A stretch of DNA of 64,000 bases from an uncultured bacterium (GTDB taxonomy: Bacteria > CSSED10-310): the NCBI GenBank assembly GCA_964512995.1, contig CAZELM010000002.1, forward strand, positions 18,637-82,636, given 5' to 3'. Positions 1 to 64,000 of the stretch are shown piece after piece. How positions within the stretch are numbered: position 1 is the first letter of the stretch; the number at the start of each line of letters is the position of its first letter. The notes beneath the pieces are model-generated. The model saw nothing but the letters and a program-made list of their open reading frames with translations. It was not told the DNA's origin and did no database searches. The position numbers and the translations under genes were made by a program.

Positions 1-753
1 GAGTGACAATCGGTTGATTTTCGCTGCCATGCAACCAGCGCCATATCCATTGTCGATGTTCACAACCGACACGCCATTGGCGCAACTGTTCAGCATACCC
101 AGCAAGGCAGCCAACCCATGAAAACTGGCTCCATAACCAATACTGGTCGGAACAGCGATCACCGGCGCGGGAGTCAGTCCGCCGACGACACTGGGCAAGG
201 CGCCTTCCATGCCTGCCACGACCACAATCACGTTGGTGGACTGGAGCCTGTGGAAATGACTCAATAACCGGTGGATACCCGCGACACCGACATCAAATAT
301 CCGCTCCACCTGATTACCCATCAGTTCCGCCGTGATCGCGGCCTCCTCTGCCACCGGAATATCGGATGTGCCAGCGGTTATGACTAAAATCCCCGGATGC
401 CGCGTCTCCGGATGATTTGACTCCACAAACAGAATCCGCGCTATCGGGTGATATTGAACGGCTGGAATGGATTCCTTGATCAGGAGATGGACGGCTGGAT
501 CGATTCGCGTTGCCAATACATTCCGATTGTTTTCCATGAGCCGCAGGAGCAGCTCCCGAATCTGTTCCGGAGTCTTTCCGAGACCAAAAATAACCTCCGG
601 AAACCCGGTCCGGATGGCCCGATGATGATCGAGATGAGCATACCCGTTCAGGGCTTCATAAGGGAATGTTTTCAGTTGGTCCAGGATATCACCCAGTGAA
701 ATATCTCCCGTGCGGTAACGTTCGAGCAGATCAATCAATCGTTTTTGTTCCAT
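1..753 (-). CDS. larB: LarB-like (PurE/AIR-carboxylase family) nickel-pincer cofactor biosynthesis protein, partial; the C-terminus runs off the window start.
   Basis: Minus-strand ATG at 751-753. The frame stays open to position 1. The translation begins MEQKRLIDLLERYRTGDISLGDILDQL and later contains VPVIAVPTSIGYGASF and IDNGYGAGCMAAKINRL, which are PurE/LarB-like motifs. It is absent from the ORF track because it has no in-window stop. Confidence 0.6.
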   Translation of the reverse strand, partial: MEQKRLIDLLERYRTGDISLGDILDQLKTFPYEALNGYAHLDHHRAIRTGFPEVIFGLGKTPEQIRELLLRLMENNRNVLATRIDPAVHLLIKESIPAVQYHPIARILFVESNHPETRHPGILVITAGTSDIPVAEEAAITAELMGNQVERIFDVGVAGIHRLLSHFHRLQSTNVIVVVAGMEGALPSVVGGLTPAPVIAVPTSIGYGASFHGLAALLGMLNSCANGVSVVNIDNGYGAGCMAAKINRLSL

Positions 754-964
754 GGTGAATCTTGTTCAGTGTTAATTGTTACAGCCAATAATACCAAAAG
801 CAGAATATCAGAGATTATTGGATGAGAGAACTTTTTTCACACCGTTTCAATCCGTGTCCATCCGTGGTTTGTTTTTTCTTTTCCGGTGAGGAGTCTCACA
901 CGAAGACGCGAAGACACGAAGACACGAAAAAATCCATACTTACAATATGTGAGAGTGATACAAC

Positions 965-997
965 AATTCCCGGACAGAAACGATCTGCCCGGGAATT
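965..997. terminator. Perfect 9-bp inverted repeat (aattcccgg-N15-ccgggaatt) followed by a T-rich tract; a possible weak or bidirectional terminator.
   Basis: Read directly: the two arms are exact reverse complements, and gtttctttcc follows on the plus strand. It lies between the 3' end of the giant minus-strand gene (1021) and the larB start. No clean U-tract exists for the minus strand. Confidence 0.3.
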
Positions 998-1020
998 GTT
1001 TCTTTCCGGCCGAGTGCCGG

Positions 1021-4000
1021 TTATCTTCTCGTCACTGATACGATCAGGAAGAGCGAGATCGCTGCCAGCATCAGGAAAATGCCCGATGGCGATGATGCCG
1101 GGATATATTCCATGATGGGAGTCGGTGTCGGACCCGTCTCATAACAGTAATCATAAATCCGTACATTATCCAGAAATACCATCGGCTCAAACCGATCATC
1201 CGGTTCAGGATAATGGACCGTTACGGGGAAGAAGGAGAAGAACCGTATGGATACGACCTGATCTCCAGCAAGTTGTTCCAATGGAAGACTCACATGGAAA
1301 TAATCATCCTGCTCGTCAACGACCGTATAGATATCATAGACCAGAGCACTGCCGTGAGCTTCCACCAGGAACATATCCTGATCCGTGATCCGGTCGCCTT
1401 TCTTCTGGGGACCGACGAAGTTCTTCAGCCGGACGTAGAAATCCAGAACGGCACTGCGGCGGATAGGTTCCGCGAAATTTACGGTCATCATGAGTTGCGC
1501 TTCATTGATTCCGTAACCGGTATCTTCCATACACCCTGCAAAGAATGCACAACTCCCGCCACTGAATGAATAGTTGACATCCTCCAGCACTCGGAGCCCC
1601 CATGTCGGACCGGATGTATCCTCCCAATGACTCAGCGATCCACCCTCAAATCCATCGTAGAAGACCACGCCAGGAATACAGGTCGGTGTGGGAGTGGGAG
1701 ATGGTGTCGGAGTCGGTGTATCCACACACTCCCCAATATGAATCCCCGGATCGGGTATCGGCTGCTGAACGGGAGTCCCCTGGTAATCAACATACCGGAT
1801 ATTGGAGTCTGAGCATTCGATCAGAGTATCCGATGAAAGCGGAACATCCGGAGAAACATGTACCTGGAAATTCACGTCAATGCTCTCCCCCACTCGTAAT
1901 CGGTCGAAATGCCAGATATATCGCCGCGGATCATCTGCAGAGGCAGTGGGAACGACGGTTGGAGCGACATTCCAGGAACCGGGAACAATATCCGTATACA
2001 CATTACTGCCATCCGGACACTGATGTGAAGCGCCACCAAACACTTCCTCGACATAGATATCTTTCCCCGCGAGATTGTTGATTACATCCGCCGCAATTTC
2101 CTGATACACATCCGCCAGATCATCCTCAGTCGGAGACCAGTAGTAGTTGCCGTGTTTGGCGGCTTCGGGAGTCGGCACAGAACCCCAATATTCCGGGTTG
2201 AATGGATCGGCAATCTCCCGCAACAGATCTTCGTTTATCAAAGTTCCCAGACCGATCGTATGGATCGTGGTGGCATACACCGATGCATAGTCACCCCAGG
2301 GTTGACTCAGCGAGATATGCCGAGCCATTTCACGGGCATGATCGATCGCATCATTGTCCCAGCCAGGAACATCTGCTGGTCCTGGAGTATAGAACCGGTT
2401 TGGACTCCGGTCTGAAAGCACGACCATGAATCGGTCGCCACGATGAGCAGGGGCAGGCGTCGGTGGAACCGGTGATCCTTCGGGTGTTGGCGGAGCGGGA
2501 TGGATGGGCATTGCACCGATGACATTTTTCGCATAATGCATTCCCGGTCCCAGTGCTCGAGCTCCACCCAAGGGTTCCTGAGACAGATGATCATGCCACC
2601 AGAATTGTTTATGCTGCGGGTCATCGGGATCATCCAGCACCCGCTGAACCGGTTCCGGCATCTCGTCCGGGAACACCCGCGGTACAGGATTGTATCCCGG
2701 CACTCCATTCGGAGACTGGGAATTGCCATAGAATACCAACCCACCGTAATCCTGAGAGCCGTAGATCGGAGGATTTTCCACCAGATAATCATAGAACTTC
2801 CAGGTTCCCCACAAAACATGAACATAGGGCCGATATGCGGTATCCAGATAGGGATCTTCTCCGATTGGCCCGTATGGCGGTTCTTCAAATTCATTGTATC
2901 CGGATTCAAATTGAAGCAATGTGTCGCTTTTAGCTACCACACACACCACATCCACCGGCTGGCGGATATACCGGATCGATCCGTCACTCGTGAGCGTCAA
3001 CCGAACCTGCAGGTTGTCATCCGGACAAATCGTACCACTGCTCAGATTTTCTTTAATGATGCGAATCCGCGGTGGTTCGATTGTGATGGGTGTGGGAGTC
3101 CCTTCAGGGGTATCGGTCGGGACTGGCGTATTTGTCGGCGTATTGCTGGGGGTCGGGGTTTGTGTCGGTGTGAGTGTTGGAGAAGGCGTTGGTGTACGCG
3201 TCGGCGAGTTGGTCGGAGTATTCGTGGGAGTCGGAGTATCAGTTGGTGTCTGGGTGGGCGTACTGGTCGGAGTGTTGGTTGGAGTCTGAGTTGGGGTATT
3301 CGTCGGGGTTCTGGTTGGTGCATTGGTGGGGGTTTCTGTCGGCGTATTTGTTGGCGTATTCGTCGGCGTATGGGTCGGTGTATTGGTTGCCGTCGGCGTT
3401 GCAGTGGGCGTATTCGTTGAAGTCGGCGTCATTGTCGACGTGTTCGTCGGTGTTGGGGTTTGGGTTGGCGTGTTCGTCGGTGTCGGGGTCCATGTCGGCG
3501 TATGGGTGAATGTCGGGGTTAATGTCGGAGTCTGCGTCGGCGTATTCGTCTCCGTCGGAGTCTGTGTTGGTGTGTTTGTAGGCGTTGGGGTCCATGTCGG
3601 TGTATTGGTGAATGTCGGGGTCCATGTCGGTGTCTGCGTCGGCGTGTTGGTCTCCGTTGGTGTCTGGGTTGGTGTGTTCGTCGGAGTGGGTGTTGATGTA
3701 GGCGTATTGGTCGGCGTTGGGGTACTGGTGGGGGTTTGGGTTGGCGTATTAGTCGGCGTCGGCGTCCATGTCGGCGTATTGGACGGCGTTGGCGTTTGCG
3801 TCGGGGTGTTGGTTGGCGTCCCGGTTGGAGCTCCGGTTGGCGTATTGGTCGGGGTGTTGGATGGTGTGGGGGTCTGGGTCGGAGTATCCGTGGGGGTACT
3901 CGTCGGTGTGTTTGTCGGTGTATTGGTTGGAGTAGGTGTCTGGGTTGGGGTGTCTGTTGGAGTGTCCGTGGGGGTATTGGTGGGCGTCGGTGTCGGTGTA

Positions 4001-5271
4001 TCGGTCGGAGTCTGGGTTGGAGTTGGCGTTGCAGTGGGTGGTTCGGGAGTGGGTGTATAGGTCGGTGGGATCGGCGTGGCTGTCGGTGTCCAGGTCGGCG
4101 GGATCGGTGTCGGTGTCAATGTCGGCGTATCAGTTGGAGTTGGTGTATCGATGGGAGTATTGGTGGGCGTGGGTGTAGATGTGGGAGTATTGGTGAAGGT
4201 TGGGGTATGAGTTGGTGTATGCGTTGGAGTTGGCGTTGATGTGGGAGTATTGGTTTCGGTCGGAGTGGAAGTGGGTGTGTTGGAAGGTGTGGGGGTAATC
4301 GTTGGTGTGTTGCTGGGTGTGCCAGTGGGAGCACCTGTTGGAGTTGAGGTGGGAGTATTTGATGGTGTCGGTGTTAAAGTCGGCGTGTTGGTATTCGTCG
4401 GAGTGAAAGTGGGAGAATTCGTGGGAGTCGGTGTTCGAGTGGGTGTATTGGTGGGTGTGGGAGTATTCGTTGGAGTATTCGTTGGCGTCGGCGTGAATGT
4501 CGGTGTGTTGGTGTTCGTTGGCGTCCGGGTGGGGGTATTGGTCGGAGTTCGCGTCGGGGTTCGTGTCGGGGTTTGCGTGGGCGTGTTGGTCGGTGTATTG
4601 GTCGGTCCAGCCGGCGTTGGTGTATCGTCGATCCACCATCCCGCCCGGATGATCGCATCCCGGGTCAAACCCATGTTCTCGCCCCAGTTATAGTTTGGAA
4701 TACACGTGAACGAATCAATATCCTCAATCAGGTATTTATGAAAAGTTAAACCGGCCAGATTGTCCGTACATGGTTTGACCAGATCATTCATATGAAAGGG
4801 AAATGAACCAAAATTAGTAACCCTGATTACCAACCGGTCACCAAAGCTCAATGAAATCGGATACCCAATACCCCAGTCCCGCAAATCCAACGCATAGAAT
4901 CCACTGGAATTATAGACAATAACGGGATTCGGGGAAGGATTGGATGGAGAACTCAGGATTGGCTTTCCCTGCGCATCCAGCGGTGGATTCTTGTAATACC
5001 TGACCACATACTCATAATCCATCGGATTGCCAAACAACATGACACCAATGTGAGTGATCGTAACGGGTGCTCCAGCGGTATACGTCACAATCACAGAGTC
5101 TCCTGTTCCACAGGATAAATATTCGGAATTGATATTATTCAGATAAAAAAATGGCTGAGCATCAGACCATCCATCGTACTGGAAGTACCAGTAATACCCG
5201 GCTCGGGTGCTGACTGGTAAAAAAAACAAAAAACACAATACCATAACACCGAATAAAGCTTTGAACCGCAT
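1021..5271 (-). CDS. Giant (1416 aa) secreted surface protein. It has an N-terminal signal peptide, a roughly 510-aa Thr/Pro-rich linker, a C-terminal globular region and a C-terminal sorting-signal-like tail.
   Basis: Uninterrupted 4.25-kb ORF. The N-terminus [28 protein letters not shown] is a classic signal peptide. The C-terminus [26 protein letters not shown] has the motif / TM helix / basic-cluster architecture of a PEP-CTERM or PGF-CTERM sorting signal. Confidence 0.8.
3095..4623 (-). repeat. Coding tandem repeat of about 1.5 kb encoding (T-P-T-x-T-P)n with a hexapeptide period; low-complexity and GT-rich on the plus strand.
   Basis: The protein runs from [19 protein letters not shown] to [20 protein letters not shown]. 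The plus-strand DNA is built from degenerate ggtgt/ggcgt/gtcgg units. Four long antisense ORFs on the plus strand (VGV repeats) are artefacts of the periodicity. Confidence 0.85.
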
Positions 5272-5471
5272 GGTAAGCTCCTATTCCTGGAAATAAACAA
5301 ACAATGTTGCCGATGGGTGCTGACCGGTATGTTCCTCCCTGCCTCTCACCAGCTCCCTATAATAGTATTTAATCTCTAAGCATGAATAAATGTCAAGTAA
5401 TCGGGAGCATGAATGGTCGAATTGTTAATAACTGTAGAGTATATCACACAATCACACATAACAGTGATCGG

Positions 5472-6980
5472 ATGGTGTTGACACAAACCAATAGACTCGG
5501 TAGATTCCACAGGATTTCGTTGAACGGGAGGTTGCCATTGAAGGTTACTGATAAAATTTTCCAGGATGGGCTGACATTTGATGACGTGACGCTGATACCG
5601 GCCGAGTCCGATGTATTACACACCCATGTCGATACTTCAACGATTCTGACACATGAATTGACATTGAACATCCCGATCATCAGTGCGCCGCTCAACACGG
5701 TGACAGAATCCCGAATGGCGATCGCCATCGCCCGGATCGGCGGAATGGGTATCATCCATCACGGGATGTCTCCACAGGATCAGGCCGATGAAGTTGACAA
5801 AGTCAAAAGATCGGAAAGCGGAATGATCCGGGACCCCGTTACCCTGAAACCAGATCAATCCATCCGGGCTGCCATCGAGCTGATGAATCAGTTTCAGATT
5901 TCAGGGATACCCATAACGGAAAATGGTATTCTGATCGGAATCATCACCAATCGGGATCTGCGCTTTGAACCGGATCTCAACCGCCCGATCCGCGACCTGA
6001 TGACCAGTCAGAACCTGATCACGGTCCGGGAAGGAACCAGTCTGGAATCCGCCAAAAAAATCCTCCAGACACATCGCATTGAAAAACTACCGGTTGTCGA
6101 TGATCAGAACCGGCTGAAAGGTCTGATCACAATCAAAGATATCCGCAAAAAAGAGACATTTCCGCACTCAACCAAAGATCCGCTGGGACGGCTTCGCGTT
6201 GGCGCATCGGTCAGCGCTGGCTCCGATCTGATCGATCGTGTCAATGCCCTGGTTTCGGTCAAGACCGATCTCATCTGTATCGATGCCCCACACGCTCATT
6301 ATAAAGGCGTATTGAAAGCGGTGGAGTGGGTGAAAAACCACTATCCCGACCAGATCGTCATGGCCGGAAATGTCGTTACCCGGGAAGGCGCTGACGCGCT
6401 TATTCAGGCTGGAGCGGACATCATCAAAGTGGGCTTTGGATTTACCAGCACCACCACATCCTTTCTGACTGGAGTTGCTGTGCCTCAGATCACCGCCATT
6501 CTGAATGTCTATGAAATCGCCGGTAAACATAACAAAACGATCATCTCCCACAGCCCCATCCGATCTCCGGGTGATCTCTGCAAAGCATGTGCAGCCGGCG
6601 CTCATGCCGTCATGATCGGTTCAATGCTGGCAGGAACCGATGAATCCCCCGGAGATATCACGATGTATCAGGGACGTTCATTCAAAGTGTTTCGCAAATC
6701 CGATCCGATTCATTCCATCCGATACGATTCTGTATATCCGGATATTCCGTTCGAACCGGACGTGAAATCGATGGGAATGGATGAGGCAGACAAACGGGTC
6801 CCCTATATCGGATCCTGTGATGGCATCATTCGGCAATTTACCAGCGGACTCAAAATGAGTATGAGCTACTGCGGGTGTAAACATTTAAAGGAATTCCGGG
6901 AAAAAACCCGGTTTATCCGGATAACCGATTGTCACCGGGATCACGCCAGAATCACCGCACCGGGAGCCATCTCCGGATAG
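5472..6980 (+). CDS. IMP dehydrogenase-fold protein (TIM barrel plus CBS pair) lacking the canonical catalytic Cys loop; likely a divergent or non-catalytic IMPDH paralog.
   Basis: Motifs FDDVTLIPAESDV, GIIHHGMS, VPQITAI and AGAHAVMIGSMLAGTDESPG resemble GuaB. The loop VGFGFTSTTTSF replaces VGIGPGSICTTR, and SHSPIRSPGD replaces ADGGIRYSGD. The track ORF begins at 5382; I prefer the ATG at 5472, which is nearer the conserved N-terminus. Confidence 0.7.
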   Translation: MVLTQTNRLGRFHRISLNGRLPLKVTDKIFQDGLTFDDVTLIPAESDVLHTHVDTSTILTHELTLNIPIISAPLNTVTESRMAIAIARIGGMGIIHHGMSPQDQADEVDKVKRSESGMIRDPVTLKPDQSIRAAIELMNQFQISGIPITENGILIGIITNRDLRFEPDLNRPIRDLMTSQNLITVREGTSLESAKKILQTHRIEKLPVVDDQNRLKGLITIKDIRKKETFPHSTKDPLGRLRVGASVSAGSDLIDRVNALVSVKTDLICIDAPHAHYKGVLKAVEWVKNHYPDQIVMAGNVVTREGADALIQAGADIIKVGFGFTSTTTSFLTGVAVPQITAILNVYEIAGKHNKTIISHSPIRSPGDLCKACAAGAHAVMIGSMLAGTDESPGDITMYQGRSFKVFRKSDPIHSIRYDSVYPDIPFEPDVKSMGMDEADKRVPYIGSCDGIIRQFTSGLKMSMSYCGCKHLKEFREKTRFIRITDCHRDHARITAPGAISG

Positions 6981-7117
6981 AATCCACTTGACTCATCACC
7001 ATTCAGCAACCATTTTCCGGTGGTACGAAAGAATCAGCTTGCACATACCCACAATGATCTGCGCCCGTTCAATCCATCGGATCTCTTAATCTTTCTTTTC
7101 ATCGATGAGGTGTAACC

Positions 7118-7978
7118 ATGATCATTCCCTTCACGAAACTGCACGGACTGGAAAATGACTATCTGTTTATCGATCTTTTCACACATCCATCCCTTCCTGA
7201 AGACCGCATACCCGGTATTGCCCGTCGGATGAGCCATCGCCGGAGAGGCATCGGAGCCGATGGCATTGTGCTCTGGGGTCCTTCCCGCGAAGCGGATGCG
7301 ATGATGCGGATCTTCAACTCGGACGGTTCGGAAGCCGAAACCTGCGGAAATGCTCTGCGATGCGTCGCAAAGCTGCTGTGGGAAAACGGTCATGCCACCC
7401 GCTCCCGGATCGTTATCCAGACCCGTGCCGGATGTGTCCATGCAACTGTCGTAATGCAGGATGGCCGCGTTCATGCCATCGATATCGACATCGGAAAACC
7501 CCGCTGGAGCCGCTCCGACCTTCCGATGACCGGTCACGGCGAAGCCCGTCGGATCGAACTTACGATCCAGGACACCCATTTCGATGCCACCTGCCTTTCC
7601 GTGGGAAATCCCCATTGTGTCCTCTTCGTGGAGCATCCATCCAAAGATCTGATCCTCCAAATGGGGCCACTCATCGAACATCACGAATGGTTCCCACAGG
7701 GCATCAATGTCGGATTTTGTCACGTGCTCAATCCCCATCAGATCGAGTTGACCGTCTGGGAACGCGGAGCCGGACTGACTGCTGCGTGTGGTACGGGAGC
7801 GGCAGCCGCATTCGCAGCTTCCCGGTACCGGAATCGGGTGGAACGCTCTACGGAAATCCAGATGCCCGGCGGCAGTCTGATGCTCCAGGAAACTCCAAAT
7901 GGACATCTCCATATTATTGGTCCTGCCACACGGGTGTTTGATGGGTATTGGGAGGAGGATATGACTCTTGACGCATGA
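7118..7978 (+). CDS. dapF: Diaminopimelate epimerase.
   Basis: N-terminus FTKLHGLENDYLFID. Both catalytic Cys motifs are present (ETCGNALRCV and ACGTGAAAAFA). The 286-aa length is typical of DapF. Confidence 0.9.
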   Translation: MIIPFTKLHGLENDYLFIDLFTHPSLPEDRIPGIARRMSHRRRGIGADGIVLWGPSREADAMMRIFNSDGSEAETCGNALRCVAKLLWENGHATRSRIVIQTRAGCVHATVVMQDGRVHAIDIDIGKPRWSRSDLPMTGHGEARRIELTIQDTHFDATCLSVGNPHCVLFVEHPSKDLILQMGPLIEHHEWFPQGINVGFCHVLNPHQIELTVWERGAGLTAACGTGAAAAFAASRYRNRVERSTEIQMPGGSLMLQETPNGHLHIIGPATRVFDGYWEEDMTLDA

Positions 7979-8138
7979 CCGGTCGAAGAAATGCTCCCAT
8001 TTTTCCTTTCGGTAAAAAATTCTACTTCTAATCGGTAAGTTTATATCAAAAAACAGAATAAAAACAGTTATCAATAGCCGTTACCGATCGTTCTGATCTG
8101 ATCCACAGCCACCTCCGCTTATAACAACAGGTCGCACC

Positions 8139-9197
8139 TTAAGAACCTAAAATCTCCTGCTCCCACAAGTTTTCCACAGCGGATTTGGAAAAGTCCGAGA
8201 GCCGATGGCGCTGGCCTTTCAGTACCGCATCCCGTACATGCGTATCGGTGACGAGCACATGCATCAGCTCCGCCAACTCCACCATATTCGTCTTATTCCG
8301 AAACAGGACACCGCTCGAACCCAATGTCCACGGCACCGCAGCCGCACGATAGGCTAGAATCGGGAGATCGAAATACATGCTTTCCACCAGCGGAACACCG
8401 AATCCTTCATGATCGCTCATAGAAACAAACAGATGTGCCAGTCTGTAATACGTCACCAGCTCCCCGAATTCAACATGACCCGGAATGTACACATCACCCA
8501 GATGCCATTGCCGAGCCATCCGGACCAGATGATCGTAATACGATTCGAACCCATCCCATTTCCCGATCAGAAACAACCGGCAACGCCTGTTGACGAAGCG
8601 TTTATAATACGCATACAGCCGAAGGAGATCATGCTGGCATTTATTGGGCGTGATCCGGCCGACAAACAGAACATTCGTGAAATCCCCCCGAAACATCTCC
8701 GCGAGAACCGGATTGACGGGGATATCGAACAGATCGAAATCGATATATATCGGCAAAACCCCCGTGTTCGTAAAATCCATTTCCTGCAGTTCCAGCCGGT
8801 TAAATTCCGAATCTCCCAAAGCCCGGTGGGGCACATCCCGAAGGTGTGCAAGTTCCTCCCGGCCGATCCGGGATATTCGCTGGAGATGGGGGTATCCCCG
8901 CAACTGGTGGACTGGTGTGATATTGTGATACACGAGAATCCGTCGGCCCGTTGCAGCGCGAAAAATCTGATTCAATGACGACGGCAGCGCGTAATGGAGA
9001 ATCGTCACGCTGTCCGGCCGGTTCAGTTCGGGAAATCCACTCACCGGTGTCGGACTGACCGGCACATCGGCATCTTTCTGGAGACAGATGATATGCGATT
9101 CATGGCCGATCGACTGAAAATACCGGTGCATGGCCATGGCATTGTTCCCGATCGCGTCCCCGTCATGCAAAGCCGGAAGAAGCTGGATGATCTTCAT
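8139..9197 (-). CDS. Glycosyltransferase family 4 (GT-B).
   Basis: Contains the EGFGVPLVESM (E-x7-E) GT4 motif and a KCQHDLL region. It is a tandem paralog of the next gene and overlaps it in ATGA fashion at 9194-9197. Confidence 0.8.
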   Translation of the reverse strand: MKIIQLLPALHDGDAIGNNAMAMHRYFQSIGHESHIICLQKDADVPVSPTPVSGFPELNRPDSVTILHYALPSSLNQIFRAATGRRILVYHNITPVHQLRGYPHLQRISRIGREELAHLRDVPHRALGDSEFNRLELQEMDFTNTGVLPIYIDFDLFDIPVNPVLAEMFRGDFTNVLFVGRITPNKCQHDLLRLYAYYKRFVNRRCRLFLIGKWDGFESYYDHLVRMARQWHLGDVYIPGHVEFGELVTYYRLAHLFVSMSDHEGFGVPLVESMYFDLPILAYRAAAVPWTLGSSGVLFRNKTNMVELAELMHVLVTDTHVRDAVLKGQRHRLSDFSKSAVENLWEQEILGS

Positions 9198-10258
9198 GTC
9201 CCGAGCTTCCCGATCAGTTCGTTGACCCGCTGGCGCATGTCCATGGCCAGGAAGGCGGACAGGTGGTTCTGCTGCTTGCGGACCACGGCTTCTTTGAATG
9301 ATGGATTCCGGCGGAGCAGATCGGCGATCTCCGCAATCACTGCCGGGTTCTTGTCGTGAATCTGAATCCCGGCATCGCCCATTGTCTCGGATACCGCTCC
9401 AGCCTTGTACGCGATTACCGGAACATCAAAAACCATCGCTTCGAGGAGCGGCACACAGAATCCCTCGTGTTCGCTCATGCATACGAACACATCGGCCATG
9501 CGATACAGAGCGACCAGCTCATCGTCATCGACCATACCGGTGAAGATGACATTGGCTACACCCAGTTCCCGAACCATGGCAGACATGGCATCCGCATACC
9601 GCCAGCAGTTCCGGACGTCACCGACCAGTATCAACCGTGCATTGGGATCCAGATGCCGCTGGTAAAATGCAAAGGAACGGATGATATCCTGATGGCATTT
9701 ATTGGGAGATACCCGGCCGACGAAGAGCCAGGTTCGCTGACGGGATGCGAACTGGGTCTGGAACACGCGGTTCGGCGTCAGGGATAGCCGGCTCAGATCC
9801 ACAATGATCGGCAGAACCTCCACATTGCGATATCCGATGTCGTTCAGGATGCCGGCATTGAAGGTCGAATCCGCCCAGGCGAATGCCGTACGATCTTTGA
9901 GTTTCCGAAGCTGAATCATTCCCTGAGCAGCCAGTTCCGTCATTTGCGGACTGATTCCGTAAAACCAATGCGCGGGTGTGATATTGTGAAAGATGATTCC
10001 CAGCCGGTCTGGAATCGTCATCAGATAATCGGTAATCTCCGATCCCACGGAAAAGTGGTATATCAATATGTGATCGGCCTGACTGATCCGGCGATATAGC
10101 TTCCAGTGTTCCGACTGATCAATCAGATAGGGATGAATGACACCGGCATAGATCCGGCTCTCATGCCCCAGCGACCGGAAAATATCCCGCAGTGCCAGTG
10201 TGTCGTCGCCGATGGCATCCCCATAAGAAAAATTGGGGAGCATCTGATGGATGATCAC
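9194..10258 (-). CDS. Glycosyltransferase family 4 (GT-B); paralog of 8139..9197.
   Basis: Contains EGFCVPLLEAM. Its N-terminus MIIHQMLPNFSYGDAIGDD is similar to MKIIQLLPALHDGDAIGNN in the neighbouring gene. Confidence 0.8.
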   Translation of the reverse strand: MIIHQMLPNFSYGDAIGDDTLALRDIFRSLGHESRIYAGVIHPYLIDQSEHWKLYRRISQADHILIYHFSVGSEITDYLMTIPDRLGIIFHNITPAHWFYGISPQMTELAAQGMIQLRKLKDRTAFAWADSTFNAGILNDIGYRNVEVLPIIVDLSRLSLTPNRVFQTQFASRQRTWLFVGRVSPNKCHQDIIRSFAFYQRHLDPNARLILVGDVRNCWRYADAMSAMVRELGVANVIFTGMVDDDELVALYRMADVFVCMSEHEGFCVPLLEAMVFDVPVIAYKAGAVSETMGDAGIQIHDKNPAVIAEIADLLRRNPSFKEAVVRKQQNHLSAFLAMDMRQRVNELIGKLGT

Positions 10259-11370
10259 GGATGAGCCTCCGGCAATGGCGTGCCCGGCGTTCCGGAAGGA
10301 ACGGATTCCGCCGCAGGTTCGTTTCCCGGTGTCTGATCGGTCGCGGGAGTTGACTCCGAAATGGATTCCCCGGTGGCGGTTCCATCGTCAACCGAGGATT
10401 CTGTTGTAGCCGTTGGTGGGGGCGGGGGTTCGACGTATTTCCCCGTCATCACGATACCGGTGATCTTCCACTCCGATACCTCCCACTCCTGAGTCGGATC
10501 GACCCGGTCCGCCTGGATGAACAGGGAGATCAACACATCCCCGGTCAGATCCCGCCAGTGGGCACTGGCAAACTGATAGTCCAGGACATCATCGCGAATC
10601 TGGTCATGCCGATGTTCCCACTCCCCCGGCGGATTGGATTGAAAAATCCGCGATACATCGGTATACGTCGGGGATTTGAAATAATCGGCATAAAAGGCAT
10701 AGATGGAGCGATCATCGGCGGGTACCCGCATCTCGAACCGTCGGCCCAGCGCAATCCGCGGATCCATGGTATCGGAATCGAGTTCCTGCGCGTTGGGAGG
10801 GAGCGGCAATTCGATGTCTTTCGCGATGCGATACCATTGAGAGAAATGAATCGACGCCCATGATGCCGTATTGATCACGATCATGAACCCGACAATACCC
10901 GCCGTTACTTTGAACAACATCCCGTCAAACTCCGGTTTGGGACGTTTTTCCTGGGAAATCTTGCCGATCCAAGCACCGACAATCCAGATCGCCGTCCCTC
11001 CGATCCACGACATCCATGACATCGGATCTCCCAGCCAGTTCCATGGATCATTCATGAAAAAAATCTGGTAGAAAACAGGAAGCCCGGCGTTGAGGAACCC
11101 AGCGATCACCCAGATCACCGGAGATTCCGTGAAAAGGAGTCTGCCGATCAGAAATCCACCGCCAAGAAATGCGATGACATTGGGAATCAAAAGAAGCACT
11201 TCCGGTTTTTTTTCGCCTGCAACATCCCGCAATGCATACAACAATCCGAAAAATAAAATACCGTGAAGAATCTGCGCGCTCAGTATCGACAGGATCGATA
11301 TCCCCACATTCTTGACGCTTCTCGTTTGATAAAATGGTATTTTGCTCATAATCGTGTCACCTGATTTCAT
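10255..11370 (-). CDS. Polytopic membrane protein (about 5 TM) with an extracytoplasmic domain and a Pro/Thr/Ser-rich C-terminal tail; function unknown.
   Basis: Hydrophobic helices occupy the first 170 aa. The C-terminus is PPPPPTATTESSVDDGTATGES. The gene sits inside the GT4 operon with 4-nt overlaps on both sides. Confidence 0.55.
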   Translation of the reverse strand: MKSGDTIMSKIPFYQTRSVKNVGISILSILSAQILHGILFFGLLYALRDVAGEKKPEVLLLIPNVIAFLGGGFLIGRLLFTESPVIWVIAGFLNAGLPVFYQIFFMNDPWNWLGDPMSWMSWIGGTAIWIVGAWIGKISQEKRPKPEFDGMLFKVTAGIVGFMIVINTASWASIHFSQWYRIAKDIELPLPPNAQELDSDTMDPRIALGRRFEMRVPADDRSIYAFYADYFKSPTYTDVSRIFQSNPPGEWEHRHDQIRDDVLDYQFASAHWRDLTGDVLISLFIQADRVDPTQEWEVSEWKITGIVMTGKYVEPPPPPTATTESSVDDGTATGESISESTPATDQTPGNEPAAESVPSGTPGTPLPEAHP

Positions 11371-12539
11371 GATTTCATCCGATGAATGAGATTCTCATAT
11401 TTTGTCTCGATCACCGGCCAGTTGTAATGTGTCTGATAATACGCTCGACCCATCCGGCCCATCTGGTCCGCGATCTCCCGGTTGGTGACAAGATAGGTCA
11501 GGCACGCCGCAAATTCCTCATAATTTCTGTAAAACAACCCCCCATTGGATCGCCGGCATTGCCCCTCCAGAACTTCACATTTCGCATTGACCAGCACAGG
11601 CCGGGCCACTCGCCACGACTCGAGCAGAACCATGGACAGGCTTTCAAAAGGACTGGGCATCACCAGTAACTGCGTCCGTTCCAGTGCCCGTTGTTTGGCG
11701 GATTCGTCCACAAATCCCAGATGCCGGATTCGGGGATGGTCCGGGATGGGAATCACGCTGGAGCCGATCAGTGCCAGGTTAAGGGCTCTCTTTTCCGTCT
11801 GGATGTATCGCTGGAACATCCGGAAAAGATGATCGCAGCCTTTGTTTTTATCGATCCGGCCGACGTAAATGATGTATGGGTCGATAGCATCGAGAACCGC
11901 CTGAAATCCATAATCCGGCGCTGGGAGATCCGGTTGTTCGACCAGTCCGACCCCCACAATATCACTGGGAATCGTTTCATTTTTTGCGAGTTGCTGGATC
12001 AGGCATTTTTCTTCGTGGGAGTTGTAAGCAATGGCTCCCGGCAGATTGAATATTCCGGTGAAAATACTCAGATGAAGCGCCGGATCATGCTCGGCGGTCG
12101 GCACCAGCAGTGCTTTGGAGCGCACAGCCCGGAGGCATTCCACGGTGGTCCAGTACCGATAACTGAACAGGATCCAGACATCGATATCCGACCGGTGGCG
12201 GATGGCTTTCACCAGCGCGGGACAATAGGGACCATTCTGCCGGATCCATTCCAATTGATGCACCTCGGGCTGAGGCGCATGAAACACCAGATTCTGAATG
12301 CTCTCGAAGCGCCGGATGTTGCGCTGGTGTCTGACGGGGAACCGGTGAACCGGAACGTCATTGATGAGAACCGTTCCCTGGTGGTATTCGTTTTTCCATG
12401 TGACATAATCCCGTGCACAGGTTGTGAAGACTTCCACCGGATACCGCCGGCGCAGATGTTCGGCCACCAACCGGCAATGAAGCTCCGCTCCGCCGGAAAT
12501 ATCCAGGCCGTACCGTTGGATTACACACCCGATTTTCAT
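11367..12539 (-). CDS. Glycosyltransferase family 4-like (GT-B).
   Basis: MKIGCVIQRYGLDISGGAELHCRLVAEHL and ESLSMVLLESW. I place the start at the internal M (12539) by analogy with its paralog; the track ORF extends to 12572. Confidence 0.75.
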   Translation of the reverse strand: MKIGCVIQRYGLDISGGAELHCRLVAEHLRRRYPVEVFTTCARDYVTWKNEYHQGTVLINDVPVHRFPVRHQRNIRRFESIQNLVFHAPQPEVHQLEWIRQNGPYCPALVKAIRHRSDIDVWILFSYRYWTTVECLRAVRSKALLVPTAEHDPALHLSIFTGIFNLPGAIAYNSHEEKCLIQQLAKNETIPSDIVGVGLVEQPDLPAPDYGFQAVLDAIDPYIIYVGRIDKNKGCDHLFRMFQRYIQTEKRALNLALIGSSVIPIPDHPRIRHLGFVDESAKQRALERTQLLVMPSPFESLSMVLLESWRVARPVLVNAKCEVLEGQCRRSNGGLFYRNYEEFAACLTYLVTNREIADQMGRMGRAYYQTHYNWPVIETKYENLIHRMKS

Positions 12540-12549
12540 AGGCATCCGA

Positions 12550-13704
12550 TCAGGCGCACAGCAGTTTCTCATACTTGGCCATGATTGCCAGCCAATTATA
12601 ATGCTCCAGATAATACCGGTTTCCCTGATTACCCAGAGTGATGCACAGATCGTTTCGATGCATCAGCAACTGGAGACAGTGAAAAAACTCATCGGCATTC
12701 CGGTAATAAAGACCTCCTCCGGACCGGATACACTGGCCTTTGAGAACATCGCACTGCCCGTTGCAGAGCACTGGTTTGCAGAGTTTCCATGCTTCGAGGA
12801 CCACCATGGACAGGCTTTCCAGCCGGCTGGGCATGATCAGCGCACGAGCGTTGGCGAGGATCGCCAGTTTTTCGGCTTCGGACAGAACGCCCAGGTAATG
12901 GATATTGGCATGATCGGGCAATGGCATCTCCTGTTTCCCAATCAGAGCCAGTTCAGGACATTGAGCGGAATCGCGGAAATACCGGAGAATCAACTGAATC
13001 ATTTCCATGCATCCTTTGGCCTGCTCGATCCGGCCGATGTACAGGAAGTACGATTCCGGCAGACTGAATCTTCGGAGTATATCCGGATCATCGGATGAAT
13101 TCACGTCTGGCAAACCGACTCCCACAATCTCGCCAGGAACGTGTCCGTTCCCGGACAGATACTGGATGAGCTGGCGTTCTTCGATGGAGTTGTACGCGAT
13201 GGCTCTGGGTCGCGTCAGCGACTCCCGATGGATCGGTAGATAAATGGATCTATCATGTTCAGCCGTCGGCACCAGAATGCTCCGGGAACCATGTCGTTTC
13301 AGGAGTTGCCAGGTTGTCCAGTAGCGGAATGAGAAGAGAATCAAGCGGTCGATGTCCGATCTGGAATCGACGTAATCGATCAGTTCCGGGCAATACGGAC
13401 CGTGATCCTCCAGATACCGAATCTCTTCTTCCGGAGATGGGTAGCCGTGAAGAACGTGGAAGGCGAGGATGTCGAAGTCCGGGGACCGCTCCCGGTTCAC
13501 AGGAAACCGGTGAACCGGTATGCCGTTGACTGAACCGGTACCGGGTGCCAAGACATTTTTCCATGTCAGATAATCCATAGCGCATGTTGTGGCGATTTCG
13601 ACCTGATGCCGGCCGGCAAGGTGCTCCGCCACCAGCCGGCAATGATATTCAGCTCCTCCGACAATTTCTACTCCGTATCTTTGAACAACAAAGAGAAGTT
13701 TCAT
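12550..13704 (-). CDS. Glycosyltransferase family 4-like (GT-B); tandem paralog of 11367..12539.
   Basis: MKLLFVVQRYGVEIVGGAEYHCRLVAEHL and ESLSMVVLEAW. I chose the start at M17 (13704), which removes a 26-nt overlap with the upstream gene. Confidence 0.75.
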   Translation of the reverse strand: MKLLFVVQRYGVEIVGGAEYHCRLVAEHLAGRHQVEIATTCAMDYLTWKNVLAPGTGSVNGIPVHRFPVNRERSPDFDILAFHVLHGYPSPEEEIRYLEDHGPYCPELIDYVDSRSDIDRLILFSFRYWTTWQLLKRHGSRSILVPTAEHDRSIYLPIHRESLTRPRAIAYNSIEERQLIQYLSGNGHVPGEIVGVGLPDVNSSDDPDILRRFSLPESYFLYIGRIEQAKGCMEMIQLILRYFRDSAQCPELALIGKQEMPLPDHANIHYLGVLSEAEKLAILANARALIMPSRLESLSMVVLEAWKLCKPVLCNGQCDVLKGQCIRSGGGLYYRNADEFFHCLQLLMHRNDLCITLGNQGNRYYLEHYNWLAIMAKYEKLLCA

Positions 13705-13726
13705 GAATGACAGCCGGAAGCCGGTA

Positions 13727-14251
13727 TCAGGAGGGATCTTTGAACTGGACAAGTTTTTCCAGAGTCTTGATCCGCTTCTCCAGAAATTCCTTTTCCCGTT
13801 CGATACGATCCACCCGATTCCTGAGCGCGGAATGATCGATCTGGAGACGGGTGATTTCCCGAACCAGGTTGTGCAGAAGATGGGCGAAGTAGAGATTGAT
13901 CTGAGCCTGGCGGCCGATAAGATGATCGGTATAGAGCCGGATCACCGGTCGAACGACTTTTTTGAGCGCGACGATCAGTTTGCCTTTCAACCCGGATCGG
14001 TGGGAGGAGATGATGTAACTGGAGTTGATATTCCAGGCGTGATCCGGCGACCGGAGCCGCTCCAGTAAAACAGAATCGATATCCGCTTCCTCAGCGAACT
14101 GAAGGATCTTGGCGTCCGCCAGTTCAGCGATGCTTTCTTCGGTATAAATCCCGGCTTTCTGCTTTTCCGCAATGGCCTGACGAATCCGCTCCATGATCTT
14201 TGTCACGTCCACATCTGCGCCGATTTCAAAATTCATCCATTCATCACTCAT
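13727..14251 (-). CDS. Hypothetical coiled-coil protein.
   Basis: 174-aa ORF. Its C-terminal half (LRNRVDRIEREKEFLEKRIKTLEKL) looks like a heptad coiled coil. I recognise no known domain. Confidence 0.45.
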   Translation of the reverse strand: MSDEWMNFEIGADVDVTKIMERIRQAIAEKQKAGIYTEESIAELADAKILQFAEEADIDSVLLERLRSPDHAWNINSSYIISSHRSGLKGKLIVALKKVVRPVIRLYTDHLIGRQAQINLYFAHLLHNLVREITRLQIDHSALRNRVDRIEREKEFLEKRIKTLEKLVQFKDPS

Positions 14252-14287
14252 TCAGCAATCCTCCCGTTGAACCAAATCCAGCCGATG

Positions 14288-15112
14288 TTAAAGCAATGTG
14301 GTTGAAATGTGAAGCCCGCCCGAGATTTTAATATTCTGGCCGGTGATGGCACGGGATTCGGGTGACAGCAGCCAGGAAACAGCGCCGGTGATCTCCCCCA
14401 TCTCAGCAAACCGGGACATCGGAATTTTGGGGAGCATGGCGCGAAAGTTAGGTCTGGACTCATGTTCCGGAGGTTGAACAATCCCCGGAGAAATCATATT
14501 GACGGTGATTCCATCGGAGGAGACGGATTTGGCGCAGGACCGCATGAGGCTGTAGAGTCCATGTTTGGCCGCGGCATAGGGTGCGATGGTTCGGTATCCT
14601 GAGGAACTGCCGATTCCGGAGAATCCGAACAAGATCACGCGGCCCGACCGGCAGCGCTTCATTTCCGGCAGAACATATCTCAGAAGATGGACGGCAGAGA
14701 GCAGATTCCCCGCAAACATTTCCATCCAGACATCCCCGGGCGGGATGACTTCGGGTGAATAATGGATCGGCCCGACGCAGTGAATCACGGCATCCGGAAC
14801 GCCCTGGGATTCGAGAATGGTGGCATGGAGATTCCTGACGGATTCATCCACGGTAAAATCCGCTGTGTAACAAGTTACATCGGCTTCGACGACACTGCCG
14901 AGCTGTTTCAGTGCAGTCATTCGGGGAGTGATCGATCGGTTGCAGAGTGCCAGGTTCCAGCCGGTTCCTATCAGATGATCCGCTATGGCAGCTCCGATTC
15001 CAGCCCCGGAACCACTGATCAAGGCAAGCCGGGATGGTCGGCTCTCTGGATAGTTTGTTATTTTTTTCATTTCATTTCTGATGAATCTATTGGTATTTTG
15101 TATATAGGTCAT
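14288..15112 (-). CDS. Short-chain dehydrogenase/reductase (classical SDR).
   Basis: The Rossmann motif ALISGSGAGIGAAIA and the catalytic YAAAK motif are present. The start may instead be the internal MKKITNY at about 15070. Confidence 0.8.
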   Translation of the reverse strand: MTYIQNTNRFIRNEMKKITNYPESRPSRLALISGSGAGIGAAIADHLIGTGWNLALCNRSITPRMTALKQLGSVVEADVTCYTADFTVDESVRNLHATILESQGVPDAVIHCVGPIHYSPEVIPPGDVWMEMFAGNLLSAVHLLRYVLPEMKRCRSGRVILFGFSGIGSSSGYRTIAPYAAAKHGLYSLMRSCAKSVSSDGITVNMISPGIVQPPEHESRPNFRAMLPKIPMSRFAEMGEITGAVSWLLSPESRAITGQNIKISGGLHISTTLL

Positions 15113-15180
15113 TGCACCGCTTCTAAAGCGGTGCTAAGGTGATAGCATGATTCGGATAACTGTGACAAGGAAATAACCAC

Positions 15181-16755
15181 GTGAAATGGATAGCTAACAG
15201 TTTCGGATGTATTTTGGGAATCGTCATCAGTGTGCTCATTTTTGACGTAATGATGAACTCGCTCCATGCAGATTCTGCCACGGCAACGAAGACAGAATCA
15301 GCCCTCCAGATGGTTGCTCAAGCAGTGGATAAATTGGAAAAAAATACATTTGCTCCAATGAACTCCCAGAAAATTATCTATGGGGGAATCCAGGGGATGT
15401 TCCGGACACTGGATCCCTACAGTCAGTTTTTGGACGAAGATGTCTTCAGTTATATGCAGGCGCAGCAGCAAGGAAGTTTTTTTGGGATCGGTGTTTCCTT
15501 TGATATCAAGGATGGACAGCTCATGGTGATTGCTCCCATCGAAGATTCACCGGCATGGAAACTGGGAATCCAACCGGGCGACATCATCGTTGAAATAGAA
15601 GGGGAATCAACCGTAGGGATCACGTCTGCAGATGTACTGAAAAAGTTACGCGGACAGAAAGGGTCCAAAGTAAACATAGCTGTGAAGCGTTATGGGCATG
15701 ACGAACCGATTCACTTCGAAATTGTACGGGACAAGATCAATCTGACCTCCGTTCGCGGCGGATTTTTACTGGATGACCAGACCGGTTATGTGCGGTTGAC
15801 AGAGTTTTCCGCCACATCAGCCAGTGAGTTGCTCGATGCGCTCTACACATTGAAAAGCAAGGGAATGAAGCAGCTCATTCTGGATTTGCGGTTCAATGGC
15901 GGAGGATTGCTGAACGCCGCAGATGATGTTTCATCCCTCTTTTTGAAAAAAGGTGCATTGATCGTTTCTACAAAAGGAAGAAATCCCGACAATCAGATGG
16001 AGTTAGCTGTCAAACAGGATGGAACGTTCATCGATCTTCCACTGATTGTCCTGGTCAACGAAAGCAGTGCCAGTGCGTCGGAGATTGTAGCTGGCACGAT
16101 ACAGGATCACGACCGGGGATTGATCGTTGGAACGACCACTCATGGTAAGGGTCTGGTTGGCAGTCAGATTCCGAGCAGACTGGGAACAGCCGTCCAGATC
16201 ACCTCTGCGCAATATTTTACGGCATCCGGCCGCTTCATTCAGAAACCGTTCAGCATTCCTCACCGGAAGTCACTCAAAGGGGAAGGCACTATGCTGAATG
16301 CAGAGGGCGACAAATCCATTCATTACACGGAAAAAGGCCGCAAAGTATTTGGAGGGGGCGGAATAACACCGGATGTCATCATTCAGGATTCCACTCAAAC
16401 ACCGACATACTACATGATCGAAAATCGGCGGTTATTTTTTGATTTTGCGGTGCAACACGGTGAATCACTCAAACCCATTACACCGGAATTGATCATCTCC
16501 GATGCAGTGTATGACATGTTTCTGGCTTACTGCGAAGAACAGAAAGTGCCCATTTCGACATCCGAAATCGAAAAAGACAAAGAAGCCATCAAAGTCGCTA
16601 TAAAAAGGGAACTGCTCAATGTGTTTGTGAATACCACCGTTGGTGAAAAAATCCGTGTGGAGAATCTGAACATCGTCCAGGAAGCGCTAAAACTGTTTCC
16701 CAAACTGAGTACCATACTCGCGAGCGATTCCACAGAGACACGTCCGGTGAATTAA
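15181..16755 (+). CDS. ctpA: Carboxyl-terminal processing protease (S41 peptidase with PDZ domain).
   Basis: PDZ motif GIQPGDIIVEIEG, the catalytic Ser motif NESSASASEIVAG and the Lys motif HGKG are present. It begins with a GTG start, as translated in the track. Confidence 0.85.
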   Translation: MKWIANSFGCILGIVISVLIFDVMMNSLHADSATATKTESALQMVAQAVDKLEKNTFAPMNSQKIIYGGIQGMFRTLDPYSQFLDEDVFSYMQAQQQGSFFGIGVSFDIKDGQLMVIAPIEDSPAWKLGIQPGDIIVEIEGESTVGITSADVLKKLRGQKGSKVNIAVKRYGHDEPIHFEIVRDKINLTSVRGGFLLDDQTGYVRLTEFSATSASELLDALYTLKSKGMKQLILDLRFNGGGLLNAADDVSSLFLKKGALIVSTKGRNPDNQMELAVKQDGTFIDLPLIVLVNESSASASEIVAGTIQDHDRGLIVGTTTHGKGLVGSQIPSRLGTAVQITSAQYFTASGRFIQKPFSIPHRKSLKGEGTMLNAEGDKSIHYTEKGRKVFGGGGITPDVIIQDSTQTPTYYMIENRRLFFDFAVQHGESLKPITPELIISDAVYDMFLAYCEEQKVPISTSEIEKDKEAIKVAIKRELLNVFVNTTVGEKIRVENLNIVQEALKLFPKLSTILASDSTETRPVN

Positions 16756-17010
16756 CCGTTCATGAGGATTCGGAAAAACATTGCATCAGGTTCCACCGCC
16801 TCTTCAAATCCCCAGAGGCATTCATCCGGTCATAATCCTGAACCACTCACAGACTCAACACACGCTTCCGAAACTGGATGTAAAAAAATAGATTTATACC
16901 CATTGGTGATTGCCGGATGCATTACTATTTCTTTTTATTTTCTGATTTTCTGTTTTGTTGAGTAAGTTCAGGGCATCTCATCTGATTTTTAGGCTGGCTG
17001 GGAGTTACCT

Positions 17011-17658
17011 TCAGTTTTTCTTGGTTTTGGGAGTAGCGCTCAGGATAGCACTGAAAATCCATTTCGATGCATAGAGCATCCAGATGAAAGCAGGAACGAT
17101 CATCGAACCAGCCTGTTCCATGAACCCATGCATGAATCTCAGTAATTTAATTTTATAATACCAGACCTGCACATTGGGAATGGTCGGATTGATGATGAAT
17201 GTCTGATTTGCGAAATAATACGATTGAAGTCCTAATTGAATATGAATGAGATGACTGATACAGAGAAAAACACTGCCAGCGAAAAAAAACACAACCAATC
17301 GTTTCCAACTGATAAATGGAGAGGCGAATAAAAATGCCAGGAATGGAATGATATTGAAATGGACGGTATTCAGAAAGATGTCGATGCTGACCGGTTTTGG
17401 GTTTTTGATTGGAGCGGGTCCCCCGACATACGGTTCAAACAATACTGAGAAAGAGCCTCGATCCTCGGTATACCTTGAATCCATGACTTCCAAATTCCTG
17501 CCGACCAGATAGAGCGTTGACTTTCTTAGAAACGCATTATATGGCTCCAGGATAAATCCCCATAAAAAAAATGCCAGGATGCTAAAAAAAATGAACTTAA
17601 CAAAAAAAACCCACCAACCCAGACCAGACGGGCGCCAAAATTTTTCCCAGTTATTCAA
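17011..17658 (-). CDS. Polytopic membrane protein immediately downstream of the exosortase-like gene; function unknown (possible sortase-associated).
   Basis: 215 aa, highly hydrophobic, with several predicted TM segments. It is same-strand and 66 nt downstream of 17725..18345. Confidence 0.45.
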   Translation of the reverse strand: MNNWEKFWRPSGLGWWVFFVKFIFFSILAFFLWGFILEPYNAFLRKSTLYLVGRNLEVMDSRYTEDRGSFSVLFEPYVGGPAPIKNPKPVSIDIFLNTVHFNIIPFLAFLFASPFISWKRLVVFFFAGSVFLCISHLIHIQLGLQSYYFANQTFIINPTIPNVQVWYYKIKLLRFMHGFMEQAGSMIVPAFIWMLYASKWIFSAILSATPKTKKN

Positions 17659-17724
17659 TGAGCCACTCCTGTTCCAATATTCTTGTTAACGAGCCAGATT
17701 AATGATCTAGGAATGAAAGGCCTC

Positions 17725-18345
17725 TCACCCAAATGAAGGCTGTATTTTGTCTGGTGATTCTCCGCTGGGATCATCCGGGCTTTTTGGATTCTCCTCGCGA
17801 ATCATTTTTTCTTTCCAGAACACCCAAAAACCGATTACGAATAAAATGAAAATACCCTGCCAAAGAAACTCGTGATAAAAATCGAAATGTTTACGCCATC
17901 GCATGCCGATAATGCCTAATGCAGCCATGCGGATGGTATTGATGGTATAGAGACCAAACCAGCCGAATAAAAGACCGTATACCTTTTCCAGAACTTTTGC
18001 CGGATAAGCCAGAACCGCTGCCGCATAGATCATCATGCCAAAAACACCGGCACAGTGATAGATAATCGTAAAACGAAATCCGCCGGGTAACAGAACAACC
18101 GCATCATTCGCCATTGCCTCGATTCCAATCATTTTCAAAACAATAATAACGGATTTGGCCATTAACATAGGCAATTTTACCGAGATATATTGCTCCGAGA
18201 CACTCCAATGCAGAAAAAAGTAAAACAAGACACAGAAATAGCCGAATAACAAATAAAACTTGAATAAGACTATGTTCTGTCTGAATAAATCGCCAATTCG
18301 ACGTAACGTCAAAATATTCCTCCTTCGATTGCCGGGATTTTCCAT
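17725..18345 (-). CDS. Exosortase/archaeosortase-family transpeptidase-like membrane protein (short form).
   Basis: A Cys lies in a TM segment (IIYHCAGVFG) and is followed 41 residues later by INTIRMAAL. This is the spacing between the catalytic Cys and the conserved Arg in ArtA, and it resembles the CSG...ANxxRI pattern of exosortases. Confidence 0.55.
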   Translation of the reverse strand: MENPGNRRRNILTLRRIGDLFRQNIVLFKFYLLFGYFCVLFYFFLHWSVSEQYISVKLPMLMAKSVIIVLKMIGIEAMANDAVVLLPGGFRFTIIYHCAGVFGMMIYAAAVLAYPAKVLEKVYGLLFGWFGLYTINTIRMAALGIIGMRWRKHFDFYHEFLWQGIFILFVIGFWVFWKEKMIREENPKSPDDPSGESPDKIQPSFG

Positions 18346-18425
18346 CCTTACTTGATCCCGGAATTTTTACGATTATATTTATAGAAGCGTATTATCGTCA
18401 AGTCAGTGATATGTAGGAGTCCTGA

Positions 18426-19313
18426 ATGGTTACTGAATCCTCAATTCCCCAATCCCAGAAATTCGATCGATTGCATCAACTAGCACTCACACTGTATCGG
18501 AACGGCCAGCGAGAGACTGCGCTGCATTACTGGATGAAGATCAAGGACGAGTTTCCGGAATTTCCGGATATCGATGAATGGATTGATGCCGCATCTCGAC
18601 CGATTCACAATCCCAAATCCACGCCACCCCCCTCACCGGATCCATCTGTTTTCCGGCAACAAAAAGAAATGATCAATCGGGCAAAACGTGGAGACCGGAT
18701 TGGACATACATTTACCCCCAAGCCGGGACTTGAACTCCCTCGCCAGTATTTCCGTCATCGACACATCGGGTTGATCTTTCTGATCGGTTTTTTTGTCTAC
18801 CTGTTGGCCAGTTTCAATAATAACCGCTCTGTCCTGTTCAAGCTTTATCCCGAAACCGGGCGAGTCACATATTCACAAGGAAGTTTTTTTCCTTATGGCT
18901 GGGAGAAAGGAACTGAACTGAGTATTGGATTGGAACCTGGATGGGAACAGGATCTGGATGATCCGGAACTCACCAATACATTGATACATGGATTACGAAT
19001 CAAAAATTCCGGAGATTTCGATCAGCTTCTGATTACCCTCTATCAAAAACTCGGTCGAAAAGCGCTTCACGTGCAGAGCATTGAAAAGCAACAGCAGGCA
19101 ATCTATTATTTCAAAAAAATCGAAAAGGCCAAATATTTAGACCTGGTAAAGGATGAACTCAGCCAGGGATTCCTCAACCTGGCGACTCTTTATTGGGAGC
19201 AAAACCAAGATATCCGGTCTGCGGCGCAATACCTTCAGATCGCTCGATATTACGCACCATCCAATCCCGGTATCGATCACCTTCAGGAAAAGCTGTCGGA
19301 AACCGACCAATGA
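18426..19313 (+). CDS. Hypothetical protein with one TM segment and TPR-like repeats.
   Basis: ALHYWMKIKDEFPEF and LATLYWEQNQDIRSAAQYLQIARYYAP are TPR-like. There is a central hydrophobic segment IGLIFLIGFFVYLLASF. Confidence 0.5.
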   Translation: MVTESSIPQSQKFDRLHQLALTLYRNGQRETALHYWMKIKDEFPEFPDIDEWIDAASRPIHNPKSTPPPSPDPSVFRQQKEMINRAKRGDRIGHTFTPKPGLELPRQYFRHRHIGLIFLIGFFVYLLASFNNNRSVLFKLYPETGRVTYSQGSFFPYGWEKGTELSIGLEPGWEQDLDDPELTNTLIHGLRIKNSGDFDQLLITLYQKLGRKALHVQSIEKQQQAIYYFKKIEKAKYLDLVKDELSQGFLNLATLYWEQNQDIRSAAQYLQIARYYAPSNPGIDHLQEKLSETDQ

Positions 19314-19395
19314 ATCCACCAGATAGGCGTCTGATGAATGCGGAAACAGAATCATCCGGACGCAACAACAATACCCCGGGATCAAAGCCGCTTAT

Positions 19396-21315
19396 TTAAA
19401 CCGACCGGAAAAAATCCCGGACTTCCTGCAGTCGTTTCACTCGCTGGAAATCTGGCAAACTACGCAAAAACTGATTTCCATATGACTTAGTAGTAAGCCG
19501 GCGATCGAGAATCGCCACCATTCCCTTATCTGTTCTGGATCGAATCAAACGACCGACTCCCTGTTTCAAGACCACGATGGCTTCCGGTAGTTGATACTCC
19601 TTAAATGGCTCTCTCCCATTGGAACGCATATATCGAATACGCGCGTCGGTGATTGGATCGCTGGGAGCGGCAAAGGGGAGTTTATCGATGATCACACACG
19701 AAAGGGATTCTCCAGGAACATCAATTCCTTGCCAGAAGCTGGATGTTGCAAGCAAAACGGAGTGAGTATCTTCGCGAAACCGTTCCACCAACACATTCCG
19801 GGGAGCATCTCCCTGAACGATCAAGGTGTAATCCAGACGGTCTTTGATGGCAGATCGGATCGCATTCATCCCACGGTAACTGGTGCATAAAACGAATGCC
19901 CGACCCCGCGTAATCTCCAACAGACGAACAATCTCTTCCGCCGCCGTTTGGAAAAATGCCTGATCTCCAGGATCGGGAAGGTGTTCAGGTAAATATAAAA
20001 TCGCCTGCTCTGTGTAGTGGTATGGTGACGGATAAATTTTCCGTTCCACATCTCCCAAACCCAATCTGCGAACAATATGATCGAAACAATCATTGGCAGT
20101 AAGCGTTGCGGAAGTGAAAAGGACTGGTTTTTGCGGGTTCAAGATGCTTCTGGAGAAATCGGAAGCGATATCCAAGGGATTGGCATGAAGGATGTTTGTG
20201 GTCGCTGCATGTTCAAACCAGTAAACAAAGTCTGGTTCCGCTTGAGAGTTAAGGAATTTGATCGCGCCTGTGAATTCGCTGATTTTTGCGGAATATTCAT
20301 CTTGTAATTCTCCAGGAATACCCGTCTCCTGTTTGATGGTGATCGCCAGCTCATTCAGGGAATCGATCAATGAGCCGGCGAGTCGGCTGGCGTCTTTGTT
20401 GTATTTTTTTTCGAGAAGAAATCGGCCTTCTCCTTTTCCAAAAAAATCAAAAAACATGGATGCTGCACTTTTTACTGCGTCCATGGGTGCGGAAAGTTTC
20501 CACTGTGTCTTCCTGTCGGTTTTTTTTGGCTTCCAGTCTGAGAGAAGGGTCAGCAGGTCGAGAATCTCTGATAATGAAATCCGAATACCAAACGCTTCGG
20601 TGGCGACTTCATCCAGCAGGTGCGCTTCATCGAAAATGATTCCATCCACATTGGGGAGGACCGCACCCATGCGTTGCTGCCGAAAAATCAAATCCGCAAA
20701 AAACAGATGATGGTTCACGATCACCAGTTTTGCGTTTTGGGCTTCCATTTTCATGCGCAGTACAAAACACTTGGGATTATAGTGACACCGGCTCCCAAGG
20801 CACGTTTCATTACGGGAACAGATATACCGCCAGAGTCGGGACTGATCGGGTAAAAATGACAGCTCCGACTGATCCCCTGTTTGCGTCGTTTTCAGCCACT
20901 CGGTGATTTTGGGGAGCAGCGATAGTTCCAGTGGATCGATCATGCCATGCGATATTTCAGCATGCTCCCATCGGTTCCAGCAAATGTAATTTTGACGTCC
21001 CTTCATGAGCACGGCTTTGACAGGATTGTCGAGCAGGCGATTCAGGAGCGGGATATCCTGAAAATAGAGTTGCTCCTGAAGATTTTTGGTGCCTGTGGAG
21101 ATCATCACGTTATGTTCCCAGAGCGCCGCGGGGAGGAGGTATGCGAGGCTTTTGCCGGTACCTGTGCCGGCTTCTGCCAGCAGACACGTACGTTGTTCGA
21201 ACATTCGGGCGGTATCCAATGACATCTGAAGCTGTTGAGACCGAAACTCAAAATTCGATTTAACATTGGATAAACGACCGGTTTCACTGAGTACCGTATG
21301 TATAAATGCCTGCAT
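19396..21315 (-). CDS. dinG: ATP-dependent DNA helicase, DinG/XPD (Rad3) family with an Fe-S domain.
   Basis: Walker A EAGTGTGKS, DEAH box IIFDEAHLL and a four-Cys cluster (CWNRW...CSRNETCLGSRCHYNPKC) are present, together with the C-terminal helicase motifs. Confidence 0.85.
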   Translation of the reverse strand: MQAFIHTVLSETGRLSNVKSNFEFRSQQLQMSLDTARMFEQRTCLLAEAGTGTGKSLAYLLPAALWEHNVMISTGTKNLQEQLYFQDIPLLNRLLDNPVKAVLMKGRQNYICWNRWEHAEISHGMIDPLELSLLPKITEWLKTTQTGDQSELSFLPDQSRLWRYICSRNETCLGSRCHYNPKCFVLRMKMEAQNAKLVIVNHHLFFADLIFRQQRMGAVLPNVDGIIFDEAHLLDEVATEAFGIRISLSEILDLLTLLSDWKPKKTDRKTQWKLSAPMDAVKSAASMFFDFFGKGEGRFLLEKKYNKDASRLAGSLIDSLNELAITIKQETGIPGELQDEYSAKISEFTGAIKFLNSQAEPDFVYWFEHAATTNILHANPLDIASDFSRSILNPQKPVLFTSATLTANDCFDHIVRRLGLGDVERKIYPSPYHYTEQAILYLPEHLPDPGDQAFFQTAAEEIVRLLEITRGRAFVLCTSYRGMNAIRSAIKDRLDYTLIVQGDAPRNVLVERFREDTHSVLLATSSFWQGIDVPGESLSCVIIDKLPFAAPSDPITDARIRYMRSNGREPFKEYQLPEAIVVLKQGVGRLIRSRTDKGMVAILDRRLTTKSYGNQFLRSLPDFQRVKRLQEVRDFFRSV

Positions 21316-21325
21316 GATCTGCTGA

Positions 21326-21997
21326 TCAATTGTGGATGAATGTTATGCTGTTGACGATCTTTTCCATTTCAGGGATATAATCCTGGAATGTGGTATCCGG
21401 AGAAATATACACGATGCCAATCCAGCGTTTCTGATGTTGCATGGCAAAGATGGAAACGCGGCGGGATACGCCATATTGTTCCCGAGGGAAAATCAGGAAC
21501 TTACAATCGAGCGTTATCTGGAACTTTTCAACACCATTCTGGGTAGTATGGTTACGGGAGATATAGTTGATGTCTTCAGCACCCAGACGCTCCAACATCC
21601 ACTCCACAAAACCATCTGGAAATGTTTTCCTTACCAACTCTCGTACACCAATCATAAAAAACTGGCTGTTTCCGTCCACATGGTCGAACGACATATCGAA
21701 CTCCGGATAGTTTTTATATTTCCAAATGGAGGCATCGGGCCATTTCATTTCAATCCCTGCTAGGATATTTCGATACACACCGTCTTTTACATATCGATTT
21801 AAGGCTTTATTTTCCAGTTCGCTTTCGGTGGCACAGTGTGAAAACGCGCAAAGGATGCTGAAAATGACAAGGTTTTTCAGAATGCTAGGGTGCATGACAT
21901 TATGACTCATGAAATCAATCCATCTCCTTAAAATTCCGGTATGGGTGGAACTGTTTTGAAATGCGGAAGCATTGTTGGTAACCGATGAACAGGACAA
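21326..21997 (-). CDS. Hypothetical secreted protein.
   Basis: An internal start (MSHNVMHPSILKNLVIFSILCAFSHCA) gives a signal-peptide-like N-terminus. I recognise no domain. Confidence 0.4.
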   Translation of the reverse strand: MSCSSVTNNASAFQNSSTHTGILRRWIDFMSHNVMHPSILKNLVIFSILCAFSHCATESELENKALNRYVKDGVYRNILAGIEMKWPDASIWKYKNYPEFDMSFDHVDGNSQFFMIGVRELVRKTFPDGFVEWMLERLGAEDINYISRNHTTQNGVEKFQITLDCKFLIFPREQYGVSRRVSIFAMQHQKRWIGIVYISPDTTFQDYIPEMEKIVNSITFIHN

Positions 21998-22006
21998 ATG
22001 TTCTTA

Positions 22007-22035
22007 TTGACAAAAATAACCCCCAATCTTATATT
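22007..22035 (+). promoter_or_regulatory. Near-consensus sigma70-type promoter (TTGACA, 17-nt spacer, TATATT) upstream of rpoD.
   Basis: Read directly: ttgaca at 22007-22012, a 17-nt spacer, and tatatt at 22030-22035. It lies about 135 nt upstream of the rpoD start, or about 165 nt upstream of the alternative start. Confidence 0.5.
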
Positions 22036-22169
22036 AGAGGTTTGGGCTTTTGTCCGGTAAAGCCTAATTACATGGAAGCAGATGGCTTCTTATCCCATCA
22101 AGGGTTTCTAACCGCTTTCAACGGACAGCTAAAGCATACAGCAGAACAGCCCATTAATCTACTATTATA

Positions 22170-23951
22170 ATGCCATTTGGTAAGAGGAGGGCTGAAAAGA
22201 AAATGGCAAAAAATCCCACTATTGATCTAACGCCCATCATTACTTTAGGAAAACAGAAAGGGTATTTGACTTTTTCGGATTTAAACCAGTTTTTGCCCGA
22301 GAATATCATCTCTCCAGAAGAAATCGATATGATCTTCCATCAACTGGATTGCATGAATATTGATATTGTTGAAGATTCAAAATTGAATGACTATCGGCAG
22401 GCGAAGATTGAAGAGCGGAAGGCTGCGGAGGAAAAGGAGAGTGAAACGACTCGTCCGGAAGAGTCTGTTCCGGATTCTTCTGATGATCCTCTGCGGTTAT
22501 ATTTCAAGGAAATGGGTTCGGTATCGCTTCTCGATCGCGAAGGTGAAATCCGGATTGCTCAGAAAATCGAAGCCGGAAAGCTGGATGTGATCAACGCCGT
22601 CTCCAAAGCTCCCCTGATGATTCAGGAAATTCTGAAGATGAAGGAATCGTTGCTTCTCGGTACCACTTCGTTGGATATGTTGCTGAATGTCCCGGAAGAT
22701 GAAGAGCTTGACCGTGAAAAACTGATGTCTGAAGTTCTTGAAAAAATTGCCAGGGTAGAAGAAATTTGGCTCTCTTTCCGGAATCTAGAAAAAAAACTGG
22801 CTTCCAAAAAAATCTCTGATGCAACTCGACGCAGACTCGAATCTCAGCTCGCAGAAGAAGAAGAAAATCTGGTCGCGCAGATAACTCTATTGAACCTGAA
22901 CTACACATTTGTAGAAAAAATCTGCTCCAAAATCGAAGATTTTGTCCTTCAAATGATCAGTTACCAACGGGAAACCGACCGTCTGCTCCGTTCCGTCGGG
23001 TTGGATGAGGAAGCGTTATTTAATTTTCTGAAGCTCTATTCTGACGGAGATGACGCAAAACAAATCGACCTGGGAGCGCGGGAAATAAAAGTATCGGAGC
23101 TGAAAGAGATCTGTCATCGAATTGATCATGCCAAGGAATCCATCACCAATCTGGAAAAAGATATACAAGCTCCCATGGAAACCGTTAAGCGGATCCTGCA
23201 GGCGATCAGTTTGGGGCGAGCCAAGGAGCGAGCCGCTAAGAAACAACTAACCGAAGCCAACCTCAGGCTTGTCGTATCGATTGCCAAAAAATATACCAAC
23301 CGAGGGCTTCAATTTTCAGATCTCATTCAGGAAGGCAATGTGGGATTGATGCGTGCGGTTGATAAATTCGAATATCAGCGCGGTTACAAGTTCTCCACAT
23401 ACGCCACCTGGTGGATCCGACAGGCCATTACCCGGGCGATTGCCGATCAAGGTCGTACTATTCGTATCCCCGTTCATATGATCGAAACAATCAACAAACT
23501 CATTCGAACATCCAGACTACTCGTTCAAGAAAAAGGAACTGAACCAACGTGTGAAGAAATCGCCGATAAAATGGAAATGCCTGTCGACAAAGTCCGGCTC
23601 GTTCTGAAAATGGCGCAGGAACCGATTTCATTGGAGACGCCGATCGGTGAAGAAGAAGACAGTCAACTGGGTGATTTCATCGAAGATAAGTCCGCTGAGT
23701 CACCCTCCGATGCAGTCATCAATATGAATTTAAAGGAACAGGTACAGGCGACGCTCGCAACACTGACACCACGCGAAAAAATGGTCCTCCGGATGCGATT
23801 TGGAATCGGAGCTGGTTATGAGCATACATTGGAAGAAGTCGGAGAATACTTTGCTGTCACACGCGAACGAATCCGCCAAATCGAAGCAAAAGCACTTCGA
23901 AAACTTCGCCATCCCAGTCGCCGGGACAAACTCAAAGCATTCTACAGCTAA
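22170..23951 (+). CDS. rpoD: RNA polymerase primary sigma factor (sigma-70).
   Basis: Region 2 ([63 protein letters not shown]) and region 4 ([32 protein letters not shown]) are both recognisable. An alternative start is MAKNP at 22203. Confidence 0.95.
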
Positions 23952-24002
23952 TAATCCACGAATCTTTTCCAGAAACGACTTATTGCCGACCACCATTAAC
24001 TG

Positions 24003-25391
24003 ATGAAGGTTATTCTCGCCCGTCCCTGGAATCATACATCGATGCTGATCCCCAATCACGGATTGGGGTATCTCGCGGGAGCGTTGAAACGGGACGGGCA
24101 TGATCCTATGGTTATCGACTGCATCCGGGACACGCTCTCGCCACAGCAATTCCTTGAAACCATCCGGAATCACCATCCGGATGTGATTGGTTTTCAAGTT
24201 TATACGTTTGATCTGCCGATCTTACAGGAATATATCGATCGGTTACAGCATGAAAAGATTACGATTATTGCCGGAGGACCTCATCCATCCGCAGATCCCC
24301 ACTCATTTGCCCATCAGTTTCCCGAAATTGACTTTTTTTTTCGTGGAGAAGCCGATCTCGGACTTCCTCGGTTGATTCATTTATTACACAACAATACAAT
24401 TGATGAGTCTGCCCTGCGGAGTATACCCGGTCTGGTCTGGCGCTCCGGACAGTCCATTCAACTCAACCCATGCGCCTACCCAGACGATCTGGACACACTG
24501 GGCTTCCCCGACTGGGATCAGATATCACCATTGTCATACCCGGTTGCACCCCAGGGCACATTCACCAAACGGCTCCCATACGCACCCATCATAGTCACCC
24601 GGGGGTGTCCATACCCATGTTCATTCTGCGCCGGCAAACTTATGAGCGGCAGAAAGATACGATCACGAACAGCGGACCATGTCATTTCTGAACTGCGGTT
24701 TCTGGTCGATCGCTACGGAATCCGTGAATTTCATATTCAGGACGACAATTTCACATTCCATCGGGAGTTTGTGCTGGAGTTTTGCCGGAAACTGCAGGAA
24801 AGCCGTCTGGATCTGGCCTGGGCCTGTCCCAATGGCATCCGGCTCGATTCTTTGGATCCAGAGGTCTTACATGCGATGGAGTCTGCCGGGTGTTACTCGG
24901 TAGCCGTCGGCATCGAATCCGGGTCACAACGGATACTCGATCTGATGCAAAAACGTGCATCACTCGCTGATCTCTGTGCCAAGGTTCATCTGATCCGGAA
25001 GACGACGGCCTGGTATCTCACGGGATTTTTTATCCTGGGCTATCCCGGTGAAACGGAAGAGGAGATCAAATCTACCATCCGTTTATCCAAAAAACTTCCA
25101 CTGGATAAGGCCAATTTTGGCATCCTGATGCCTTTGCCCGGAACAGTGGCTGCCATCGAGGCGGAGAAATGGGGATGGACTCCCGGAGAAAATCAGACGC
25201 GAATGAGTGAATATCGAAGTCAATTCATATCACAGGGAATCTCTCCCGGGAAATTCCGGTGGCTTTTTCGGTGGGCGTTTATCAGTTTTTATGCCAGACC
25301 CCGGATCATTTACCGATTCATCTCCCAGATCAAATCCTGGGACCAGATCAAAATTCTCTGGAACCGGTTGAAAGATGTGATCCTCCCATGA
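24003..25391 (+). CDS. B12-binding-domain radical SAM protein (class B rSAM).
   Basis: The N-terminus is cobalamin-binding-like (VILARP...VIGFQVYTFDLP). The CxxxCxxC motif is RGCPYPCSFCAG. Confidence 0.85.
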   Translation: MKVILARPWNHTSMLIPNHGLGYLAGALKRDGHDPMVIDCIRDTLSPQQFLETIRNHHPDVIGFQVYTFDLPILQEYIDRLQHEKITIIAGGPHPSADPHSFAHQFPEIDFFFRGEADLGLPRLIHLLHNNTIDESALRSIPGLVWRSGQSIQLNPCAYPDDLDTLGFPDWDQISPLSYPVAPQGTFTKRLPYAPIIVTRGCPYPCSFCAGKLMSGRKIRSRTADHVISELRFLVDRYGIREFHIQDDNFTFHREFVLEFCRKLQESRLDLAWACPNGIRLDSLDPEVLHAMESAGCYSVAVGIESGSQRILDLMQKRASLADLCAKVHLIRKTTAWYLTGFFILGYPGETEEEIKSTIRLSKKLPLDKANFGILMPLPGTVAAIEAEKWGWTPGENQTRMSEYRSQFISQGISPGKFRWLFRWAFISFYARPRIIYRFISQIKSWDQIKILWNRLKDVILP

Positions 25392-26434
25392 AGCTTCTTA
25401 AAATGATCCGTCAATGGCCTTTCTCATATTTCCTTCACACACCTTACACGTGTAACATAAAGATCACACAACGATGCAACCTGAAATGTCACTTCTGCGG
25501 ATTGTGGTGCAGCGCTGCCCGTCGGGAATTGGCACTGCGGGATTACTTCCGAATGGCCGACCTACTTCGACAGTCTGGCCTGGCTCGGGTGGTGATCACA
25601 GGTGGAGAGCCGTTTCTGCGGAGTGATTTACCGGAAATCGTGAATGGATTTGCACGCCGATCCTTTTCCACAACGCTGCTCACCAATGGCACCCTTGCGA
25701 CTCGAGAATCTCTGATGAAGCTGTATGATCTGGGTCTGAACGATATTGGCATCTCCCTGGATACGCTGGATCCTCAGAAACAAGCACAGATTTGTGGAAA
25801 TGACGATGTCTGGCATCGAGCGGTCCGGACCATCCGCGAGAGTGTTGACATTTTTTCACGGGGTATTGTTGAAGTTCTGATTACGGTTTCTGCGGATAAT
25901 CTTCATGAGATACCGGAGCTCGTTTCCTTTATCGAGAACGATCTGGGAGCCTGGGCGGTTGTCAATCCGATCAACATACCCGCGGGTGAACACGCCTTTT
26001 TAAGTGCGCCGAAACACCACTCACTTCCATTGCCTGCTGAGCAGGTGGATCATATTTATAATATGCTTATCACAATGAAGCAACAAAGACACCGGCTCTT
26101 AGTTTCGGAAAAATTTCTGGAGGATTCACGGTCTTATCTGAAAACCGGGGATTATCGATGGAAATGTGATGCCGGCCAGCGTTATTTCACTGTTTTTTCC
26201 GATGGTGCGCTGGCTCCCTGCAGCGATACTCCAGCAATCGCCAATATCATGGACATGACTCCCGGTGATTTTCGCCAGCACTCATTCATCACCAAAACAC
26301 AGGACATCAGAGCTTCATGCGGCGGATGCATTTTCTCCTGCTGGCGGGAAGCCAGCTATCTCTTCACTGAACCAACCGTCTGGAAAGAACGGATTCTGAC
26401 ATCTCTCCATCTCGTAGCATCGAAAAGGAAGTAA
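25388..26434 (+). CDS. Radical SAM protein with a C-terminal SPASM/twitch-like Cys cluster.
   Basis: CNLKCHFCGLW is the CxxxCxxC motif, and the C-terminus has CSDTP...CGGCIFSCW. I prefer the start at the ATG at 25388, which overlaps the upstream stop (ATGA); the track ORF begins at 25259. Confidence 0.75.
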   Translation: MKLLKMIRQWPFSYFLHTPYTCNIKITQRCNLKCHFCGLWCSAARRELALRDYFRMADLLRQSGLARVVITGGEPFLRSDLPEIVNGFARRSFSTTLLTNGTLATRESLMKLYDLGLNDIGISLDTLDPQKQAQICGNDDVWHRAVRTIRESVDIFSRGIVEVLITVSADNLHEIPELVSFIENDLGAWAVVNPINIPAGEHAFLSAPKHHSLPLPAEQVDHIYNMLITMKQQRHRLLVSEKFLEDSRSYLKTGDYRWKCDAGQRYFTVFSDGALAPCSDTPAIANIMDMTPGDFRQHSFITKTQDIRASCGGCIFSCWREASYLFTEPTVWKERILTSLHLVASKRK

Positions 26435-26438
26435 GCTC

Positions 26439-27965
26439 ATGGATCGATTGGATCAGTATCGTGTGCTGCTCATGCGACCACCTTTTACCCGATTGAAGGG
26501 AGTTGGACAAGCACCTTATTTTCCGTTGGGTATCGGATATATCGCCGCCGTGTTAAACCAGTTGCCAGGTGTCACAGCAGAACTGTATTACTCCGAAAAT
26601 CCCCTGCCCGGTGAACCGACGTTTATTGTTGATAAAAAAGGCGTCTTTCACTCCAGATCAACCGCTCAATCCCAGTATTTCCAGGCATTGGAAATGGATT
26701 CTCACCCGGTATGGACGGAGATCCGGAATGTGCTCAGACAATTCAGACCGGATATTCTGGGTTTGAGTGTGCTGACTCCCGAAGCAGGTTCAGCGTTCAA
26801 AGTAACTCAGATTGCCAAGGAGTTATTTCCTGCGTGTCATGTTGTCTGGGGTGGTGTACATCCCACCTATTCGGTGAAAGAGACACTGGAACTCCCCGGT
26901 GTCGATTATGTTGTGGTGGGTGAAGGGGAATACTCGATGCGGGAGCTGGTTCTGGCGCTGCAGTCAGGCGGCTATCGAGGTTCCATTCCCGGTGTCATCA
27001 GCCGGAGGGAATCTGCCGAGGGATATCAGCAGCGGGAGTTGATTCCAGATCTTGATCGATTGCCTTTTCCCGATCGGAAACATGTTATCTTCCCGGATCG
27101 GTTCTCTCCTGTTGCAATGGGCAGTCTGATGCATAGCAGGGGTTGTCCATGGCAATGCGGATTCTGCTCCTCCCGGCACTTCTGGAATGAACGAGTTCGA
27201 TTCCGATCTCCAGAACAGATTACCGCTGAAATCGCGCAACTCATCCGGGACTACCGCATCAAAACATTCACATTCTGGGATGATGCGTTCACAATAGACC
27301 GTGCTTTGACGCAAACATTATGTGAATCGATCATTGCGATGAAAACACGAATCGCCTGGCGAACAGCCACTCGCATGGATTTACTGGATGATCCGATGCT
27401 GCGTCTGATGAAACGAGCTGGGTGTGTTCAATTGGAGTTGGGAATAGAGAGTGGCAGTTCCCGTATGTTACAACTTATCAAAAAAGATATTGAATTGAGT
27501 CAGGTGCGGGAAATCATTGAGCGTGTCAGTGCACATGGGATGGCATGTGGTGTATTTTTTATGGCCGGATTTCCCGACGAGACGATGGCTGACCTTGAAG
27601 CGACGTATCAGTTTATGCAGACGATCCAGCCGGCCGAGATTGTCTTGAACATTTTCGATCCGATGCCAGGTTCGGAGCAATTTCATCGTGCCATCAATTT
27701 GGGTCTGCTGCCACTAGAAATTGATTACCTTCGATTTCCACTTTGGCCGGATGCTCATTATATTAAAGGAATGAAACCGGTGGAGTTCAATGTGATGGTG
27801 GACAAAATTTCACGGTATGTTTTTCAATATAATTCCAGCCGCATCGCTTTTATGAGGCGAGCCAGACCGGAAGCATTACAGCTTTTGAGATCCGATCCCA
27901 AGGTTCTGCTTCAAAAAGCATTGCGCGTCCTCAAACACCGATTCCGGAATGGTGGATCACACTAA
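26439..27965 (+). CDS. B12-binding-domain radical SAM protein (class B rSAM); second copy.
   Basis: The N-terminal B12-binding-like domain is followed by RGCPWQCGFCSS. The overall architecture is similar to 24003..25391. Confidence 0.85.
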   Translation: MDRLDQYRVLLMRPPFTRLKGVGQAPYFPLGIGYIAAVLNQLPGVTAELYYSENPLPGEPTFIVDKKGVFHSRSTAQSQYFQALEMDSHPVWTEIRNVLRQFRPDILGLSVLTPEAGSAFKVTQIAKELFPACHVVWGGVHPTYSVKETLELPGVDYVVVGEGEYSMRELVLALQSGGYRGSIPGVISRRESAEGYQQRELIPDLDRLPFPDRKHVIFPDRFSPVAMGSLMHSRGCPWQCGFCSSRHFWNERVRFRSPEQITAEIAQLIRDYRIKTFTFWDDAFTIDRALTQTLCESIIAMKTRIAWRTATRMDLLDDPMLRLMKRAGCVQLELGIESGSSRMLQLIKKDIELSQVREIIERVSAHGMACGVFFMAGFPDETMADLEATYQFMQTIQPAEIVLNIFDPMPGSEQFHRAINLGLLPLEIDYLRFPLWPDAHYIKGMKPVEFNVMVDKISRYVFQYNSSRIAFMRRARPEALQLLRSDPKVLLQKALRVLKHRFRNGGSH

Positions 27966-28927
27966 TGACCTGGTTCGCAGATATTTTCAGGTGGATATTC
28001 TATTTTCCGTTTCGATCCCTGGTCACACGCTTACCCCGCCCCATATTTCGCCGTATCGGCTATCTTTTAGGAGATATCTCTTATTTCTTACGAAGAACTC
28101 GTGCCCGTATCGCAAAGGAAGAGCTCCGGAGCACCTTCGCCGGTTATATGGACAACACGGAGATTCCTCATGCCGTGCGAACTGGAATGCGCCTCTCCAT
28201 TGCAAATCTGTTGGAAACATTTTGCTTTCCTAAAATCAATGCATCGAACATCAAGCGATGGATCAGGCTGGACGGGTGTCAGTATCTGGAGGATGCTTTG
28301 GAAAATCAGCGGGGTGTTATCATAGTGATCGCACACTTTGGAGCGAACCAGATGATTATTCCCGCATTGGGATTCCGAAGATTCCAGATTCATCAACTTG
28401 GCAGCCGACCCGAAGATTGGAATCGGCTGTCAGGCATCCAGCCTTCTCCAGTCCAAAAAAAAATGTTTCAGGTGCGCCTAGAGATGGAAAAACATCTTCC
28501 AGCTCAATTTATTTATATCGACCGATCGATGCGACCGGTCTATGACTGTCTGAAAAAAAATGGCATTTTGATCATGGCTGCGGATGGAAGAGCGGGTAAC
28601 CGGTTTTTGAAAACCCGATTTGCAAGCCGTTATATTCAACTCTCTTCCGGTCCTTTTCGCATTGCTAAGGCAACTGGAGCTGTTTTGCTGCCGGCCTTCC
28701 CGGTTTGTGACTATGATGGTGTTCATACACTGCATATTCAAAACCCAATCCTAGTGCCGGAGTCAGCCGATGATTCGCAATGGGCGGTAAAGGCGGCAGA
28801 GCTTTTTGCAATAAGATTAGCCATTCAAGTTCTTACTCACCCGGATCATTATAGTTCGTTGCTTGCTGAAGCACGAATTCGGGCGGATACTGATCCGATA
28901 CCTTTAATAAGTGATGATCCATCATGA
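27965..28927 (+). CDS. Membrane-associated acyltransferase, LpxL/HtrB-like (LPLAT superfamily).
   Basis: There is an N-terminal hydrophobic segment, and an HFGANQ motif sits in the position of the HxxxxD/E acyltransferase motif. It overlaps the upstream stop as TAATG and the downstream start as ATGA. The assignment is tentative. Confidence 0.4.
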   Translation: MTWFADIFRWIFYFPFRSLVTRLPRPIFRRIGYLLGDISYFLRRTRARIAKEELRSTFAGYMDNTEIPHAVRTGMRLSIANLLETFCFPKINASNIKRWIRLDGCQYLEDALENQRGVIIVIAHFGANQMIIPALGFRRFQIHQLGSRPEDWNRLSGIQPSPVQKKMFQVRLEMEKHLPAQFIYIDRSMRPVYDCLKKNGILIMAADGRAGNRFLKTRFASRYIQLSSGPFRIAKATGAVLLPAFPVCDYDGVHTLHIQNPILVPESADDSQWAVKAAELFAIRLAIQVLTHPDHYSSLLAEARIRADTDPIPLISDDPS

Positions 28928-29937
28928 CGGGTAAACCAATCCCATCCCCAACGATTTCCATCGTCATCCCATGCCGGAACTCACACCACACACTCAAACA
29001 GGTATTGGATGTTCTGTCACAATTGAGCCCAAACGCATTCGAGATCCTGTTGATCGATGATGGATCAGAGGTATCATTGGAAGACATCGCACGGGAGTAT
29101 GGCATTCGCTTTCATCGAATCTTTCCGGGACAGGGACCTGCACAGGCTCGAAATGTCGGCGGAGAATTATCACAGGGAGATATTATTCTCTTTTTGGATT
29201 CGGATGTAATACCGCCCGTAGATATTATTGCTCAATTACAATATCGATTTATCATGATTGCAGGGCTTGTAGCTGTTCAGGGTATCTATAATGAAAAAAC
29301 TCCTGCGACAGGTCTGTTCTCGAAATACCAGAATTATTATTATCATCTGGCTTTTTTTTCGAATAGCAGCGACTTTCCAGCAATCTGTGCAACATACTGT
29401 TTTGCGATTCGGAGAACGGTTTTTCTTGAAATGGGAGGCTTTGATACTCGAATCCCCAATCCCACGGTAGAGGATGAAATCATGGGTTATCGACTGATGA
29501 CTTTTCATCATCCGATCTTTCTGGACCGGCAGTTACAGGTCACTCATCTTGCCCAATACCGGATCGGAAGTTTCTTTCGTCGAAAGATGAGGATGAGCAT
29601 TGCTCAGATAAAAAGTCTGATGCGAGGGAATTATCCACCGATCCGCGATCATCAAAAAAATGAGAATCATAATCAGACGCATCATTCCGAACAAATGATT
29701 TTCAGCACAGGTCTCGCGCCACTTCTGCCGATTCTATGGATCATCTATTGGCCATCCGGCCTTCTGATTACTTTGATCTATTGTTATCTGAACGTAACAT
29801 TCTGGCGGTATTTATTGCATCGGGAACCAATCTGGCGATTGGTATCTCTGATTGCGATTACGTGGCTGGATCAGATAGCGATTTTCATGGGAATCTGCAT
29901 AGGAGCTTTGGATTTTTGGATGGGGCGGCGATATTAG
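28924..29937 (+). CDS. Glycosyltransferase family 2 with C-terminal TM helices.
   Basis: ISIVIPCRN, LLIDDGS and LDSDV are GT2 DxD-type motifs. The C-terminus is hydrophobic (LPILWIIYWPSGLLITLIYCYL). Confidence 0.8.
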   Translation: MTGKPIPSPTISIVIPCRNSHHTLKQVLDVLSQLSPNAFEILLIDDGSEVSLEDIAREYGIRFHRIFPGQGPAQARNVGGELSQGDIILFLDSDVIPPVDIIAQLQYRFIMIAGLVAVQGIYNEKTPATGLFSKYQNYYYHLAFFSNSSDFPAICATYCFAIRRTVFLEMGGFDTRIPNPTVEDEIMGYRLMTFHHPIFLDRQLQVTHLAQYRIGSFFRRKMRMSIAQIKSLMRGNYPPIRDHQKNENHNQTHHSEQMIFSTGLAPLLPILWIIYWPSGLLITLIYCYLNVTFWRYLLHREPIWRLVSLIAITWLDQIAIFMGICIGALDFWMGRRY

Positions 29938-30152
29938 TTCCTGATCTTCAGATTGCTTGCCTGACATATACAGAAAAACAGGATCAAGAAAAATATGATT
30001 TGATGAGTGACGGATACGGCCGAGAAACACCTTGACAAAGATTTTTATGGGGACTAAGTTTTAACCGCTGGTGCTTATTAGTATGGAATTTGATAATTGA
30101 ATCCGATCATTCCATATTATTATGATTTCAAAATCACAAGGAGACTCTCGAA

Positions 30153-30428
30153 GTGACCAAAGAAGACATTGTCAACCGAATTTGGGAAAACCTGGACCTA
30201 AGTAAAAAAGATGCGGCCGAAGTCGTGGAACGCCTTCTTCTTTGTTTCAAAGATGTTCTTAAAAAAGAAGATAGACTAAAAATAGGGGGTTTTGGTGTCT
30301 TTGAAGTGCGGCGTCGGAAAGCACGATTGGGCCGAAATCCAAAAACAGGCGAGAAAGCCGAGATCAAAGAAGGCTATACCATCAAATTCAAACCTGGGAA
30401 AACACTCAAGCAAGCCATTTCAAAATAA
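30153..30428 (+). CDS. hup: DNA-binding protein HU (HU/IHF family).
   Basis: GTG start. Contains GGFGVFEVRRRKARLGRNPKTGEKAEIKEGYTIKFKPGKTLKQAI, the HU arm signature. Confidence 0.9.
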   Translation: MTKEDIVNRIWENLDLSKKDAAEVVERLLLCFKDVLKKEDRLKIGGFGVFEVRRRKARLGRNPKTGEKAEIKEGYTIKFKPGKTLKQAISK

Positions 30429-30727
30429 TGGAAGGAGTCTTCCCGGTCAGCAAATAACGTCTGAATGATCCATCCTGATTATGATCAGTCAGTTTATTAC
30501 AATAGCTCTCCACCTGATGGCAACACACGGAAAACTTATTGAGTTAATTGGCTAATATTCCATTAATTGATGTAGGATTATGTGCACCTTGTGATTTTAA
30601 TAATTGCGTTATGCTATTCACTTTTACGATTTACAACCATTTTGTTTTACGTCCTGTAATGCAGGTCGACACGAGTATTTTCACAATACTCATTTTCAAT
30701 TCACGATGAAGCGGAAAGGATACCGGG

Positions 30728-31822
30728 ATGAGCGAATTAAAACGTACTGGGTTATATGATGCTCATGTAAAAGCAGGTGGCAAAATCGTTCCGTTTGCGG
30801 GGTGGGAATTGCCGGTGCAATACTCCTCAATTAAAGAAGAACATGAAGCCGTCAGAAATACAGCAGGGATGTTCGATGTCAGTCATATGGGCGAAATCTT
30901 TTTCTCCGGCCCCGATGCCTTGGCAAATGTACAACATCTTGTCTCCAATGATGCAGAAAAAATGAAGATCAATCGAGCGGTGTATTCGGGATTGCTTTAC
31001 CCCAATGGCACCTTTGTCGATGATGTTTTGGTTTACAAGCTGGCCGAAGATCATTTCCTGATGGTAGTCAATGCGGCAAATCTGGAAAAAGATTATCAAT
31101 GGATGAAACAGAATCTCTTTGGCAATGTTTGCTGCGAAAATGCCAGTGATCGTTATACTCAGATCGCATTACAGGGACCTAAATCGAGGGAGATATTACA
31201 GAATCTGGTCGATATCGATCTCAGCAGAATGAAGTATTACGGTTTTTCACATGGCAATATTGCAGGGACTGAATGTATTATTTCCCGAACTGGATACACG
31301 GGTGAAATCGGATTTGAACTATACTTTGACCGTGTTCATTCCATCAAGATCTGGGATGCATTAATGGAAACGGGCAAACCATCCGGGATACAACCAGCCG
31401 GACTAGGCTGCAGAGATACATTGCGGCTGGAAGCTGGAATGGCATTGTATGGCAACGATATTGACGATGCACATACTCCATTGGAAGCTGGTCTGGAGTG
31501 GATTGTAAAATTTGACAAAGATGATTTTATCGGGAAGACTGCCTTGCTGCAGCAGAAAGAGCAAGGGCTCAAAAGACATCTGGTCGGGATCGAGTTGACG
31601 GATCGAGGGATACCTCGCCATGGCTATAAAATTCTTTCAGATGGGCGAGAAGTTGGAGAGGTGACCAGCGGAACGTTATCGATATCGCTTCAAAAACCTA
31701 TTGGAATGGGGTATATTGAACACGGTCTTGAGAAACCCGGGACGATGTTACACGTTGAGATTCGTAAAAACGCTGTCCCGGGCGTTATTGTTACGTTACC
31801 ATTTTACTCCAACACACGCTGA
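30728..31822 (+). CDS. gcvT: Glycine cleavage system T protein (aminomethyltransferase).
   Basis: Contains [32 protein letters not shown] and [10 protein letters not shown], and it opens the gcv operon. Confidence 0.95.
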
Positions 31823-31876
31823 CTTCATCTGATTGTGTGAATGGATAATTGCTCATAAATAATAATGATATAGGAG

Positions 31877-32275
31877 GTGTTTGTGAATTATCCTGTTGAT
31901 CTAAGATATTCAAACGATCATGAATGGCTTAAAATCGAAAATGAGAATATCGGGATTGTCGGTATCACCCATCATGCTCAAGAACAGTTGGGAGATGTGG
32001 TTTTTGTCGAGTTGCCTGAAATTGGCGCTCATTTTGACGCCGGTGATGTTTTTGGTGTTGTCGAATCAGTCAAGGCTGTCGTCGACTGTTACATGCCAGT
32101 ATCCGGAAGAATTCTTGAAGTAAATAACTCTTTGAAATCACAGTGTGATTTGATCAATCGAGATCCGCATGATCAAGGCTGGATGATCAAACTCCAATTG
32201 GATCATCCCGATGAACCGAATAAACTGATGACCCATATCGAGTATGAGGAATATCTGACTCAATCAGAAGGTTAA
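31877..32275 (+). CDS. gcvH: Glycine cleavage system H protein (lipoyl carrier).
   Basis: Contains YSNDHEWL and the lipoyl-lysine motif VESVKAV. Confidence 0.9.
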   Translation: MFVNYPVDLRYSNDHEWLKIENENIGIVGITHHAQEQLGDVVFVELPEIGAHFDAGDVFGVVESVKAVVDCYMPVSGRILEVNNSLKSQCDLINRDPHDQGWMIKLQLDHPDEPNKLMTHIEYEEYLTQSEG

Positions 32276-32278
32276 ACT

Positions 32279-33640
32279 ATGCGATACATACCACTTACTG
32301 AGACAGAACAGCAGGAGATGCTGGCTGCAATTGGCGCATCTTCTGTAGACGAACTATTTCATGATATCCCCGATTACCTCCGCTTAAAACACCCATTGAA
32401 TCTCCCATCTGCAATGAGTGAATGGGCGTTGCTCCACCATGCACGTCAGATGTCCAGTGAAAATGTTCCCCATGATTCTGTCCCCTGCTTTTTGGGTGCG
32501 GGATCATATCGTCATTTTATCCCGGCCATTGTTCCGTATCTTGTTTCCCGGACTGAATTCCTGACAGCCTATACTCCCTATCAGCCGGAAATCAGCCAGG
32601 GATCGCTCCAGGCGATTTTTGAATATCAAACGATGATGACTCAACTGACCGGCCTTGATGTCTCCAATGCATCTCTCTATGACGGAGCTATGGCTACTGC
32701 TGAAGCCGCTCTGCTGGCACATCGTGTGACAAAAAAGACAAAAATTGGAGTTTCCAAAGGATTGACTCCTTCATACCGCCGGACCCTGGAAACGTATATC
32801 CATAATCAGAACATCGAATTAATTGATCTGGATCTATCAGACGATGGAACAACGCTTCGGGAATCGATCCAATCATTGCCACTGGATGATGTGGGTGCTG
32901 TCATTATTCAATCGCCTAATTTTCTGGGAGTCATTGAGAGTGTCTCCGATATATCCAATATCCTCAAATCGACAAAAACACTTCTAATCACCGTGGTCAC
33001 GGAAGCTTTATCATTGGGAATTCTGAATCCGCCGGGTGCAATAGGAGCCGATATTGTGTGTGGAGAAGCACAATCACTGGGACTTCCAACTTCTTTTGGA
33101 GGACCTTATCTTGGATTCTTCACGTGCAAAAAAGAACTGCTTCGCCAGTTGCCGGGAAGAATTGTCGGAATGACCAAAGATACAAATGGAAACTGTGGAT
33201 TTGTCAACACACTCTCAACACGGGAGCAACATATTCGCAGAGAAAAAGCCACATCAAATATCTGCACGAATCAGGCATTGTGCGCACTGTCAGCAGCCAT
33301 CTACATGGCTACCATGGGACGTCAAGGGCTCCGAAAACTTGCTCTATTGAATATGAAAAAATCCGCTTATCTCAAACAAAGAATCATGGAGATTCCGGGA
33401 TTTGTAATCCCCTTCAGCGGGTTTACGTTTAATGAATTCTGTATCCGCGTGCCCGGCTCCCTCGACCAACTCCTTCAGAAATTGGAATCTCAACATATTA
33501 TCGCTGGATTTGATCTTCGAAACGATTATCCGGAACTCGGCGAATCCATGTTGCTCTGTGCGACAGAAATCAACTCCAAAGAACACATCGACCGATTTAT
33601 AACGATCTTGAACGATCATGCTGCGGAGGTTCTGCGATGA
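32279..33640 (+). CDS. gcvPA: Glycine dehydrogenase (decarboxylating) subunit 1 (P-protein N-terminal half).
   Basis: Contains YIPLTETEQQEML and TPYQPEISQG. This is a split P-protein arrangement, and the gene overlaps gcvPB at ATGA. Confidence 0.95.
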   Translation: MRYIPLTETEQQEMLAAIGASSVDELFHDIPDYLRLKHPLNLPSAMSEWALLHHARQMSSENVPHDSVPCFLGAGSYRHFIPAIVPYLVSRTEFLTAYTPYQPEISQGSLQAIFEYQTMMTQLTGLDVSNASLYDGAMATAEAALLAHRVTKKTKIGVSKGLTPSYRRTLETYIHNQNIELIDLDLSDDGTTLRESIQSLPLDDVGAVIIQSPNFLGVIESVSDISNILKSTKTLLITVVTEALSLGILNPPGAIGADIVCGEAQSLGLPTSFGGPYLGFFTCKKELLRQLPGRIVGMTKDTNGNCGFVNTLSTREQHIRREKATSNICTNQALCALSAAIYMATMGRQGLRKLALLNMKKSAYLKQRIMEIPGFVIPFSGFTFNEFCIRVPGSLDQLLQKLESQHIIAGFDLRNDYPELGESMLLCATEINSKEHIDRFITILNDHAAEVLR

Positions 33641-35142
33641 ACTGTCACGACTCATTCCCCGGCAAAAGTGGGTTGATCCTTGAAGAACCCCTCATTTTTC
33701 ACCGAAGTTCGGCTGAGCGGGAAGGTTATTCCATACCTGAAGACGATATCCCGGCTGTGAATGACCGTCTCCTACCACCACCCGAATTCCTTCGGGATGA
33801 TATCTGTGGGATGCCAGAAGTGTCTGAACTGGATGTCGTTCGCCATTTCACCCGTTTATCGACCTGGAACTATTCCGTTGATCATGGCATGTATCCACTG
33901 GGTTCCTGCACCATGAAATACAACCCGAAAGTAAACGAAACGGTCGCATCGTTACCCGGATTTTTGAATCTGCACCCATTGACACCTGAAAAATATATCC
34001 AATCCGCATTGCGACTGATACACGAACTCGAGGCGTATTTAAAAGAGATCAGCGGATTAGATGCCGTTTCGATCCAACCATCCGCAGGTGCTCAGGGTGA
34101 GCTGACCGGCATGTTGATGATCCGCGCATACCACGTATCCCGCGGCGAATCAAATCGCCAGATCGTTTTGATTCCAGATTCTGCTCATGGCACAAACCCC
34201 GCAAGTTGTATCATCGCCGGATTGACAGCTCAGGTCATTCCCAGTGGTCCGGATGGACGATTGGATCCGGCCAGTATTCAACCGTATCTGAATGACAAAT
34301 TGGCAGCCATCATGATGACGAATCCCAATACATTGGGATTATTCGAATCTAACGCTGCCGAAATCGCCAGATGCATTCATGAAGCAGGTGGTCTGGTTTA
34401 TATGGACGGAGCCAATTTGAATGCGCTGATGGGAATCATTCAGCCGGGTGCATTGGGTGTCGATGTCCTGCATATCAACCTTCATAAAACATTTTCCACT
34501 CCACACGGAGGGGGTGGTCCAGGTGCTGGACCCGTTGCAGTATCCAAAAAGCTGGAACCATTTCTTCCGGTACCGCGCATCAAAAAAGTTGACGGACAGT
34601 TTACTCTCTGCGATGATTACCCGAATTCGATCGGCAAAGTTCATGGTTTTCTTGGCAATTTTGGCGTAATGGTCCGAGCGTATGCATACATTCGTTCGAT
34701 GGGACCCGATGGCCTCCGTGCCGTCACTGAAGCAGCGACGATCAATGCCAATTATATCAAAGAAAGCCTAAAGCCCTATTTTCATCTTGAATACGATGAT
34801 TTATGCAAGCATGAATGCGTTCTCAGCGATAAAAACTTACATGAACATGGGATTACCACCTTGGATGTTGCCAAGCGGCTGATGGATTACGGATTCCATC
34901 CTCCTACGATCTACTTTCCGTTGATCGTGAAGGGAGCGATCATGATTGAGCCAACAGAATCAGAGTCCAAACGAAACATCGATCGATTCATCGACGCCAT
35001 GATCGCAATTTATGAAGAAAGTAAAACAAACCCTGAACTCGTAAAAGCAGCTCCCACCAAAACAAAAATACGCCGATTGGATGAAACGGCTGCTGCCCGG
35101 AAGCCGATTCTCCGATGGGAACCTTTTATGGAAATGCCCTGA
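33637..35142 (+). CDS. gcvPB: Glycine dehydrogenase (decarboxylating) subunit 2 (P-protein C-terminal half, PLP-binding).
   Basis: Contains GSCTMKYNP and the PLP-Lys region LHINLHKTFSTPHGGGGPG. Confidence 0.95.
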   Translation: MNCHDSFPGKSGLILEEPLIFHRSSAEREGYSIPEDDIPAVNDRLLPPPEFLRDDICGMPEVSELDVVRHFTRLSTWNYSVDHGMYPLGSCTMKYNPKVNETVASLPGFLNLHPLTPEKYIQSALRLIHELEAYLKEISGLDAVSIQPSAGAQGELTGMLMIRAYHVSRGESNRQIVLIPDSAHGTNPASCIIAGLTAQVIPSGPDGRLDPASIQPYLNDKLAAIMMTNPNTLGLFESNAAEIARCIHEAGGLVYMDGANLNALMGIIQPGALGVDVLHINLHKTFSTPHGGGGPGAGPVAVSKKLEPFLPVPRIKKVDGQFTLCDDYPNSIGKVHGFLGNFGVMVRAYAYIRSMGPDGLRAVTEAATINANYIKESLKPYFHLEYDDLCKHECVLSDKNLHEHGITTLDVAKRLMDYGFHPPTIYFPLIVKGAIMIEPTESESKRNIDRFIDAMIAIYEESKTNPELVKAAPTKTKIRRLDETAAARKPILRWEPFMEMP

Positions 35143-35159
35143 TTTGCTGATGACTGATC

Positions 35160-35192
35160 AATCCCTCCTCAACCGTGCTACGAGGAGGGATT
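35160..35192. terminator. Strong 11-bp stem hairpin (aatccctcctc-N11-gaggagggatt) between the convergent gcvPB and GT2 genes; no adjacent U-tract.
   Basis: Read directly; the arms are exact reverse complements. A T9 run lies 50 nt downstream at 35243-35256. It may be a factor-dependent terminator or simply an RNA structure. Confidence 0.35.
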
Positions 35193-35258
35193 ACCGGATT
35201 ATCGACTTGAATCCCGACACGACACATCACATGAGCGGGATGGCTTATTTCTTTTTTT

Positions 35259-36299
35259 TCAGATGAACCGTTCTTTATCTCTATCCCACCATAATGTAAA
35301 CATAAGACGGTAAATCCGGCTTTCCTCATACCAATCCGCAGCCGGATCGATACGATATCGTTGGCTGACGCAAGCGAGCGCCCAACGACACATAGCCATC
35401 AGGCTGATAAGTTGACAGACAATAAAGGTTTTCCATGCAGGATGGTGTTTTCGAAAAAAATAGACCATGCTTCGATATCGTTCAAAAAATGGCCGAAGGG
35501 GTGCTTTACGGGACGCCGAAGCGACTTCATGCCGGGATATCACCTGATCCAGATACACCCATTTCCAACCTGCTTTTCGTGCTCTCAATGCAAAATCGAT
35601 CTCTTCATAGTAGAGGAAGAAACCATCATCCATCCCTCCAATCTGGTCAAATGCACATCGTTTGATCATGACGCATGCGCCAGTTGTATAATCGACATAC
35701 TGGACGGGAGATGGTTCAGCATACTGCTGAAAAAAGCGTCCCAATATTCGCAGATGACCCTGGATAACGACTTCATCCGCTGGCAACAGTCGTTTTAAGC
35801 AGAAAAGATGAGCAATAATGAGATGCAGGTCAGGAAAAGTACCTCGGGATGGTTGGAGCCTTCCATCCGGATATATCAGACGAGGTGCTGCTGCAACAGC
35901 ATCATGTTGTGTCTCCAGAAAAAACTTCAGTGCACTTATCCCATCCAGCGTAATCCGTGCATCCGGGTTTAGAAGCAGTATCAATGGAGCTGTTGTGGCA
36001 CTAACTCCCTGATTGACCGCGAAAGCAAAACCTTTATTTTCTGGATTCGCGATGAGTCGTATCCGGTTTTCAAACGAACGAGCCACATTCAGCGTTGAAT
36101 CTTCCGAATGATTATCAACAACAATAATTTCCAGATTCACCCATGGATTAGTATTAAGCAGTTGCGACACGCACTCCTGAAGTTCAAACTCAGCATTATA
36201 TGTTACCAGGATTACCGCGATATCCGCTTGTTGAGATCTTGAGTCTATCATCATTGCCTCTTCGTAGTAACACAATTCCTTTCCAAATCTTCTTTCCAA
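35259..36299 (-). CDS. Glycosyltransferase family 2 (polyprenyl-phosphate sugar synthase-like or rhamnosyltransferase-like).
   Basis: VILVTYNAEF, VVDNHSED and NPENKGFAFAVNQG are classic GT2-A motifs. It lies directly downstream of the GT-C gene on the same strand. Confidence 0.8.
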   Translation of the reverse strand: MERRFGKELCYYEEAMMIDSRSQQADIAVILVTYNAEFELQECVSQLLNTNPWVNLEIIVVDNHSEDSTLNVARSFENRIRLIANPENKGFAFAVNQGVSATTAPLILLLNPDARITLDGISALKFFLETQHDAVAAAPRLIYPDGRLQPSRGTFPDLHLIIAHLFCLKRLLPADEVVIQGHLRILGRFFQQYAEPSPVQYVDYTTGACVMIKRCAFDQIGGMDDGFFLYYEEIDFALRARKAGWKWVYLDQVISRHEVASASRKAPLRPFFERYRSMVYFFRKHHPAWKTFIVCQLISLMAMCRWALACVSQRYRIDPAADWYEESRIYRLMFTLWWDRDKERFI

Positions 36300-36336
36300 T
36301 GCATGATCACACCAATAAGAGATGGTAAGGTGTCAC

Positions 36337-38070
36337 TCATCTGGCATCAATTTCATCCAGTTCTTTCACCTGCCACAGAATCACAGGAGAATTTTTTATC
36401 TGGAATGTCGTTATATATGTCGCGTTTTCCATCACTTCCGGAAACCATTGTTTCTGGAGAACCAGTTCATTGCCCAATGGGTACTCCCATGAAAGGATAT
36501 GTGTTATATTGTGTTTCTCGAATGGATTCTCATCATTGACAAAGCCTTTCCAGAGCGGAATCGCCCGATGGGTGGTCTCCAAGCACAATTCCGGAGCCCA
36601 TTGGCCGGCGATAACGGATCCCGAAGGCAGCAGTGTATTGAGTTCCCGGGAAGCCTGAACGATGTGATATGTCCGATGGAACTGCCAATTCAGCAATCTC
36701 CCGACATCCATTCCCACACAGATGATAGTGATAATGATCCATATGCGATAGGATATCCTGCCCGGCAGAATGGACACAGCCGCCAGAAAAATACCGATGA
36801 CGATCACCATGATCGCTCCATCTGTTGAAAATCCTGGCAAGGATGCATATCCCAGCCATTTTCCTCCAGTAAAAAGTTGATCTAACAGCGGAATTGCATT
36901 GGCAATGACTGGAATCATCATCCAACTGCTCGAAATGAAATTCCTGCCTGATGATCCAACCTTCATCGGAAACTTTTTATCGAAGGAACGACTGCCTCGG
37001 AGAAGATCTGTCATACCGATCCAGCGCCATGATCCGATCAAGATGAGGGGGATGATCAATGGAATATAGTATCTCACTGGCCGATAGGTCAGAGGCGACA
37101 GGAATAAAAAACCGGATACAAACCATACATAACTGAACAGAACGATTCCTGGGATTTCCTTTGATCTTCGGGCAAACGATCGCATGAATGGAATTTCGAT
37201 CAGCAACAGCCATCCGGTGCAGAGTATTAACGGCATCCGATTGAAATAGATAAAAAAAGGCTGAAGTATGACGTTCTTGATCATCGAGATCAGTGAATGC
37301 TCATGTTGTGAAAGATAAAACTGCTGATATCGGATCAAAATTTCTCGTTCCGGCAGGTAGATCACAACAAACCATGGGATAATGACCGACAGGAATCCCA
37401 AAACCTGTGTGATGTTCTTTTTATGTGAAAATGAGTTGAAACCATCAAGCCAGTAACTTGCTGCGAGCAGCGTGAACAATAGGTAAATCTGTGTTCCCTT
37501 GGTGATATAAGTCAAGGCGGCAAAAAAACCCGCAGCGCCATACCAGAAATACACCCTCGCAGAAGCAGCACGACACCAGCAGTAAGCAGTGACAATACTC
37601 CCGACTACAGCGGCTGTTTCCAATAAAGCAATCCGTTGATAGGCAACGAATACAGGACATACTGCACTGAATAAGAAGGCCAGCCATCCCCATTGATAGA
37701 CTCTTACCAACAAAATAAAAATTATTACTGTGGCGAAAGAGAAACTCAATGCAGAAATGCGGACAGCAAGTAATCCCGGCTTTATGGCCTTAAATAAAAA
37801 GATGGTCCACGGATGGATCAAGGGAGAGACAAACCGATCGTGCCAGTCATCGGTGCCATAGTCCCCCCATATGACCCAATTACGGGCATCATGCACCCAA
37901 AATCCTTCGTCTGCATAATAGCCACCGCTCCAAGATAGATCCGGAGGTGGGTCGGAGAGTGGATTGATCGATCGGAAAAAAATGGCCAATAAAAAAGATA
38001 TTATCCAGATCCATTTGATAATCTGCGTATTCATCCGGCCATTACTTCTCCCTGCTTCAAACCAATACAA
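36337..38070 (-). CDS. GT-C fold membrane glycosyltransferase, ArnT/PMT (GT39/GT83-like) family.
   Basis: More than 10 TM segments. Contains GGYYADEGFW (DE motif), RISALSFSFATVII and YQRIALLETAAV, which match the PMT_2/ArnT family. Confidence 0.7.
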   Translation of the reverse strand: MYWFEAGRSNGRMNTQIIKWIWIISFLLAIFFRSINPLSDPPPDLSWSGGYYADEGFWVHDARNWVIWGDYGTDDWHDRFVSPLIHPWTIFLFKAIKPGLLAVRISALSFSFATVIIFILLVRVYQWGWLAFLFSAVCPVFVAYQRIALLETAAVVGSIVTAYCWCRAASARVYFWYGAAGFFAALTYITKGTQIYLLFTLLAASYWLDGFNSFSHKKNITQVLGFLSVIIPWFVVIYLPEREILIRYQQFYLSQHEHSLISMIKNVILQPFFIYFNRMPLILCTGWLLLIEIPFMRSFARRSKEIPGIVLFSYVWFVSGFLFLSPLTYRPVRYYIPLIIPLILIGSWRWIGMTDLLRGSRSFDKKFPMKVGSSGRNFISSSWMMIPVIANAIPLLDQLFTGGKWLGYASLPGFSTDGAIMVIVIGIFLAAVSILPGRISYRIWIIITIICVGMDVGRLLNWQFHRTYHIVQASRELNTLLPSGSVIAGQWAPELCLETTHRAIPLWKGFVNDENPFEKHNITHILSWEYPLGNELVLQKQWFPEVMENATYITTFQIKNSPVILWQVKELDEIDAR

Positions 38071-38357
38071 TGATCGGCTGTCCTAAATTCAGATCAAAGC
38101 CGATACTCACTCGATGATTCTATTCATCGATCGTAAGCATTATCGGATGAACCTATTTTCTTTACAAGGAAAACACGTTTTAAACTGCCATCATGGATAA
38201 ATTTCCAGCCATCGCTGCGATTTTCTCCACCACAGGGGCGACTATCTTGACTATTTGTCAGTGAAACGCTATTGATGTTTTAACAGATGGAGGCCGTCAC
38301 AGGTTTTATCAGTGTCTGTTCTACACGATGAGCAGGTTTTAAGAAAGGGGATGAAGG

Positions 38358-39644
38358 ATGTTGAGATCAATCAGGATTCCAATTGCCGGAGTGTTATTCA
38401 TCATCGCTCTTGTGCTGGCAGGATGTGAAAATAGTGAAAATTTTCGCAAAGGCTTACAGCTAAAAAATACTTCTGACTACAAAAACGCCATAACCCAGTT
38501 TCAGGATTTTCTCAAAATCTACCCTGACTCGGCTTATAAAACACGAGTCCAAGAAGAGATTGCCGACTGCTACTTCCTGTGGGCTCAAAATGAAAAGCAG
38601 CTAAAACACTGGGATAAGGGCGTGGAGTTACTGCAGATCATTCTCGATACCTATCCGGATACGAGTGTTGCAGAAAAAATCGAAGAAGTTTTGCCGGAAT
38701 TCCTGATGGAATGGTCAAGCCAACTTGCTTACGAAGGAAAATTCATTGATTCGCTGGGGGTTTTGAAACGACTGATTCTTAATTTTCCAGCTTCAAGTCC
38801 TGCTCAAGAAGGCCGTGAACTCCGCAAAAAAATAGGCATTATCGCATTCAACTCAGACAATAACATCTATGTGATGAATGCGGATGGTTCAAAACTAAGA
38901 AAAATCGCCACATCAGCCATAGCCCCAACCATCTCCCCTGATGGCACAAAAATCGCCTATATAAAAATACAAAAACCGGGTGATAAAACAGGATTTTTAT
39001 ACTTGTCAAACATTGATGGTCGTAAAGCCAAACAGCTTCTGGATAATCCCGTCGCAGCCGACCCGAATTTTTCTCCAGACGGGACGAACATTCTGATTAC
39101 AAAAGGAGATGCGTTTCAAACCGTCGATTTATCAGGCCGAACGATCAATGCGTATTTCGGGATCAAAGATTTCGACACGATTGGCAGTTTCAGTCCGACA
39201 GGAAAGCAGGTTGTCGCATTCCTCAAGAATCCCAAAGATGCCATATCCCGGCTTTGTGTGACAGAAAATTTCGAGGAATATATCGAACTTCTCAACACCA
39301 AAGATGCTGTAATCCGGGATGCAGCATGGTCTCAGGATAACCTTCGAATTGTGTATGTAACACCGAATGGCTTGCACACTGTTTCACCCGAAGGCGAAAA
39401 CCAGATGGACTTCATTCTGTCCAATACCATAGATAACATGGATATCCAGTCTGTTGATATTGCTCCAACAGGATCGAACATCATTTTAATTGGAAAGAAA
39501 CAAGCTGATCCGAGTTACAAATTATATTATGTTACGCTCAACAAGGATGTATTCCCGCTGGAATATCAGGCTTCAAAAGACGGAGAATTGCCACTTCCGG
39601 ATGCCGGCAGAGTATCCTGGGGATATGGATACCTCCGATACTGA
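38358..39644 (+). CDS. Lipoprotein with TPR-like N-terminal region and TolB-like beta-propeller repeats.
   Basis: The signal peptide and lipobox are FIIALVLAGCEN. Repeated SPDGTKIAY / FSPDGTNILI / FSPTGKQVVAF propeller blades are present. Confidence 0.55.
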   Translation: MLRSIRIPIAGVLFIIALVLAGCENSENFRKGLQLKNTSDYKNAITQFQDFLKIYPDSAYKTRVQEEIADCYFLWAQNEKQLKHWDKGVELLQIILDTYPDTSVAEKIEEVLPEFLMEWSSQLAYEGKFIDSLGVLKRLILNFPASSPAQEGRELRKKIGIIAFNSDNNIYVMNADGSKLRKIATSAIAPTISPDGTKIAYIKIQKPGDKTGFLYLSNIDGRKAKQLLDNPVAADPNFSPDGTNILITKGDAFQTVDLSGRTINAYFGIKDFDTIGSFSPTGKQVVAFLKNPKDAISRLCVTENFEEYIELLNTKDAVIRDAAWSQDNLRIVYVTPNGLHTVSPEGENQMDFILSNTIDNMDIQSVDIAPTGSNIILIGKKQADPSYKLYYVTLNKDVFPLEYQASKDGELPLPDAGRVSWGYGYLRY

Positions 39645-39806
39645 TCTCTTAATGAATTCCGGGATTATCTGAGCGGAAACCGAATACTCGATCGATACAT
39701 AAAGCAACGAAAACATCGCATTTCGGCACTGTGGGAGTGCGATGTTGTTTTATATTGAGATTATGAACCAGTCCCGGAGAGGAAACTCCCACTTCCAATC
39801 ACGGTT

Positions 39807-40682
39807 CTATCTGGCACTATAGAGAATTCCTGTAACCGAAATCACCCAGAGAATAATATCGATGACCATTGCTTTATCCTGTATCAGTACCCGATCCGGG
39901 CTTCCACCCAAGTTTTGAAGATGTACCAGATACAAATATCTGAAGATGGCAAACAATACAAATGGAACGGTGAAGATGAGATTTTGAGTATTAAACTTTT
40001 CGACGACTTTGTCGGAGATCGTATACAGAGCATATGCCATGAGCGCACTGGAGGTAACGACAGAAATCATCTGATCAACCAATCCAAGTGAATACTCCTG
40101 AAGAACTGCCCGGTGATTGGCTGCCTGATTCTCTATCAATTTTAATTCATGTCGACGTTTGCAGAGTGCAAGAAACAATGCGAGAAGGAATGTACAGATG
40201 AGTAGCCATTCGGATATCCTGACATCAATCACAACTGCACCAGCCACAGCCCGTAATACAAAACCGATTGCGATGATCATAACATCTACAATCACAACAT
40301 GTTTCAGATATAATGAATAAGCGATATTCATCGTTAAATATGTCAACGCAATGATGCCAAATGCATTGGAAACCATGAAACTCGCTACCAAAGAAAGGGT
40401 TCCGATCAAAATACCAGCCATCTTCGCATGCGTTTTCGGTAGCCGACCCGATGGGATAGGTCGCAATTTCTTCTCGGGATGAACCAGATCCCGTTCATAA
40501 TCTAATATATCGTTGAGAATATATACCGTTCCAGAAACCATACAAAACAAAAAAAACGCGACTGTTGTTTTTAACAGTGGCAGCACCTGGAAGATCTGAA
40601 GCGAAAATAAAATGCCTGCAAAAACAACAAAATTTTTCGTCCATTGCCGGGGTCGCATCGTTTCAAGAAGCGCTTTATACAT
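39807..40682 (-). CDS. UbiA-family prenyltransferase; decaprenyl-phosphate 5-phosphoribosyltransferase (DPPR synthase)-like.
   Basis: Contains MRPRQWTKNFVVFAG, YILNDILDYERDLVHPEKKLRPIPSG, LKH, LRAVAGA and CKRRHEL. It tracks M. tuberculosis Rv3806c-type motifs closely. Confidence 0.8.
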   Translation of the reverse strand: MYKALLETMRPRQWTKNFVVFAGILFSLQIFQVLPLLKTTVAFFLFCMVSGTVYILNDILDYERDLVHPEKKLRPIPSGRLPKTHAKMAGILIGTLSLVASFMVSNAFGIIALTYLTMNIAYSLYLKHVVIVDVMIIAIGFVLRAVAGAVVIDVRISEWLLICTFLLALFLALCKRRHELKLIENQAANHRAVLQEYSLGLVDQMISVVTSSALMAYALYTISDKVVEKFNTQNLIFTVPFVLFAIFRYLYLVHLQNLGGSPDRVLIQDKAMVIDIILWVISVTGILYSAR

Positions 40683-40835
40683 ATCATTACCTCATGGCCG
40701 ATTAAGATCCTTCATTTCACACAACCACCCGGGAGTGATCATTCGGATTACAGATTATCGAAAATTTTCTTTTGTCACAATCATGTTACCGTGAAGAATT
40801 GTAACTCCAGAAACTTTACGGCATAATCTTCGTTT

Positions 40836-43046
40836 ATGGAGGTGCATGAAATGGCTACGCGACCTGGTTCACGATACATCGATCAAATCACACACGTGAT
40901 GCTCATTTGCATTGCGATCGGATTTCACATTCCATGTGGGAGATGCGGTGATCCCAACTCACCGGATCTGTCAATTTCAGTTGTTCCAAATCGAATGTAT
41001 TTTTCGGGATCGACTCCATTTCAACTGGATGTGTTCATCACCAATACAAGTTCAGCGCACCATCATGCGGATCTGTATGTTGCCTTAGAAATACAAGGAG
41101 AATATTATTTATACCCCAGTTTCAGAAATGGGTTGGATTATAAAAAAATCAGTATTCCGCCCGGAACAACAATCCATCAGGAGATTATCCCTGGAATTGA
41201 TCTTCCTTCAGAACTTCCGTTACTGCGGATACCGGTCTATGCTGTCTGCACAAAACGCGATACATTCACACCGGTCTCAAATCTGGATACAATCTCATTA
41301 TTCTTTCAAACCTTGTGGCCAGAACTTCCATTCCCGGACATTAGAAATACATTTTATTTTATGCCAGGAGGACGAACGATCGACTGCCGTCAGAATCAGG
41401 CTCGATTTGATGAGTTTTCCGAAGCGATATACTCCCATTTCCCACCTCAGGGATTATATATGCGCCTGGGAGTCAGTGTCACTGATCCGGTCAAATACCC
41501 GGAGCATGTATCCTGTGCCACATTTGCTGCCGAAAAAGCAGACCAAGCAAATCTTGCTTTGGGACTTCACATTGGCGTCACATCTCATCATCTGTCTGGA
41601 TTCATGGAAGAATTACGTCTTACTGATCGACGGTTCAATCAATGGGAATCGGATGGTACGATCTATAATAACAGCCCCAGTGACCTGACCTGTATCACCC
41701 TTTCTCGAATGGCAACCGGACTAATGGATGCCCGGAAGCTTCTGAGCGGAATCTATTCTGAGGGATTTCACAATGCGTCTCTGGAATATCCCGGTTGTTT
41801 GATTTATGCGAGTGGTCCAATTGAAGTAGAACAACGTCGAGCACTCAATGAGACGCCTCATTATGCAGATTATAGTCCATTTGCAATCGCTGAGTTTCGG
41901 GACTGGATTTGCCACAAAGGGATCTATGATGATGTACATGGTGAATTTGCCGGCCAGGGAGTATTCCTCAGTTTGATTGATAACAATGATTTTTCTGCGG
42001 ATCTATCTCCAGATGTTCATCAAGGTGACGGACCGAGCTTCAATGAATATTTTGGCACCCATTTCCGCTCCTGGACTTTGAAATATTGGGATCTGGAACG
42101 ATTTCCTGATCCAATGCCGCTTATTGCTTCTCCCCTGCCATTGCCGGATGAACCCGGATATTTTTCCGATGGCTTTGATGCGCCTCGTCTGACCGATGGC
42201 AATCTCATTGGAGGGAACGCACGATTTCACGAAATCTGGGATGGTTATTTAAATGAATATGGATATGGATTTCGACAGGCAATGGTTATGAATTATGTGA
42301 GTGACAGTGCTCGATGGTTAACAGAAAATGGATTGCCGGTAGAACGAAATTTTACGCATCAAATCCCTGCTGATTTCATCGGAAACTGGATCCGTCTGAA
42401 AGGTTCCGCTTCTCCGTTCTGGACCGCAATCAATCCTTACAGCAACATGGGCTTCACAACGTATTGGGAAACTGCTCTGAATGAACCATTATTTAAGATC
42501 GTCTCTGATCTTTCAGGCCGATGGGGTATTTTTGAGTATCATCCGGATCCATTTATGACGCATGATAAACTGTTTTTTGCACAAGCACTGGACCTCGTAT
42601 ATCGATATCGGGTTCAAATCATCTGTCCCCTGCATTTATTTTCAACAGCAGAGGGAACATATCCGCTCATCGGTACGCCGTTTGAAGAAGCTTTAAACGA
42701 TTTTTTCACTGCATCTTGGCCAGGGACGGACCATCGACGATTTGATCAGCCCTATTTCAATCAGGCATGGGTCGACTATCTACCTCCACCAGTCCAAGAC
42801 TTGCAGATGACCAGCACGACACTGACCTGGTCTGAAACCATCTGGCCGCAACGGCGGGATCTCACATGGGTGAATTGGGGTGAATTTGACCACTTTGAAA
42901 TTTTCCAGGGTATGATCGCTGACTTTGTTCCCAATCCCGGGAATCGAATCGGAAAAACCACACAATACTCTTTCCCGATCATGCAACCCGGTCATTACAA
43001 AGTTCTGGCAGTATCAAAATCTGGATTGACGTCTCCAATTGATTGA
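40836..43046 (+). CDS. Large hypothetical protein (736 aa), possibly exported.
   Basis: Long ORF. An internal MLICIAIGFHIPCGRCG could be a signal or lipobox. I recognise no catalytic motifs. Confidence 0.45.
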   Translation: MEVHEMATRPGSRYIDQITHVMLICIAIGFHIPCGRCGDPNSPDLSISVVPNRMYFSGSTPFQLDVFITNTSSAHHHADLYVALEIQGEYYLYPSFRNGLDYKKISIPPGTTIHQEIIPGIDLPSELPLLRIPVYAVCTKRDTFTPVSNLDTISLFFQTLWPELPFPDIRNTFYFMPGGRTIDCRQNQARFDEFSEAIYSHFPPQGLYMRLGVSVTDPVKYPEHVSCATFAAEKADQANLALGLHIGVTSHHLSGFMEELRLTDRRFNQWESDGTIYNNSPSDLTCITLSRMATGLMDARKLLSGIYSEGFHNASLEYPGCLIYASGPIEVEQRRALNETPHYADYSPFAIAEFRDWICHKGIYDDVHGEFAGQGVFLSLIDNNDFSADLSPDVHQGDGPSFNEYFGTHFRSWTLKYWDLERFPDPMPLIASPLPLPDEPGYFSDGFDAPRLTDGNLIGGNARFHEIWDGYLNEYGYGFRQAMVMNYVSDSARWLTENGLPVERNFTHQIPADFIGNWIRLKGSASPFWTAINPYSNMGFTTYWETALNEPLFKIVSDLSGRWGIFEYHPDPFMTHDKLFFAQALDLVYRYRVQIICPLHLFSTAEGTYPLIGTPFEEALNDFFTASWPGTDHRRFDQPYFNQAWVDYLPPPVQDLQMTSTTLTWSETIWPQRRDLTWVNWGEFDHFEIFQGMIADFVPNPGNRIGKTTQYSFPIMQPGHYKVLAVSKSGLTSPID

Positions 43047-43057
43047 ATGGGACAGTA

Positions 43058-43789
43058 TCAATGATGAGAGAGTTGTGTATTGAAAGCCGGGATATCCGCC
43101 AGTGGCTTATTGATACGTCCTTGAGATAGCAGCATCAGGGAATAATCTCCGGATGGCTCTTTGATTCTAAGCTCCTCCAGGAGATAATCGCTGTTAAATT
43201 TCACTGTAATGCAATCGATTACCTGTGATAGTGACTCTGATTTGGGTGTCAACGTGACAACATGCATCGGGTTGTTACCAGAGGTTTCTGATAGAATAAA
43301 ATGTGATGCTATTTTGGTTTGCTGATTATCAAGAATCCATAATAAAAAATTGACCACAGGTTGTATATCCGGTTGTCTGGCTAAATCCAATCTATCGATA
43401 TGATTGGTCTCATGATAGGTGACCGTCAATTCCGCATTTGTGTGCCAGGTTGTTTCCAGTGCAGGTTGTTCCTCTTTTCGGATTAATTCACCTGGTTTCT
43501 TATAGAATAACCATCCCTGACTCCGAAATGGTTCCGCCAAAAACCGAACATGCTTTTCTTCCTGATAAAACGCGGAGAACGTCTGGATCTCGCTCATGTG
43601 GCTCCAAAAATCTGTCATCTTATCTTCTGTTGATACGATTGACGTCCGGGAAATAATCATCTGTGGATCATTGGATGACGAATTAGTCTGACTCAATACC
43701 GGTATCAATCCACCGGCATAGAATAATACGAGAATGATCAGAAATCGATTCATCAAAACTCCGCTTGAGGGGACCGAGTAAGTAATCAC
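43058..43789 (-). CDS. Hypothetical periplasmic protein, LolA-like fold suspected.
   Basis: The signal peptide is MNRFLIILVLFYAGGLIPVLSQ. The 4-nt overlap with the upstream beta-barrel gene suggests co-transcription. The functional call is weak. Confidence 0.35.
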   Translation of the reverse strand: MITYSVPSSGVLMNRFLIILVLFYAGGLIPVLSQTNSSSNDPQMIISRTSIVSTEDKMTDFWSHMSEIQTFSAFYQEEKHVRFLAEPFRSQGWLFYKKPGELIRKEEQPALETTWHTNAELTVTYHETNHIDRLDLARQPDIQPVVNFLLWILDNQQTKIASHFILSETSGNNPMHVVTLTPKSESLSQVIDCITVKFNSDYLLEELRIKEPSGDYSLMLLSQGRINKPLADIPAFNTQLSHH

Positions 43790-44436
43790 CAGCGTTCTTT
43801 GCTTTTAATCATCCGTAGATGGAAACGTGCACCGACACGCCAATCGTTCCATGTATAGGATTCGTCATTTCCCTTAAAAGCCACTCGATGACGGTGAAGT
43901 GACGTGCTTAACTCAATTCCCTTGAAGATCTGATATCCAATACCTGCTCCATAATTGATTCCCAGATCTGCGGATTCTGTCGATGTTCCATCCAACCACC
44001 ATGCTTTGTCGGTTTCCCAGATATAAAGCCCCAAACCACCGGATGCAGATACATTCCATTTTTTCCAGAATGGGTAAACAATCTGCCCCCCCACTGACAC
44101 GCTCATGATGGAAAAATCGGCATTCTGTGATGGTCTGGATAAATTGAAATATTCGACACCACCCAGAACACCCAGATACTGATTATACATATAACTGAAC
44201 AAGATACCCGTCCCGTATTCCCGGCCATAGCGCTGGCTTAATTCATCCTTTGGATCGATCACATTCAATCCAACCTGGACGCTCAGTTGATCGGCTCTGA
44301 CCATTTCGGGTTTAAAAAAAACAATTAATGACAGTACACCCACAACTAACATTTCCACTCCATGTAATCGCTTCATCAACATGATACTCCTTGCGCCTGA
44401 TCTGTAAAAACCGCTTCTCCGTTTTTCTATTGTCAA
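43786..44436 (-). CDS. Small outer-membrane beta-barrel protein (OmpW/OmpA-like).
   Basis: The signal peptide is MKRLHGVEMLVVGVLSLIVFFKPEMVRA. It has alternating amphipathic beta-strand patterns and an aromatic C-terminal residue. The start is probably the internal MKRLHG. Confidence 0.45.
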   Translation of the reverse strand: MTIEKRRSGFYRSGARSIMLMKRLHGVEMLVVGVLSLIVFFKPEMVRADQLSVQVGLNVIDPKDELSQRYGREYGTGILFSYMYNQYLGVLGGVEYFNLSRPSQNADFSIMSVSVGGQIVYPFWKKWNVSASGGLGLYIWETDKAWWLDGTSTESADLGINYGAGIGYQIFKGIELSTSLHRHRVAFKGNDESYTWNDWRVGARFHLRMIKSKERW

Positions 44437-44642
44437 AAAAAATATATTCTCACGTTTTCAGGAACCAGATGACTGGCTTCCAACTGTGGATTTCCCTTGG
44501 AAAGATCCTATAAGATCAACATACTGAAATTGTTTCGGTTCCAATATATTCTGCTCTACAGTATCATTCACTATCCGATAATCCAGTTTACAAAACCATT
44601 CCAGAGATAAAATTTCAACCTGTAACAGATAAAAATTGGGGA

Positions 44643-45008
44643 GGAGTTTAACTGTAAGCCGGGTTCTGTACCTGATGAACAGGTGGTGATCATTCATCTA
44701 GGATACCCGTTACCGAGTATCTCCAGCAACCTACCCTGAAGCTTCGAACGGGCCGCCCTCAAACGCTTCTCTATTTGGTCTTGCTCCAAATGGGGTTTAC
44801 CGAGCCGCTCCGGTCACCCGAACCGCTGGTGAGCTTTTACCTCACCGTTTCACCCTTGCCTGAGCCGCAAATTGGCCATCGGCGGTTTGCTTTCTGTTGC
44901 ACTTTCCGTGGGGTCACCCCCCCTGGGAATTACCCAGCATTTTGCCCTATGGAGCCCGGACTTTCCTCCCGTAGCAGACGCTACCGGCAATCACCCGATA
45001 AACTCCAC
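44643..45008 (-). ncRNA. rnpB: RNase P RNA (bacterial type A).
   Basis: The reverse complement contains GGGAGGAAAGUCCGGGCUCCAUAGGGCAAAAUG and the 3' motif ACAGAACCCGGCUUA. P1 pairs GGAGUUUA (5') with UAAACUCC (3'). It also contains AAACCGCCGAUGGCC and GGUAAACCCCA. The overlapping + ORF 44775..45062 is the familiar spurious RNase P translation. Confidence 0.9.
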
Positions 45009-45063
45009 CCCAACAATGTCATTATAATACATCCCATAAAATCAATCATTACATTTCCATAAA

Positions 45064-46068
45064 TCAAATGAACCACTTCGAGCGGATCCAATCAATCGTA
45101 TCTTTAAGAGTGACCTGGATATCCCGGGGTTCCCAGGACAATTCCTCCCGAATCTTTTTCGTTGATAAAAATTGATGTTTCCCTGCGAATTCGCGGATCA
45201 AATCCATGGTTATCTGACGTTGGGTTCCCGTGAATTTTGAAGATATCCAATCCAGGCAACACAACGGAACCAAAAGCGGCACGGGCAAAGTCCCCACTGG
45301 CATCCGAATCGTTCTGTCTAATTCATTCAGTTTCCTCAAAAGAGTCATCATATCGAAGTATTCTGTCGAAACGATATAGCGGCCATTTGCTGTCGGAGAT
45401 TCATAAGCCAGCCTATGAGCCTCTGCCACATCGCGGACATCCACGTAACTGAATGCTAATGGCAATGCAAATGGGATTCGACCCGTCATCGCTTTATAGA
45501 TAATCTCCGTTGATGGCGTATGACGGTAAAAACCAGGACCAATGACTCCAGAAGGACAGATCGTAATCAGGTTTATATCTTTTGAATAGACATACTCCCA
45601 TGCTTTTTTCTCGGCATCACGTTTTGCGATGAAGTAGGGACTCCTCGCCGATGTATTCCAGTCACTTTCTGTCAAAGGCTCCTGGATGCTTGAATCTGTG
45701 CCTACCGCAGCCACGCTGGATGTAAATATCACCTTTCTGATCTTCCGTTCGTAACAGGCTTTCAACACATTCAATCCACCCATAATGCTTGGTTCGATAA
45801 TATCTCGAACCGGATCAGGAGACCAAAGAGCATAGACTGCTGCGAGATGAAACACACCATCCACGCCTTCCATCGCCTTCATGATACTGTCCTGGTCCAT
45901 AATATCCACATACACTCGCTCGATATCCAATCCGTCCAGTGATTTCATTTTCTGCGGATCACCCGGATCCCGAACTCCTGCTCGAACCCGATAATTCTTA
46001 TTGAGTAATAGTCGGACCAGATTATTACCGATATGGCCGTTTGCTCCTGTTACCAACACAAAACCCAT
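45064..46068 (-). CDS. NAD-dependent epimerase/dehydratase (extended SDR).
   Basis: VLVTGANGHIGNNLVRLLL is the Rossmann motif and YFIAK is the YxxxK catalytic motif. The 334-aa length fits an extended SDR. Confidence 0.8.
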   Translation of the reverse strand: MGFVLVTGANGHIGNNLVRLLLNKNYRVRAGVRDPGDPQKMKSLDGLDIERVYVDIMDQDSIMKAMEGVDGVFHLAAVYALWSPDPVRDIIEPSIMGGLNVLKACYERKIRKVIFTSSVAAVGTDSSIQEPLTESDWNTSARSPYFIAKRDAEKKAWEYVYSKDINLITICPSGVIGPGFYRHTPSTEIIYKAMTGRIPFALPLAFSYVDVRDVAEAHRLAYESPTANGRYIVSTEYFDMMTLLRKLNELDRTIRMPVGTLPVPLLVPLCCLDWISSKFTGTQRQITMDLIREFAGKHQFLSTKKIREELSWEPRDIQVTLKDTIDWIRSKWFI

Positions 46069-46119
46069 GAAACGCTTCTCCCTCTCCCCTCGACAGTTTT
46101 ATGGAATCGTATACGATCG

Positions 46120-48006
46120 CTACTTGAACAGAAATCGAGAAATGAACTCCCGCTGCTGTGGCTCATTTACAAATTCAGTTATTACCTGCCAATCAATAGA
46201 TGTGGCATTAAAATCGATATTGCCGATATAATGCATGAACACCGTGAAATCTCCAAGATATGCCGCACGTACAGCGCCAATCACACTGGCAGACTCGACA
46301 AAGCCCCGTGGGAACTCACCCTCATCCCACTCATCGATTTTTCCCTCAAGCGTATTTTGCCAATCGCTGTTCCATGTTGTATTGGATGGAGCGAATACCA
46401 GCGCCCAAAATAAAACGACTACCGTCCAGAGGGAAAAAGAAGCGACAATTATATTTCTCCCCCATCGAAAACGCTCCCAGCATTTCAAGCATACCGATGA
46501 AATGAGCAAAATTGAAAAGATAATGAGTGCTCCCTGAAAGTAATCCCATGTATGCGCTTTGGAAACCAAAGTGAAGCGATGCGACAAAATTTTTGCGACT
46601 CCCTGGGAAAAGGCCTCGAAAGGAGTCTCCCAGCGACCTGCATGAGCGAAAAAAATCTGCTCTCCAGACTTGAACGGATCCGGCTTTCCAAAAAACAACA
46701 GGGATAAATCATAATTGTAATAACGATGTGCGCTTAATGTAACGATCGCCCAGACTGACGACAGAAATACAAACAGGACACGGTGTCGTGTTTTCATGTT
46801 CGTCAGGACACAAGCCAATCCCAAACCTGCCATGGGTGTCAAAGAGGACAGTCTGCGTGGACCATAAGAACTGCCACCCCACCAATCGAACGGGCATGCT
46901 GAAATGTAAATAGCAATTGGGATTGATGCGGTCAATCCGATCAGCAACCGTTTTTTCCCGACGGGCATCGGTTTCCATAGAGAAAAATAAATCCCTATCA
47001 ACCCGATGGCGAACACGGGTGCCCACGGCAAAAGCCCGTTGTAACTGCTGAACAGGAAGGATCGGATATGGGGTTGAGACCAGTGCATAAAATGCTTTTC
47101 ATGTGTTCGGAGGAACCATTCGCCATATTGGATGTAAAAAAAAGAATACTGAATTGTAATAACAGAAAAAAAACTCAAAACAACTGCAATAAAACTATAT
47201 GTTCTGGAACGATCCCATTTTTTTTCGAACAATAGATGAAAAAGGATGGGAACAGCCAAGCAGCCCCAAATGAGGTTATCCTGCCACCGACTGATTCCCA
47301 TCATACCGGCTGTCAATCCCAATTGTATCCCTTCCATGATCCTCGGGTGTTCCAGCCACCTCACACATGAGTGGATCATCAAAACACTCCAGAATGCACT
47401 GAGAAGGTGCGAATTCCCATACGATTGAAGTCCATAAAAAAATAAAGGACCCGAGATAATGCTCAGATAGGCGGAGAGGTATCCGATATCCTTAGAATAA
47501 CCTACCGTTTCAATCAAACGAGCTATCGCTTGAACTGTTATGATAAACGCAAGCATCGAGCCGATCATGATTGCGATATACAGATTATTGCGATATTCCA
47601 CCGGATCGGACAACAAAAGAACCGGCCATGTATACCACCCATGCGTCACTGCGAAACCAGCACCAAAGGCATTTTTCAAAGCTCCAGAAGGAAATGTAAT
47701 GGTCAATGCTCTGAATTTTTCGGAAAAAACCAAATTTGATGCAATGATGTTATTTTGGAGAAACAGATCTCCATCGCATATCGGAGATATTAATTGAGAC
47801 AAAAAAAACGTCTCATCCCATCCATAAAAAGAAGCCAGCCAAAAGAATTTCCACAAAAAGAGGAATCCGATCACAGGCCATCGGATTGCTTTTATACCCT
47901 TTGCCAGCCACGGATAACACCCTGGCATTCTGAAAATATTCATGATGGATCTTGTTTCCTTCCGGCATCCAGAATATCTCTGAATGCACTTCCCATCATC
48001 GGACAT
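46120..48006 (-). CDS. Large polytopic membrane protein (628 aa), possible GT-C-type glycosyltransferase or YfhO-like.
   Basis: More than 12 hydrophobic segments, with large loops containing Trp/Asp/Glu-rich regions. I see no soluble catalytic motif, so the function is inferred from topology only. Confidence 0.5.
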   Translation of the reverse strand: MSDDGKCIQRYSGCRKETRSIMNIFRMPGCYPWLAKGIKAIRWPVIGFLFLWKFFWLASFYGWDETFFLSQLISPICDGDLFLQNNIIASNLVFSEKFRALTITFPSGALKNAFGAGFAVTHGWYTWPVLLLSDPVEYRNNLYIAIMIGSMLAFIITVQAIARLIETVGYSKDIGYLSAYLSIISGPLFFYGLQSYGNSHLLSAFWSVLMIHSCVRWLEHPRIMEGIQLGLTAGMMGISRWQDNLIWGCLAVPILFHLLFEKKWDRSRTYSFIAVVLSFFSVITIQYSFFYIQYGEWFLRTHEKHFMHWSQPHIRSFLFSSYNGLLPWAPVFAIGLIGIYFSLWKPMPVGKKRLLIGLTASIPIAIYISACPFDWWGGSSYGPRRLSSLTPMAGLGLACVLTNMKTRHRVLFVFLSSVWAIVTLSAHRYYNYDLSLLFFGKPDPFKSGEQIFFAHAGRWETPFEAFSQGVAKILSHRFTLVSKAHTWDYFQGALIIFSILLISSVCLKCWERFRWGRNIIVASFSLWTVVVLFWALVFAPSNTTWNSDWQNTLEGKIDEWDEGEFPRGFVESASVIGAVRAAYLGDFTVFMHYIGNIDFNATSIDWQVITEFVNEPQQREFISRFLFK

Positions 48007-48168
48007 GAGTTAGAGCGATGACTACTAACCTCTTCACTATAACAAAAATCCATGATTCAATGTCAGTGTGGATTCTAATTCATTCCGTGTGCATGGTACG
48101 ATAGCGAACAACCCGTTAATAACAGACGCGGACAGCAACCACGCGAATCGATAAACCGCTACCATCGA

Positions 48169-48687
48169 TTACCGTAATTCATCGATGTTGTTTTCGATAG
48201 ACGTATCTGCCTCTTCTTTTCTGATCATTTTCAGACTCTCACTATTCAGGGAATGAGAAGCGGACGGGTTGATGACTCTCTTCAGGAACGGGATGATTCC
48301 CCTCTGATACCGTGTAATCTCCTGTTCCGCTTCTTTTAAAGTCGTTTGCCATGCTGGAGCGAATCCAGGTGCATTTTGAAACATGAACTGCAGAGCCTTG
48401 TCGTAAATATAGAGCAATTCCAATTCTTTACGCCCCGGTTTGTCCCGCAGATTCTGGATAGTGATTCTCAGGTTTTCATTTTCCTTGCGTATTCGCTCAA
48501 GTTCATTTTTGCGATTTTCATTCGCCTCAGCGTCCATCTCCATCTTGAGGTGAAGTTGCTTCTGGAGTTGGCGGTACTGATTCCGCATCTCACGAATCTT
48601 TATCGTCGAGCTGATAAATAAAAGAAGACAAATACATAATCCGGTGATAAAGCCCAATGTAAAGGGGTGTCTGAGTATTTCTTCCAT
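48169..48687 (-). CDS. Membrane-anchored coiled-coil protein.
   Basis: N-terminal TM FITGLCICLLLFISSTI, then heptad-like REMRNQYRQLQKQLHLKMEMDAEANENRKNELERIRKENENLRITIQNLR. Confidence 0.45.
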   Translation of the reverse strand: MEEILRHPFTLGFITGLCICLLLFISSTIKIREMRNQYRQLQKQLHLKMEMDAEANENRKNELERIRKENENLRITIQNLRDKPGRKELELLYIYDKALQFMFQNAPGFAPAWQTTLKEAEQEITRYQRGIIPFLKRVINPSASHSLNSESLKMIRKEEADTSIENNIDELR

Positions 48688-48951
48688 GAATCGCTCCTTA
48701 TCGGACGACAGCCACCGGGGTGATTGTCCGGATGTTCCACTGCATGTTCATATCACTCAATCACAGATCCAGTCGAAAGCTCAGTCACAGGACCTTGATC
48801 CATCATCCCCAAAATAAAAACCCCGTTGAACCTGTAGATACAAGCGGTTAGAATGATTTTAGCAGAAACATTCAATCACCAACGAGGATTGCCAATAATA
48901 GCTCAAAAATGATTGCCTTTCAAATATGAAATGATGGAATCCGGCTACCAC

Positions 48952-51096
48952 CTATTCATGGAGATGTGGAGAGGGAACGATCGCAGTGCGGATGTGAATA
49001 TCCCGCTGGGGATAGGGGATCTCTATCCCAGCTTTTTCTAATTCATCAAAAATTTGAAAGTACAGTGCACTTCGTACTTCCTTTTCGCTGATCCTGCGGA
49101 TATCAATCCAGACGAAAAGAACGAAATTAATGGCACTATCACCATAACTTTCAAACCAGACTCCCGGATTGCGTTTACGGCTGATGGATGGATTGGCTTC
49201 TGCACAACGAAGCAAGATCGTTTCAACGTCCCGCGGTTTCGCCTGATAGGAGACTCCGATCGGTATATGAATCCGAATTTCGGGATCCGATAGTGTATAA
49301 TTGACAATTGTAGTCGCTGAAATCTGGTTATTGGGAATCAGATATTCAATGTTATCCGGATTTGTAATTTTGGTTGCCCGTAAATGAACCTCTTTGACAA
49401 CACCCAACGTTCCTCCAATCTCAATCCAGTCCCCCTTCCGTATCCGTCTCCCAAGAATTAACAATAATCCGCTGATCATGTCTGCAGCTAAATTTTGGAG
49501 TCCGAAGCCCAACCCAATACCGATTGCTCCAGCAAACACCATTAATACACGAAGATCCAGACCGATGACGCGAAGTGTGACGAGTCCGCCAATCGTAATT
49601 ACTAAGTAGCCGATAAAAAGATTGATCGAATATGCCATTCCTTCATCCAAGCCAATGGATGGATAGATCCGATAATCTAAAAAAGCTCTGATAATTTTTG
49701 AAATATAAATAAAAACCAAAAAAATGAATCCTGATTTGAATAGAATCCAAATCGAGATCGATGATTTTCCTATCATGATAAATGGAGGTGATGTTACTCG
49801 GATGATTGGCTCCGAAATTCCCAATAATTTCGATAGAATGACAACCATTGATGTAATGGTGATCAACAGCAGCAATGTCCGAAGGGTCCGATGAAGGTGA
49901 TGTGCTGATTCGTGGCTGATATCCTTGAGTTCGATCCAATGCTGGAGCCATTGATGAAGTCGATCATAGAGCAGCATGATCCCGATGAAAGCGAACGCGA
50001 CCACCCAGCTCTTCATCCACAAAAACTGAGATAATGTTCTATAACCGAAACTCCACAATAATCCAGTCAAAAAGGTGGCGGTCATGATCACATAATAGAG
50101 ATGGATGACGCCATTGTAGAATATTTGATATAATCGATAAGGCAAATCCAGGATTAAACTCACCATCGCAGGTTTGTTGATGACCAGGATACCTGATGCG
50201 ATCACAATACTGAATGAGATAAGAAATTTTAATAAACTCAAGATATCTGCCGGAAGTTCAAAAATTTCTGCCCCCTGGTACAATGCATCACAAAACAAGA
50301 CATAGACAACGACTATCCGGGATGCCCGAAATAACGAGGCACCATGTGCAATCGAAATGGGAAACAATCCTCTGATCAGCGTGACCTGAAGCATGGACAA
50401 CACCAATGCTCCCACTGCCCAAATCTTCAACGCCTCTCCTGATAACAAGAACCACGCAGCCGAATAATTTATCATTGCACTGATCAATCGGTAGAATCCA
50501 TATAATATGAACGGTACTAAAGATGCAGCAATGATATATAACAATCCGGTAAAAAATGGAGAATATGATAGAGGGAGATGTTTTTCGATGGGTTTTGCGA
50601 GATCTACCAATCTACTCAATACTCGTTTTCTGCCAATGATACTATACGCCATTACTCCCAGAAAACTCATGATGATGAGGGAGCCGATGATGCCGAGGAA
50701 TCGACCTTGCTCCATAATATGCTGGATTAAGGAAGGTATTTTCGTTGGCAAAGCAATAAACCACTCCACCAATTTATAGATCGTTTTGGTAGTAAATTGC
50801 AGCGGTTCTCGGTGAAACAATGACTTCGCTTGCTTATGCAATTCCTTCTGTACTTCGACCGCTTCCGCCATGATACTCTCACCCATGTCTTCCGGTAATG
50901 AGATGGCCGTCTCATCTCCGGTGTGATCGGTTTTCTTTTCGGCACGACATGAACATTCAGGAAAGAAAACCCAAAAACACAAGACGACAAAAATCCAGAT
51001 ACCGTTCATTCTCCCATGGGAGCTTTTCATCGGACATCTCCTTTTTCTGCATGGTGCATAAACTATGACGGTAAATGCTGATTCTGATGTGAACAT
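48952..51096 (-). CDS. Mechanosensitive ion channel, MscS family (MscK-like large form).
   Basis: Multiple TM segments are followed by the MscS core (LVTLRVIGLDLRVLMVFAGAIGIGLGFGLQNLAADMISGLLLILGRRIRKGDWIEIGG...GVVKEVHLRATKI). Confidence 0.8.
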   Translation of the reverse strand: MFTSESAFTVIVYAPCRKRRCPMKSSHGRMNGIWIFVVLCFWVFFPECSCRAEKKTDHTGDETAISLPEDMGESIMAEAVEVQKELHKQAKSLFHREPLQFTTKTIYKLVEWFIALPTKIPSLIQHIMEQGRFLGIIGSLIIMSFLGVMAYSIIGRKRVLSRLVDLAKPIEKHLPLSYSPFFTGLLYIIAASLVPFILYGFYRLISAMINYSAAWFLLSGEALKIWAVGALVLSMLQVTLIRGLFPISIAHGASLFRASRIVVVYVLFCDALYQGAEIFELPADILSLLKFLISFSIVIASGILVINKPAMVSLILDLPYRLYQIFYNGVIHLYYVIMTATFLTGLLWSFGYRTLSQFLWMKSWVVAFAFIGIMLLYDRLHQWLQHWIELKDISHESAHHLHRTLRTLLLLITITSMVVILSKLLGISEPIIRVTSPPFIMIGKSSISIWILFKSGFIFLVFIYISKIIRAFLDYRIYPSIGLDEGMAYSINLFIGYLVITIGGLVTLRVIGLDLRVLMVFAGAIGIGLGFGLQNLAADMISGLLLILGRRIRKGDWIEIGGTLGVVKEVHLRATKITNPDNIEYLIPNNQISATTIVNYTLSDPEIRIHIPIGVSYQAKPRDVETILLRCAEANPSISRKRNPGVWFESYGDSAINFVLFVWIDIRRISEKEVRSALYFQIFDELEKAGIEIPYPQRDIHIRTAIVPSPHLHE

Positions 51097-51795
51097 ACCT
51101 GAAAGTCGCTGATTTCCTCTTCCCTTCGATCGAATTCATTCCTTGTTTATGTTCGTCCTCTTCAAAATCCATTTACACCTGCCTGACAGGATTGAGTGCT
51201 GCGATCCCTATTGGAAATCAAGGCTAATCTTATCAATAATCCATCGATAAATCATCATGTGATGGCTGGTGATCGTTCTGATTTCCAACCTGATTGAGAA
51301 AATCGGTCAAAAACCCAAGAAGCCTAACCGTATCTGAGTTTCAAAAAGGGTTCCTGATATATCTGAAATAATCGACTCGTTTTTTCGTGTTGTTTTTTTT
51401 ACTCAAAAGAATATTTTTTTGTTTCATCTTATCTCAAACAATCAGAAGGATAGTTCTACCGACGATCCCCCGTCCAAAATTCTGATTTCTCTTCATCAAT
51501 GTGGAACGACATATCCGATATTTCTGCTTTCCTTCTCAGGTTGGAGGATTTTAGATGGAATGATGGAAATATCCTGCCGGAATTGTTATCATAATATAAG
51601 CGTATCTGATAAAAGTGATCTATCGAGCAGATTTTGACAAATGCGTAACACTTGTATCGACCTATAGGGAAAAGTAGCTATTCCAAATTCAAAAATCTGA
51701 CTTGATCTCGAGTGATGGATCAACATATTGGAAAAACGAATGTATCGAAAAATGGAGATACTTTCAGAAATGTTCCATGGTAATTTAGAGTTACA

Positions 51796-53067
51796 TTGGG
51801 TATCAAATCATTATCCTTCGAAAAAATAATACGTGGTGTATGTTGGATATTTATCGGGTTCGGTTACGTTTTCAGGAAAGATTACAGTACAAATATGTGC
51901 ACAGATAGCTCCAATCGTCAAACTGCTGAGATAAACAAAATGAAACCAGAACTGGAATACAAAGCGATCATTGACTCAATCAGCGATAAACTAATCGTGA
52001 TCAATCATACAATGGCCGTTGTCCTGGCCAATGCAGCCGTGAAAAAATGGCTTTTGGATCTCCATTTCCACACTGACATCGAAAACAAAACGATCTACGA
52101 GGCATTACCATTCCTCCCGATAACGATGCGGAATGATTTTGAAGCGATTTTTGAAAACGGGACTTCAATCGTTGGAGAGGATTCGGTTGTTATCAATAAA
52201 ACAAAGATTATTTTGGAAATACGAAAAGAACCGATCTTCAGAGAGAATCGAGTGCATCAAATACTAATTATTTTTCGAGATATTACAGATCGAAAAGCGG
52301 CCGAAGCCGAGCTTACAGAAGCCCACCGGAACTGCGCTTCCAAAGCAGCAGAGCTTCAATCTATCAACAATGATTTAAAACATTTCAATTATATCGTTTC
52401 TCACGATCTGAAAGCCCCGCTTCGTGCAATCAATACCTATGCTTACTTCCTTCGAAGAGATCTCAATCTGACAGAAGATACACCTGTTGTAAATTACCTG
52501 AAAGGATTAGAACATTCCATACACCATGCTAAATCACTGATCGACGATTTGCTGGAACTATCCCGGCTGGATCAAATCAGTTTTCATTTTCAGATGGTTG
52601 ACCTTGGCAATTTCATTCGCAGTCTTCTGCAGAGCTTCAAACTCTCTTCCGAAATCCAGATCATCATGCCTGACGAATGGCCAATGATACAGCTCGAACC
52701 GGTTCTGATGAGACAACTTTTCCAGAACCTTATTGAAAACGCCATTAAATTCAATGTACGAAATCCCAAAATCATCGAACTGAAGTGGTCCCAAATCGAT
52801 GATAATCATTTTGAAGTACAGGTGCATGACAACGGGATTGGAATTGAACAACGGTATTTGGATAAAATTTTCGGAGTTTTCGAGCGGATCAATACCAGCG
52901 AACAATATGAAGGGACAGGGATAGGGCTGGCGATTGTCAAAAAAGCAGTAGCCAAACTAGGTGGAACGATCCGAGTGGAATCCGAGGTCGGAGTAGGCAG
53001 CACTTTCTATGTGACCCTGAAAAAATCACTCTATCAGGTAATACGCAGCCAATCGAGTGAATCATAA
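51796..53067 (+). CDS. PAS-domain sensor histidine kinase.
   Basis: H-box HDLKAPLRAINTYAYFL, N-box LFQNLIENAIKF and G-box HDNGIGIE / GTGIGLAIVKK. The start may be the internal MKPELEYK. Confidence 0.8.
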   Translation: MGIKSLSFEKIIRGVCWIFIGFGYVFRKDYSTNMCTDSSNRQTAEINKMKPELEYKAIIDSISDKLIVINHTMAVVLANAAVKKWLLDLHFHTDIENKTIYEALPFLPITMRNDFEAIFENGTSIVGEDSVVINKTKIILEIRKEPIFRENRVHQILIIFRDITDRKAAEAELTEAHRNCASKAAELQSINNDLKHFNYIVSHDLKAPLRAINTYAYFLRRDLNLTEDTPVVNYLKGLEHSIHHAKSLIDDLLELSRLDQISFHFQMVDLGNFIRSLLQSFKLSSEIQIIMPDEWPMIQLEPVLMRQLFQNLIENAIKFNVRNPKIIELKWSQIDDNHFEVQVHDNGIGIEQRYLDKIFGVFERINTSEQYEGTGIGLAIVKKAVAKLGGTIRVESEVGVGSTFYVTLKKSLYQVIRSQSSES

Positions 53068-53072
53068 AACCT

Positions 53073-53456
53073 TCATGTGGTATATTTCAATCCAAGTGCC
53101 TGATTGATTGTGGAGATCAGAATATTGAAATCTACGGGTTTCTCCAGATAATAATGAACCCCCAGCGACTCAAGGTGTTTCAATCGCAGTGGAGTATTGT
53201 ACGCTGACATTACAATCACCGGGATATTCAGCGAATACTTTTTTAGATGATCGAGGACCCCATACCCATCTACCTTGGGCATACGCAAATCGAGCAAAAG
53301 CAGGTCGATCTTATCTTTTGACAATTTTTCAATAGCTTCATTGCCGTTCTGAGCTGTCAAAACCCGCATATTACTGTATTCACTATCCAAGCCCTCTTTC
53401 AAACTCCAGACAAAAGCACTTTCGTCATCAACGATTAAAATCGTGATTTTTTCCAT
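53073..53456 (-). CDS. Single-domain response regulator (CheY-like receiver).
   Basis: MEKITILIVDDE, DLLLLDLRMPKVDG and VIVMSAY. The start was moved to the internal Met at 53456; the track ORF extends to 53576. Confidence 0.75.
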   Translation of the reverse strand: MEKITILIVDDESAFVWSLKEGLDSEYSNMRVLTAQNGNEAIEKLSKDKIDLLLLDLRMPKVDGYGVLDHLKKYSLNIPVIVMSAYNTPLRLKHLESLGVHYYLEKPVDFNILISTINQALGLKYTT

Positions 53457-54579
53457 TACCAAACTCCTTCCCAATTTGCTGTTCATCGATGAAATAAGCC
53501 GTATTATTACCTGCATGTCCCTCCGGCATTGTAATGTAAACCGTGGTTCCTTGGCCATGTTCACTTTGTATCTCAATAGTGCTGTTCATTTTTGTCAGGA
53601 TATTGCGAGTGATCACTAATCCAAGCCCTGTACCTTTTTCTTTTGTCGTAAAAAATGGGTTAAACAGATTTTTAAGTTGGTCTCGTGGAATGCCACTTCC
53701 ATTATCTTTGATCTTAATGCAAATACGTCCTCCAAGACGATATAAACTCATTCGGATTTCCGGTGTTTCACAATCAACTAATGCATCTAGCGCATTTGTG
53801 AAAACATTCAAAATAGCTTGATGCAATGCTCGAGAATCGATATATCCATACCGTGCTTCAAATGAAAAATCCGTTTTGATTTTGATCCCTCGATTGAGCG
53901 CATCCAGTTCCGCAATAGTCATGAATGTACCAAAGAATGCCATCAAATCGATATTTTCAGGTTTTGGGTCATCGAACATATTAAAATTTCTCAAAAGTTT
54001 GAGCAATTCTTCCAGTCTGACTATTTCCTCCAGAGTACGTTCAACGTATGTTCTTATGTTTTCGAGCGGAATCTGATCCATGTGTTCCAGTTTGGCTTTC
54101 AGAACCGTCAGAATCGTCTTGATATTATTGACTGGATTACAGATCTCGTGACGCAATCCAGAAAAAATGTACCCGATATTATCCATTAAATTTACAGCTT
54201 CAGCGATCGACTCAAGTCTCGATTTTTCAGTGATATCCTGAAAAAAAAGCCACAATAATGCTCCTTCGGGATGAATGATCCGGTAGTGCAACAACCGTTT
54301 TTCACACTGAACAGTGTTATTTTGAAGCAAGATCGCATTTAATGTGAGTGGTTGGGGAAGAAACAGATCATAAAAAAATATAAAATCACCGCTTTTATTC
54401 AGATTTCGAAAAATATTCTGTGAATATTTATTTTGATGTTTCAGTTTCTGTTTATCATGATCGAGAATAATTAATCCAATGTTTAATGCATCCATGGCTT
54501 GTGAAATCACTTCAAATATCCTGCATTCCAGGTTATTTTCCGGGCAAAACAGATAAGACTGCAAACCGTTCAATCCCAT
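53428..54579 (-). CDS. Sensor histidine kinase.
   Basis: H-box LRHEICNPVNNI and the HATPase motifs DNGSGIPRD and GTGLGLVITRNIL. Confidence 0.75.
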   Translation of the reverse strand: MGLNGLQSYLFCPENNLECRIFEVISQAMDALNIGLIILDHDKQKLKHQNKYSQNIFRNLNKSGDFIFFYDLFLPQPLTLNAILLQNNTVQCEKRLLHYRIIHPEGALLWLFFQDITEKSRLESIAEAVNLMDNIGYIFSGLRHEICNPVNNIKTILTVLKAKLEHMDQIPLENIRTYVERTLEEIVRLEELLKLLRNFNMFDDPKPENIDLMAFFGTFMTIAELDALNRGIKIKTDFSFEARYGYIDSRALHQAILNVFTNALDALVDCETPEIRMSLYRLGGRICIKIKDNGSGIPRDQLKNLFNPFFTTKEKGTGLGLVITRNILTKMNSTIEIQSEHGQGTTVYITMPEGHAGNNTAYFIDEQQIGKEFGNGKNHDFNR

Positions 54580-54671
54580 ATCACACTCTGAAAATCTATC
54601 AATGAGTTGCAGGATTCAGATTTCCGTTATCCAGCTTCCAATGAAATTCATGAGAGAGCCGGAGTTTTCGA

Positions 54672-55643
54672 TTACTCAGCATCACCATTCGGATCCAAAT
54701 TCTGTAAGCAATCTGGGCAGATGCTATGACTGAATTCGGTATCAGAATGCATTCGAAGAAATTCTTCAATCTGTCTCCAATACCCTCCATCATCCCGGAC
54801 TTTCCTGCAAGACACGCAGATAGGCAGCAAGCCACTGAAAGCTCTCACTTTATCGAGGGCTTCTTTTAAATTGAAAATCAAGGTTTCTCTTTCTTGATCC
54901 ATTGCTTTTTGTTCTGTGATATCCCGAGCAACTGAAGCCAAGGCGATTCGATTCCCTTTATCGTCTCGGATGATAGAACACGACAAGGACACGGGAAAGC
55001 GGGATCCATCCTTTCGATTATGCAGAACTTCACCTCGCCACTCCACATCAGCAGACGTCGACAGCAACCGAACAATATTATCATTCTCGTCCCGATGAAC
55101 CCAAATGACTTGACTTGTTTCCCCCAAGATTTCCGACTCAGGATATTTGTACGTGCTGCAAAACATCCGATTCACAAAGATAATTTTCCCGTTCAAATCG
55201 GTGATGAAAATACTGTCATTCACATTCATAATGGCATGCATTAAAAGACGGCTTAACTTTTCGGATTCTTTGAACATGATCGCATTATTAACGGTCAAAG
55301 GTAATACCTTGAGGTAATTTCTATCCATGTCTTTGACTATATAATCATATGCGCCATTCTTCATGGCCTTGATTGCAATTTCTTCATCTCCAGCGCCGGT
55401 AATGACAATAATGGGAATGTTCTTGATTCTATGGATGATATCAAAAGCGTTGCCATCTCCCAATAAATAATCGACCAGAACGATATCGAAAACCTGGGAG
55501 TTCAGAACTTGTTCTGTCGATGCAACTGAATCCACAATCGTGCATTGATAGGGAAGCCCGGATTCCTGAACAAATTGTTGAAATATCATCTGGTCGATGA
55601 GATTATCTTCAACCATTAGTATTCTGGTTGGTTTCCGTGTCAT
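54672..55643 (-). CDS. Response regulator: receiver domain, PAS domain and a C-terminal Cys-rich (CxxC...CxxC) module.
   Basis: ILMVEDNLIDQ / VLVDYLLGDGNAFD form the receiver. A PAS-like middle domain follows. The C-terminal LPICVSCRKVRDDGGYWRQIEEF...ICPDCLQ looks like a conserved zinc-ribbon motif. Confidence 0.75.
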   Translation of the reverse strand: MTRKPTRILMVEDNLIDQMIFQQFVQESGLPYQCTIVDSVASTEQVLNSQVFDIVLVDYLLGDGNAFDIIHRIKNIPIIVITGAGDEEIAIKAMKNGAYDYIVKDMDRNYLKVLPLTVNNAIMFKESEKLSRLLMHAIMNVNDSIFITDLNGKIIFVNRMFCSTYKYPESEILGETSQVIWVHRDENDNIVRLLSTSADVEWRGEVLHNRKDGSRFPVSLSCSIIRDDKGNRIALASVARDITEQKAMDQERETLIFNLKEALDKVRAFSGLLPICVSCRKVRDDGGYWRQIEEFLRMHSDTEFSHSICPDCLQNLDPNGDAE

Positions 55644-55731
55644 GTGGGAATGGTTTTCCTTCTAACTCAATTGAATGAATACAAATGTTAAAATGAACTG
55701 ACCTTTATAATTGCGTCAGAATCCCGTTACA

Positions 55732-56154
55732 TTAATTCATTGGAGGCAACTCCGCTGCACTCCAGTAATTTAACAGATGCTTCATGTTATCTAAGAAGAC
55801 TGAATAATCAAACTGTTTGAGCAGGTATCCGGAGACTCCCAGCCGATAACACTCCAAAATATCCGTAACCTCCCCGGATGTTGTGAGAACAATCACCGGG
55901 ATCAATCTCAACTTGTCATGTTGCTTGACTTCCCTTAACAGTTCCATCCCGCTCAATCTGGGAGTATTTAAATCCAATAAAATAATGGATGGTCGTTTGT
56001 TTTTTATGTTGAGGAGGTAATCCAGAGCTTTCTCACCATCTGAGGCGACCTTCAATTCAATCATACAGTTCAAATCTTTCAACGCCTGTTCAAGATTCAT
56101 GACGTCTGAAACATCATCTTCGACAAGTAGAATTGTTGAAAGGGCTTTCACCAT
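55732..56154 (-). CDS. Single-domain response regulator (CheY-like receiver).
   Basis: ILLVEDDVSDV, IILLDLNTPRLSGMELL and VIVLTTSGE. Confidence 0.8.
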   Translation of the reverse strand: MVKALSTILLVEDDVSDVMNLEQALKDLNCMIELKVASDGEKALDYLLNIKNKRPSIILLDLNTPRLSGMELLREVKQHDKLRLIPVIVLTTSGEVTDILECYRLGVSGYLLKQFDYSVFLDNMKHLLNYWSAAELPPMN

Positions 56155-56178
56155 TTTTACTCCCGTGCTTATTTTCTC

Positions 56179-57357
56179 ATGATGCCGAATCCATGGAAAA
56201 CACCTGTCGTGTATTCTATTCTATTTTTCCATAAACGCAAGTTTGAACGATCAGACGGCTGTCCAATTTTCGACCCGATGTTCACCTCCCAAATGCATAT
56301 GAACCAGCGCTTCCTCCAGATCGATGAATGGCAGAGAGCACGGTCAGACTATGACAAAACTGCTTCCCCTAAAAAAATAAACTTGAAGCAACGGATCGAA
56401 TCGATTAGGTTTTATCAGGGTTTAAGCCCCCAGAGGTATGACAATATTCCGTTTCAATATCGGCATCCTGCTGTCGATAAAGGAGGGACGCCATTGCCAC
56501 GATGTTTTTTTGTCAGTGATTTGCATGGGAATTACGATAGATATCAGAAGCTGTTAGATTGCATCCTCAGAGAGCAGCCAGAGATCGTGTTTATCGGCGG
56601 CGATCTTCTCCCATCGGGTCTACGATCCGTTTCCGATCTTCAAACTGGTCATCCGGATTTCATCCGTGATTACCTGTCTCTTGCTCTCGATTCACTTCGG
56701 ACAACTATGGGAGATCAATATCCTGAAATTTTTGTGATCATGGGGAACGATGATTGCCGGGGAGAAGAGCCGGCGATTACTGAAATGTCGAGTCAGGGAC
56801 TATGGAAATATTGCCATCAACAGCGATATGAATGCGGACGATTCCACATCTACGGCTATTCCTATATTCCACCGACACCCTTTCGGCTAAAAGATTGGGA
56901 GCGTTATGATGTCAGTCAGTATGTGGATCCTGGCTGCTCTGCTCCAAATACCGGAATCCGCACATTTCCCGTTCCCGAAGACGAAATTCAATATTCAACG
57001 ATCAAAGACGATTTGAAAAAGCTGGCGGGAAAAGATGATGTATCCCAAGGCATCTTTCTGTTCCATGCACCACCTTATCGATCAAATCTGGATCGGGCTG
57101 CATTGGATGATAAATGGATCAATATGGTTCCCCTCGATGTTCACATCGGGAGCATTGCCATCGCGAATTTCATCTCATTGAGCCAACCTCTTGTCACGCT
57201 CCATGGTCATGTCCACGAATCCACACGATTGACTGGTTTCTGGCACCAAAAATTCGGGCGTACCCATTCATTCAATGCAGCACATGATGGACCGGAGTTG
57301 GTCTTGATCCGGTTTGATCCGGAAAACCTGGACGAAGCCACCCATCACCTGATCTGA
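56179..57357 (+). CDS. Metallophosphoesterase (calcineurin-like phosphoesterase).
   Basis: CFFVSDLHGNYDRY, FIGGDLL, IMGNDD and LHGHVHE are the MPE metal-ligand motifs. The true start is probably the internal MFTSQ/MHMNQ at about 56278-56293, because only 24 nt separate 56179 from the divergent receiver gene. Confidence 0.7.
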   Translation: MMPNPWKTPVVYSILFFHKRKFERSDGCPIFDPMFTSQMHMNQRFLQIDEWQRARSDYDKTASPKKINLKQRIESIRFYQGLSPQRYDNIPFQYRHPAVDKGGTPLPRCFFVSDLHGNYDRYQKLLDCILREQPEIVFIGGDLLPSGLRSVSDLQTGHPDFIRDYLSLALDSLRTTMGDQYPEIFVIMGNDDCRGEEPAITEMSSQGLWKYCHQQRYECGRFHIYGYSYIPPTPFRLKDWERYDVSQYVDPGCSAPNTGIRTFPVPEDEIQYSTIKDDLKKLAGKDDVSQGIFLFHAPPYRSNLDRAALDDKWINMVPLDVHIGSIAIANFISLSQPLVTLHGHVHESTRLTGFWHQKFGRTHSFNAAHDGPELVLIRFDPENLDEATHHLI

Positions 57358-57394
57358 CCCGTCGCTCCATCAGATCACGTTCGCCGGTTCTCTT

Positions 57395-60300
57395 CTACCA
57401 ATTCCCGCCCGTGTCAGAAAAATCAATCGACCTTTTCTTGAGGGACAATGGTTTCGCCGGATCCGTTATCGCTCCGATTTTAACCGCATAACTGCTCTTC
57501 CGCTCGATATCCGCATCGGTCAGTACCTGAACATCCAGCAGACCATTACTTGCATATCCCGTTCTCAGATAATTCAGCTCTCCAAGGCACAAACTCCAGC
57601 CTTCCAGCCAACTCATCAGTTCTGTTTTCTGTTGCGCTGTTCCTGTGAAATGGATCAGCAGATCAATATCGCTCCCCGCCTGCGCAGTTCCATTTTTCGT
57701 GCTACCGAAGACATATAAAGCCTTGACACCGAATCGATCCGGATCGAGTTCTGAAGCGATTTTTTCCGCCATTCGCATCCGCCATTGCCAATGATCATCG
57801 GACACCTGTTCTGAACTTTCCGACATCAGGGAAGTCGATGGAACAGGAGAAGCAATGGTTTTAACGGAACTGGGCAGCGATAAAAAGCCGACGGCTTCCT
57901 CCAGATCCGCATTCATCAGAATTCTCAGAATTCTTCCGTCATAGGATTTCGGGACATCAATGACCCGGACAGTATCCGCCAGATGCTGATAACTCGGTAA
58001 AATATCAGGAAGAATATTATAGGAGTTCAGTAAGAACCGTTCATTGAATATCACTTCCGGATCATCCGGGTAAAGCGGCAAGTATCGAATATTGGATTCG
58101 ACCAGATCTTGAAAAAAGTGAGTCCCGAAAGACAGCTCAGGAGTATAATTTCCTTTTTTCTTGGCAATTTCGATCAACATCGCCGTTTTATTGAAATCAG
58201 AATAAGTGACCTTGACACCCAGTTTGATATCTCCCCGGCTACCCCATCGACCTGGACCCATCAGGATGAACTGCCGTTTGGGGAGGAGTTTATTGAGTTG
58301 GGCAACGATCCAACCGATAGCATTGAGATCCTCCAGACTGCTGACCTGTGAGTATCTATCCGGATCGACATAAACGATATGCGTGATATCAGGGACTCTG
58401 CCATTGGAAATATACCGTTTGGCGGTGAAGATAATTCTATTTTTAGGAATATCCTGGGGTATTGGGGATGCGCTGTTATCCGATGAATAGCTCTGAGGTC
58501 TGCATTGCAGCAGATAAAAATCCTTGCCATCGGACGCGAATTCGATATCCACTGGGCAATTCAGATTATCTTTAAGAACTTGTAGCACCGAATGAAGTTG
58601 TGAAACGAATTTTGTATCTTTGATCAAACCTTCGAATGTGACAACGAGCGTATCCGTATCATAATCGATGAGCGCTCCAGGCCGCTTGATCTGCCCATCT
58701 TTATATATGGATACCAACCGTTTCAAACCCGGGAATTCCGCTCCGCTCTCACGCAGCAGATCGGTAATCTCCACTGTTTCAAAGCTATTGGTTTCCATAT
58801 TGATCACATCGATTTTATGAGGAGAATAACGAAGCATTTCATCGGGAGATATATTGACCTTCAGATTGGGCTGGCCGGGAGCGATCAGGATCGGGTAATC
58901 ATCACTGAGCCGATCAACCGCACGAGTTCCCAATCCGGGCACAAGCCGGATCAATCCATCTTCTCTTTTGATGCGTGGAGACCATCTGAACTCATTATTA
59001 CTGAACGCGACACCGGCAAAACTGGGCAGGAAGTAGCGTCCCATCTTTGTACCGACGACCTCCTGAAGCAAAATGCCCATCTCTTCGTTGAAATCCAGTA
59101 ATCCACGCTCGGTGCGGTATTGAATCGGATCCGGGCTGAAAGTTGATGCATAAACTTCAGCGATTGCATCCATCAATGCTTCCAGACGCCGTTTCTTGTT
59201 CCCCTGATTGGCAATAAAAAGACTCTTATATTTTCCGGAAAAAGCGGTACCTAGGCTATCCTCTAACAGACTGGAACTCCGGACAATCAACGGTCGATCA
59301 CCAAAATCATCCAGTGCTAAAGCCAGACCTTTTACAATCTCCGGCGGGAAATATGAATTCTTGAACATCTGGATGATCTGGGGATATTCCATCCGGATCT
59401 GATCGATTTCCTTATATTTCTGTTCCACAACATCTTCAAGGTTGTTGTAATGCAAAAAATTAACCAGACTGTCGGATGTGACAAACCAGGTTTTTGGGAT
59501 TTTCACATTGTCCAGGATATCTTTAACTTCTTCCGATTTTCGCAGAATTTTAGAAGCAAGAAATAATCCGGCACTTTTTCCACCGAGCCGGCCGCGGCCT
59601 CCTGTGGGATGAATAATATTCTGCATGAGATCATAAAAATCCGATACTTCAATGAACTGCTTCGCAATATTAATGAATTCCAGTCTCGCGAAGAAGAATC
59701 GACGAATCAGAGAAACCTTCAGACCCTTTTCAGCGGGTGGAGAAATCTCTGCTGCCAGGTTCCGATACCGTGTCAATGCATCCACGATCTCAGCCAGAGT
59801 GCTGCTGTTGTTTTCGATCGTTTTGAGCAAAAAGCTGGCTTTATCTTCCTGTATCCATTTATGAATGAGTTCGAGAATTTCCTTGTCTTCCAGATAATTC
59901 TCTGCCAGCTTGAAAATTTCATCACTCATGTGCAGGATACTGTCCATTGTTTTTCGCTGACTCGGGACATTGGACTCCTCATGCAAATCCAATTCAGATG
60001 CTTTCGCTTGCCCTCCTAGTTTTTTAAGGAGGATGGATGCTTCTTCGTTCCCGCTCCAACAAAGATGATTCATCATCTTGCGTGCAATTTGGATAAACAA
60101 ATTCTGGTCGGTTGTCCGGAGCAGATCAAGGATGACCGGCCAATCTCCGCTTGCTCTTTTTGATGCTTTTTGGGAGGAACTGGATTCGATATCCTGAATC
60201 ACTTCCCGATGTTTGATATAAAAAATCGTATTCCCCAGCCGCTGTCCGATGTTGGCCAGCAGTTTCTGTTCTTCTTCCAGGAACACATCGACGCTATCGA

Positions 60301-60619
60301 TGGGCGGCCGTTGCATATAATAAACACATAATGAACCAAGGATACGTTCCTGAACATTGATATTCGAACACAAGCGCCAGGGGGTTTCGATCACATTGGC
60401 GGTTTGAAAAATCTTGTCTTCATAGACAATGCGAGCGCCACAGATCTCGGGAAACTGAAATCCCAATGGAATGGCTTGCACGACCAACTCAAATTTTTTG
60501 TTAAAATCATAAAACTTGTTGTTTAATATATCTTCGATCTTATAAAGACAATTCAATTCTTTTGTGCGTTCCTGTAGATCTCTATAAATTCTCTGTACCG
60601 ATTGATCTGACATGTTCAT
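57395..60619 (-). CDS. Large multidomain protein: N-terminal sensor-like region, PPDK_N-type ATP-grasp (PEP/pyruvate-binding) domain and a C-terminal minimal nucleotidyltransferase (Pol-beta-like).
   Basis: PPDK_N motifs LGGKSAGL, LIVRSSSLLEDSLGTAFSGKY, ILLQEVVG and LLQCRP. The C-terminus has GVKALYVFGSTKNGTAQAGSDIDLLIHF (GS...SDIDL NTase motif). I see no phosphohistidine swivel motif (TSHAAI). Confidence 0.7.
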   Translation of the reverse strand: MNMSDQSVQRIYRDLQERTKELNCLYKIEDILNNKFYDFNKKFELVVQAIPLGFQFPEICGARIVYEDKIFQTANVIETPWRLCSNINVQERILGSLCVYYMQRPPIDSVDVFLEEEQKLLANIGQRLGNTIFYIKHREVIQDIESSSSQKASKRASGDWPVILDLLRTTDQNLFIQIARKMMNHLCWSGNEEASILLKKLGGQAKASELDLHEESNVPSQRKTMDSILHMSDEIFKLAENYLEDKEILELIHKWIQEDKASFLLKTIENNSSTLAEIVDALTRYRNLAAEISPPAEKGLKVSLIRRFFFARLEFINIAKQFIEVSDFYDLMQNIIHPTGGRGRLGGKSAGLFLASKILRKSEEVKDILDNVKIPKTWFVTSDSLVNFLHYNNLEDVVEQKYKEIDQIRMEYPQIIQMFKNSYFPPEIVKGLALALDDFGDRPLIVRSSSLLEDSLGTAFSGKYKSLFIANQGNKKRRLEALMDAIAEVYASTFSPDPIQYRTERGLLDFNEEMGILLQEVVGTKMGRYFLPSFAGVAFSNNEFRWSPRIKREDGLIRLVPGLGTRAVDRLSDDYPILIAPGQPNLKVNISPDEMLRYSPHKIDVINMETNSFETVEITDLLRESGAEFPGLKRLVSIYKDGQIKRPGALIDYDTDTLVVTFEGLIKDTKFVSQLHSVLQVLKDNLNCPVDIEFASDGKDFYLLQCRPQSYSSDNSASPIPQDIPKNRIIFTAKRYISNGRVPDITHIVYVDPDRYSQVSSLEDLNAIGWIVAQLNKLLPKRQFILMGPGRWGSRGDIKLGVKVTYSDFNKTAMLIEIAKKKGNYTPELSFGTHFFQDLVESNIRYLPLYPDDPEVIFNERFLLNSYNILPDILPSYQHLADTVRVIDVPKSYDGRILRILMNADLEEAVGFLSLPSSVKTIASPVPSTSLMSESSEQVSDDHWQWRMRMAEKIASELDPDRFGVKALYVFGSTKNGTAQAGSDIDLLIHFTGTAQQKTELMSWLEGWSLCLGELNYLRTGYASNGLLDVQVLTDADIERKSSYAVKIGAITDPAKPLSLKKRSIDFSDTGGNW

Positions 60620-62358
60620 ATCGTAATGATTCCCTTTCCTGTTCTTCCGTCGACTTTAACGGTTAGTTTTCCGGGAGTTTTGATGTGCCGCACAAACTCT
60701 CCCTCATTGATTGCGTCCTGATGGTTCAGCCAATCCCAGTTGATTCGATAAGGTCCATAATGGTTGACAGAGAAGTAGTTCACCTGAAAACTGGAGAGGT
60801 TATGGAAAAAATGAGAGCCTTGGCTTAATTCGGTCCGCATATTCGGCAGAGTAGCTTCTACGATCACTTTTGCCCCGCAGATCTGGCTCCAGTTGACAGG
60901 TATCCCCAACCAAGGATCAGAACTCCCCCATCGACCAAATCCGATTAACAAAAAAGGGGTTTTGGATTGGAGCAATGATGTGTTGCGTTTTTCGATTTCC
61001 TGAGCGATCTGCCGGGTGTATTTCGCATCAAAAACTCCCGGTTTCACATAAACGATATCTTCAATGGAGCGAACGCTGCCATTTCCCATCACTCGATCCG
61101 AAGCAATAATGACGCTCTCAGACGCCAATTCTCCATCCTCAATTTCTACTTGCTCATGAGAAACGACCATCGGACGGACCTGCAGTAATCCAAACCGTGC
61201 GGTGACCGGTGATGAAGAATTAATGGTCAATGCAAACTCGATCTCAACTTCAGCCTTTGCCAGATTTTCACAGAGCGGCAGGACTTCTTTTATCAATCGA
61301 TTCAGTGGTAAGAGTTCCAGATCCAAAATCGGAGCAAAATTGATGATTCGCGGTCCGTTTCCATCCAGACCCACATTGATCCGATCCGATTGAATATCAA
61401 ATGTCGAAGCGATGAATCGGAGCGTATCATCGGATTCTGCATCCCTCAGATCCGCACTGATCAGGTATTCGGTTTCTTTCATGGGATCATACGTCAAAGA
61501 CTTACCCATATTGACTGCCCAGAACTGGTTCTGCGATTGTTTTAACAGATCACGAGCCGCTCCGACGGGTGGTTTTGCACGAGGATATGCAGGAGAATAT
61601 GTCCAGACCATTCCCCCATCCACAATGGCTTTCCCCAATCCCAATGCCAGATCCACGACACCATGTTCCGGCTTGGCTTTGCCAATCGGATAATAATTAT
61701 AACTTCGCGCCACACCCGAAATAGTTGGATAGAAGCGGTCTCCATGCCGCAAACCCACAACCTCCTGAATGATTACGGCCATTTTTTCATCTTCTATCCG
61801 ATGATTTGTTGCCTTGAAATAATCTTTTGCCTCTTTGAAAAATGTTGAAGCATAAACAAATTTAATGGCTTCAACGAGTCTTCGAAAACGCGATTCCGGT
61901 TCCTGCTGATTATTGGGAATCATTTTTGTTCCATAGATGCCCGCAAACGGTTCGAATTTCGCGTCTTCCAGTAAACTGGATGACCGTATGGCCAGCGGTG
62001 TTTTGACATTTCGAATCAATGCCCATATATCACCAACCAAAATGGCCGGGAGATCTGCTTTTTGGAAGTGATGCGCAATGATCTCGTCCGATGAATCTGA
62101 GTAGGCCAGTTCATAAAGATTGTTTTGTTTCAGAAACAAATCAAAAAACGACGTCGATATCACCGTCAGACGTGGAATGTTCACCTCGATCTGATGAAAT
62201 GGACTCCCTTTGTATTTTTGATCCAATGCTTTTTTTATTTGGGCCAGTCCGTGAGCTTTTCCTCCGATACCACCATCGCCGATAACCGTAAAATCTTCCA
62301 GAGAATCGAAAAATTTTCTATCATATTCATGCCATTTATGGCTATTGCCGTCTTCCAT
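60616..62358 (-). CDS. PPDK_N-type ATP-grasp (PEP-utilizer N-terminal) domain protein; paralog of the N-terminal/core part of 57395..60619.
   Basis: GGIGGKAHGLAQI, AIRSSSLLEDAKFEPFAGIYGT, AVIIQEVVG and LLQVRPM. There is no His-swivel domain. It overlaps the downstream paralog in ATGA fashion. Confidence 0.7.
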   Translation of the reverse strand: MEDGNSHKWHEYDRKFFDSLEDFTVIGDGGIGGKAHGLAQIKKALDQKYKGSPFHQIEVNIPRLTVISTSFFDLFLKQNNLYELAYSDSSDEIIAHHFQKADLPAILVGDIWALIRNVKTPLAIRSSSLLEDAKFEPFAGIYGTKMIPNNQQEPESRFRRLVEAIKFVYASTFFKEAKDYFKATNHRIEDEKMAVIIQEVVGLRHGDRFYPTISGVARSYNYYPIGKAKPEHGVVDLALGLGKAIVDGGMVWTYSPAYPRAKPPVGAARDLLKQSQNQFWAVNMGKSLTYDPMKETEYLISADLRDAESDDTLRFIASTFDIQSDRINVGLDGNGPRIINFAPILDLELLPLNRLIKEVLPLCENLAKAEVEIEFALTINSSSPVTARFGLLQVRPMVVSHEQVEIEDGELASESVIIASDRVMGNGSVRSIEDIVYVKPGVFDAKYTRQIAQEIEKRNTSLLQSKTPFLLIGFGRWGSSDPWLGIPVNWSQICGAKVIVEATLPNMRTELSQGSHFFHNLSSFQVNYFSVNHYGPYRINWDWLNHQDAINEGEFVRHIKTPGKLTVKVDGRTGKGIITI

Positions 62359-62592
62359 CCAATCACCCCCTCCACAAGTCTATTTTACATTTACACCCTT
62401 TCCGCAGGTCCGATGTCGGTATTTCCATCTAAACGCACGCAAAAAACCAATGGATAAAACCGGGAGATGGTATCCGGAATTGACCCCATCGCGTCACAAG
62501 ACAGATATACTCCTTCCCGACAAATACATCCGTTTCCCATGATAACTCCATCTTCATTATCTTATCAGAAAGATCCTGCAATCGCACCTCTC

Positions 62593-62627
62593 AAAAAAAA
62601 GCTCCAGTTTGGAACCGGAGCTTTTTA
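62593..62627 (-). terminator. Rho-independent terminator downstream of gdh (A-tract / hairpin / T-tract; potentially bidirectional).
   Basis: aaaaaaaa gctcc agtttggaacc ggagc ttttt read directly. In minus-strand RNA this gives a GC-stem hairpin followed by U8. Confidence 0.55.
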
Positions 62628-62691
62628 TCTTCATTAAAACAAAAATCAAGATGAACAAAATTGACAGAATTTTAAAAGTGTAACTGTGGGA

Positions 62692-63978
62692 CTATACCCA
62701 TCCTCGGTCTCTGCAGGCCTGAGCTACCCGGTTAATTGCGATAACATACGCGGCATTTCTCATATAGATCTTACGCTTTTTGGCTAATTCACTGACTGCG
62801 ATAAAAGCGGAAGTCATTTTAACGTCTAATTTTCCAAGGACTTCATCTTTTTCCCAATAATAGTTCATATTGCTCTGGACTTGCTCAAAATAACTGCAAG
62901 TCACGCCGCCTGCATTGGCAAGGAAATCAGGGATCAAAAATATTCCGCGCTGCTTGATAACTTCGTCCGCTTCTAAGGTCGTTGGGCCATTCGCGCCTTC
63001 CGCTATCACTTTTACACGCTTGCTGATTTTGTTTACGCTCGTTGCTGTTACCTGATTTTCCAGAGCTGCTGGTATCAGGATATCGACTTCCTGCTCAATC
63101 CATGCACCACCCGGAAGAATTTCATAGCCCAAATCTTTGGCTTTGCTCTTGTTGATGCCACCAAATCGATCCGTAATTGTCATCAACTGATCAATATTGA
63201 TACCATCTTTTTTATAGAAGCTGTAGGATGTCTGATCTTCCTGATCCCAACAGGATACACACACTACGACTCCGCCCATCTGGTTATAGAGCCGAATCGC
63301 ATATTGTGAGACATTGCCGAATCCCTGGACACTGGCCAATGTATTTTCCGGCCGCAGATTCAGTTCCTTCAACGCTTCACGAACCGTATACATCACACCA
63401 TAACCGGTTGCTTCGGTTCGTCCCAATGATCCACCCATTCCGACTGGTTTTCCAGTAATAAATCCAGGGTATTTTGCACCGTGAATCACTTCATATTCAT
63501 CCAACATCCACAACATGTGCTGGGCATTTGTCATGACATCAGGAGCGGGGACATCGTTTAACGGGCCAACATTCTTCGCCAATTGACGTACCCATCCACG
63601 ACAAATCTGTTCCTGTTCGCGGTCGCTTAAATTATGAGGATCACACACAACGCCACCTTTGCCGCCACCCAATGGGATGTTGACCAGGGAGCATTTCCAG
63701 GTCATCCACATTGACAAAGCGCGAACCGTGTCAACCGTTTCCTGCGGATGGAAACGAATGCCGCCTTTGCTCGGCCCCAATGCATCATTGTGCTGAATTC
63801 TGAAACCTCTGAAGATTTTAACAGAACCGTCATCCATGCGAACCGGAATACTGAACTGATACTCCCGAATGGGCGTACGAAGCAGTTCACGGGTTGCTGG
63901 ATCCAGTTCGAGATATTCTGCGACAGTGTCAAACTGCGCCTGAGCAACCTGATATGGATTATACATTTTATCTGCCAT
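62692..63978 (-). CDS. gdhA: Glutamate dehydrogenase (Glu/Leu/Phe/Val dehydrogenase family).
   Basis: The active-site region ALGPSKGGIRFHP, the Gly-rich GGGKGGVVCDP and the NAD(P)-binding QGFGNVSQYA are present. Confidence 0.9.
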   Translation of the reverse strand: MADKMYNPYQVAQAQFDTVAEYLELDPATRELLRTPIREYQFSIPVRMDDGSVKIFRGFRIQHNDALGPSKGGIRFHPQETVDTVRALSMWMTWKCSLVNIPLGGGKGGVVCDPHNLSDREQEQICRGWVRQLAKNVGPLNDVPAPDVMTNAQHMLWMLDEYEVIHGAKYPGFITGKPVGMGGSLGRTEATGYGVMYTVREALKELNLRPENTLASVQGFGNVSQYAIRLYNQMGGVVVCVSCWDQEDQTSYSFYKKDGINIDQLMTITDRFGGINKSKAKDLGYEILPGGAWIEQEVDILIPAALENQVTATSVNKISKRVKVIAEGANGPTTLEADEVIKQRGIFLIPDFLANAGGVTCSYFEQVQSNMNYYWEKDEVLGKLDVKMTSAFIAVSELAKKRKIYMRNAAYVIAINRVAQACRDRGWV

Positions 63979-64000
63979 GATTATGTCTCCTTCGATTCTC

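What the first reader, a model, noticed from the sequence alone, without database searches (positions are those of the whole stretch)
1021..5271. Giant secreted protein with a ~510-residue (TPTxTP)n linker and a CTERM-type sorting tail
The 1416-aa ORF has a clear signal peptide, then an N-terminal domain, then about 85 near-perfect hexapeptide Thr-Pro repeats, then a roughly 640-aa C-terminal region. It ends in [26 protein letters not shown], which has the motif / TM helix / Arg-cluster layout of exosortase or archaeosortase substrates. The tripeptide signature is neither PEP nor PGF, so this may be an undescribed CTERM variant. The Thr/Pro linker is reminiscent of the O-glycosylated Thr-rich stretch that precedes PGF-CTERM in archaeal S-layer glycoproteins.
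Basis: partly seen in the sequence, partly recalled or inferred. Interest (0 to 1): 0.75.

Follow-up and report, generated by a model that had tools for sequence, protein, structure and literature searches.

The report
Stalked surface protein with exosortase-H-type tail
This is a real 1416-residue secreted protein from the uncultured bacterial phylum CSSED10-310 whose C-terminal tail is a diverged version of a known but experimentally unstudied sorting signal (IPTL-CTERM), and the matching exosortase-H-like enzyme lies 12.5 kb away in the same window.

Summary
The ORF (1021..5271, minus strand) is real, with a good ribosome-binding site and a signal peptide. The Thr/Pro region (aa 217-729) is genuine but is a degenerate (TPTx)n, not 85 near-perfect hexapeptides.

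The C-terminal 687 aa belong to a small family of ~720-aa secreted proteins confined to candidate phylum CSSED10-310. The fold is VWA, then a beta-sandwich, then a CBM-like jelly-roll. Every full-length member ends in [IV]P[AST][ST]Sxx[GS], a TM helix and RR/RK.

A 206-aa exosortase (17725..18345) with invariant Cys/Arg/His lies in conserved synteny with the family gene. Its more distant orthologs pass NCBIfam's XrtH cutoff and sit next to unrelated proteins with IPSLSWWG or VPSLGSAG tails. The system is therefore a diverged XrtH/IPTL-CTERM system that falls below both curated thresholds.

The window protein is an aberrant member. It has an orphan N-domain and a 513-aa stalk inserted at the mature N-terminus, and a degenerate MIDAS motif. 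A second protein, probably from the same genome (P0054), carries the same CBM-plus-tail module.

Verdict: new variant of a known kind, of moderate interest. Processing, glycosylation and the number of substrates remain untested.

The parts
1021..5271 (-). Whole ORF, 1416 aa, plus stop codon (1021-1023)
   Evidence: The exact protein is on 2 independent contigs in 2 samples.
5278..5282 (-). Shine-Dalgarno AGGAG, 6 nt upstream of the ATG at 5271
   Evidence: Read from the sequence.
5200..5271 (-). Sec signal peptide, aa 1-24 ([24 protein letters not shown]|G)
   Evidence: Hydrophobic segment aa 3-21. The cleavage site is inferred from the TRA|G motif.
4624..5199 (-). Orphan N-terminal domain, aa 25-216, predicted mostly beta
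   Evidence: No Pfam, NCBIfam or PHROG hit. No homolog among 5.8e9 proteins, in the PDB or in any fetched locus. Not related to the family core (hhalign probability 0.2%). The single-sequence AF2 model is unreliable (pLDDT 39.6).
3085..4623 (-). 513-aa Thr/Pro stalk, aa 217-729, a degenerate (T-P-T-x)n
   Evidence: It is inserted where homologs have only Q-TPTP-P(H/Y)I after their signal peptide.
2080..3084 (-). Family core part 1, aa 730-1064: short beta element plus a VWA (integrin I-like) domain. MIDAS is degenerate: AKSDT 780-784, R905, D954.
   Evidence: AF2 model of the core, pLDDT 70.4. Foldseek hits: PitA 7w6b 3.3e-12, VWA 4fx5 4.4e-12, SpaC 6m3y 1.7e-10, integrin beta. MIDAS comparison.
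1723..2079 (-). Beta-sandwich domain, aa 1065-1183
   Evidence: Strands at 338-450 of the core model. Same domain order as the pilus-tip adhesins.
1678..1722 (-). Short TP linker 2 ([13 protein letters not shown], aa 1185-1197), conserved in the family
1141..1677 (-). CBM-like beta-jelly-roll, aa 1199-1377, ending in the conserved EPMVFLD...DYCY
   Evidence: Foldseek: CBM61 2xom TM 0.71, rmsd 3.3; also CBM16, CBM4-2, CBM27 and the gingipain K3 adhesin domain. Weak sequence echo to 2xom.
1105..1140 (-). Pre-tail Pro/Thr linker ([11 protein letters not shown])
   Evidence: Conserved PTPTPTP stretch before the tail in all members.
1024..1104 (-). 27-aa tripartite sorting tail: IPASSPSG (1081-1104), TM helix [16 protein letters not shown] (1033-1080), TRR (1024-1032)
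   Evidence: Helix 666-686 in the core model. Same 27-residue length as the TIGR04174 profile.
17725..18345 (-). XrtH-like short exosortase, 206 aa; invariant C98, N136, R139, H158
   Evidence: PF09721 28.8 bits (GA 25.7). TIGR04178 46.1 bits (cutoff 23); XrtH 63.4 bits (cutoff 86). 24-sequence alignment. Synteny.
17011..17658 (-). hyp215: conserved polytopic membrane protein immediately downstream of the exosortase, a candidate partner
   Evidence: Adjacent in all 8 CSSED10-310 loci, with overlapping stop/start in L010 and L014. A homolog follows a bona fide XrtH in L085 (E 2.8e-9). No Pfam or NCBIfam family. Not homologous to the exosortase.

Best explanation
The ORF encodes a Sec-exported cell-surface protein of a diderm CSSED10-310 bacterium. 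It is a substrate of a dedicated, or few-substrate, exosortase system derived from exosortase H.

Shown here:
- A signal peptide and a C-terminal motif/helix/Arg tail.
- A conserved family with that tail.
- A catalytically intact XrtH-like exosortase in conserved synteny.
- Related tails on unrelated proteins next to bona fide XrtH genes.
- The same CBM-plus-tail module on a second, differently built protein.

Inferred by homology with ArtA and sortase:
- After export, the C-terminal helix and TRR hold the protein in the inner membrane.
- The exosortase's Cys98 attacks within or just after the IPASSPSG motif, releases the helix and forms a thioacyl intermediate.
- The enzyme transfers the new C-terminus to an unknown acceptor (a lipid amine or a glycan). 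The co-operonic membrane protein hyp215 may help.

Inferred from anatomy:
- The mature protein is tethered by its C-terminus, with the CBM-like domain nearest the anchor, followed by the beta-sandwich and the VWA domain.
- In this protein the VWA domain has lost its metal site.
- A ~513-residue, probably extended and possibly O-glycosylated, Thr/Pro stalk of order 100 nm carries an orphan beta-rich domain at its tip. The protein would then act as a long-reach adhesin.
For: Gene model.

Family and tail:
- 10 homologs at 37-46% identity, all ~715-740 aa with their own signal peptides. All full-length ones have the tail.
- Tail consensus with an invariant Pro.
- P0050, P0054, P0055 and P0059 carry it too.

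Enzyme:
- Pfam and NCBIfam family thresholds are met.
- C98, R139 and H158 are invariant in 24 orthologs.
- At least 4 hydrophobic segments.

Linkage:
- Conserved block XRT, hyp215, S41..., GT1 x4, DapF, IMPDH, substrate in the window, L010 and L012. L014 has the same block, with the substrate cut by the contig end.
- Contig-length matches for P0021/P0005, P0022/P0006 and P0042/P0008.
- Enzyme and substrate occur on different contigs of the same assembly for P0016/P0050.

Signal class:
- P0044, P0047 and P0048 pass the XrtH cutoff, while the CSSED10-310 clade scores 80, 71 and 63 bits.
- In L085 a 958-aa choice-of-anchor-J protein ending IPSLSWWG-TM-KRIK lies directly upstream of XrtH.
- In L086 a 738-aa protein has VPSLGSAG-TM-RRRR and scores 19.2 bits against a 20.5 cutoff on IPTL_CTERM.
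- The family tails give weak hits only to midcut_by_XrtH and IPTL_CTERM, plus a single GG_III-CTERM hit.

Fold: adhesin-like VWA plus beta-sandwich plus CBM-like domain.

Diderm host: OMP beta-barrel protein and LpxL; PMC8248873.

Mechanism by analogy: ArtA Cys-173 thioester model, PMC7157517.

Criteria for dedicated systems: bioRxiv 10.1101/2023.06.07.544157, section 5.
Against: - No experiment of any kind exists for XrtH or IPTL-CTERM. Cleavage, acceptor and final location are all inferred.
- The target's tail hits no curated sorting-signal model, and its enzyme fails the XrtH cutoff (63.4 against 86).
- The target lacks the helix-end Pro present in 11 of 12 aligned tails, so it could be a poorer substrate or not a substrate at all.
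- Enzyme and substrate are 12.5 kb apart and are separated by housekeeping genes and a GT cassette that is not system-specific. In L007, L008 and L011 the synteny breaks after the GT cassette.
- The enzyme and the family are both phylum-wide, so their co-occurrence could partly reflect shared ancestry.
- Whole genomes could not be scanned, so the number of substrates is unknown.
- How an exosortase substrate would cross the outer membrane is unknown.
Confidence: 0.7

Rival explanations
1. The tail is a plain stop-transfer (type I) membrane anchor. The protein stays in the inner membrane uncleaved, and the nearby exosortase serves other substrates.
For: A hydrophobic helix followed by RR is by itself a generic anchor. 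The target hits no sorting-signal HMM and lacks the helix-end Pro. The enzyme is not adjacent to the gene (12.5 kb away).
Against: - A conserved motif with an invariant Pro sits immediately before the helix in 16 of 16 sequences seen.
- The 27-residue layout equals the IPTL-CTERM model length.
- No other tail-bearing ORF was found near the enzyme in 14 CSSED10-310 loci.
- Unrelated proteins with related tails lie beside bona fide XrtH genes.
- The module is shared by a different architecture, P0054.
Confidence: 0.13
2. The N-terminal domain plus giant TP stalk is an assembly or gene-model artefact: a chimeric join inside low-complexity TP-coding DNA. The real protein would be an ordinary ~720-aa family member.
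For: Every other full-length family member lacks the extension. The N-domain has no homolog anywhere. A second TP-linker gene with similar repeats probably exists in the same genome (P0054). The assemblies are probably short-read, though this was not checked.
Against: - The identical 1416-aa protein is on 2 contigs from 2 samples.
- The repeats are only 65-81% identical at the DNA level, so they can be assembled.
- The 5' end (RBS, signal peptide, N-domain) sits next to the divergent IMPDH gene, exactly where family members start.
- The core has no signal peptide of its own, so it needs the upstream one.
Confidence: 0.05
3. It is an S-layer-type glycoprotein processed in the ArtA/PGF-CTERM manner, or a classical EPS-linked PEP-CTERM protein tied to the neighbouring glycosyltransferase cluster.
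For: A Thr/Pro stretch precedes the tail. Four GT1 genes lie between the enzyme and the substrate. A PMT/PMT_2-like GT-C gene abuts the substrate gene in 5 genomes.
Against: - No PEP-CTERM or PGF-CTERM hit.
- The enzyme scores 19 bits on archaeosortase A (cutoff 75) and does not hit XrtA at all.
- The hyp174 plus GT1 cassette recurs in 33-63 loci from other phyla (mainly Acidobacteriota and Aminicenantes) without the enzyme or the substrate.
- The fold is adhesin-like and not a lattice former.
Confidence: 0.05
4. The tail is processed by a different membrane protease (rhombosortase, CPBP/myxosortase-type, or the nearby S41 C-terminal peptidase) and not by the exosortase.
For: An S41 peptidase is part of the conserved block.
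Against: The motif has no GlyGly and no invariant Cys. An invariant Cys is shared by the four myxosortase-type signals (MYXO-, JDVT-, Synerg- and CGP-CTERM). S41/Ctp enzymes are soluble tail-specific proteases (established knowledge). No rhomboid or CPBP gene was found among the window genes scanned.
Confidence: 0.03

Closest known systems
Exosortase H (XrtH, TIGR04177) with the IPTL-CTERM / IPTLxxWG sorting signal (TIGR04174) and 'midcut-by-XrtH' proteins (NF033207)
   Same: - A short (~160-200 aa) exosortase with the Cys/Arg/His signature.
- Orthologs of the window enzyme at 41-47% identity pass the XrtH cutoff.
- The tail has the same 27-residue tripartite layout and shares I-P-x-x-S-x-x-G.
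- XrtH-associated models are the only signal HMMs that give weak hits, apart from a single GG_III-CTERM hit.
- Few substrates, encoded nearby.
   Different: - The window enzyme scores 63.4 bits against a cutoff of 86. XrtX (63.7) and archaeosortase B (63.2) tie with XrtH.
- The tail has [AST][ST] where IPTL has T-L, lacks the Trp, and usually has a Pro three residues before the basic cluster.
- No family tail reaches the 20.5-bit cutoff.
- The host is CSSED10-310.
Archaeosortase A / PGF-CTERM S-layer glycoprotein of Haloferax volcanii
   Same: Same enzyme superfamily. A tripartite C-terminal signal preceded by a Thr-rich stretch. The proposed Cys-thioester cleavage and re-anchoring mechanism is borrowed from it (PMC7157517).
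   Different: The motif differs (PGF against IPxxS). The enzyme scores 19 bits against a cutoff of 75. The host is a bacterial diderm. The fold is an adhesin, not an S-layer protein. Lipid attachment is not shown here.
Sortase-anchored pilus-tip adhesins with VWA domains (PitA 7w6b, SpaC 6m3y, GBS104 3txa)
   Same: These are the best structural matches: a VWA domain embedded among beta-sandwich domains, with a C-terminal sorting signal processed by a Cys transpeptidase.
   Different: About 10% sequence identity. They use LPXTG and sortase in Gram-positive bacteria. They keep a functional MIDAS, whereas the window protein has A780, T784 and R905 at ligand positions. They have no CBM-like anchor-proximal domain and no TP stalk.
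Pro/Thr-rich linkers of secreted bacterial glycoside hydrolases and O-mannosylated actinobacterial proteins (established knowledge, not tested here)
   Same: Composition (T 46%, P 27%), and PMT/PMT_2-family GT-C genes next to the family gene in 5 genomes.
   Different: A length of 513 aa is far beyond typical 20-60-aa linkers. Glycosylation is not shown. The GT-C gene in the window (36337..38070) is only ~24% identical to those neighbours.

Membership tests
Exosortase/archaeosortase superfamily (enzyme at 17725..18345) | Score above the curated family thresholds (PF09721 GA 25.7; TIGR04178 signature cutoff 23) | tested here: met
   28.8 bits and 46.1 bits.
Exosortase/archaeosortase superfamily (enzyme at 17725..18345) | Conserved active-site Cys plus a conserved Arg (and His) in a polytopic membrane protein | tested here: met
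   C98, N136, R139 and H158 are invariant in 24 orthologs. At least 4 hydrophobic segments. The catalytic role of the Cys is taken from ArtA (PMC7157517).
Exosortase H (XrtH, TIGR04177) | Score at or above the curated cutoff of 86 bits | tested here: not met
   Window enzyme 63.4 bits. CSSED10-310 orthologs P0042 80 and P0022 71.1. Distant orthologs P0044 96.8, P0047 98.6 and P0048 91.6 pass.
Exosortase X, exosortase Y, archaeosortase B, XrtF, XrtM, ArtE | Score at or above each model's curated cutoff | tested here: not met
   XrtX 63.7 against 170. ArtB 63.2 against 150. XrtY 48.3 against 160. XrtF 28.8 against 90. XrtM 29.8 against 125. ArtE 34 against 95.
IPTL-CTERM sorting domain (TIGR04174) | HMM score at or above 20.5 bits | tested here: not met
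   The target tail gives no hit at E<=10. 2 of 12 family tails hit, with a best E of 0.14. The L086 neighbour of a true XrtH scores 19.2 bits.
IPTL-CTERM sorting domain (TIGR04174) | IPTLxxWG signature, then a TM helix, then a basic cluster, ~27 residues at the C-terminus | tested here: inconclusive
   The layout and the 27-residue length match. I, P, S5 and G8 are shared. T-L is replaced by [AST][ST], and W7 is absent.
Tripartite C-terminal sorting signal (criteria in bioRxiv 10.1101/2023.06.07.544157, section 5) | Criteria 1, 4, 5 and 6: at the extreme C-terminus, a hydrophobic helix, 2-5 basic residues, and an N-terminal signal peptide | tested here: met
Tripartite C-terminal sorting signal (criteria in bioRxiv 10.1101/2023.06.07.544157, section 5) | [quoted passage not shown] | tested here: inconclusive
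   The Pro is invariant. [IV] at position 1 and [ST]/[SG] at positions 4-5 are conserved by class only. A second near-invariant Pro lies at the end of the helix.
Tripartite C-terminal sorting signal (criteria in bioRxiv 10.1101/2023.06.07.544157, section 5) | Criteria 2 and 7: several occurrences per genome on otherwise unrelated proteins. [quoted passage not shown] | tested here: inconclusive
   Nearby co-occurrence is seen in 4 genomes. A second architecture, P0054, is probably from the same genome (tetranucleotide r 0.977), but it shares the CBM-like domain as well as the tail. Whole genomes could not be scanned.
PEP-CTERM / PGF-CTERM | PEP or PGF signature and an HMM hit | tested here: not met
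   No hit in Pfam or NCBIfam on the whole protein, on the tail alone, or on 12 family tails.
VWA (von Willebrand A / integrin I-like) domain | Rossmann-like alpha/beta fold | tested here: met
   Foldseek: 4fx5 4.4e-12, PitA 3.3e-12, integrin beta subunits. The model has only moderate confidence (pLDDT 70.4). No Pfam VWA hit by sequence. NCBI names homologs 'VWA domain-containing'.
VWA (von Willebrand A / integrin I-like) domain | MIDAS metal site: DxSxS ... T ... D | tested here: not met
   The target has A780-K-S-D-T784, R905 and D954. All 9 aligned homologs have D[KR]SGS, T and D, and P0050 reads DESGS, T and D in its sequence.
CBM-like beta-jelly-roll (CBM61/16/4 fold) | Structural match; carbohydrate binding | tested here: inconclusive
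   Fold match to 2xom (TM 0.71, rmsd 3.3) and to other CBMs. Ligand binding cannot be tested here. The sequence hit is not significant (E 0.31).

The most novel reading that the evidence does not exclude
The CBM-like domain plus IPxxS tail is a portable anchoring cassette of a phylum-specific sorting system derived from XrtH, which needs a previously unrecognised partner membrane protein (hyp215). The window protein is a neofunctionalised member. Its ancestral metal-dependent VWA binding site has decayed, and binding has moved to a lineage-specific orphan domain displayed ~100 nm or more from the cell on a glycosylated Thr/Pro stalk.
Probability: 0.3. Interest if true: 0.6.

Novelty: new variant of a known kind. 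Interest (0 to 1): 0.45.

Why it matters
Exosortase H and its IPTL-CTERM signal are known only from curated HMMs. No paper in the searched library reports an experiment on them.

This locus offers a compact and apparently low-substrate version of the system: one enzyme, one co-operonic partner membrane protein, and one or two recognisable substrates. The host is a phylum with no cultured member. Three things follow.
1. It extends the recognisable sequence space of the XrtH/IPTL-CTERM pairing. It also shows that current cutoffs miss a whole clade. An HMM built from these tails and enzymes would improve annotation.
2. It flags hyp215 as a candidate accessory factor.
3. It provides a natural experiment in surface-protein remodelling: a conserved adhesin-like scaffold has gained a very long stalk and an orphan tip domain while losing its MIDAS site.

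None of this changes how exosortases are thought to work. It is an incremental addition to a known class.

Tried and rejected
- Whole-protein and per-domain Pfam and NCBIfam scans gave nothing significant.
- N-domain:
  - Word-indexed homology search: 0 hits.
  - PDB phmmer: nothing.
  - PHROGs: nothing.
  - hhalign against the family core: probability 0.2%.
  - Single-sequence AF2 gave pLDDT 39.6, so I did not fold-search it.
- Exact-sequence look-ups of two other window proteins, meant to annotate the window cheaply, failed.
- hyp215 as a diverged exosortase paralog: rejected (hhalign probability 1.3%).
- The GT1 cluster as part of the sorting system: rejected as specific evidence. The hyp174 plus GT1 cassette recurs in 33-63 loci from other phyla (mainly Acidobacteriota and Aminicenantes) without the enzyme or the substrate.
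- The window PMT_2 gene (36337..38070) as the ortholog of the GT-C gene that abuts the substrate elsewhere: only ~24% identity.
- Metagenome scan with the CBM-plus-tail module. The first alignment was too divergent and the second found nothing. A scan with the exosortase alignment gave 9 short loci with no further tail-bearing neighbours.
- Haft 2012 (PMC3256604) is not held in the library.
- I ran no further search on a tail-only profile. About 30 bits cannot reach significance against 1.8e9 proteins. The full-core profile was used instead.
- The exact-sequence cluster look-up of the target itself said 'not in collection', although the encoding-contig look-up found it. This discrepancy is unexplained.

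Full report

Yes, in outline. A single 1416-aa ORF runs from 5271 to 1021 on the minus strand. An AGGAG lies 6 nt upstream of its ATG. The protein has just two strongly hydrophobic segments: the N-terminal signal peptide and the C-terminal helix. The identical protein is called on two contigs from two samples.

The Thr/Pro region spans aa 217-729, with 235 Thr and 141 Pro among 513 residues. It is not '85 near-perfect hexapeptides':
- Autocorrelation peaks at lags 4, 10 and 20.
- Tandem Repeats Finder sees periods of 12, 30, 36, 60, 72 and 102 nt, mostly at 66-81% match. It finds no 18-nt period.
- About 100 [TS]P[TS]x tetrapeptides tile 400 residues, against only 45 TPTxTP units.
- All four Thr codons are used evenly, so the repeat is kept by selection on the protein and not by recent slippage.

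The tail reads IPASSPSG (1390-1397), [16 protein letters not shown] (1398-1413), TRR.

**2. What is the protein?**

Pfam and NCBIfam give nothing significant on the whole protein or on its parts. A homology search with the C-terminal 687 aa found ten proteins at 37-46% identity. Nine are full-length, ~715-740-aa stand-alone proteins with their own signal peptides, and one is a contig-end fragment. Some are named 'VWA domain-containing protein' from candidate division CSSED10-310.

A full HMMER profile search of 1.84 billion representatives found only about six full-length representatives plus fragments. The family is therefore small and phylum-restricted. CSSED10-310 is an uncultured, predicted Gram-negative sister phylum of Acidobacteriota (PMC8248873). 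An OMP beta-barrel gene and an LpxL-type gene in the window agree with a diderm envelope.

An AlphaFold model of the core, built with the family alignment, has a mean pLDDT of 70.4. It shows, in order:
- a VWA-type alpha/beta domain
- a beta-sandwich
- a short TP linker
- a beta-jelly-roll
- a second short linker
- a terminal helix

Foldseek's best PDB matches are sortase-anchored pilus-tip adhesins (PitA 3.3e-12, SpaC 1.7e-10, GBS104), a bacterial VWA protein (4fx5, 4.4e-12) and integrin beta I-like domains. The jelly-roll matches CBM61 (2xom, TM 0.71), CBM16, CBM4-2 and a gingipain adhesin domain. The core therefore looks like an adhesin.

**3. The tail is a conserved sorting-signal-like domain, but its signature is not PSG.**

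All twelve aligned family tails share [IV]-P-[ASTV]-[ST]-[SG]-x-x-[GS]. A helix follows that usually ends P-phi-phi, and then come two basic residues. The motif Pro is invariant. The same tail appears in P0050, P0055 and P0059. It also appears in P0054, a 1406-aa protein with an unrelated N-terminal ~1000 residues.
- P0054 has an unrelated N-terminal region with PF01345 repeats.
- It then has a ~200-aa TP linker that shares the odd [15 protein letters not shown] element with the window protein.
- It ends with the same CBM-like domain and IPAMSAAG-helix-P-LRKW.
- It comes from the sequencing run adjacent to the one that yielded the window protein.
- Its flanking DNA has the highest tetranucleotide correlation to the window of any locus (r = 0.977).

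It is therefore probably a second carrier of the module in the same or a very close genome. This is an inference, not a proof.

**4. The enzyme.**

Scanning the window's other genes found a 206-aa protein at 17725..18345 (minus strand).
- It passes Pfam Exosortase_EpsH (28.8 bits against 25.7).
- It passes the NCBIfam exosortase/archaeosortase signature (46.1 bits against 23).
- Thirty-five orthologs exist. In a 24-sequence alignment, C98, N136, R139 and H158 are invariant.
- No named subfamily cutoff is met: XrtX 63.7 against 170, XrtH 63.4 against 86, ArtB 63.2 against 150.
- Scores on the XrtH model rise steadily through the orthologs, from 63.4 to 71.1 and 80 within CSSED10-310. Orthologs at 41-47% identity score 91.6, 96.8 and 98.6, which pass the cutoff.

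The window enzyme is therefore a diverged offshoot of exosortase H.

**5. Linkage of enzyme and substrate.**

Loci were anchored on a gene midway between the two. They show a conserved block: helicase, hyp295, exosortase, hyp215, S41 peptidase, (SDR), hyp174, GT1 x2, hyp371, GT1 x2, DapF, IMPDH, substrate.
- The exosortase is at its place in all seven CSSED10-310 loci that reach that far.
- Enzyme and substrate are both seen in the window, L010 and L012. L014 has the same block, with the substrate cut by the contig end.
- Contig lengths tie P0021 to P0005, P0022 to P0006 and P0042 to P0008.
- One assembly holds the two genes on separate contigs.
- In L007, L008 and L011 the synteny breaks after the GT cassette.
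- Across all 14 CSSED10-310 loci, no ORF other than this family has such a tail.

The strongest independent support comes from outside the phylum.
- In L085, a 958-aa signal-peptide protein with a choice-of-anchor-J domain lies directly upstream of a bona fide XrtH. It is unrelated to the VWA family and ends IPSLSWWG-FILTILLISVVLLI-KRIK.
- In L086, a 738-aa protein upstream of XrtH has VPSLGSAG-helix-RRRR. It scores 19.2 bits on IPTL_CTERM, against a cutoff of 20.5.
- The twelve family tails give weak hits only to midcut_by_XrtH (E 0.021) and IPTL_CTERM (E 0.14), plus a single GG_III-CTERM hit.
- The window tail is 27 residues from the Ile to the last Arg, which is the length of the TIGR04174 profile.

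In the terms of the published criteria for such signals (bioRxiv 10.1101/2023.06.07.544157, section 5), this looks like a dedicated or few-substrate system.

**6. The window protein is an aberrant family member.**
- The N-domain and the 513-aa stalk are inserted exactly where homologs have only 'Q-TPTP-P(H/Y)I' after their signal peptide.
- The N-domain has no detectable relative by any method tried. Its single-sequence model is unreliable.
- The MIDAS motif is intact in all nine aligned homologs (D[KR]SGS, T, D), and P0050 reads DESGS, T and D. In the target it reads A780-K-S-D-T784, R905, D954.
- The target lacks the helix-end Pro.
- Its 3' neighbourhood is rearranged. In five other genomes the gene abuts a ~600-aa PMT/PMT_2-like GT-C gene and two radical-SAM genes. 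Here it abuts AIRC/LarB-, NAD-synthase/LarE- and Ni-insertion/LarC-family genes.
- Its best identity to any relative is 48%.

**7. Mechanism.**

Shown: export signals, a conserved tail, a cognate-type enzyme with intact catalytic residues, and synteny.

Inferred by homology with ArtA, whose active-site Cys-173 is proposed to form a thioester that an amine resolves (PMC7157517):
- The exosortase cleaves at or after the IPxxS motif and removes the helix.
- It then joins the new C-terminus to an unknown acceptor.

hyp215 may take part. It is a polytopic membrane protein whose gene is always next to, and sometimes overlaps, the exosortase gene. It is also found after the XrtH gene of L085 (E 2.8e-9). 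The match in L086 is only tentative (hhalign E 3.5e-4). This role is speculative.

The stalk's extended conformation, its ~100-150 nm reach (513 residues at about 0.3 nm each) and its O-glycosylation are inferences from composition and from the GT-C neighbours. They are not results.

**8. What it is not.**
- It is not PEP-CTERM or PGF-CTERM.
- The four GT1 genes between enzyme and substrate are not evidence for an EPS-coupled system. The same cassette recurs in other phyla, mainly Acidobacteriota and Aminicenantes, without either gene.
- hyp215 is not a second exosortase.

**9. Novelty and score.**

The XrtH/IPTL-CTERM pairing is already catalogued in NCBIfam, though no experimental paper was found. 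This locus is a diverged variant that both curated models miss. It has a candidate accessory protein and an unusually remodelled substrate. I rate it 'new variant of a known kind', interest 0.45.

The main uncertainties are whether the tail is actually processed, the number of substrates per genome, and the true length of the stalk.

Noticed in passing
window 17011..17658 (-); also L007-L012, L014, and L085:10521-11111: A 215-aa polytopic membrane protein with no Pfam or NCBIfam family always follows the exosortase gene, with overlapping stop/start in L010 and L014. It has invariant N97, N102, P105, R120, H136, H139 and an MEQAGSM.P motif. A homolog follows a bona fide XrtH in another lineage. 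It is a candidate accessory factor for short exosortases.
   Followed up: partly
window 2920..2934, 2548..2565, 2404..2418 (aa 780-784, 903-908, 952-956): The VWA MIDAS metal site is intact in all nine aligned homologs, and P0050 reads DESGS, T and D. It is degenerate in the window protein (D to A, S to T, T to R). This suggests loss of metal-dependent ligand binding alongside the gain of the N-terminal stalk and tip domain.
   Followed up: yes
L087:10001-14221 (P0054, Logan SRR12133404): A 1406-aa protein with PF01345 (CLIPPER/DUF11) repeats and a ~200-aa TP linker that contains the same [15 protein letters not shown] element as the window protein. It has the same CBM-like domain and an IPAMSAAG tail. 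Contig composition matches the window (r 0.977). It is probably a second substrate in the same genome.
   Followed up: partly
L004:12237-14021, L005:12159-13973, L012:19076-20794, L084:3926-5770, L097:2857-4671: A ~600-aa GT-C-like gene lies convergent to and immediately after the substrate gene in five genomes, followed by two radical-SAM genes, a TPR protein and YidD. Its PMT/PMT_2 assignment rests on Pfam hits in L004 and L084 and on ~24% identity to the window PMT_2 gene in L005 and L012. In L097 it rests on position and length alone. It is a possible protein O-glycosyltransferase for the TP segments. In the window genome this block is not adjacent to the gene.
   Followed up: partly
window 8139..14251 (-): The hyp174 plus GT1 cassette, with an embedded Pfam-less 371-aa membrane protein, recurs at 35-50% identity in 33-63 loci from other phyla (mainly Acidobacteriota/Vicinamibacteria and Aminicenantes, with a few others). 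It is an uncharacterised but widespread glycosylation module.
   Followed up: partly
window 1..16000 against 16000..64000: GC content falls from 0.52 in the first 16 kb to 0.445 in the rest. The tetranucleotide correlation between the two parts is only 0.74. This may be gene-content bias (the TP-coding DNA and the GT cluster) or a sign of different histories.
   Followed up: no
L085:7020-9896 and L086:4180-6396: These proteins lie next to bona fide XrtH genes. One is a choice-of-anchor-J protein ending IPSLSWWG-TM-KRIK plus 7 residues. The other is an F510_1955-like glycosylhydrolase with VPSLGSAG-TM-RRRR followed by 28 more residues, which makes it a 'midcut'-like, non-terminal signal.
   Followed up: partly
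P0171, P0190, P0124 (hits): Unrelated proteins with tandem CBM-like 'NGGFE.G...W' domains and TP linkers end in a shared short motif: C-G-G-(PTPTP)-R-x-R-[IV]-F-L-P-[IV]-[VM]-[VL]-[KR]-x-x-x-R. This may be a different C-terminal signal. I did not identify it.
   Followed up: no
window 40836..43046 (+), 43058..43789 (-) and 46120..48006 (-): Three ORFs of 736, 243 and 628 aa have no Pfam family at E<=1e-4.
   Followed up: no
window 57395..62358 (-): Two adjacent large proteins (1074 and 580 aa) both carry PPDK_N (pyruvate phosphate dikinase ATP-binding) domains. The larger one is fused to a nucleotidyltransferase (Pol-beta-like) domain, which is an unusual combination.
   Followed up: no
window 24003..27965 (+): Three consecutive radical-SAM genes, two with B12-binding domains, are followed by an LpxL-type acyltransferase and a GT2. 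This may be a lipid or glycolipid modification cluster.
   Followed up: no

What the first reader, a model, noticed from the sequence alone, without database searches (positions are those of the whole stretch)
5472..6980. IMPDH-fold paralog with the catalytic Cys loop replaced (GSICTTR to TSTTTSF)
The protein keeps the IMPDH TIM barrel, the CBS pair and many flanking motifs (VPQITAI, AGAHAVMIGSMLAGTDESPG). The catalytic Cys and the following Arg in the active-site loop are replaced by Thr/Ser. The phosphate-binding GG in ADGGIRYSGD is SHSPIRSPGD, and the mobile flap is rewritten. This predicts loss of IMP dehydrogenase chemistry, so the protein may be a regulatory or binding pseudo-enzyme, or it may have a new activity.
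Basis: partly seen in the sequence, partly recalled or inferred. Interest (0 to 1): 0.55.

Follow-up and report, generated by a model that had tools for sequence, protein, structure and literature searches.

The report
Catalytically dead guaB (IMPDH) ortholog
In this uncultured sediment-type bacterium, the housekeeping gene for the first step of guanine-nucleotide synthesis has lost nearly all its catalytic residues but keeps an intact fold and nucleotide-sensing domain, so it is most likely a "dead enzyme" kept for a non-catalytic job.

Summary
It has two CBS domains. The catalytic Cys is deleted from its loop. The ribose Asp and the GG of ADGG, the YRGMGS base/phosphate motif, the Arg-Tyr dyad, the PEG Glu and the C-terminal ESHPH segment are all replaced. 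Other reading frames hide no canonical motifs, so this is not a frameshift artefact.

It is not a paralog. Six related genomes (candidate phylum CSSED10-310 and unnamed relatives) carry a canonical guaB in the same slot, between a large secreted protein and dapF. The window gene is therefore the positional ortholog.

The changes are far from random. Of 165 near-invariant IMPDH columns, 40 are changed: 0 of 43 in the Bateman domain and 30 of 48 in the active-site segments (p about 1e-11). Whole-gene neutral decay is excluded.

Best reading (about 0.5): a pseudoenzyme kept for Bateman-domain nucleotide sensing or scaffolding. Rivals are a late-stage relic or a new chemistry.

It is a singleton; no relative shares the rewritten loops. 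I could not test whether a second guaB exists elsewhere in the genome.

The parts
5478..5506 (+). Promoter-like site (TTGACA, 17 nt, TAGATT) upstream of the gene.
   Evidence: It is a consensus match only; 1 was found against 2.8 expected in shuffles, so the evidence is weak.
5526..5531 (+). GGGAGG ribosome-binding site, 6 nt before the TTG start
5538..6980 (+). Coding sequence of the degenerate GuaB/IMPDH ortholog (480 aa plus stop)
   Evidence: P0001 is 100% identical, 480 aa.
5538..5813 (+). N-terminal part of the barrel (residues 1-92), including SAPLNTVTE (5682-5708) in place of SAAMDTVTE
   Evidence: 4 of 31 near-invariant columns are changed: P28H, M52L, D53N, N76G.
5814..6173 (+). Bateman module (two CBS domains, residues 93-212). 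The NRD and IKD Asp residues, K200, K204 and E182 are kept.
   Evidence: 0 of 43 near-invariant columns are changed. Pfam CBS x2. pLDDT about 86-93.
6282..6302 (+). DAPHAHY in place of DTAHGHS. The Asp that binds the NAD ribose is kept; its neighbours are changed.
   Evidence: PMC4594927 for D283.
6432..6464 (+). Remnant of the catalytic Cys loop, GFGFTSTTTSF (canonical G[IV]GPGSICTTR[IV]). The Cys column is deleted and the Arg is replaced by Ser.
   Evidence: Alternative frames are negative. pLDDT is below 50 at residues 302-304.
6546..6575 (+). SHSPIRSPGD in place of ADGGIRYSGD. The ribose-binding Asp becomes His, and GG becomes SP.
   Evidence: PMC4594927 for D374 and G376.
6579..6590 (+). 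Newly gained C-K-A-C (CxxC) motif
   Evidence: None of the 59 canonical sequences has Cys at either column. Significance unknown.
6591..6689 (+). Conserved GS phosphate loop and finger hairpin (AAGAHAVMIGSMLAGTDESPGDITMYQGRSFKV)
   Evidence: 0 of 11 near-invariant columns are changed in the tested block, residues 351-384.
6690..6809 (+). Rewritten YRGMGS motif and catalytic flap (FRKSDP...DIPFEP...GMDEADKRVPY). The Arg-Tyr dyad and the purine-binding Met-Gly and Glu are lost.
   Evidence: 17 of 21 near-invariant columns are changed. Identity to canonical is 0.23, against 0.77 among canonical sequences.
6924..6977 (+). Shortened, rewritten C-terminus (TDCHRDHARITAPGAISG) in place of AGxRESHPHDVxITKEAPNY
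   Evidence: 5 of 6 near-invariant columns are changed. Alignment.
7118..7978 (+). dapF (diaminopimelate epimerase), the conserved downstream neighbour. No terminator-like site was found between it and guaB on the + strand.
1021..5271 (-). Divergently transcribed 1416-aa secreted protein, the conserved upstream neighbour. Its C-terminal 684 aa are 43-46% identical to the 715-737-aa proteins next to guaB in relatives.

Best explanation
The gene is this lineage's own guaB, the positional ortholog of canonical IMP dehydrogenase in related CSSED10-310-type genomes. It can no longer make XMP. The nucleophilic Cys is deleted, and the ribose Asp, the GG of the ADGG loop, the Tyr/Met-Gly of YRGMGS, the Arg-Tyr water-activating dyad, the purine-binding Glu and the C-terminal ESHPH segment are all replaced. 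The TIM-barrel scaffold, the finger hairpin and above all the Bateman (CBS-pair) module have stayed under purifying selection.

The most likely working model is a pseudoenzyme. It would be a folded IMPDH-like oligomer that still binds adenine/guanine nucleotides, and possibly (p)ppGpp, in its Bateman domain. It would be kept for a catalysis-independent regulatory, sensing or scaffolding role, either on its own or as a partner of other proteins. GMP would then come from salvage or from an enzyme encoded elsewhere.

Shown: residue losses, orthology by synteny, region-specific constraint, a confidently predicted fold. Inferred: nucleotide binding, oligomerisation, the regulatory role and the source of GMP.
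For: 1. Active-site loss. Alignments with 9, 59 and 7 syntenic canonical IMPDHs. Of the XMP contacts listed for M. tuberculosis IMPDH (C341, T343, M424, G425, E458, G336, S339, G376, G397, S398, Y421, D374; PMC4594927), I map 5 as kept (G301, S304, T307, G361, S362) and 7 as lost. The Arg-Tyr dyad (PMC9375230) is I-P. TIGR01302 scores 466, below its cutoff of 481.5.

2. Orthology. The arrangement big secreted protein (-) | guaB (+) | dapF (+) is conserved in L003-L008, all with GPGSICTTR. L002 has the first two genes and then its contig ends. The NJ tree puts the window protein sister to that clade.

3. Region-specific constraint. Near-invariant columns changed: Bateman 0/43, residues 351-384 0/11, N-terminal barrel 4/31, against flap 17/21, C-terminus 5/6, Cys-loop-to-DGG 8/21. 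Fisher p=1e-11 and 2e-13.

4. Branch lengths. By dapF the window lineage is no more distant (0.48-0.51 identity) than other deep pairs in the clade whose guaB are 0.64-0.70 identical. Its guaB is 0.50-0.54. NJ terminal branches, window versus the comparably deep L006: Bateman 0.29 vs 0.14, scaffold 0.41 vs 0.22, active-site segments 1.25 vs 0.13.

5. Live-gene signs. Intact frame with only in-frame indels. Best codon-usage fit of the 43 window genes, and the rewritten segments fit as well as the conserved ones. Ribosome-binding site and promoter-like site present.

6. Fold. AlphaFold2 mean pLDDT 83.5; low only at 302-304, 389-418 and 469-480. Foldseek TM 0.80-0.86 to bacterial IMPDH structures.

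7. Precedent. Deleting the Bateman domain of E. coli IMPDH disturbs ATP/GTP pools (Pimkin and Markham, as summarised in PMC10912719). Bacterial Bateman domains bind ATP, GTP and (p)ppGpp (PMC9462843). A PDB entry models a B. subtilis IMPDH-CodY complex (9a6q). Cys-less IMPDH+CBS proteins persist as conserved families in Clostridia.
Against: - It is a singleton. No protein in 5.8 billion clusters or 1.84 billion representatives, and no locus in the genome or metagenome collections, shares the rewritten loops. Conservation of the new state cannot be tested, and no dN/dS is possible.
- The scaffold and Bateman branches are about 2-fold longer than in a comparable canonical lineage, so some general relaxation has occurred.
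- Absence of stop codons is only weak evidence: 8.5-24% of neutral simulations also stay open.
- Selection against misfolding of an expressed protein, or against polarity on the downstream dapF, could keep the frame open without any function.
- No expression, binding or partner data exist.
- One probable (p)ppGpp-contact position (R/K/H in relatives) is Gln120 here. The mapping is by motif spacing and is uncertain.
Confidence: 0.5

Rival explanations
1. Late-stage relic. guaB became dispensable (guanine salvage or a replacement enzyme) and the gene is on its way out. It has no function of its own, and the frame is open by chance, by selection against toxic misfolded or truncated products, or to avoid polarity on dapF.
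For: Singleton with no conserved relatives of the degenerate state. A roughly 2-fold longer branch even in the scaffold and Bateman regions. 8.5-24% of neutral simulations keep an open frame. No terminator-like site between guaB and dapF on the + strand, so co-transcription is possible.
Against: Uniform neutral decay cannot change 17/21 invariant flap positions and 0/43 invariant Bateman positions (p=1e-11). The Bateman positions kept include surface ligand-binding residues (the Asp of the NRD and IKD motifs, K200, K204, E182), which folding alone does not require. All indels are in frame. Codon usage is the best fit in the window, including in the rewritten segments. Neighbouring genes such as dapF are intact, with their catalytic Cys motifs.
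Confidence: 0.2
2. Neofunctionalised enzyme. The remodelled pocket (Ser/Thr-rich loop TSTTTS, His338, new C348-x-x-C351, C465-H466-x-x-H469) carries out a different reaction or binds a metal or redox cofactor, still under Bateman-domain control.
For: The rewritten segments keep 0.30-0.34 identity and several structural Gly/Pro/Thr residues rather than being randomised. New Cys and His residues sit at positions where none of the 59 canonical proteins has Cys. Conserved Cys-to-Ser IMPDH-like families in Clostridia show that this fold can be repurposed.
Against: Both a catalytic nucleophile and most of the nucleotide-phosphate and ribose binding residues are gone. No second sequence shows that any new residue is conserved. 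AlphaFold confidence is below 50 in exactly these loops. The Clostridial families keep the DGG and YRGM IMP-binding motifs, and this protein does not.
Confidence: 0.17
3. Assembly or sequencing artefact, or a chimeric consensus, in a metagenome-assembled contig.
For: The source is a metagenome assembly and only one organism carries the sequence.
Against: Forty targeted substitutions and several in-frame indels cannot arise from read errors. The other frames hide no canonical motifs. The same protein is recorded from two assemblies, an NCBI 176 kb contig and a Logan 52 kb contig. Flanking genes are normal and syntenic.
Confidence: 0.05
4. Still a working IMP dehydrogenase or GMP reductase with an unconventional active site.
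For: Overall 51-55% identity to canonical IMPDH. The TIGR01302 score is only 15 bits under its cutoff.
Against: Both enzymes need the loop Cys for a covalent intermediate, and here that column is deleted. The IMP ribose Asp, the GG, the Met-Gly, the Glu and the Arg-Tyr dyad are also lost (PMC9375230, PMC4594927). GMP reductase models score far below their cutoffs.
Confidence: 0.03

Closest known systems
Bacterial IMP dehydrogenase GuaB (EC 1.1.1.205; Pfam PF00478 + 2x PF00571; NCBIfam TIGR01302), e.g. S. pyogenes 1zfj and B. anthracis 3tsb
   Same: Same architecture (TIM barrel with an inserted Bateman module), 51-55% identity, same genomic slot as guaB of related genomes. The Bateman domain, GS phosphate loop and finger are conserved.
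   Different: The catalytic Cys is deleted. The ADGG, YRGMGS, Arg-Tyr, PEG-Glu and C-terminal ESHPH motifs are replaced. The score is below the equivalog cutoff.
GuaB3 of Actinobacteria (Rv3410c; NCBIfam TIGR01304, 'IMP dehydrogenase-related 2')
   Same: An IMPDH-family protein in which the active-site loop and most IMP/NAD-binding residues are not conserved and no IMPDH activity is known. It is nonetheless retained, and reported as required for growth in M. tuberculosis (PMC9790621).
   Different: GuaB3 lacks the CBS/Bateman insert, is an old paralog sitting next to an active guaB2, and forms a large conserved family. The window protein keeps the Bateman module, is the guaB ortholog itself, is a singleton, and scores only 72 bits against a cutoff of 342 on TIGR01304.
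GuaB1-type GMP reductase with CBS domain (NCBIfam NF052358/TIGR01303) and GuaC
   Same: [quoted passage not shown]
   Different: These keep the catalytic Cys loop. The window protein scores 249 vs 675 and 224 vs 563 on the two models, and 145 vs 397 on NF003470 (one of the four CBS-less GMP reductase models, all below cutoff).
Cys-to-Ser IMPDH+CBS groups in Clostridia found here ('SerA' P0271-P0277; 'SerB' P0283, P0301, P0311, P0351 and others). I found no description of them in the papers I searched.
   Same: Full-length IMPDH+CBS proteins without the catalytic Cys or the Arg-Tyr dyad. Some members share DAP in place of DTA, and R-x-PGD.
   Different: They arose inside Clostridial IMPDHs, independently of the window protein. 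They have many members with their own conserved motifs (GIGPSSVSTKR, MMGNLFAGCEESPG) and keep the DGG and YRGM IMP-binding motifs, which the window protein has lost.
Pseudoenzyme regulators derived from nucleotide-metabolism enzymes, such as the PRPS-related pseudoenzymes
   Same: The concept is the same: the catalytic residues of a core nucleotide-synthesis enzyme are lost, while the fold and regulatory surfaces are kept. PMC13252144 came up in the search for 'IMPDH' plus 'pseudoenzyme'; I did not read it in detail.
   Different: A different fold and family. Those are paralogs acting alongside active subunits, whereas no active partner is known here.

Membership tests
IMP dehydrogenase (GuaB, TIGR01302 equivalog) | TIM-barrel catalytic domain with an inserted Bateman (2x CBS) module | tested here: met
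   Pfam IMPDH 3.7e-107 and CBS x2. AF2 pLDDT 83.5. Foldseek TM 0.80-0.86 to IMPDH structures.
IMP dehydrogenase (GuaB, TIGR01302 equivalog) | Catalytic Cys in the G-S-I-C-T-T loop (covalent E-XMP* intermediate) | tested here: not met
   The Cys column is a gap and the loop reads GFGFTS-TTTSF. All 59 canonical sequences and all 7 related loci have Cys.
IMP dehydrogenase (GuaB, TIGR01302 equivalog) | Arg-Tyr dyad on the mobile flap that activates the hydrolytic water | tested here: not met
   DRYFQ becomes DIPFE. 17 of 21 invariant flap columns are changed.
IMP dehydrogenase (GuaB, TIGR01302 equivalog) | IMP-binding residues: ribose Asp; phosphate Ser/Gly/Gly-Ser/Tyr; base Met-Gly and Glu | tested here: not met
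   Asp becomes His, GG becomes SP, Tyr becomes Phe, Met-Gly becomes Ser-Asp, Glu becomes Asp. Only G301, S304, T307, G361 and S362 are kept. The mapping to the PMC4594927 list is by invariant motifs.
IMP dehydrogenase (GuaB, TIGR01302 equivalog) | Score at or above the curated equivalog cutoff | tested here: not met
   466 bits against a cutoff of 481.5.
IMP dehydrogenase (GuaB, TIGR01302 equivalog) | NAD-dependent oxidation of IMP to XMP | not testable with these tools
   Needs an enzyme assay or complementation of a guaB deletion.
guaB orthologous group of the CSSED10-310-type clade (membership by descent) | Same genomic slot and tree position as guaB of related genomes | tested here: met
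   The arrangement big protein | guaB | dapF is conserved in L003-L008, and the first two genes in the truncated L002. The window protein is sister to that clade in the NJ tree on residues 1-296.
GMP reductase (GuaC; GuaB1 type) | Catalytic Cys loop and a family HMM score above cutoff | tested here: not met
   No Cys in the loop. Scores: NF052358 249 vs 675, TIGR01303 224 vs 563, NF003470 145 vs 397.
GuaB3 family (TIGR01304) | IMPDH-related barrel without a CBS insert; family HMM score above cutoff | tested here: not met
   72 bits against a cutoff of 342. The window protein has two CBS domains.
Pseudoenzyme (dead-enzyme homolog retained by selection) | Clear homology to an active enzyme with loss of essential catalytic residues | tested here: met
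Pseudoenzyme (dead-enzyme homolog retained by selection) | Continued purifying selection on the non-catalytic parts | tested here: met
   0/43 Bateman columns changed against 30/48 active-site-segment columns, p=1e-11. The branch-length contrast is 0.29/0.41 against 1.25. The caveat is that this rests on a single sequence, with no dN/dS.
Pseudoenzyme (dead-enzyme homolog retained by selection) | Demonstrated lack of activity and a demonstrated non-catalytic function | not testable with these tools
   Needs biochemistry and genetics.

The most novel reading that the evidence does not exclude
A bacterium has turned its only, ancestral guaB into a natural separation-of-function allele: an IMPDH that senses nucleotides through an intact Bateman module and keeps its oligomer scaffold but cannot catalyse anything. 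It may also have gained a new Cys/His site (C348-x-x-C351, C465-H466-x-x-H469). This would be the first IMPDH pseudoenzyme that retains the regulatory domain. It would also be direct natural evidence that the long-suspected catalysis-independent role of the IMPDH Bateman domain is worth keeping on its own.
Probability: 0.4. Interest if true: 0.65.

Novelty: new variant of a known kind. Interest (0 to 1): 0.45.

Why it matters
IMPDH is a textbook essential enzyme and a drug target. Its Bateman domain has long been suspected of moonlighting roles: control of the purine pool in E. coli, nucleic-acid or protein binding. These are hard to separate from catalysis.

An ortholog that has discarded catalysis but kept the Bateman module under selection would be a ready-made natural test of that idea. 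It would also imply that this lineage gets guanine nucleotides another way, by salvage or by a non-orthologous enzyme.

There is a practical consequence too. The gene will be annotated as 'IMP dehydrogenase' by domain-based pipelines, so metabolic reconstructions of this MAG would wrongly infer de novo GMP synthesis. The same warning applies to the Cys-less Clostridial groups found in passing, some of which are already named IMP dehydrogenase in public records.

Tried and rejected
1. Frameshift or sequencing artefact. tblastn of a canonical ortholog and three-frame alignment of each rewritten segment found no hidden canonical motifs. Rejected.

2. Paralog. Rejected by synteny in L003-L008 and by tree position.

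3. Relatives that share the degenerate state. None was found in the 5.8-billion-cluster search, in pattern scans of genome contigs and metagenome contigs with the C-terminal half, or in a full HMMER search of 1.84 billion representatives with the rewritten half.

4. A second guaB. None in the window. The rest of the genome could not be reached. The MAG is not in the GTDB representative set. The listing of cluster members gave no accession. Look-ups of two right-end window proteins returned nothing. P0066, checked as a possible same-sample copy, came from other samples.

5. Stop-codon-free simulation. It was only weakly informative: 8.5-24% of neutral runs stay open. I do not rely on it.

6. 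Riboswitch or other RNA element upstream. Rfam found only RNase P at 44639-45006.

7. A metagenome scan anchored on the upstream protein gave one truncated locus (L011) without the guaB side.

8. Literature. No paper among those searched describes an IMPDH pseudoenzyme that retains a Bateman domain. The Pimkin papers and Hedstrom's review are not held, so Pimkin is cited through PMC10912719.

9. Common ancestry with the Cys-less Clostridial proteins that share 'DAP' and 'xPGD'. Rejected by the tree; the shared residues look convergent.
Full report
**What is in the sequence**

An open frame runs 5382-6980 on the + strand.
- Homologs begin at the position of TTG 5538: MKVTDKIFQDGLTFDDV aligns with MNINQKILYEGLTFDDV.
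- A GGGAGG ribosome-binding site lies at 5526-5531.
- A promoter-like TTGACA-17-TAGATT lies at 5478-5506, inside the supposed extension.
- The product on record in public data is the 480-aa protein P0001, 100% identical.

Pfam finds the IMPDH/GMP-reductase barrel (E=3.7e-107) and two CBS domains. The closest solved structures are bacterial IMP dehydrogenases: 1zfj at E=1e-130 and 3tsb at 1.9e-129. NCBIfam's IMP dehydrogenase equivalog scores 466 bits, just under its curated cutoff of 481.5. The GMP reductase, GuaB1 and GuaB3 models fall far below theirs.

**The active-site losses are real**

I aligned the protein with 9 and then 59 canonical IMPDHs.

| Canonical motif | Window protein | Note |
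|---|---|---|
| GPGSICTTR | GFTST-TTS | the Cys column is a one-residue deletion; Arg becomes Ser |
| ADGGIRYSGD | SHSPIRSPGD | ribose Asp becomes His; GG becomes SP |
| YRGMGS | FRKSDP | |
| DRYFQ | DIPFE | Arg-Tyr dyad lost |
| VPEGIEG | GMDEADK | |
| DTAHGHS | DAPHAHY | |
| SAAMDTVTE | SAPLNTVTE | |
| C-terminal ESHPHD...APNY | shortened and rewritten | |

Twelve XMP contacts are listed for M. tuberculosis IMPDH and described there as highly conserved (PMC4594927). By motif mapping, five survive (G301, S304, T307, G361, S362) and seven are lost. The mechanism needs the Cys thioimidate and the Arg-Tyr dyad (PMC9375230), so IMP dehydrogenase chemistry is not credible. GMP reductase uses the same Cys, so that chemistry is not credible either.

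This is not a frameshift artefact. tblastn of a canonical ortholog gives one colinear match in a single frame, and the other two frames of each rewritten segment score lower against the canonical peptides than the real frame does. The protein is recorded from an NCBI contig of 176 kb and from a Logan assembly of SRR12133403.

**It is the ortholog, not a paralog**

The best database hits after self are canonical IMPDHs at 55% identity or less, several of them named candidate division CSSED10-310.

The locus of one such protein (L003) has the same neighbours as the window gene: a large protein transcribed divergently upstream and dapF downstream. The upstream proteins are 43-46% identical over about 700 aa, and dapF is 50% identical.

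I used an alignment of the upstream protein as an anchor and recovered five more genomes (L004-L008; one is titled CSSED10-310). All five show big protein | guaB | dapF, and all carry an intact GPGSICTTR loop. L002 shows the first two genes before its contig ends.

An NJ tree on residues 1-296 places the window protein sister to this clade. The 64 kb window holds no second IMPDH homolog.

**The pattern of change excludes plain decay**

Of 165 alignment columns that are at least 95% conserved among the canonical sequences, the window protein changes 40.

| Region (residues) | Near-invariant columns changed |
|---|---|
| N-terminal barrel (1-92) | 4/31 |
| Bateman (93-212) | 0/43 |
| 213-296 | 2/20 |
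| Cys loop to DGG (297-350) | 8/21 |
| GS loop and finger (351-384) | 0/11 |
| Flap (385-424) | 17/21 |
| 425-462 | 2/10 |
| C-terminus (463-480) | 5/6 |

Two further near-invariant columns, the catalytic Cys and a C-terminal His, are deletions in the window protein. They are counted in the 40 but not in the table.

Bateman against the three active-site segments gives Fisher p=1e-11. Scaffold against those segments gives p=2e-13. Even the four N-terminal changes fall in or next to conserved motifs; two of them lie in the SAAMDTVTE motif.

By dapF, the window lineage is no more distant from its relatives (0.48-0.51 identity) than the deep lineages of the clade are from each other (0.41-0.57). 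Those lineages have guaB pairs at 0.64-0.70, but the window guaB is at 0.50-0.54.

Split by region, the window protein's identity to relatives compares with deep canonical pairs as follows:
- Bateman: 0.63-0.67 against 0.70-0.78.
- Scaffold: 0.50-0.59 against 0.57-0.65.
- Active-site segments: 0.30-0.34 against 0.68-0.79.

NJ terminal branches for the window gene against the comparably isolated L006 are 0.29 vs 0.14, 0.41 vs 0.22 and 1.25 vs 0.13. The protein as a whole is therefore somewhat relaxed, about 2-fold. The active-site segments have run about 10-fold faster, while the Bateman domain lost none of its invariant positions.

A gene drifting neutrally long enough to replace 80% of the invariant flap residues would have done the same to the Bateman domain.

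Supporting but weaker signs of a live gene:
- All indels are in frame.
- The gene has the best codon-usage fit of the 43 window genes, and the rewritten segments fit as well as the conserved ones.
- dapF next door is intact.

The absence of stop codons alone is weak evidence: 8.5-24% of neutral simulations also stay open.

**Fold**

AlphaFold2, run with the 60-sequence alignment, gives mean pLDDT 83.5 and pTM 0.79. The barrel and the Bateman domain are confident. Low confidence is confined to 302-304, 389-418 and 469-480, which are the rewritten loop, flap and tail. Foldseek matches bacterial IMPDH structures at TM 0.80-0.86.

**Most likely mechanism**

Shown: this is the lineage's guaB, it cannot perform IMPDH chemistry, and its fold and Bateman module have been kept by selection.

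Inferred: it works as a pseudoenzyme whose retained business end is the Bateman module.
- That module still carries the two canonical-site Asp residues (in the NRD and IKD motifs), together with K200, K204 and E182.
- By spacing, the last three match the K206, K210 and E188 (p)ppGpp/ATP contacts of the S. coelicolor enzyme (PMC9462843).
- One probable contact, which is R/K/H in relatives, is Gln120 here; that mapping is uncertain.
- The conserved finger hairpin suggests the octamer switch may also persist.

Precedents for catalysis-independent roles:
- Pool dysregulation in the E. coli Bateman-deletion strain (Pimkin and Markham, via PMC10912719). From memory, the 2009 paper states that the role is independent of catalysis; I could not open it.
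- A PDB model of a B. subtilis IMPDH-CodY complex (9a6q).

I put this reading at about 0.5.

Rivals:
- A relic whose frame is kept by selection against misfolding or polarity: 0.2.
- A new chemistry in the remodelled pocket, which has gained C348-K-A-C351, H338 and C465-H466-x-x-H469 where no canonical sequence has Cys: 0.17.
- An artefact: 0.05.
- Residual IMPDH activity: 0.03.

**Comparison with what is known**

By descent the gene is a guaB ortholog, but it fails four defining features of IMP dehydrogenase: the Cys, the Arg-Tyr dyad, the IMP contacts and the HMM cutoff. It should not be filed as one.

The nearest described degenerate relative is actinobacterial GuaB3, which also lacks the active-site loop and most IMP/NAD residues (PMC9790621). 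GuaB3, however, lacks the CBS insert, is an old paralog next to an active guaB2, and forms a large family. The window protein scores 72 against 342 on that model.

Searches of the paper library for an IMPDH pseudoenzyme found nothing matching.

**A wider pattern seen in passing**

I searched 1.84 billion representatives with the rewritten half. No protein shares the rewritten loops; the best hit is 47% identical. The search did turn up other full-length IMPDH+CBS proteins without the Cys (P0135, P0252).

Following P0135 revealed two conserved Clostridial groups in which Cys is replaced by Ser:
- GMGSVSNSTTR.
- GIGPSSVSTKR, together with LEVFHGHA, MMGNLFAGCEESPG and ISKGVEGR.

Several of these are named 'IMP dehydrogenase' in Defluviitaleaceae MAGs. 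They keep the DGG and YRGM motifs and nest inside Clostridial IMPDHs, so they arose independently of the window protein. Cys-less IMPDH-like proteins with a Bateman domain are therefore recurrent and can be stably maintained. That makes a retained role for the window protein more plausible.

**Limits**

The degenerate form is a singleton from one metagenome-assembled genome. No expression or biochemical data exist.

**Verdict**

Interest is moderate at 0.45 and would be higher if the Bateman-only function or a new site were demonstrated.

Noticed in passing
P0271-P0277, and P0283, P0301, P0302, P0311, P0312, P0320, P0326, P0327, P0332, P0337, P0346-P0349, P0351, P0357, P0359, P0371, P0381 (database proteins; loci L012-L015): Two conserved groups of full-length IMPDH+CBS proteins in Clostridia (several from Defluviitaleaceae MAGs, named 'IMP dehydrogenase') have Ser in place of the catalytic Cys and lack the Arg-Tyr dyad, but keep DGG and YRGM. 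Their Cys-loop motifs are GMGSVSNSTTR and GIGPSSVSTKR, the latter with LEVFHGHA, MMGNLFAGCEESPG and ISKGVEGR. They nest within Clostridial IMPDHs and look like undescribed neofunctionalised paralogs. The two genomic contexts I examined were uninformative.
   Followed up: partly
P0135 and P0252 (database proteins): Two further Cys-less IMPDH+CBS representatives. P0135 is a more degenerate member of the GMGSVSNS group: SAARESVTE, IDAPNGHH, flap and C-terminus lost. P0252 (GVGSVNTTA) sits on a very long separate branch. With the window protein they share DAP in place of DTA, and R-x-PGD, apparently by convergence.
   Followed up: partly
window 1021-5271 (-): A 1416-aa protein whose middle roughly 500 residues are an almost pure Pro-Thr repeat (TPTxTPT...). 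Together with an N-terminal domain, this region is absent from the 715-737-aa homologs next to guaB in relatives. The C-terminus ([28 protein letters not shown]) looks like a PEP-CTERM-type sorting signal. There were no Pfam or NCBIfam hits.
   Followed up: partly
window 17725-18345 (-), with 17011-17658 (-): A small exosortase/archaeosortase-family protein (TIGR04178 signature 46 bits against a cutoff of 23; nearest models XrtX, XrtH and archaeosortase B, all below their cutoffs). It sits next to an unannotated membrane protein and is a possible sorting enzyme for the PEP-CTERM-like protein at 1021-5271.
   Followed up: partly
window 6579-6590 and 6924-6977 (+): The degenerate GuaB has gained a C-K-A-C motif (no Cys in either column in 59 canonical IMPDHs) and a C-H-x-x-H at its rewritten C-terminus. 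In IMPDH oligomers (from memory) the C-terminus packs against the neighbouring subunit's active-site loop. A metal or redox site is possible but untested.
   Followed up: no
window 24003-27965 (+): Three radical-SAM genes in a row, two with B12-binding domains. They are followed by a lipid A-type acyltransferase and a GT2 glycosyltransferase. Distant relatives of the radical-SAM genes (28-30% identity) sit upstream of guaB in L002 and L003, so the gene order has been rearranged.
   Followed up: no
window 57395-62358 (-): Two adjacent genes carry the PPDK_N (PEP-utilising, ATP-grasp) domain. The larger (1074 aa) is fused to a C-terminal nucleotidyltransferase (Pol-beta-like) domain, an unusual architecture.
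   Followed up: no
window 44639-45006 (-): Bacterial RNase P RNA class A, 326 bits. It was the only Rfam family to reach its gathering score in the window.
   Followed up: yes
L001 2390-5216 (just left of the window): A LarC-like (Ni_insertion), LarE-like (NAD_synthase/Asn_synthase) and LarB-like (AIRC) gene trio, which fits synthesis of the nickel-pincer cofactor. RtcB and a methyltransferase lie beyond it.
   Followed up: no
window overall compared with L002 and L003: The window has 46.5% G+C, against 52.4% in the loci of the nearest relatives. The guaB remnant is at 50.9%.
   Followed up: no

What the first reader, a model, noticed from the sequence alone, without database searches (positions are those of the whole stretch)
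17011..18345. Short exosortase/archaeosortase-family protein (Cys-41-Arg spacing) with a membrane partner
The 206-aa membrane protein has a Cys in a TM helix (YHCAGVFG) and 41 residues later the motif INTIRMAAL. This matches the spacing between the catalytic Cys and the conserved Arg in ArtA, and it resembles the exosortase CSG...ANxxRI signatures. At 206 aa it is far shorter than the roughly 280-500 aa I expect of exosortases. A second polytopic membrane gene follows on the same strand. The only in-window protein with a compatible C-terminal tail is the giant PT-repeat protein about 12 kb away.
Basis: partly seen in the sequence, partly recalled or inferred. Interest (0 to 1): 0.65.

Follow-up and report, generated by a model that had tools for sequence, protein, structure and literature searches.

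The report
Divergent exosortase H system with partner
The 206-aa gene is a genuine short exosortase closest to exosortase H, paired with a distant relative of the exosortase H-associated membrane protein, and probably processes the giant PT-repeat protein 12 kb away; it is a new lineage-specific branch of a known sorting system, not a new kind of system.

Summary
ORF 17725..18345(-) encodes a 206-aa membrane protein with Cys98 (YHCAGVFG) and Arg139 (INTIRMAAL) 41 residues apart. It passes the exosortase/archaeosortase signature model (TIGR04178, 46.1 bits, cutoff 23) and Pfam PF09721. Cys98, Asn136, Arg139 and His158 are invariant in 23 homologs.

Shortness is not unusual, because ten named subfamily models are 150-174 positions long. 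The protein is closest to exosortase H (63.4 bits, cutoff 86). Homologs at 40-47% identity pass that cutoff.

The downstream 215-aa gene is adjacent in 10 of 12 reference loci. Its family gives sub-threshold, collinear hits to NF041730, the exosortase H-associated membrane protein.

The giant protein (1021..5271-) ends in IPASSPSG, a TM helix and RR. Nine of ten homologs examined keep a [IVL]P[AST][ST]S..[GS]-TM-basic tail, a variant of IPTLxxWG-CTERM that the curated model does not recognise.

The lineage is the uncultured candidate division CSSED10-310.

Verdict: a real but expected kind of system, a new diverged XrtH-type branch. One further lead is that the partner may be a Cys-less relative of the sortase itself.

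The parts
17725..18345 (-). Short exosortase, XrtH-like (206 aa). Putative catalytic residues are Cys98 (18052-18054), Arg139 (17929-17931) and His158 (17872-17874). Asn136 is also invariant, and K178 is always K or R.
   Evidence: TIGR04178 46.1 bits (cutoff 23), PF09721 28.8 (25.7), XrtH 63.4 (86). Invariant residues are and coordinates. The AF2 model has pLDDT 88.
17011..17658 (-). Partner membrane protein (215 aa), a distant relative of the exosortase H-associated membrane protein. Invariant residues are N102, P114, H136, H139, E181, Q182, G184, P189 and W193. It has no Cys at the position matching the sortase's Cys98.
   Evidence: It lies directly downstream of the sortase in 10 of 12 reference loci and also in L014, L015, L018 and L019. 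Nine of 15 family members hit NF041730 at 15.8-28.1 bits (cutoff 35), collinearly. The AF2 model has pLDDT 86.
18372..18401 (-). Sigma-70-like promoter match (TTGACG-18-TATAAT, 11 of 12) 27 bp upstream of the sortase start codon. It is a candidate promoter for the two-gene operon.
   Evidence: The total number of matches in the region is no higher than in shuffles, so this is a consensus match only.
1021..5271 (-). Candidate substrate: a 1416-aa secreted protein. It has an N-terminal signal peptide ([24 protein letters not shown]), a PT-rich linker (residues about 211-736, nt 3064-4641), a conserved C-terminal core of about 700 aa, and a sorting tail.
   Evidence: Translation is. No Pfam or NCBIfam domain was found.
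1024..1104 (-). Tripartite C-terminal sorting signal of 27 aa: IPASSPSG (motif), [17 protein letters not shown] (TM helix), RR (basic).
   Evidence: It is the only such tail in the window. Nine of ten homologs examined carry a [IVL]P[AST][ST]S..[GS]-TM-basic tail. It is not recognised by TIGR04174 although the positive control scores 47-48 bits.
18426..19313 (+). Divergently transcribed 295-aa protein with weak TPR-like hits. It is a conserved neighbour of the sortase, and its functional link is uncertain.
   Evidence: Homolog adjacent in 8 of 12 loci and in L018 and L019. Unrelated TPR proteins lie two genes upstream of the sortase in L009 and L014. Pfam TPR hits are sub-threshold.
15181..16755 (+). 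S41 C-terminal processing peptidase (Ctp/Prc type), convergent with the partner gene. This is conserved context, and a role in the sorting system is unproven.
   Evidence: TIGR00225 278.6 bits (cutoff 218.6). It is conserved next to the pair in the CSSED10-310 loci but absent from L009, L010 and L014.
8139..13752 (-). Cluster of four GT4 glycosyltransferases and a 371-aa polytopic membrane protein, between the sortase pair and the substrate gene. It is possibly exopolysaccharide-related context.
   Evidence: Pfam Glycos_transf_1 on the called genes. The gene order is conserved in lineage relatives, including L021, which ends with the tail-protein ortholog.

Best explanation
The pair 17725..18345 and 17011..17658 is a two-gene operon. 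It encodes a diverged exosortase H-type sorting enzyme and its accessory membrane protein, in a bacterium of candidate division CSSED10-310. The mechanism is inferred by analogy with characterised ArtA and with the Cys/Arg/His triad proposed for the family. A Sec-exported protein carries a C-terminal tripartite signal: the motif [IVL]P[AST][ST]S..[GS], a TM helix, and an Arg/Lys cluster. This signal holds it in the inner membrane. The sortase's Cys98, helped by Arg139 and His158, attacks a peptide bond in or next to the motif. The three residues sit at the ends of three adjacent helices on one membrane face. The attack releases the TM-basic stub and forms an acyl-enzyme intermediate. The mature protein is then passed to water or to an unidentified acceptor such as a lipid or a surface polysaccharide. 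The partner probably forms a complex with the sortase and assists with substrate or acceptor handling. The giant PT-repeat protein (1021..5271) is the most likely substrate. Shown here: family membership, conservation of the residues, gene adjacency, conservation of the tail, and co-occurrence. Inferred: cleavage, the acceptor, the partner's role, and which membrane face carries the active site.
For: Family membership: TIGR04178 46.1 bits against 23 and PF09721 28.8 against 25.7. XrtH is the subfamily nearest its own cutoff, at 63.4 of 86.

Conserved residues: C98, N136, R139 and H158 are invariant in 23 homologs down to 41% identity.

Link to XrtH: homologs at 40-47% identity pass the XrtH cutoff. 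P0030 (L010) scores 96.8, P0033 98.6, P0034 (L014) 91.6, P0032 87.8 and L011 86.5.

Partner: it lies directly downstream in 10 of 12 loci. Its family hits NF041730 XrtH_assoc in 9 of 15 members in the same register. The partner-family HMM finds the gene downstream of the bona fide XrtH in L014 (E = 2e-6) and in L015 (E = 4e-32).

Signal: L014's neighbouring protein has a tail, VPSLGSAG-TM-RRRR, that passes TIGR04174 when tested alone (25.2 bits against 20.5). L010's adjacent protein ends in IPSLSWWG-TM-KRIK. The window tail [12 protein letters not shown] is 27 aa, the same as the model length. Nine of ten homologs examined keep the tail module. These include P0049, which lacks the C-terminal domain, and P0054, which has a different N-terminal architecture.

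Co-occurrence: sortase P0002 and tail protein P0046 are in the same assembly, GCA_008633355.1. L021 shows the same gene order from the S41 peptidase to the tail protein as the window.

Literature: the Cys/Arg/His triad and the tripartite signal architecture are described in bioRxiv 10.1101/2023.06.07.544157. ArtA Cys173, Arg214 and Arg253 are from PMC9263693.
Against: All three components fall below the curated cutoffs of the XrtH system. The sortase scores 63.4 against 86. The window's own partner has no direct NF041730 hit. The window tail has no TIGR04174 hit at E <= 10.

Only one tail-bearing protein is visible in 64 kb. The rest of the genome could not be scanned, so a many-substrate pattern and genome-wide co-occurrence remain unshown.

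Linkage of the sortase and tail protein within CSSED10-310 may only reflect general synteny among relatives.

The Schekmanbacteria locus L011 has an XrtH-scoring sortase with no adjacent partner.

There is no experimental evidence for any XrtH system; nothing was found in the searched literature.
Confidence: 0.75

Rival explanations
1. The sortase is real, but the giant protein is not its substrate. Its C-terminal [12 protein letters not shown] would then be an ordinary tail anchor conserved with the protein family, and the true substrates are encoded elsewhere in the genome.
For: The tail gives no hit to any curated sorting-signal model. Most tail-bearing proteins found are homologs of a single protein family, so the tail could be conserved by descent rather than as a portable module. 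No tail proteins lie within 10 kb of the sortase in the CSSED10-310 loci.
Against: The motif is conserved (P2 in 10 of 10, S5 in 8 of 10, G or S at position 8 in 10 of 10), while the PT linker just upstream of it varies. P0049 keeps the tail without the C-terminal domain, and P0054 carries it on a different architecture. Related tails sit next to XrtH genes in L010 and L014. The sortase and a tail protein co-occur in GCA_008633355.1.
Confidence: 0.15
2. It is an archaeosortase B-like enzyme specific for VPXXXP-CTERM signals. The window tail begins IPASSP, which fits (V/I)PxxxP.
For: The ArtB model TIGR04144 scores 63.2 bits, about the same as XrtH. JGI annotated some homologs as archaeosortase B. 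Four of ten tails have Pro at motif position 6.
Against: The ArtB cutoff is 150, so 63.2 falls far short, whereas XrtH's cutoff is 86. More distant homologs pass XrtH and never ArtB. Pro at position 6 is not conserved (4 of 10), while S5 and G/S8, which are shared with IPTLSEWG, are conserved. The partner family matches the XrtH-associated protein.
Confidence: 0.05
3. The 215-aa downstream gene is only a syntenic neighbour with no role in sorting.
For: It has no direct family hit. Synteny within the lineage is general. L011 has a sortase but no partner.
Against: Adjacency persists in loci where all other neighbours differ: L009, L010, L014 and L015. The gaps are short or the genes overlap. The family is related to the one NCBI curators named XrtH-associated.
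Confidence: 0.05

Closest known systems
Exosortase H system: XrtH (TIGR04177), XrtH-associated membrane protein (NF041730) and IPTL-CTERM / IPTLxxWG signal (TIGR04174)
   Same: It has the same three-part make-up: a short sortase of about 160-200 aa with the Cys/Arg/His residues, a membrane protein of about 190-250 aa immediately downstream, and target proteins ending in I/V-P-x-x-S-x-x-G, a TM helix and a basic cluster 27 aa long. Sortase homologs at 40-47% identity pass the XrtH cutoff. One of them (L014) lies beside a protein whose tail passes the IPTL-CTERM model.
   Different: All three window components are below the curated cutoffs: 63.4 against 86, no direct hit, and no hit. The motif is IPA(S/T)S..G and lacks the Leu and Trp of IPTLxxWG. 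A Pro usually sits 4-5 residues before the basic cluster. The clade is confined to candidate division CSSED10-310 and similar uncultured bacteria.
Archaeosortase A (ArtA) / PGF-CTERM of Haloferax volcanii, the experimentally characterised family member
   Same: It belongs to the same superfamily. The Cys-41-Arg spacing is identical (Cys173/Arg214 against Cys98/Arg139), and a basic residue lies 39 positions further on (Arg253 against K178). The substrate signal is tripartite.
   Different: The ArtA model is 271 positions long and scores only 19.1 bits (cutoff 75). ArtA recognises a different motif (PGF), is archaeal, and depends on lipid attachment through PssA/PssD. None of this is shown here.
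Archaeosortase B / VPXXXP-CTERM (TIGR04144) and exosortase X (NF046081)
   Same: They are short sortases of similar length and score similarly (63.2 and 63.7 bits).
   Different: Their cutoffs are 150 and 170, so the scores fall far short. The VPXXXP pattern is not conserved in the lineage's tails.
XrtA / EpsH with PEP-CTERM
   Same: It is an exosortase-family member, and it lies next to a glycosyltransferase cluster, which recalls the link between EpsH and exopolysaccharide loci.
   Different: Only the C-terminal core of PF09721 (positions 106-252 of 254) is matched. No PEP-CTERM tails are present in the window.

Membership tests
Exosortase/archaeosortase superfamily | Signature HMM TIGR04178 at or above 23 bits, and Pfam PF09721 at or above 25.7 bits | tested here: met
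   46.1 bits and 28.8 bits.
Exosortase/archaeosortase superfamily | Near-invariant Cys, Arg and His (the proposed catalytic triad) | tested here: met
   C98, R139 and H158 are invariant in 23 of 23 homologs. The triad is described in bioRxiv 10.1101/2023.06.07.544157.
Exosortase/archaeosortase superfamily | Polytopic membrane protein with the catalytic residues at one membrane face | tested here: inconclusive
   The AF2 model (pLDDT 88) places C98, R139 and H158 near the ends of three consecutive helices, and the hydropathy is consistent with this. Which membrane face carries them was not determined, and the model coordinates could not be measured.
Exosortase/archaeosortase superfamily | Cleavage or transpeptidation of a C-terminal sorting signal | not testable with these tools
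   This requires biochemistry or proteomics.
Exosortase H (XrtH) | TIGR04177 at or above 86 bits | tested here: not met
   The window protein scores 63.4 bits. Clade members P0028 and P0029 score 80.0 and 77.1. More distant homologs score 86.5-98.6.
Exosortase H (XrtH) | Adjacent XrtH-associated membrane protein (NF041730 at or above 35 bits) | tested here: not met
   The window partner has no hit at E <= 10. Nine of 15 family members score 15.8-28.1 bits in the same register. Homology is likely, but membership at the curated cutoff is not met.
Exosortase H (XrtH) | Cognate IPTL-CTERM proteins (TIGR04174 at or above 20.5 bits) in the genome | tested here: not met
   The window tail and the L010 tail give no hit, while the positive controls score 47-48 bits. 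L014's isolated tail scores 25.2 bits. The rest of the genome was not available.
Archaeosortase B (ArtB) | TIGR04144 at or above 150 bits, and VPXXXP-CTERM targets | tested here: not met
   63.2 bits. Pro at motif position 6 occurs in only 4 of 10 tails.
   No such hit at E <= 10.

The most novel reading that the evidence does not exclude
The partner, and by extension the XrtH-associated membrane protein family, may be a degenerate Cys-less paralog of the exosortase core. The functional unit would then be an enzyme/pseudo-enzyme heterodimer, in which the partner's invariant His136/His139 and E181/Q182 replace the sortase's Asn136/Arg139 and His158/Gln163. The evidence has three strands. The two AF2 models have the same order of secondary-structure elements at nearly the same residue numbers. 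The profile-profile score of 26.0 exceeds the reversed controls (about 15) and all 60 block shuffles (maximum 24.1). A collinear global alignment of 198 columns matches P115 with P114, Q163 with Q182 and W174 with W193, and leaves Cys98 opposite a gap.
Probability: 0.35. Interest if true: 0.55.

Novelty: new member of a known kind. Interest (0 to 1): 0.3.

Why it matters
Exosortase systems are defined almost entirely by comparative genomics, and each pairing of a sortase with a signal marks a set of surface proteins. This locus adds a branch in a candidate phylum with no cultured members. The sortase, the accessory protein and the signal have drifted together below the curated thresholds, so current annotation calls the sortase a generic family member and leaves the other two unnamed. 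Recognising the IPA(S/T)S..G-CTERM tail would allow surface proteins of CSSED10-310 genomes to be annotated. It is also a natural example of sortase and signal co-evolving. If the partner proves to be a Cys-less paralog of the sortase, that would suggest how short exosortases work as complexes.

Tried and rejected
- **Word-indexed homolog search with the giant protein's last 259 aa.** It gave no hits, not even to itself. The exhaustive representative search was used instead.
- **Curated sorting-signal models on the window tail and the L010 tail.** Neither gave a hit. The positive control showed that the IPTL-CTERM model is present and sensitive.
- **Tail-bearing proteins within 10 kb of the sortase in the CSSED10-310 loci.** None were found.
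- **Pfam and NCBIfam on the giant protein.** No domains were found.
- **Literature.** Haft et al. 2012 is not held. No paper mentions IPTLxxWG together with exosortase.
- **CAAX-protease alternative.** Rejected, because there was no hit.
- **ArtB/VPXXXP reading.** Rejected on score and on motif conservation.
- **Terminator after the partner gene.** No convincing terminator-like site was found. The terminator-like sites on that strand lie inside the sortase gene.
- **TPR-like neighbours.** The window's 295-aa protein is not detectably homologous to the TPR proteins of L009 and L014.

Full report
**Observation**

The minus strand carries two consecutive ORFs: 17725..18345 (206 aa, ATG start) and 17011..17658 (215 aa, TTG start). 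They are 66 bp apart. The 206-aa protein has Cys98 in YHCAGVFG and Arg139 in INTIRMAAL, so the spacing is exactly 41 residues. Both proteins have several hydrophobic helices.

The ArtA comparison also stands. The residues critical for Haloferax volcanii ArtA are Cys173, Arg214 and Arg253 (PMC9263693), which gives spacings of 41 and 39. In the window protein, R139 + 39 is K178, and that position is K or R in 23 of 23 homologs.

**Family of the 206-aa protein**

- NCBIfam places it in the exosortase/archaeosortase family: signature model TIGR04178 scores 46.1 bits against a cutoff of 23. Pfam PF09721 scores 28.8 against a gathering score of 25.7.
- No CAAX-type or other unrelated family appears.
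- No named subfamily cutoff is reached: XrtX 63.7 of 170, XrtH 63.4 of 86, ArtB 63.2 of 150, XrtY 48.3 of 160.
- The subfamily models are themselves 150-174 positions long.
- A database search found 35 homologs. In an alignment of 23 of them, down to 41% identity, Cys98, Gly100, Asn136, Arg139, His158, Glu159 and Gln163 are invariant. The proposed family triad is Cys/Arg/His (bioRxiv 10.1101/2023.06.07.544157).
- An AlphaFold model built on this alignment is confident (pLDDT 88.1). It shows helices 25-46 and 48-72, a small three-stranded sheet at 78-93, and then helices 99-113, 118-149 and 151-181. Cys98, Arg139 and His158 lie toward the ends of three consecutive helices, which is compatible with one active site at one membrane face. 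Which face that is was not determined.

**Lineage and relation to exosortase H**

Related loci come from metagenome-assembled genomes of candidate division CSSED10-310, from unnamed bacteria, and from one Candidatus Schekmanbacteria genome. Within the close clade, identity to the window protein is 49-72%.

| Homolog | Identity to window | XrtH score (cutoff 86) |
|---|---|---|
| P0030 (locus L010) | 47% | 96.8 |
| P0033 | 44% | 98.6 |
| P0034 (locus L014) | 44% | 91.6 |
| P0032 | 47% | 87.8 |
| L011 | 40% | 86.5 |
| P0028 (clade member) | 51% | 80.0 |
| P0029 (clade member) | 43% | 77.1 |
| window protein | n/a | 63.4 |

Scores are, identities. The window protein is therefore on a diverged branch next to, or at the edge of, exosortase H.

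**The partner**

- A homolog of the 215-aa protein lies immediately downstream of the sortase in 10 of the 12 reference-genome loci. L004 ends too early to tell, and L011 has none.
- It is also downstream of the sortase in L014, L015, L018 and L019.
- The adjacency persists in L009, L010, L014 and L015, where every other neighbour differs. It is therefore not just lineage synteny.
- The window protein has no family hit of its own. When 15 family members were scanned individually, 9 hit NF041730, "exosortase H-associated membrane protein". Scores were 15.8-28.1 bits against a cutoff of 35, always with protein residues of about 17-145 matched to model positions of about 3-131. L015, L018 and L019 behave the same way.
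- An HMM of the partner family finds the gene downstream of the bona fide XrtH of L014 at E = 2e-6.
- The partner is therefore a distant relative of the known XrtH accessory protein. Its invariant residues are N102, P114, H136, H139, E181, Q182, G184, P189 and W193.

**The candidate substrate and its signal**

The giant ORF 1021..5271(-) has four parts:
- a signal peptide ([24 protein letters not shown])
- a PT-rich linker at residues of about 211-736
- a core of about 700 aa with no Pfam or NCBIfam domain
- the ending [27 protein letters not shown]

It is the only ORF in the window with a motif, TM helix and basic tail.

An exhaustive search with the last 716 residues found 24 relatives. I examined eleven of them. 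Ten carry a C-terminal tail, and nine of those fit [IVL]P[AST][ST]S..[GS], then a TM helix that often has a Pro 4-5 residues before its end, then an Arg/Lys cluster. P0055 has a shifted ITPSTSVSG variant, and P0052 has no tail.

Motif conservation, counted in the window tail plus those nine, is P2 in 10 of 10, S5 in 8 of 10, and G or S at position 8 in 10 of 10.

The tail behaves as a module. P0049 lacks the C-terminal domain but keeps the tail, and P0054 has a different 1,170-residue N-terminal architecture.

Comparison with the canonical IPTLSEWG motif:
- The window tail shares I1, P2, S5 and G8, and the same 27-aa length.
- TIGR04174 does not score the window tail or the L010 tail at E <= 10, although synthetic canonical tails score 47-48 bits.

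Bridging cases:
- In L014 the protein two genes upstream of XrtH contains VPSLGSAG-TM-RRRR. This scores 25.2 bits on TIGR04174 when tested alone (cutoff 20.5) and 19.2 bits within the full protein.
- In L010 the protein immediately upstream of XrtH is a choice-of-anchor J protein that ends in IPSLSWWG-TM-KRIK.
- A profile of the lineage's tails ranks the L010 tail as the best non-training hit among 2,143 ORF tails, at E = 0.05.

Co-occurrence:
- The closest sortase homolog (P0002, with its partner) and the tail protein P0046 are in the same assembly, GCA_008633355.1, on different contigs.
- P0054 comes from a sibling sequencing run of the one that yields the window's contig.
- Locus L021 shows the same gene order as the window: S41 peptidase, a small gene, GT×2, a membrane protein, GT×2, DapF, IMPDH, then the tail protein.

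**Mechanism**

I propose a diverged XrtH-type sorting system. The substrate is exported and held in the membrane by its C-terminal helix, with the basic cluster in the cytoplasm. The sortase cleaves in or beside the IPA(S/T)S..G motif through Cys98, assisted by Arg139 and His158. The mature protein is then released or transferred to an acceptor. The partner acts in a complex with the sortase.

Shown: family membership, residue conservation, adjacency, tail conservation and co-occurrence. Inferred: cleavage, the acceptor, the topology and the partner's role.

The flanking glycosyltransferase cluster and the S41 peptidase are conserved context within the lineage. They are absent from the distant loci, so I do not count them as parts of the system.

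**A less certain lead**

The partner may be a Cys-less relative of the sortase core.

| Element | Sortase | Partner |
|---|---|---|
| three-stranded sheet | 78-93 | 58-95 |
| helix | 99-113 | 96-112 |
| helix | 118-149 | 118-150 |
| helix | 151-181 | 161-196 |

- These elements are from the two AlphaFold models.
- The profile-profile comparison scores 26.0 (P = 0.0047). Reversed profiles score about 15, and 60 block shuffles give a mean of 15.4, sd 2.5 and maximum 24.1.
- A global alignment is collinear over 198 columns (P = 2e-4, probability 21%). It pairs P115 with P114, N136/R139 with H136/H139, Q163 with Q182 and W174 with W193, and leaves Cys98 opposite a gap.
- Two partner-family members also hit the XrtG exosortase model weakly.
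- Direct superposition was impossible with the available libraries.

**Verdict**

The system is a new, lineage-specific branch of a known kind: the trio of exosortase H, its accessory membrane protein and IPTL-CTERM. All three parts have diverged beyond the curated thresholds. A specialist would find it useful but not surprising.

Noticed in passing
window 3064-5271 (-): The window's tail protein is 1416 aa, but most homologs are about 720-740 aa. They start with a signal peptide directly before the region that matches window residues from about 725 onward. The window copy therefore has a lineage-specific N-terminal domain (residues 1-210, no family hit) and a PT linker of about 525 aa fused in front of the conserved core. 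The PT codons also explain the strong GC and AT skew at 2001-4000.
   Followed up: partly
window 13727-14251 (-): This 174-aa protein has no family assignment, yet it is the most conserved gene of the neighbourhood after RpoD (63-73% identity across seven loci). It sits between the SDR and S41 genes and the glycosyltransferase cluster.
   Followed up: no
window 24003-28927 (+): Three consecutive radical SAM genes, two of them with B12-binding domains, are followed by a lipid A acyltransferase-like gene. The group is conserved in order across the lineage. Similar radical SAM pairs also lie next to the tail-protein orthologs in L016, L020 and L021.
   Followed up: no
L016 2857-4671, L020 12237-14021, L021 12272-14086: In three relatives the tail-protein gene is followed, convergently, by a 594-604-aa membrane protein. 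In L020 this protein has a weak PMT_2 hit (GT-C glycosyltransferase), so it could glycosylate the Pro/Thr-rich linkers. In the window the corresponding position (1-1020, minus strand) holds a different gene.
   Followed up: no
L014 4180-6396 (residues 688-713 of 738): In L014 the IPTL-like sorting module is followed by about 25 more residues instead of ending the protein. L010's tail also continues for 11 residues after the basic cluster. NCBIfam has a 'midcut-by-XrtH' family (NF033207), so internal XrtH signals are a known phenomenon.
   Followed up: no
L009 9450-9995 and L014 8162-8731: In the two distant XrtH loci a secreted or lipoprotein-like gene of about 185 aa and a TPR protein lie directly upstream of the sortase on the same strand. 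The two TPR proteins are weakly similar (E = 6e-8). The window instead has a divergently transcribed 295-aa TPR-like gene that is not detectably homologous to them.
   Followed up: partly
L011 9923-10606: The Schekmanbacteria sortase passes the XrtH cutoff (86.5 bits) but has no partner gene next to it. A convergent methyltransferase-like gene follows after 340 bp. The partner is therefore not always adjacent.
   Followed up: partly
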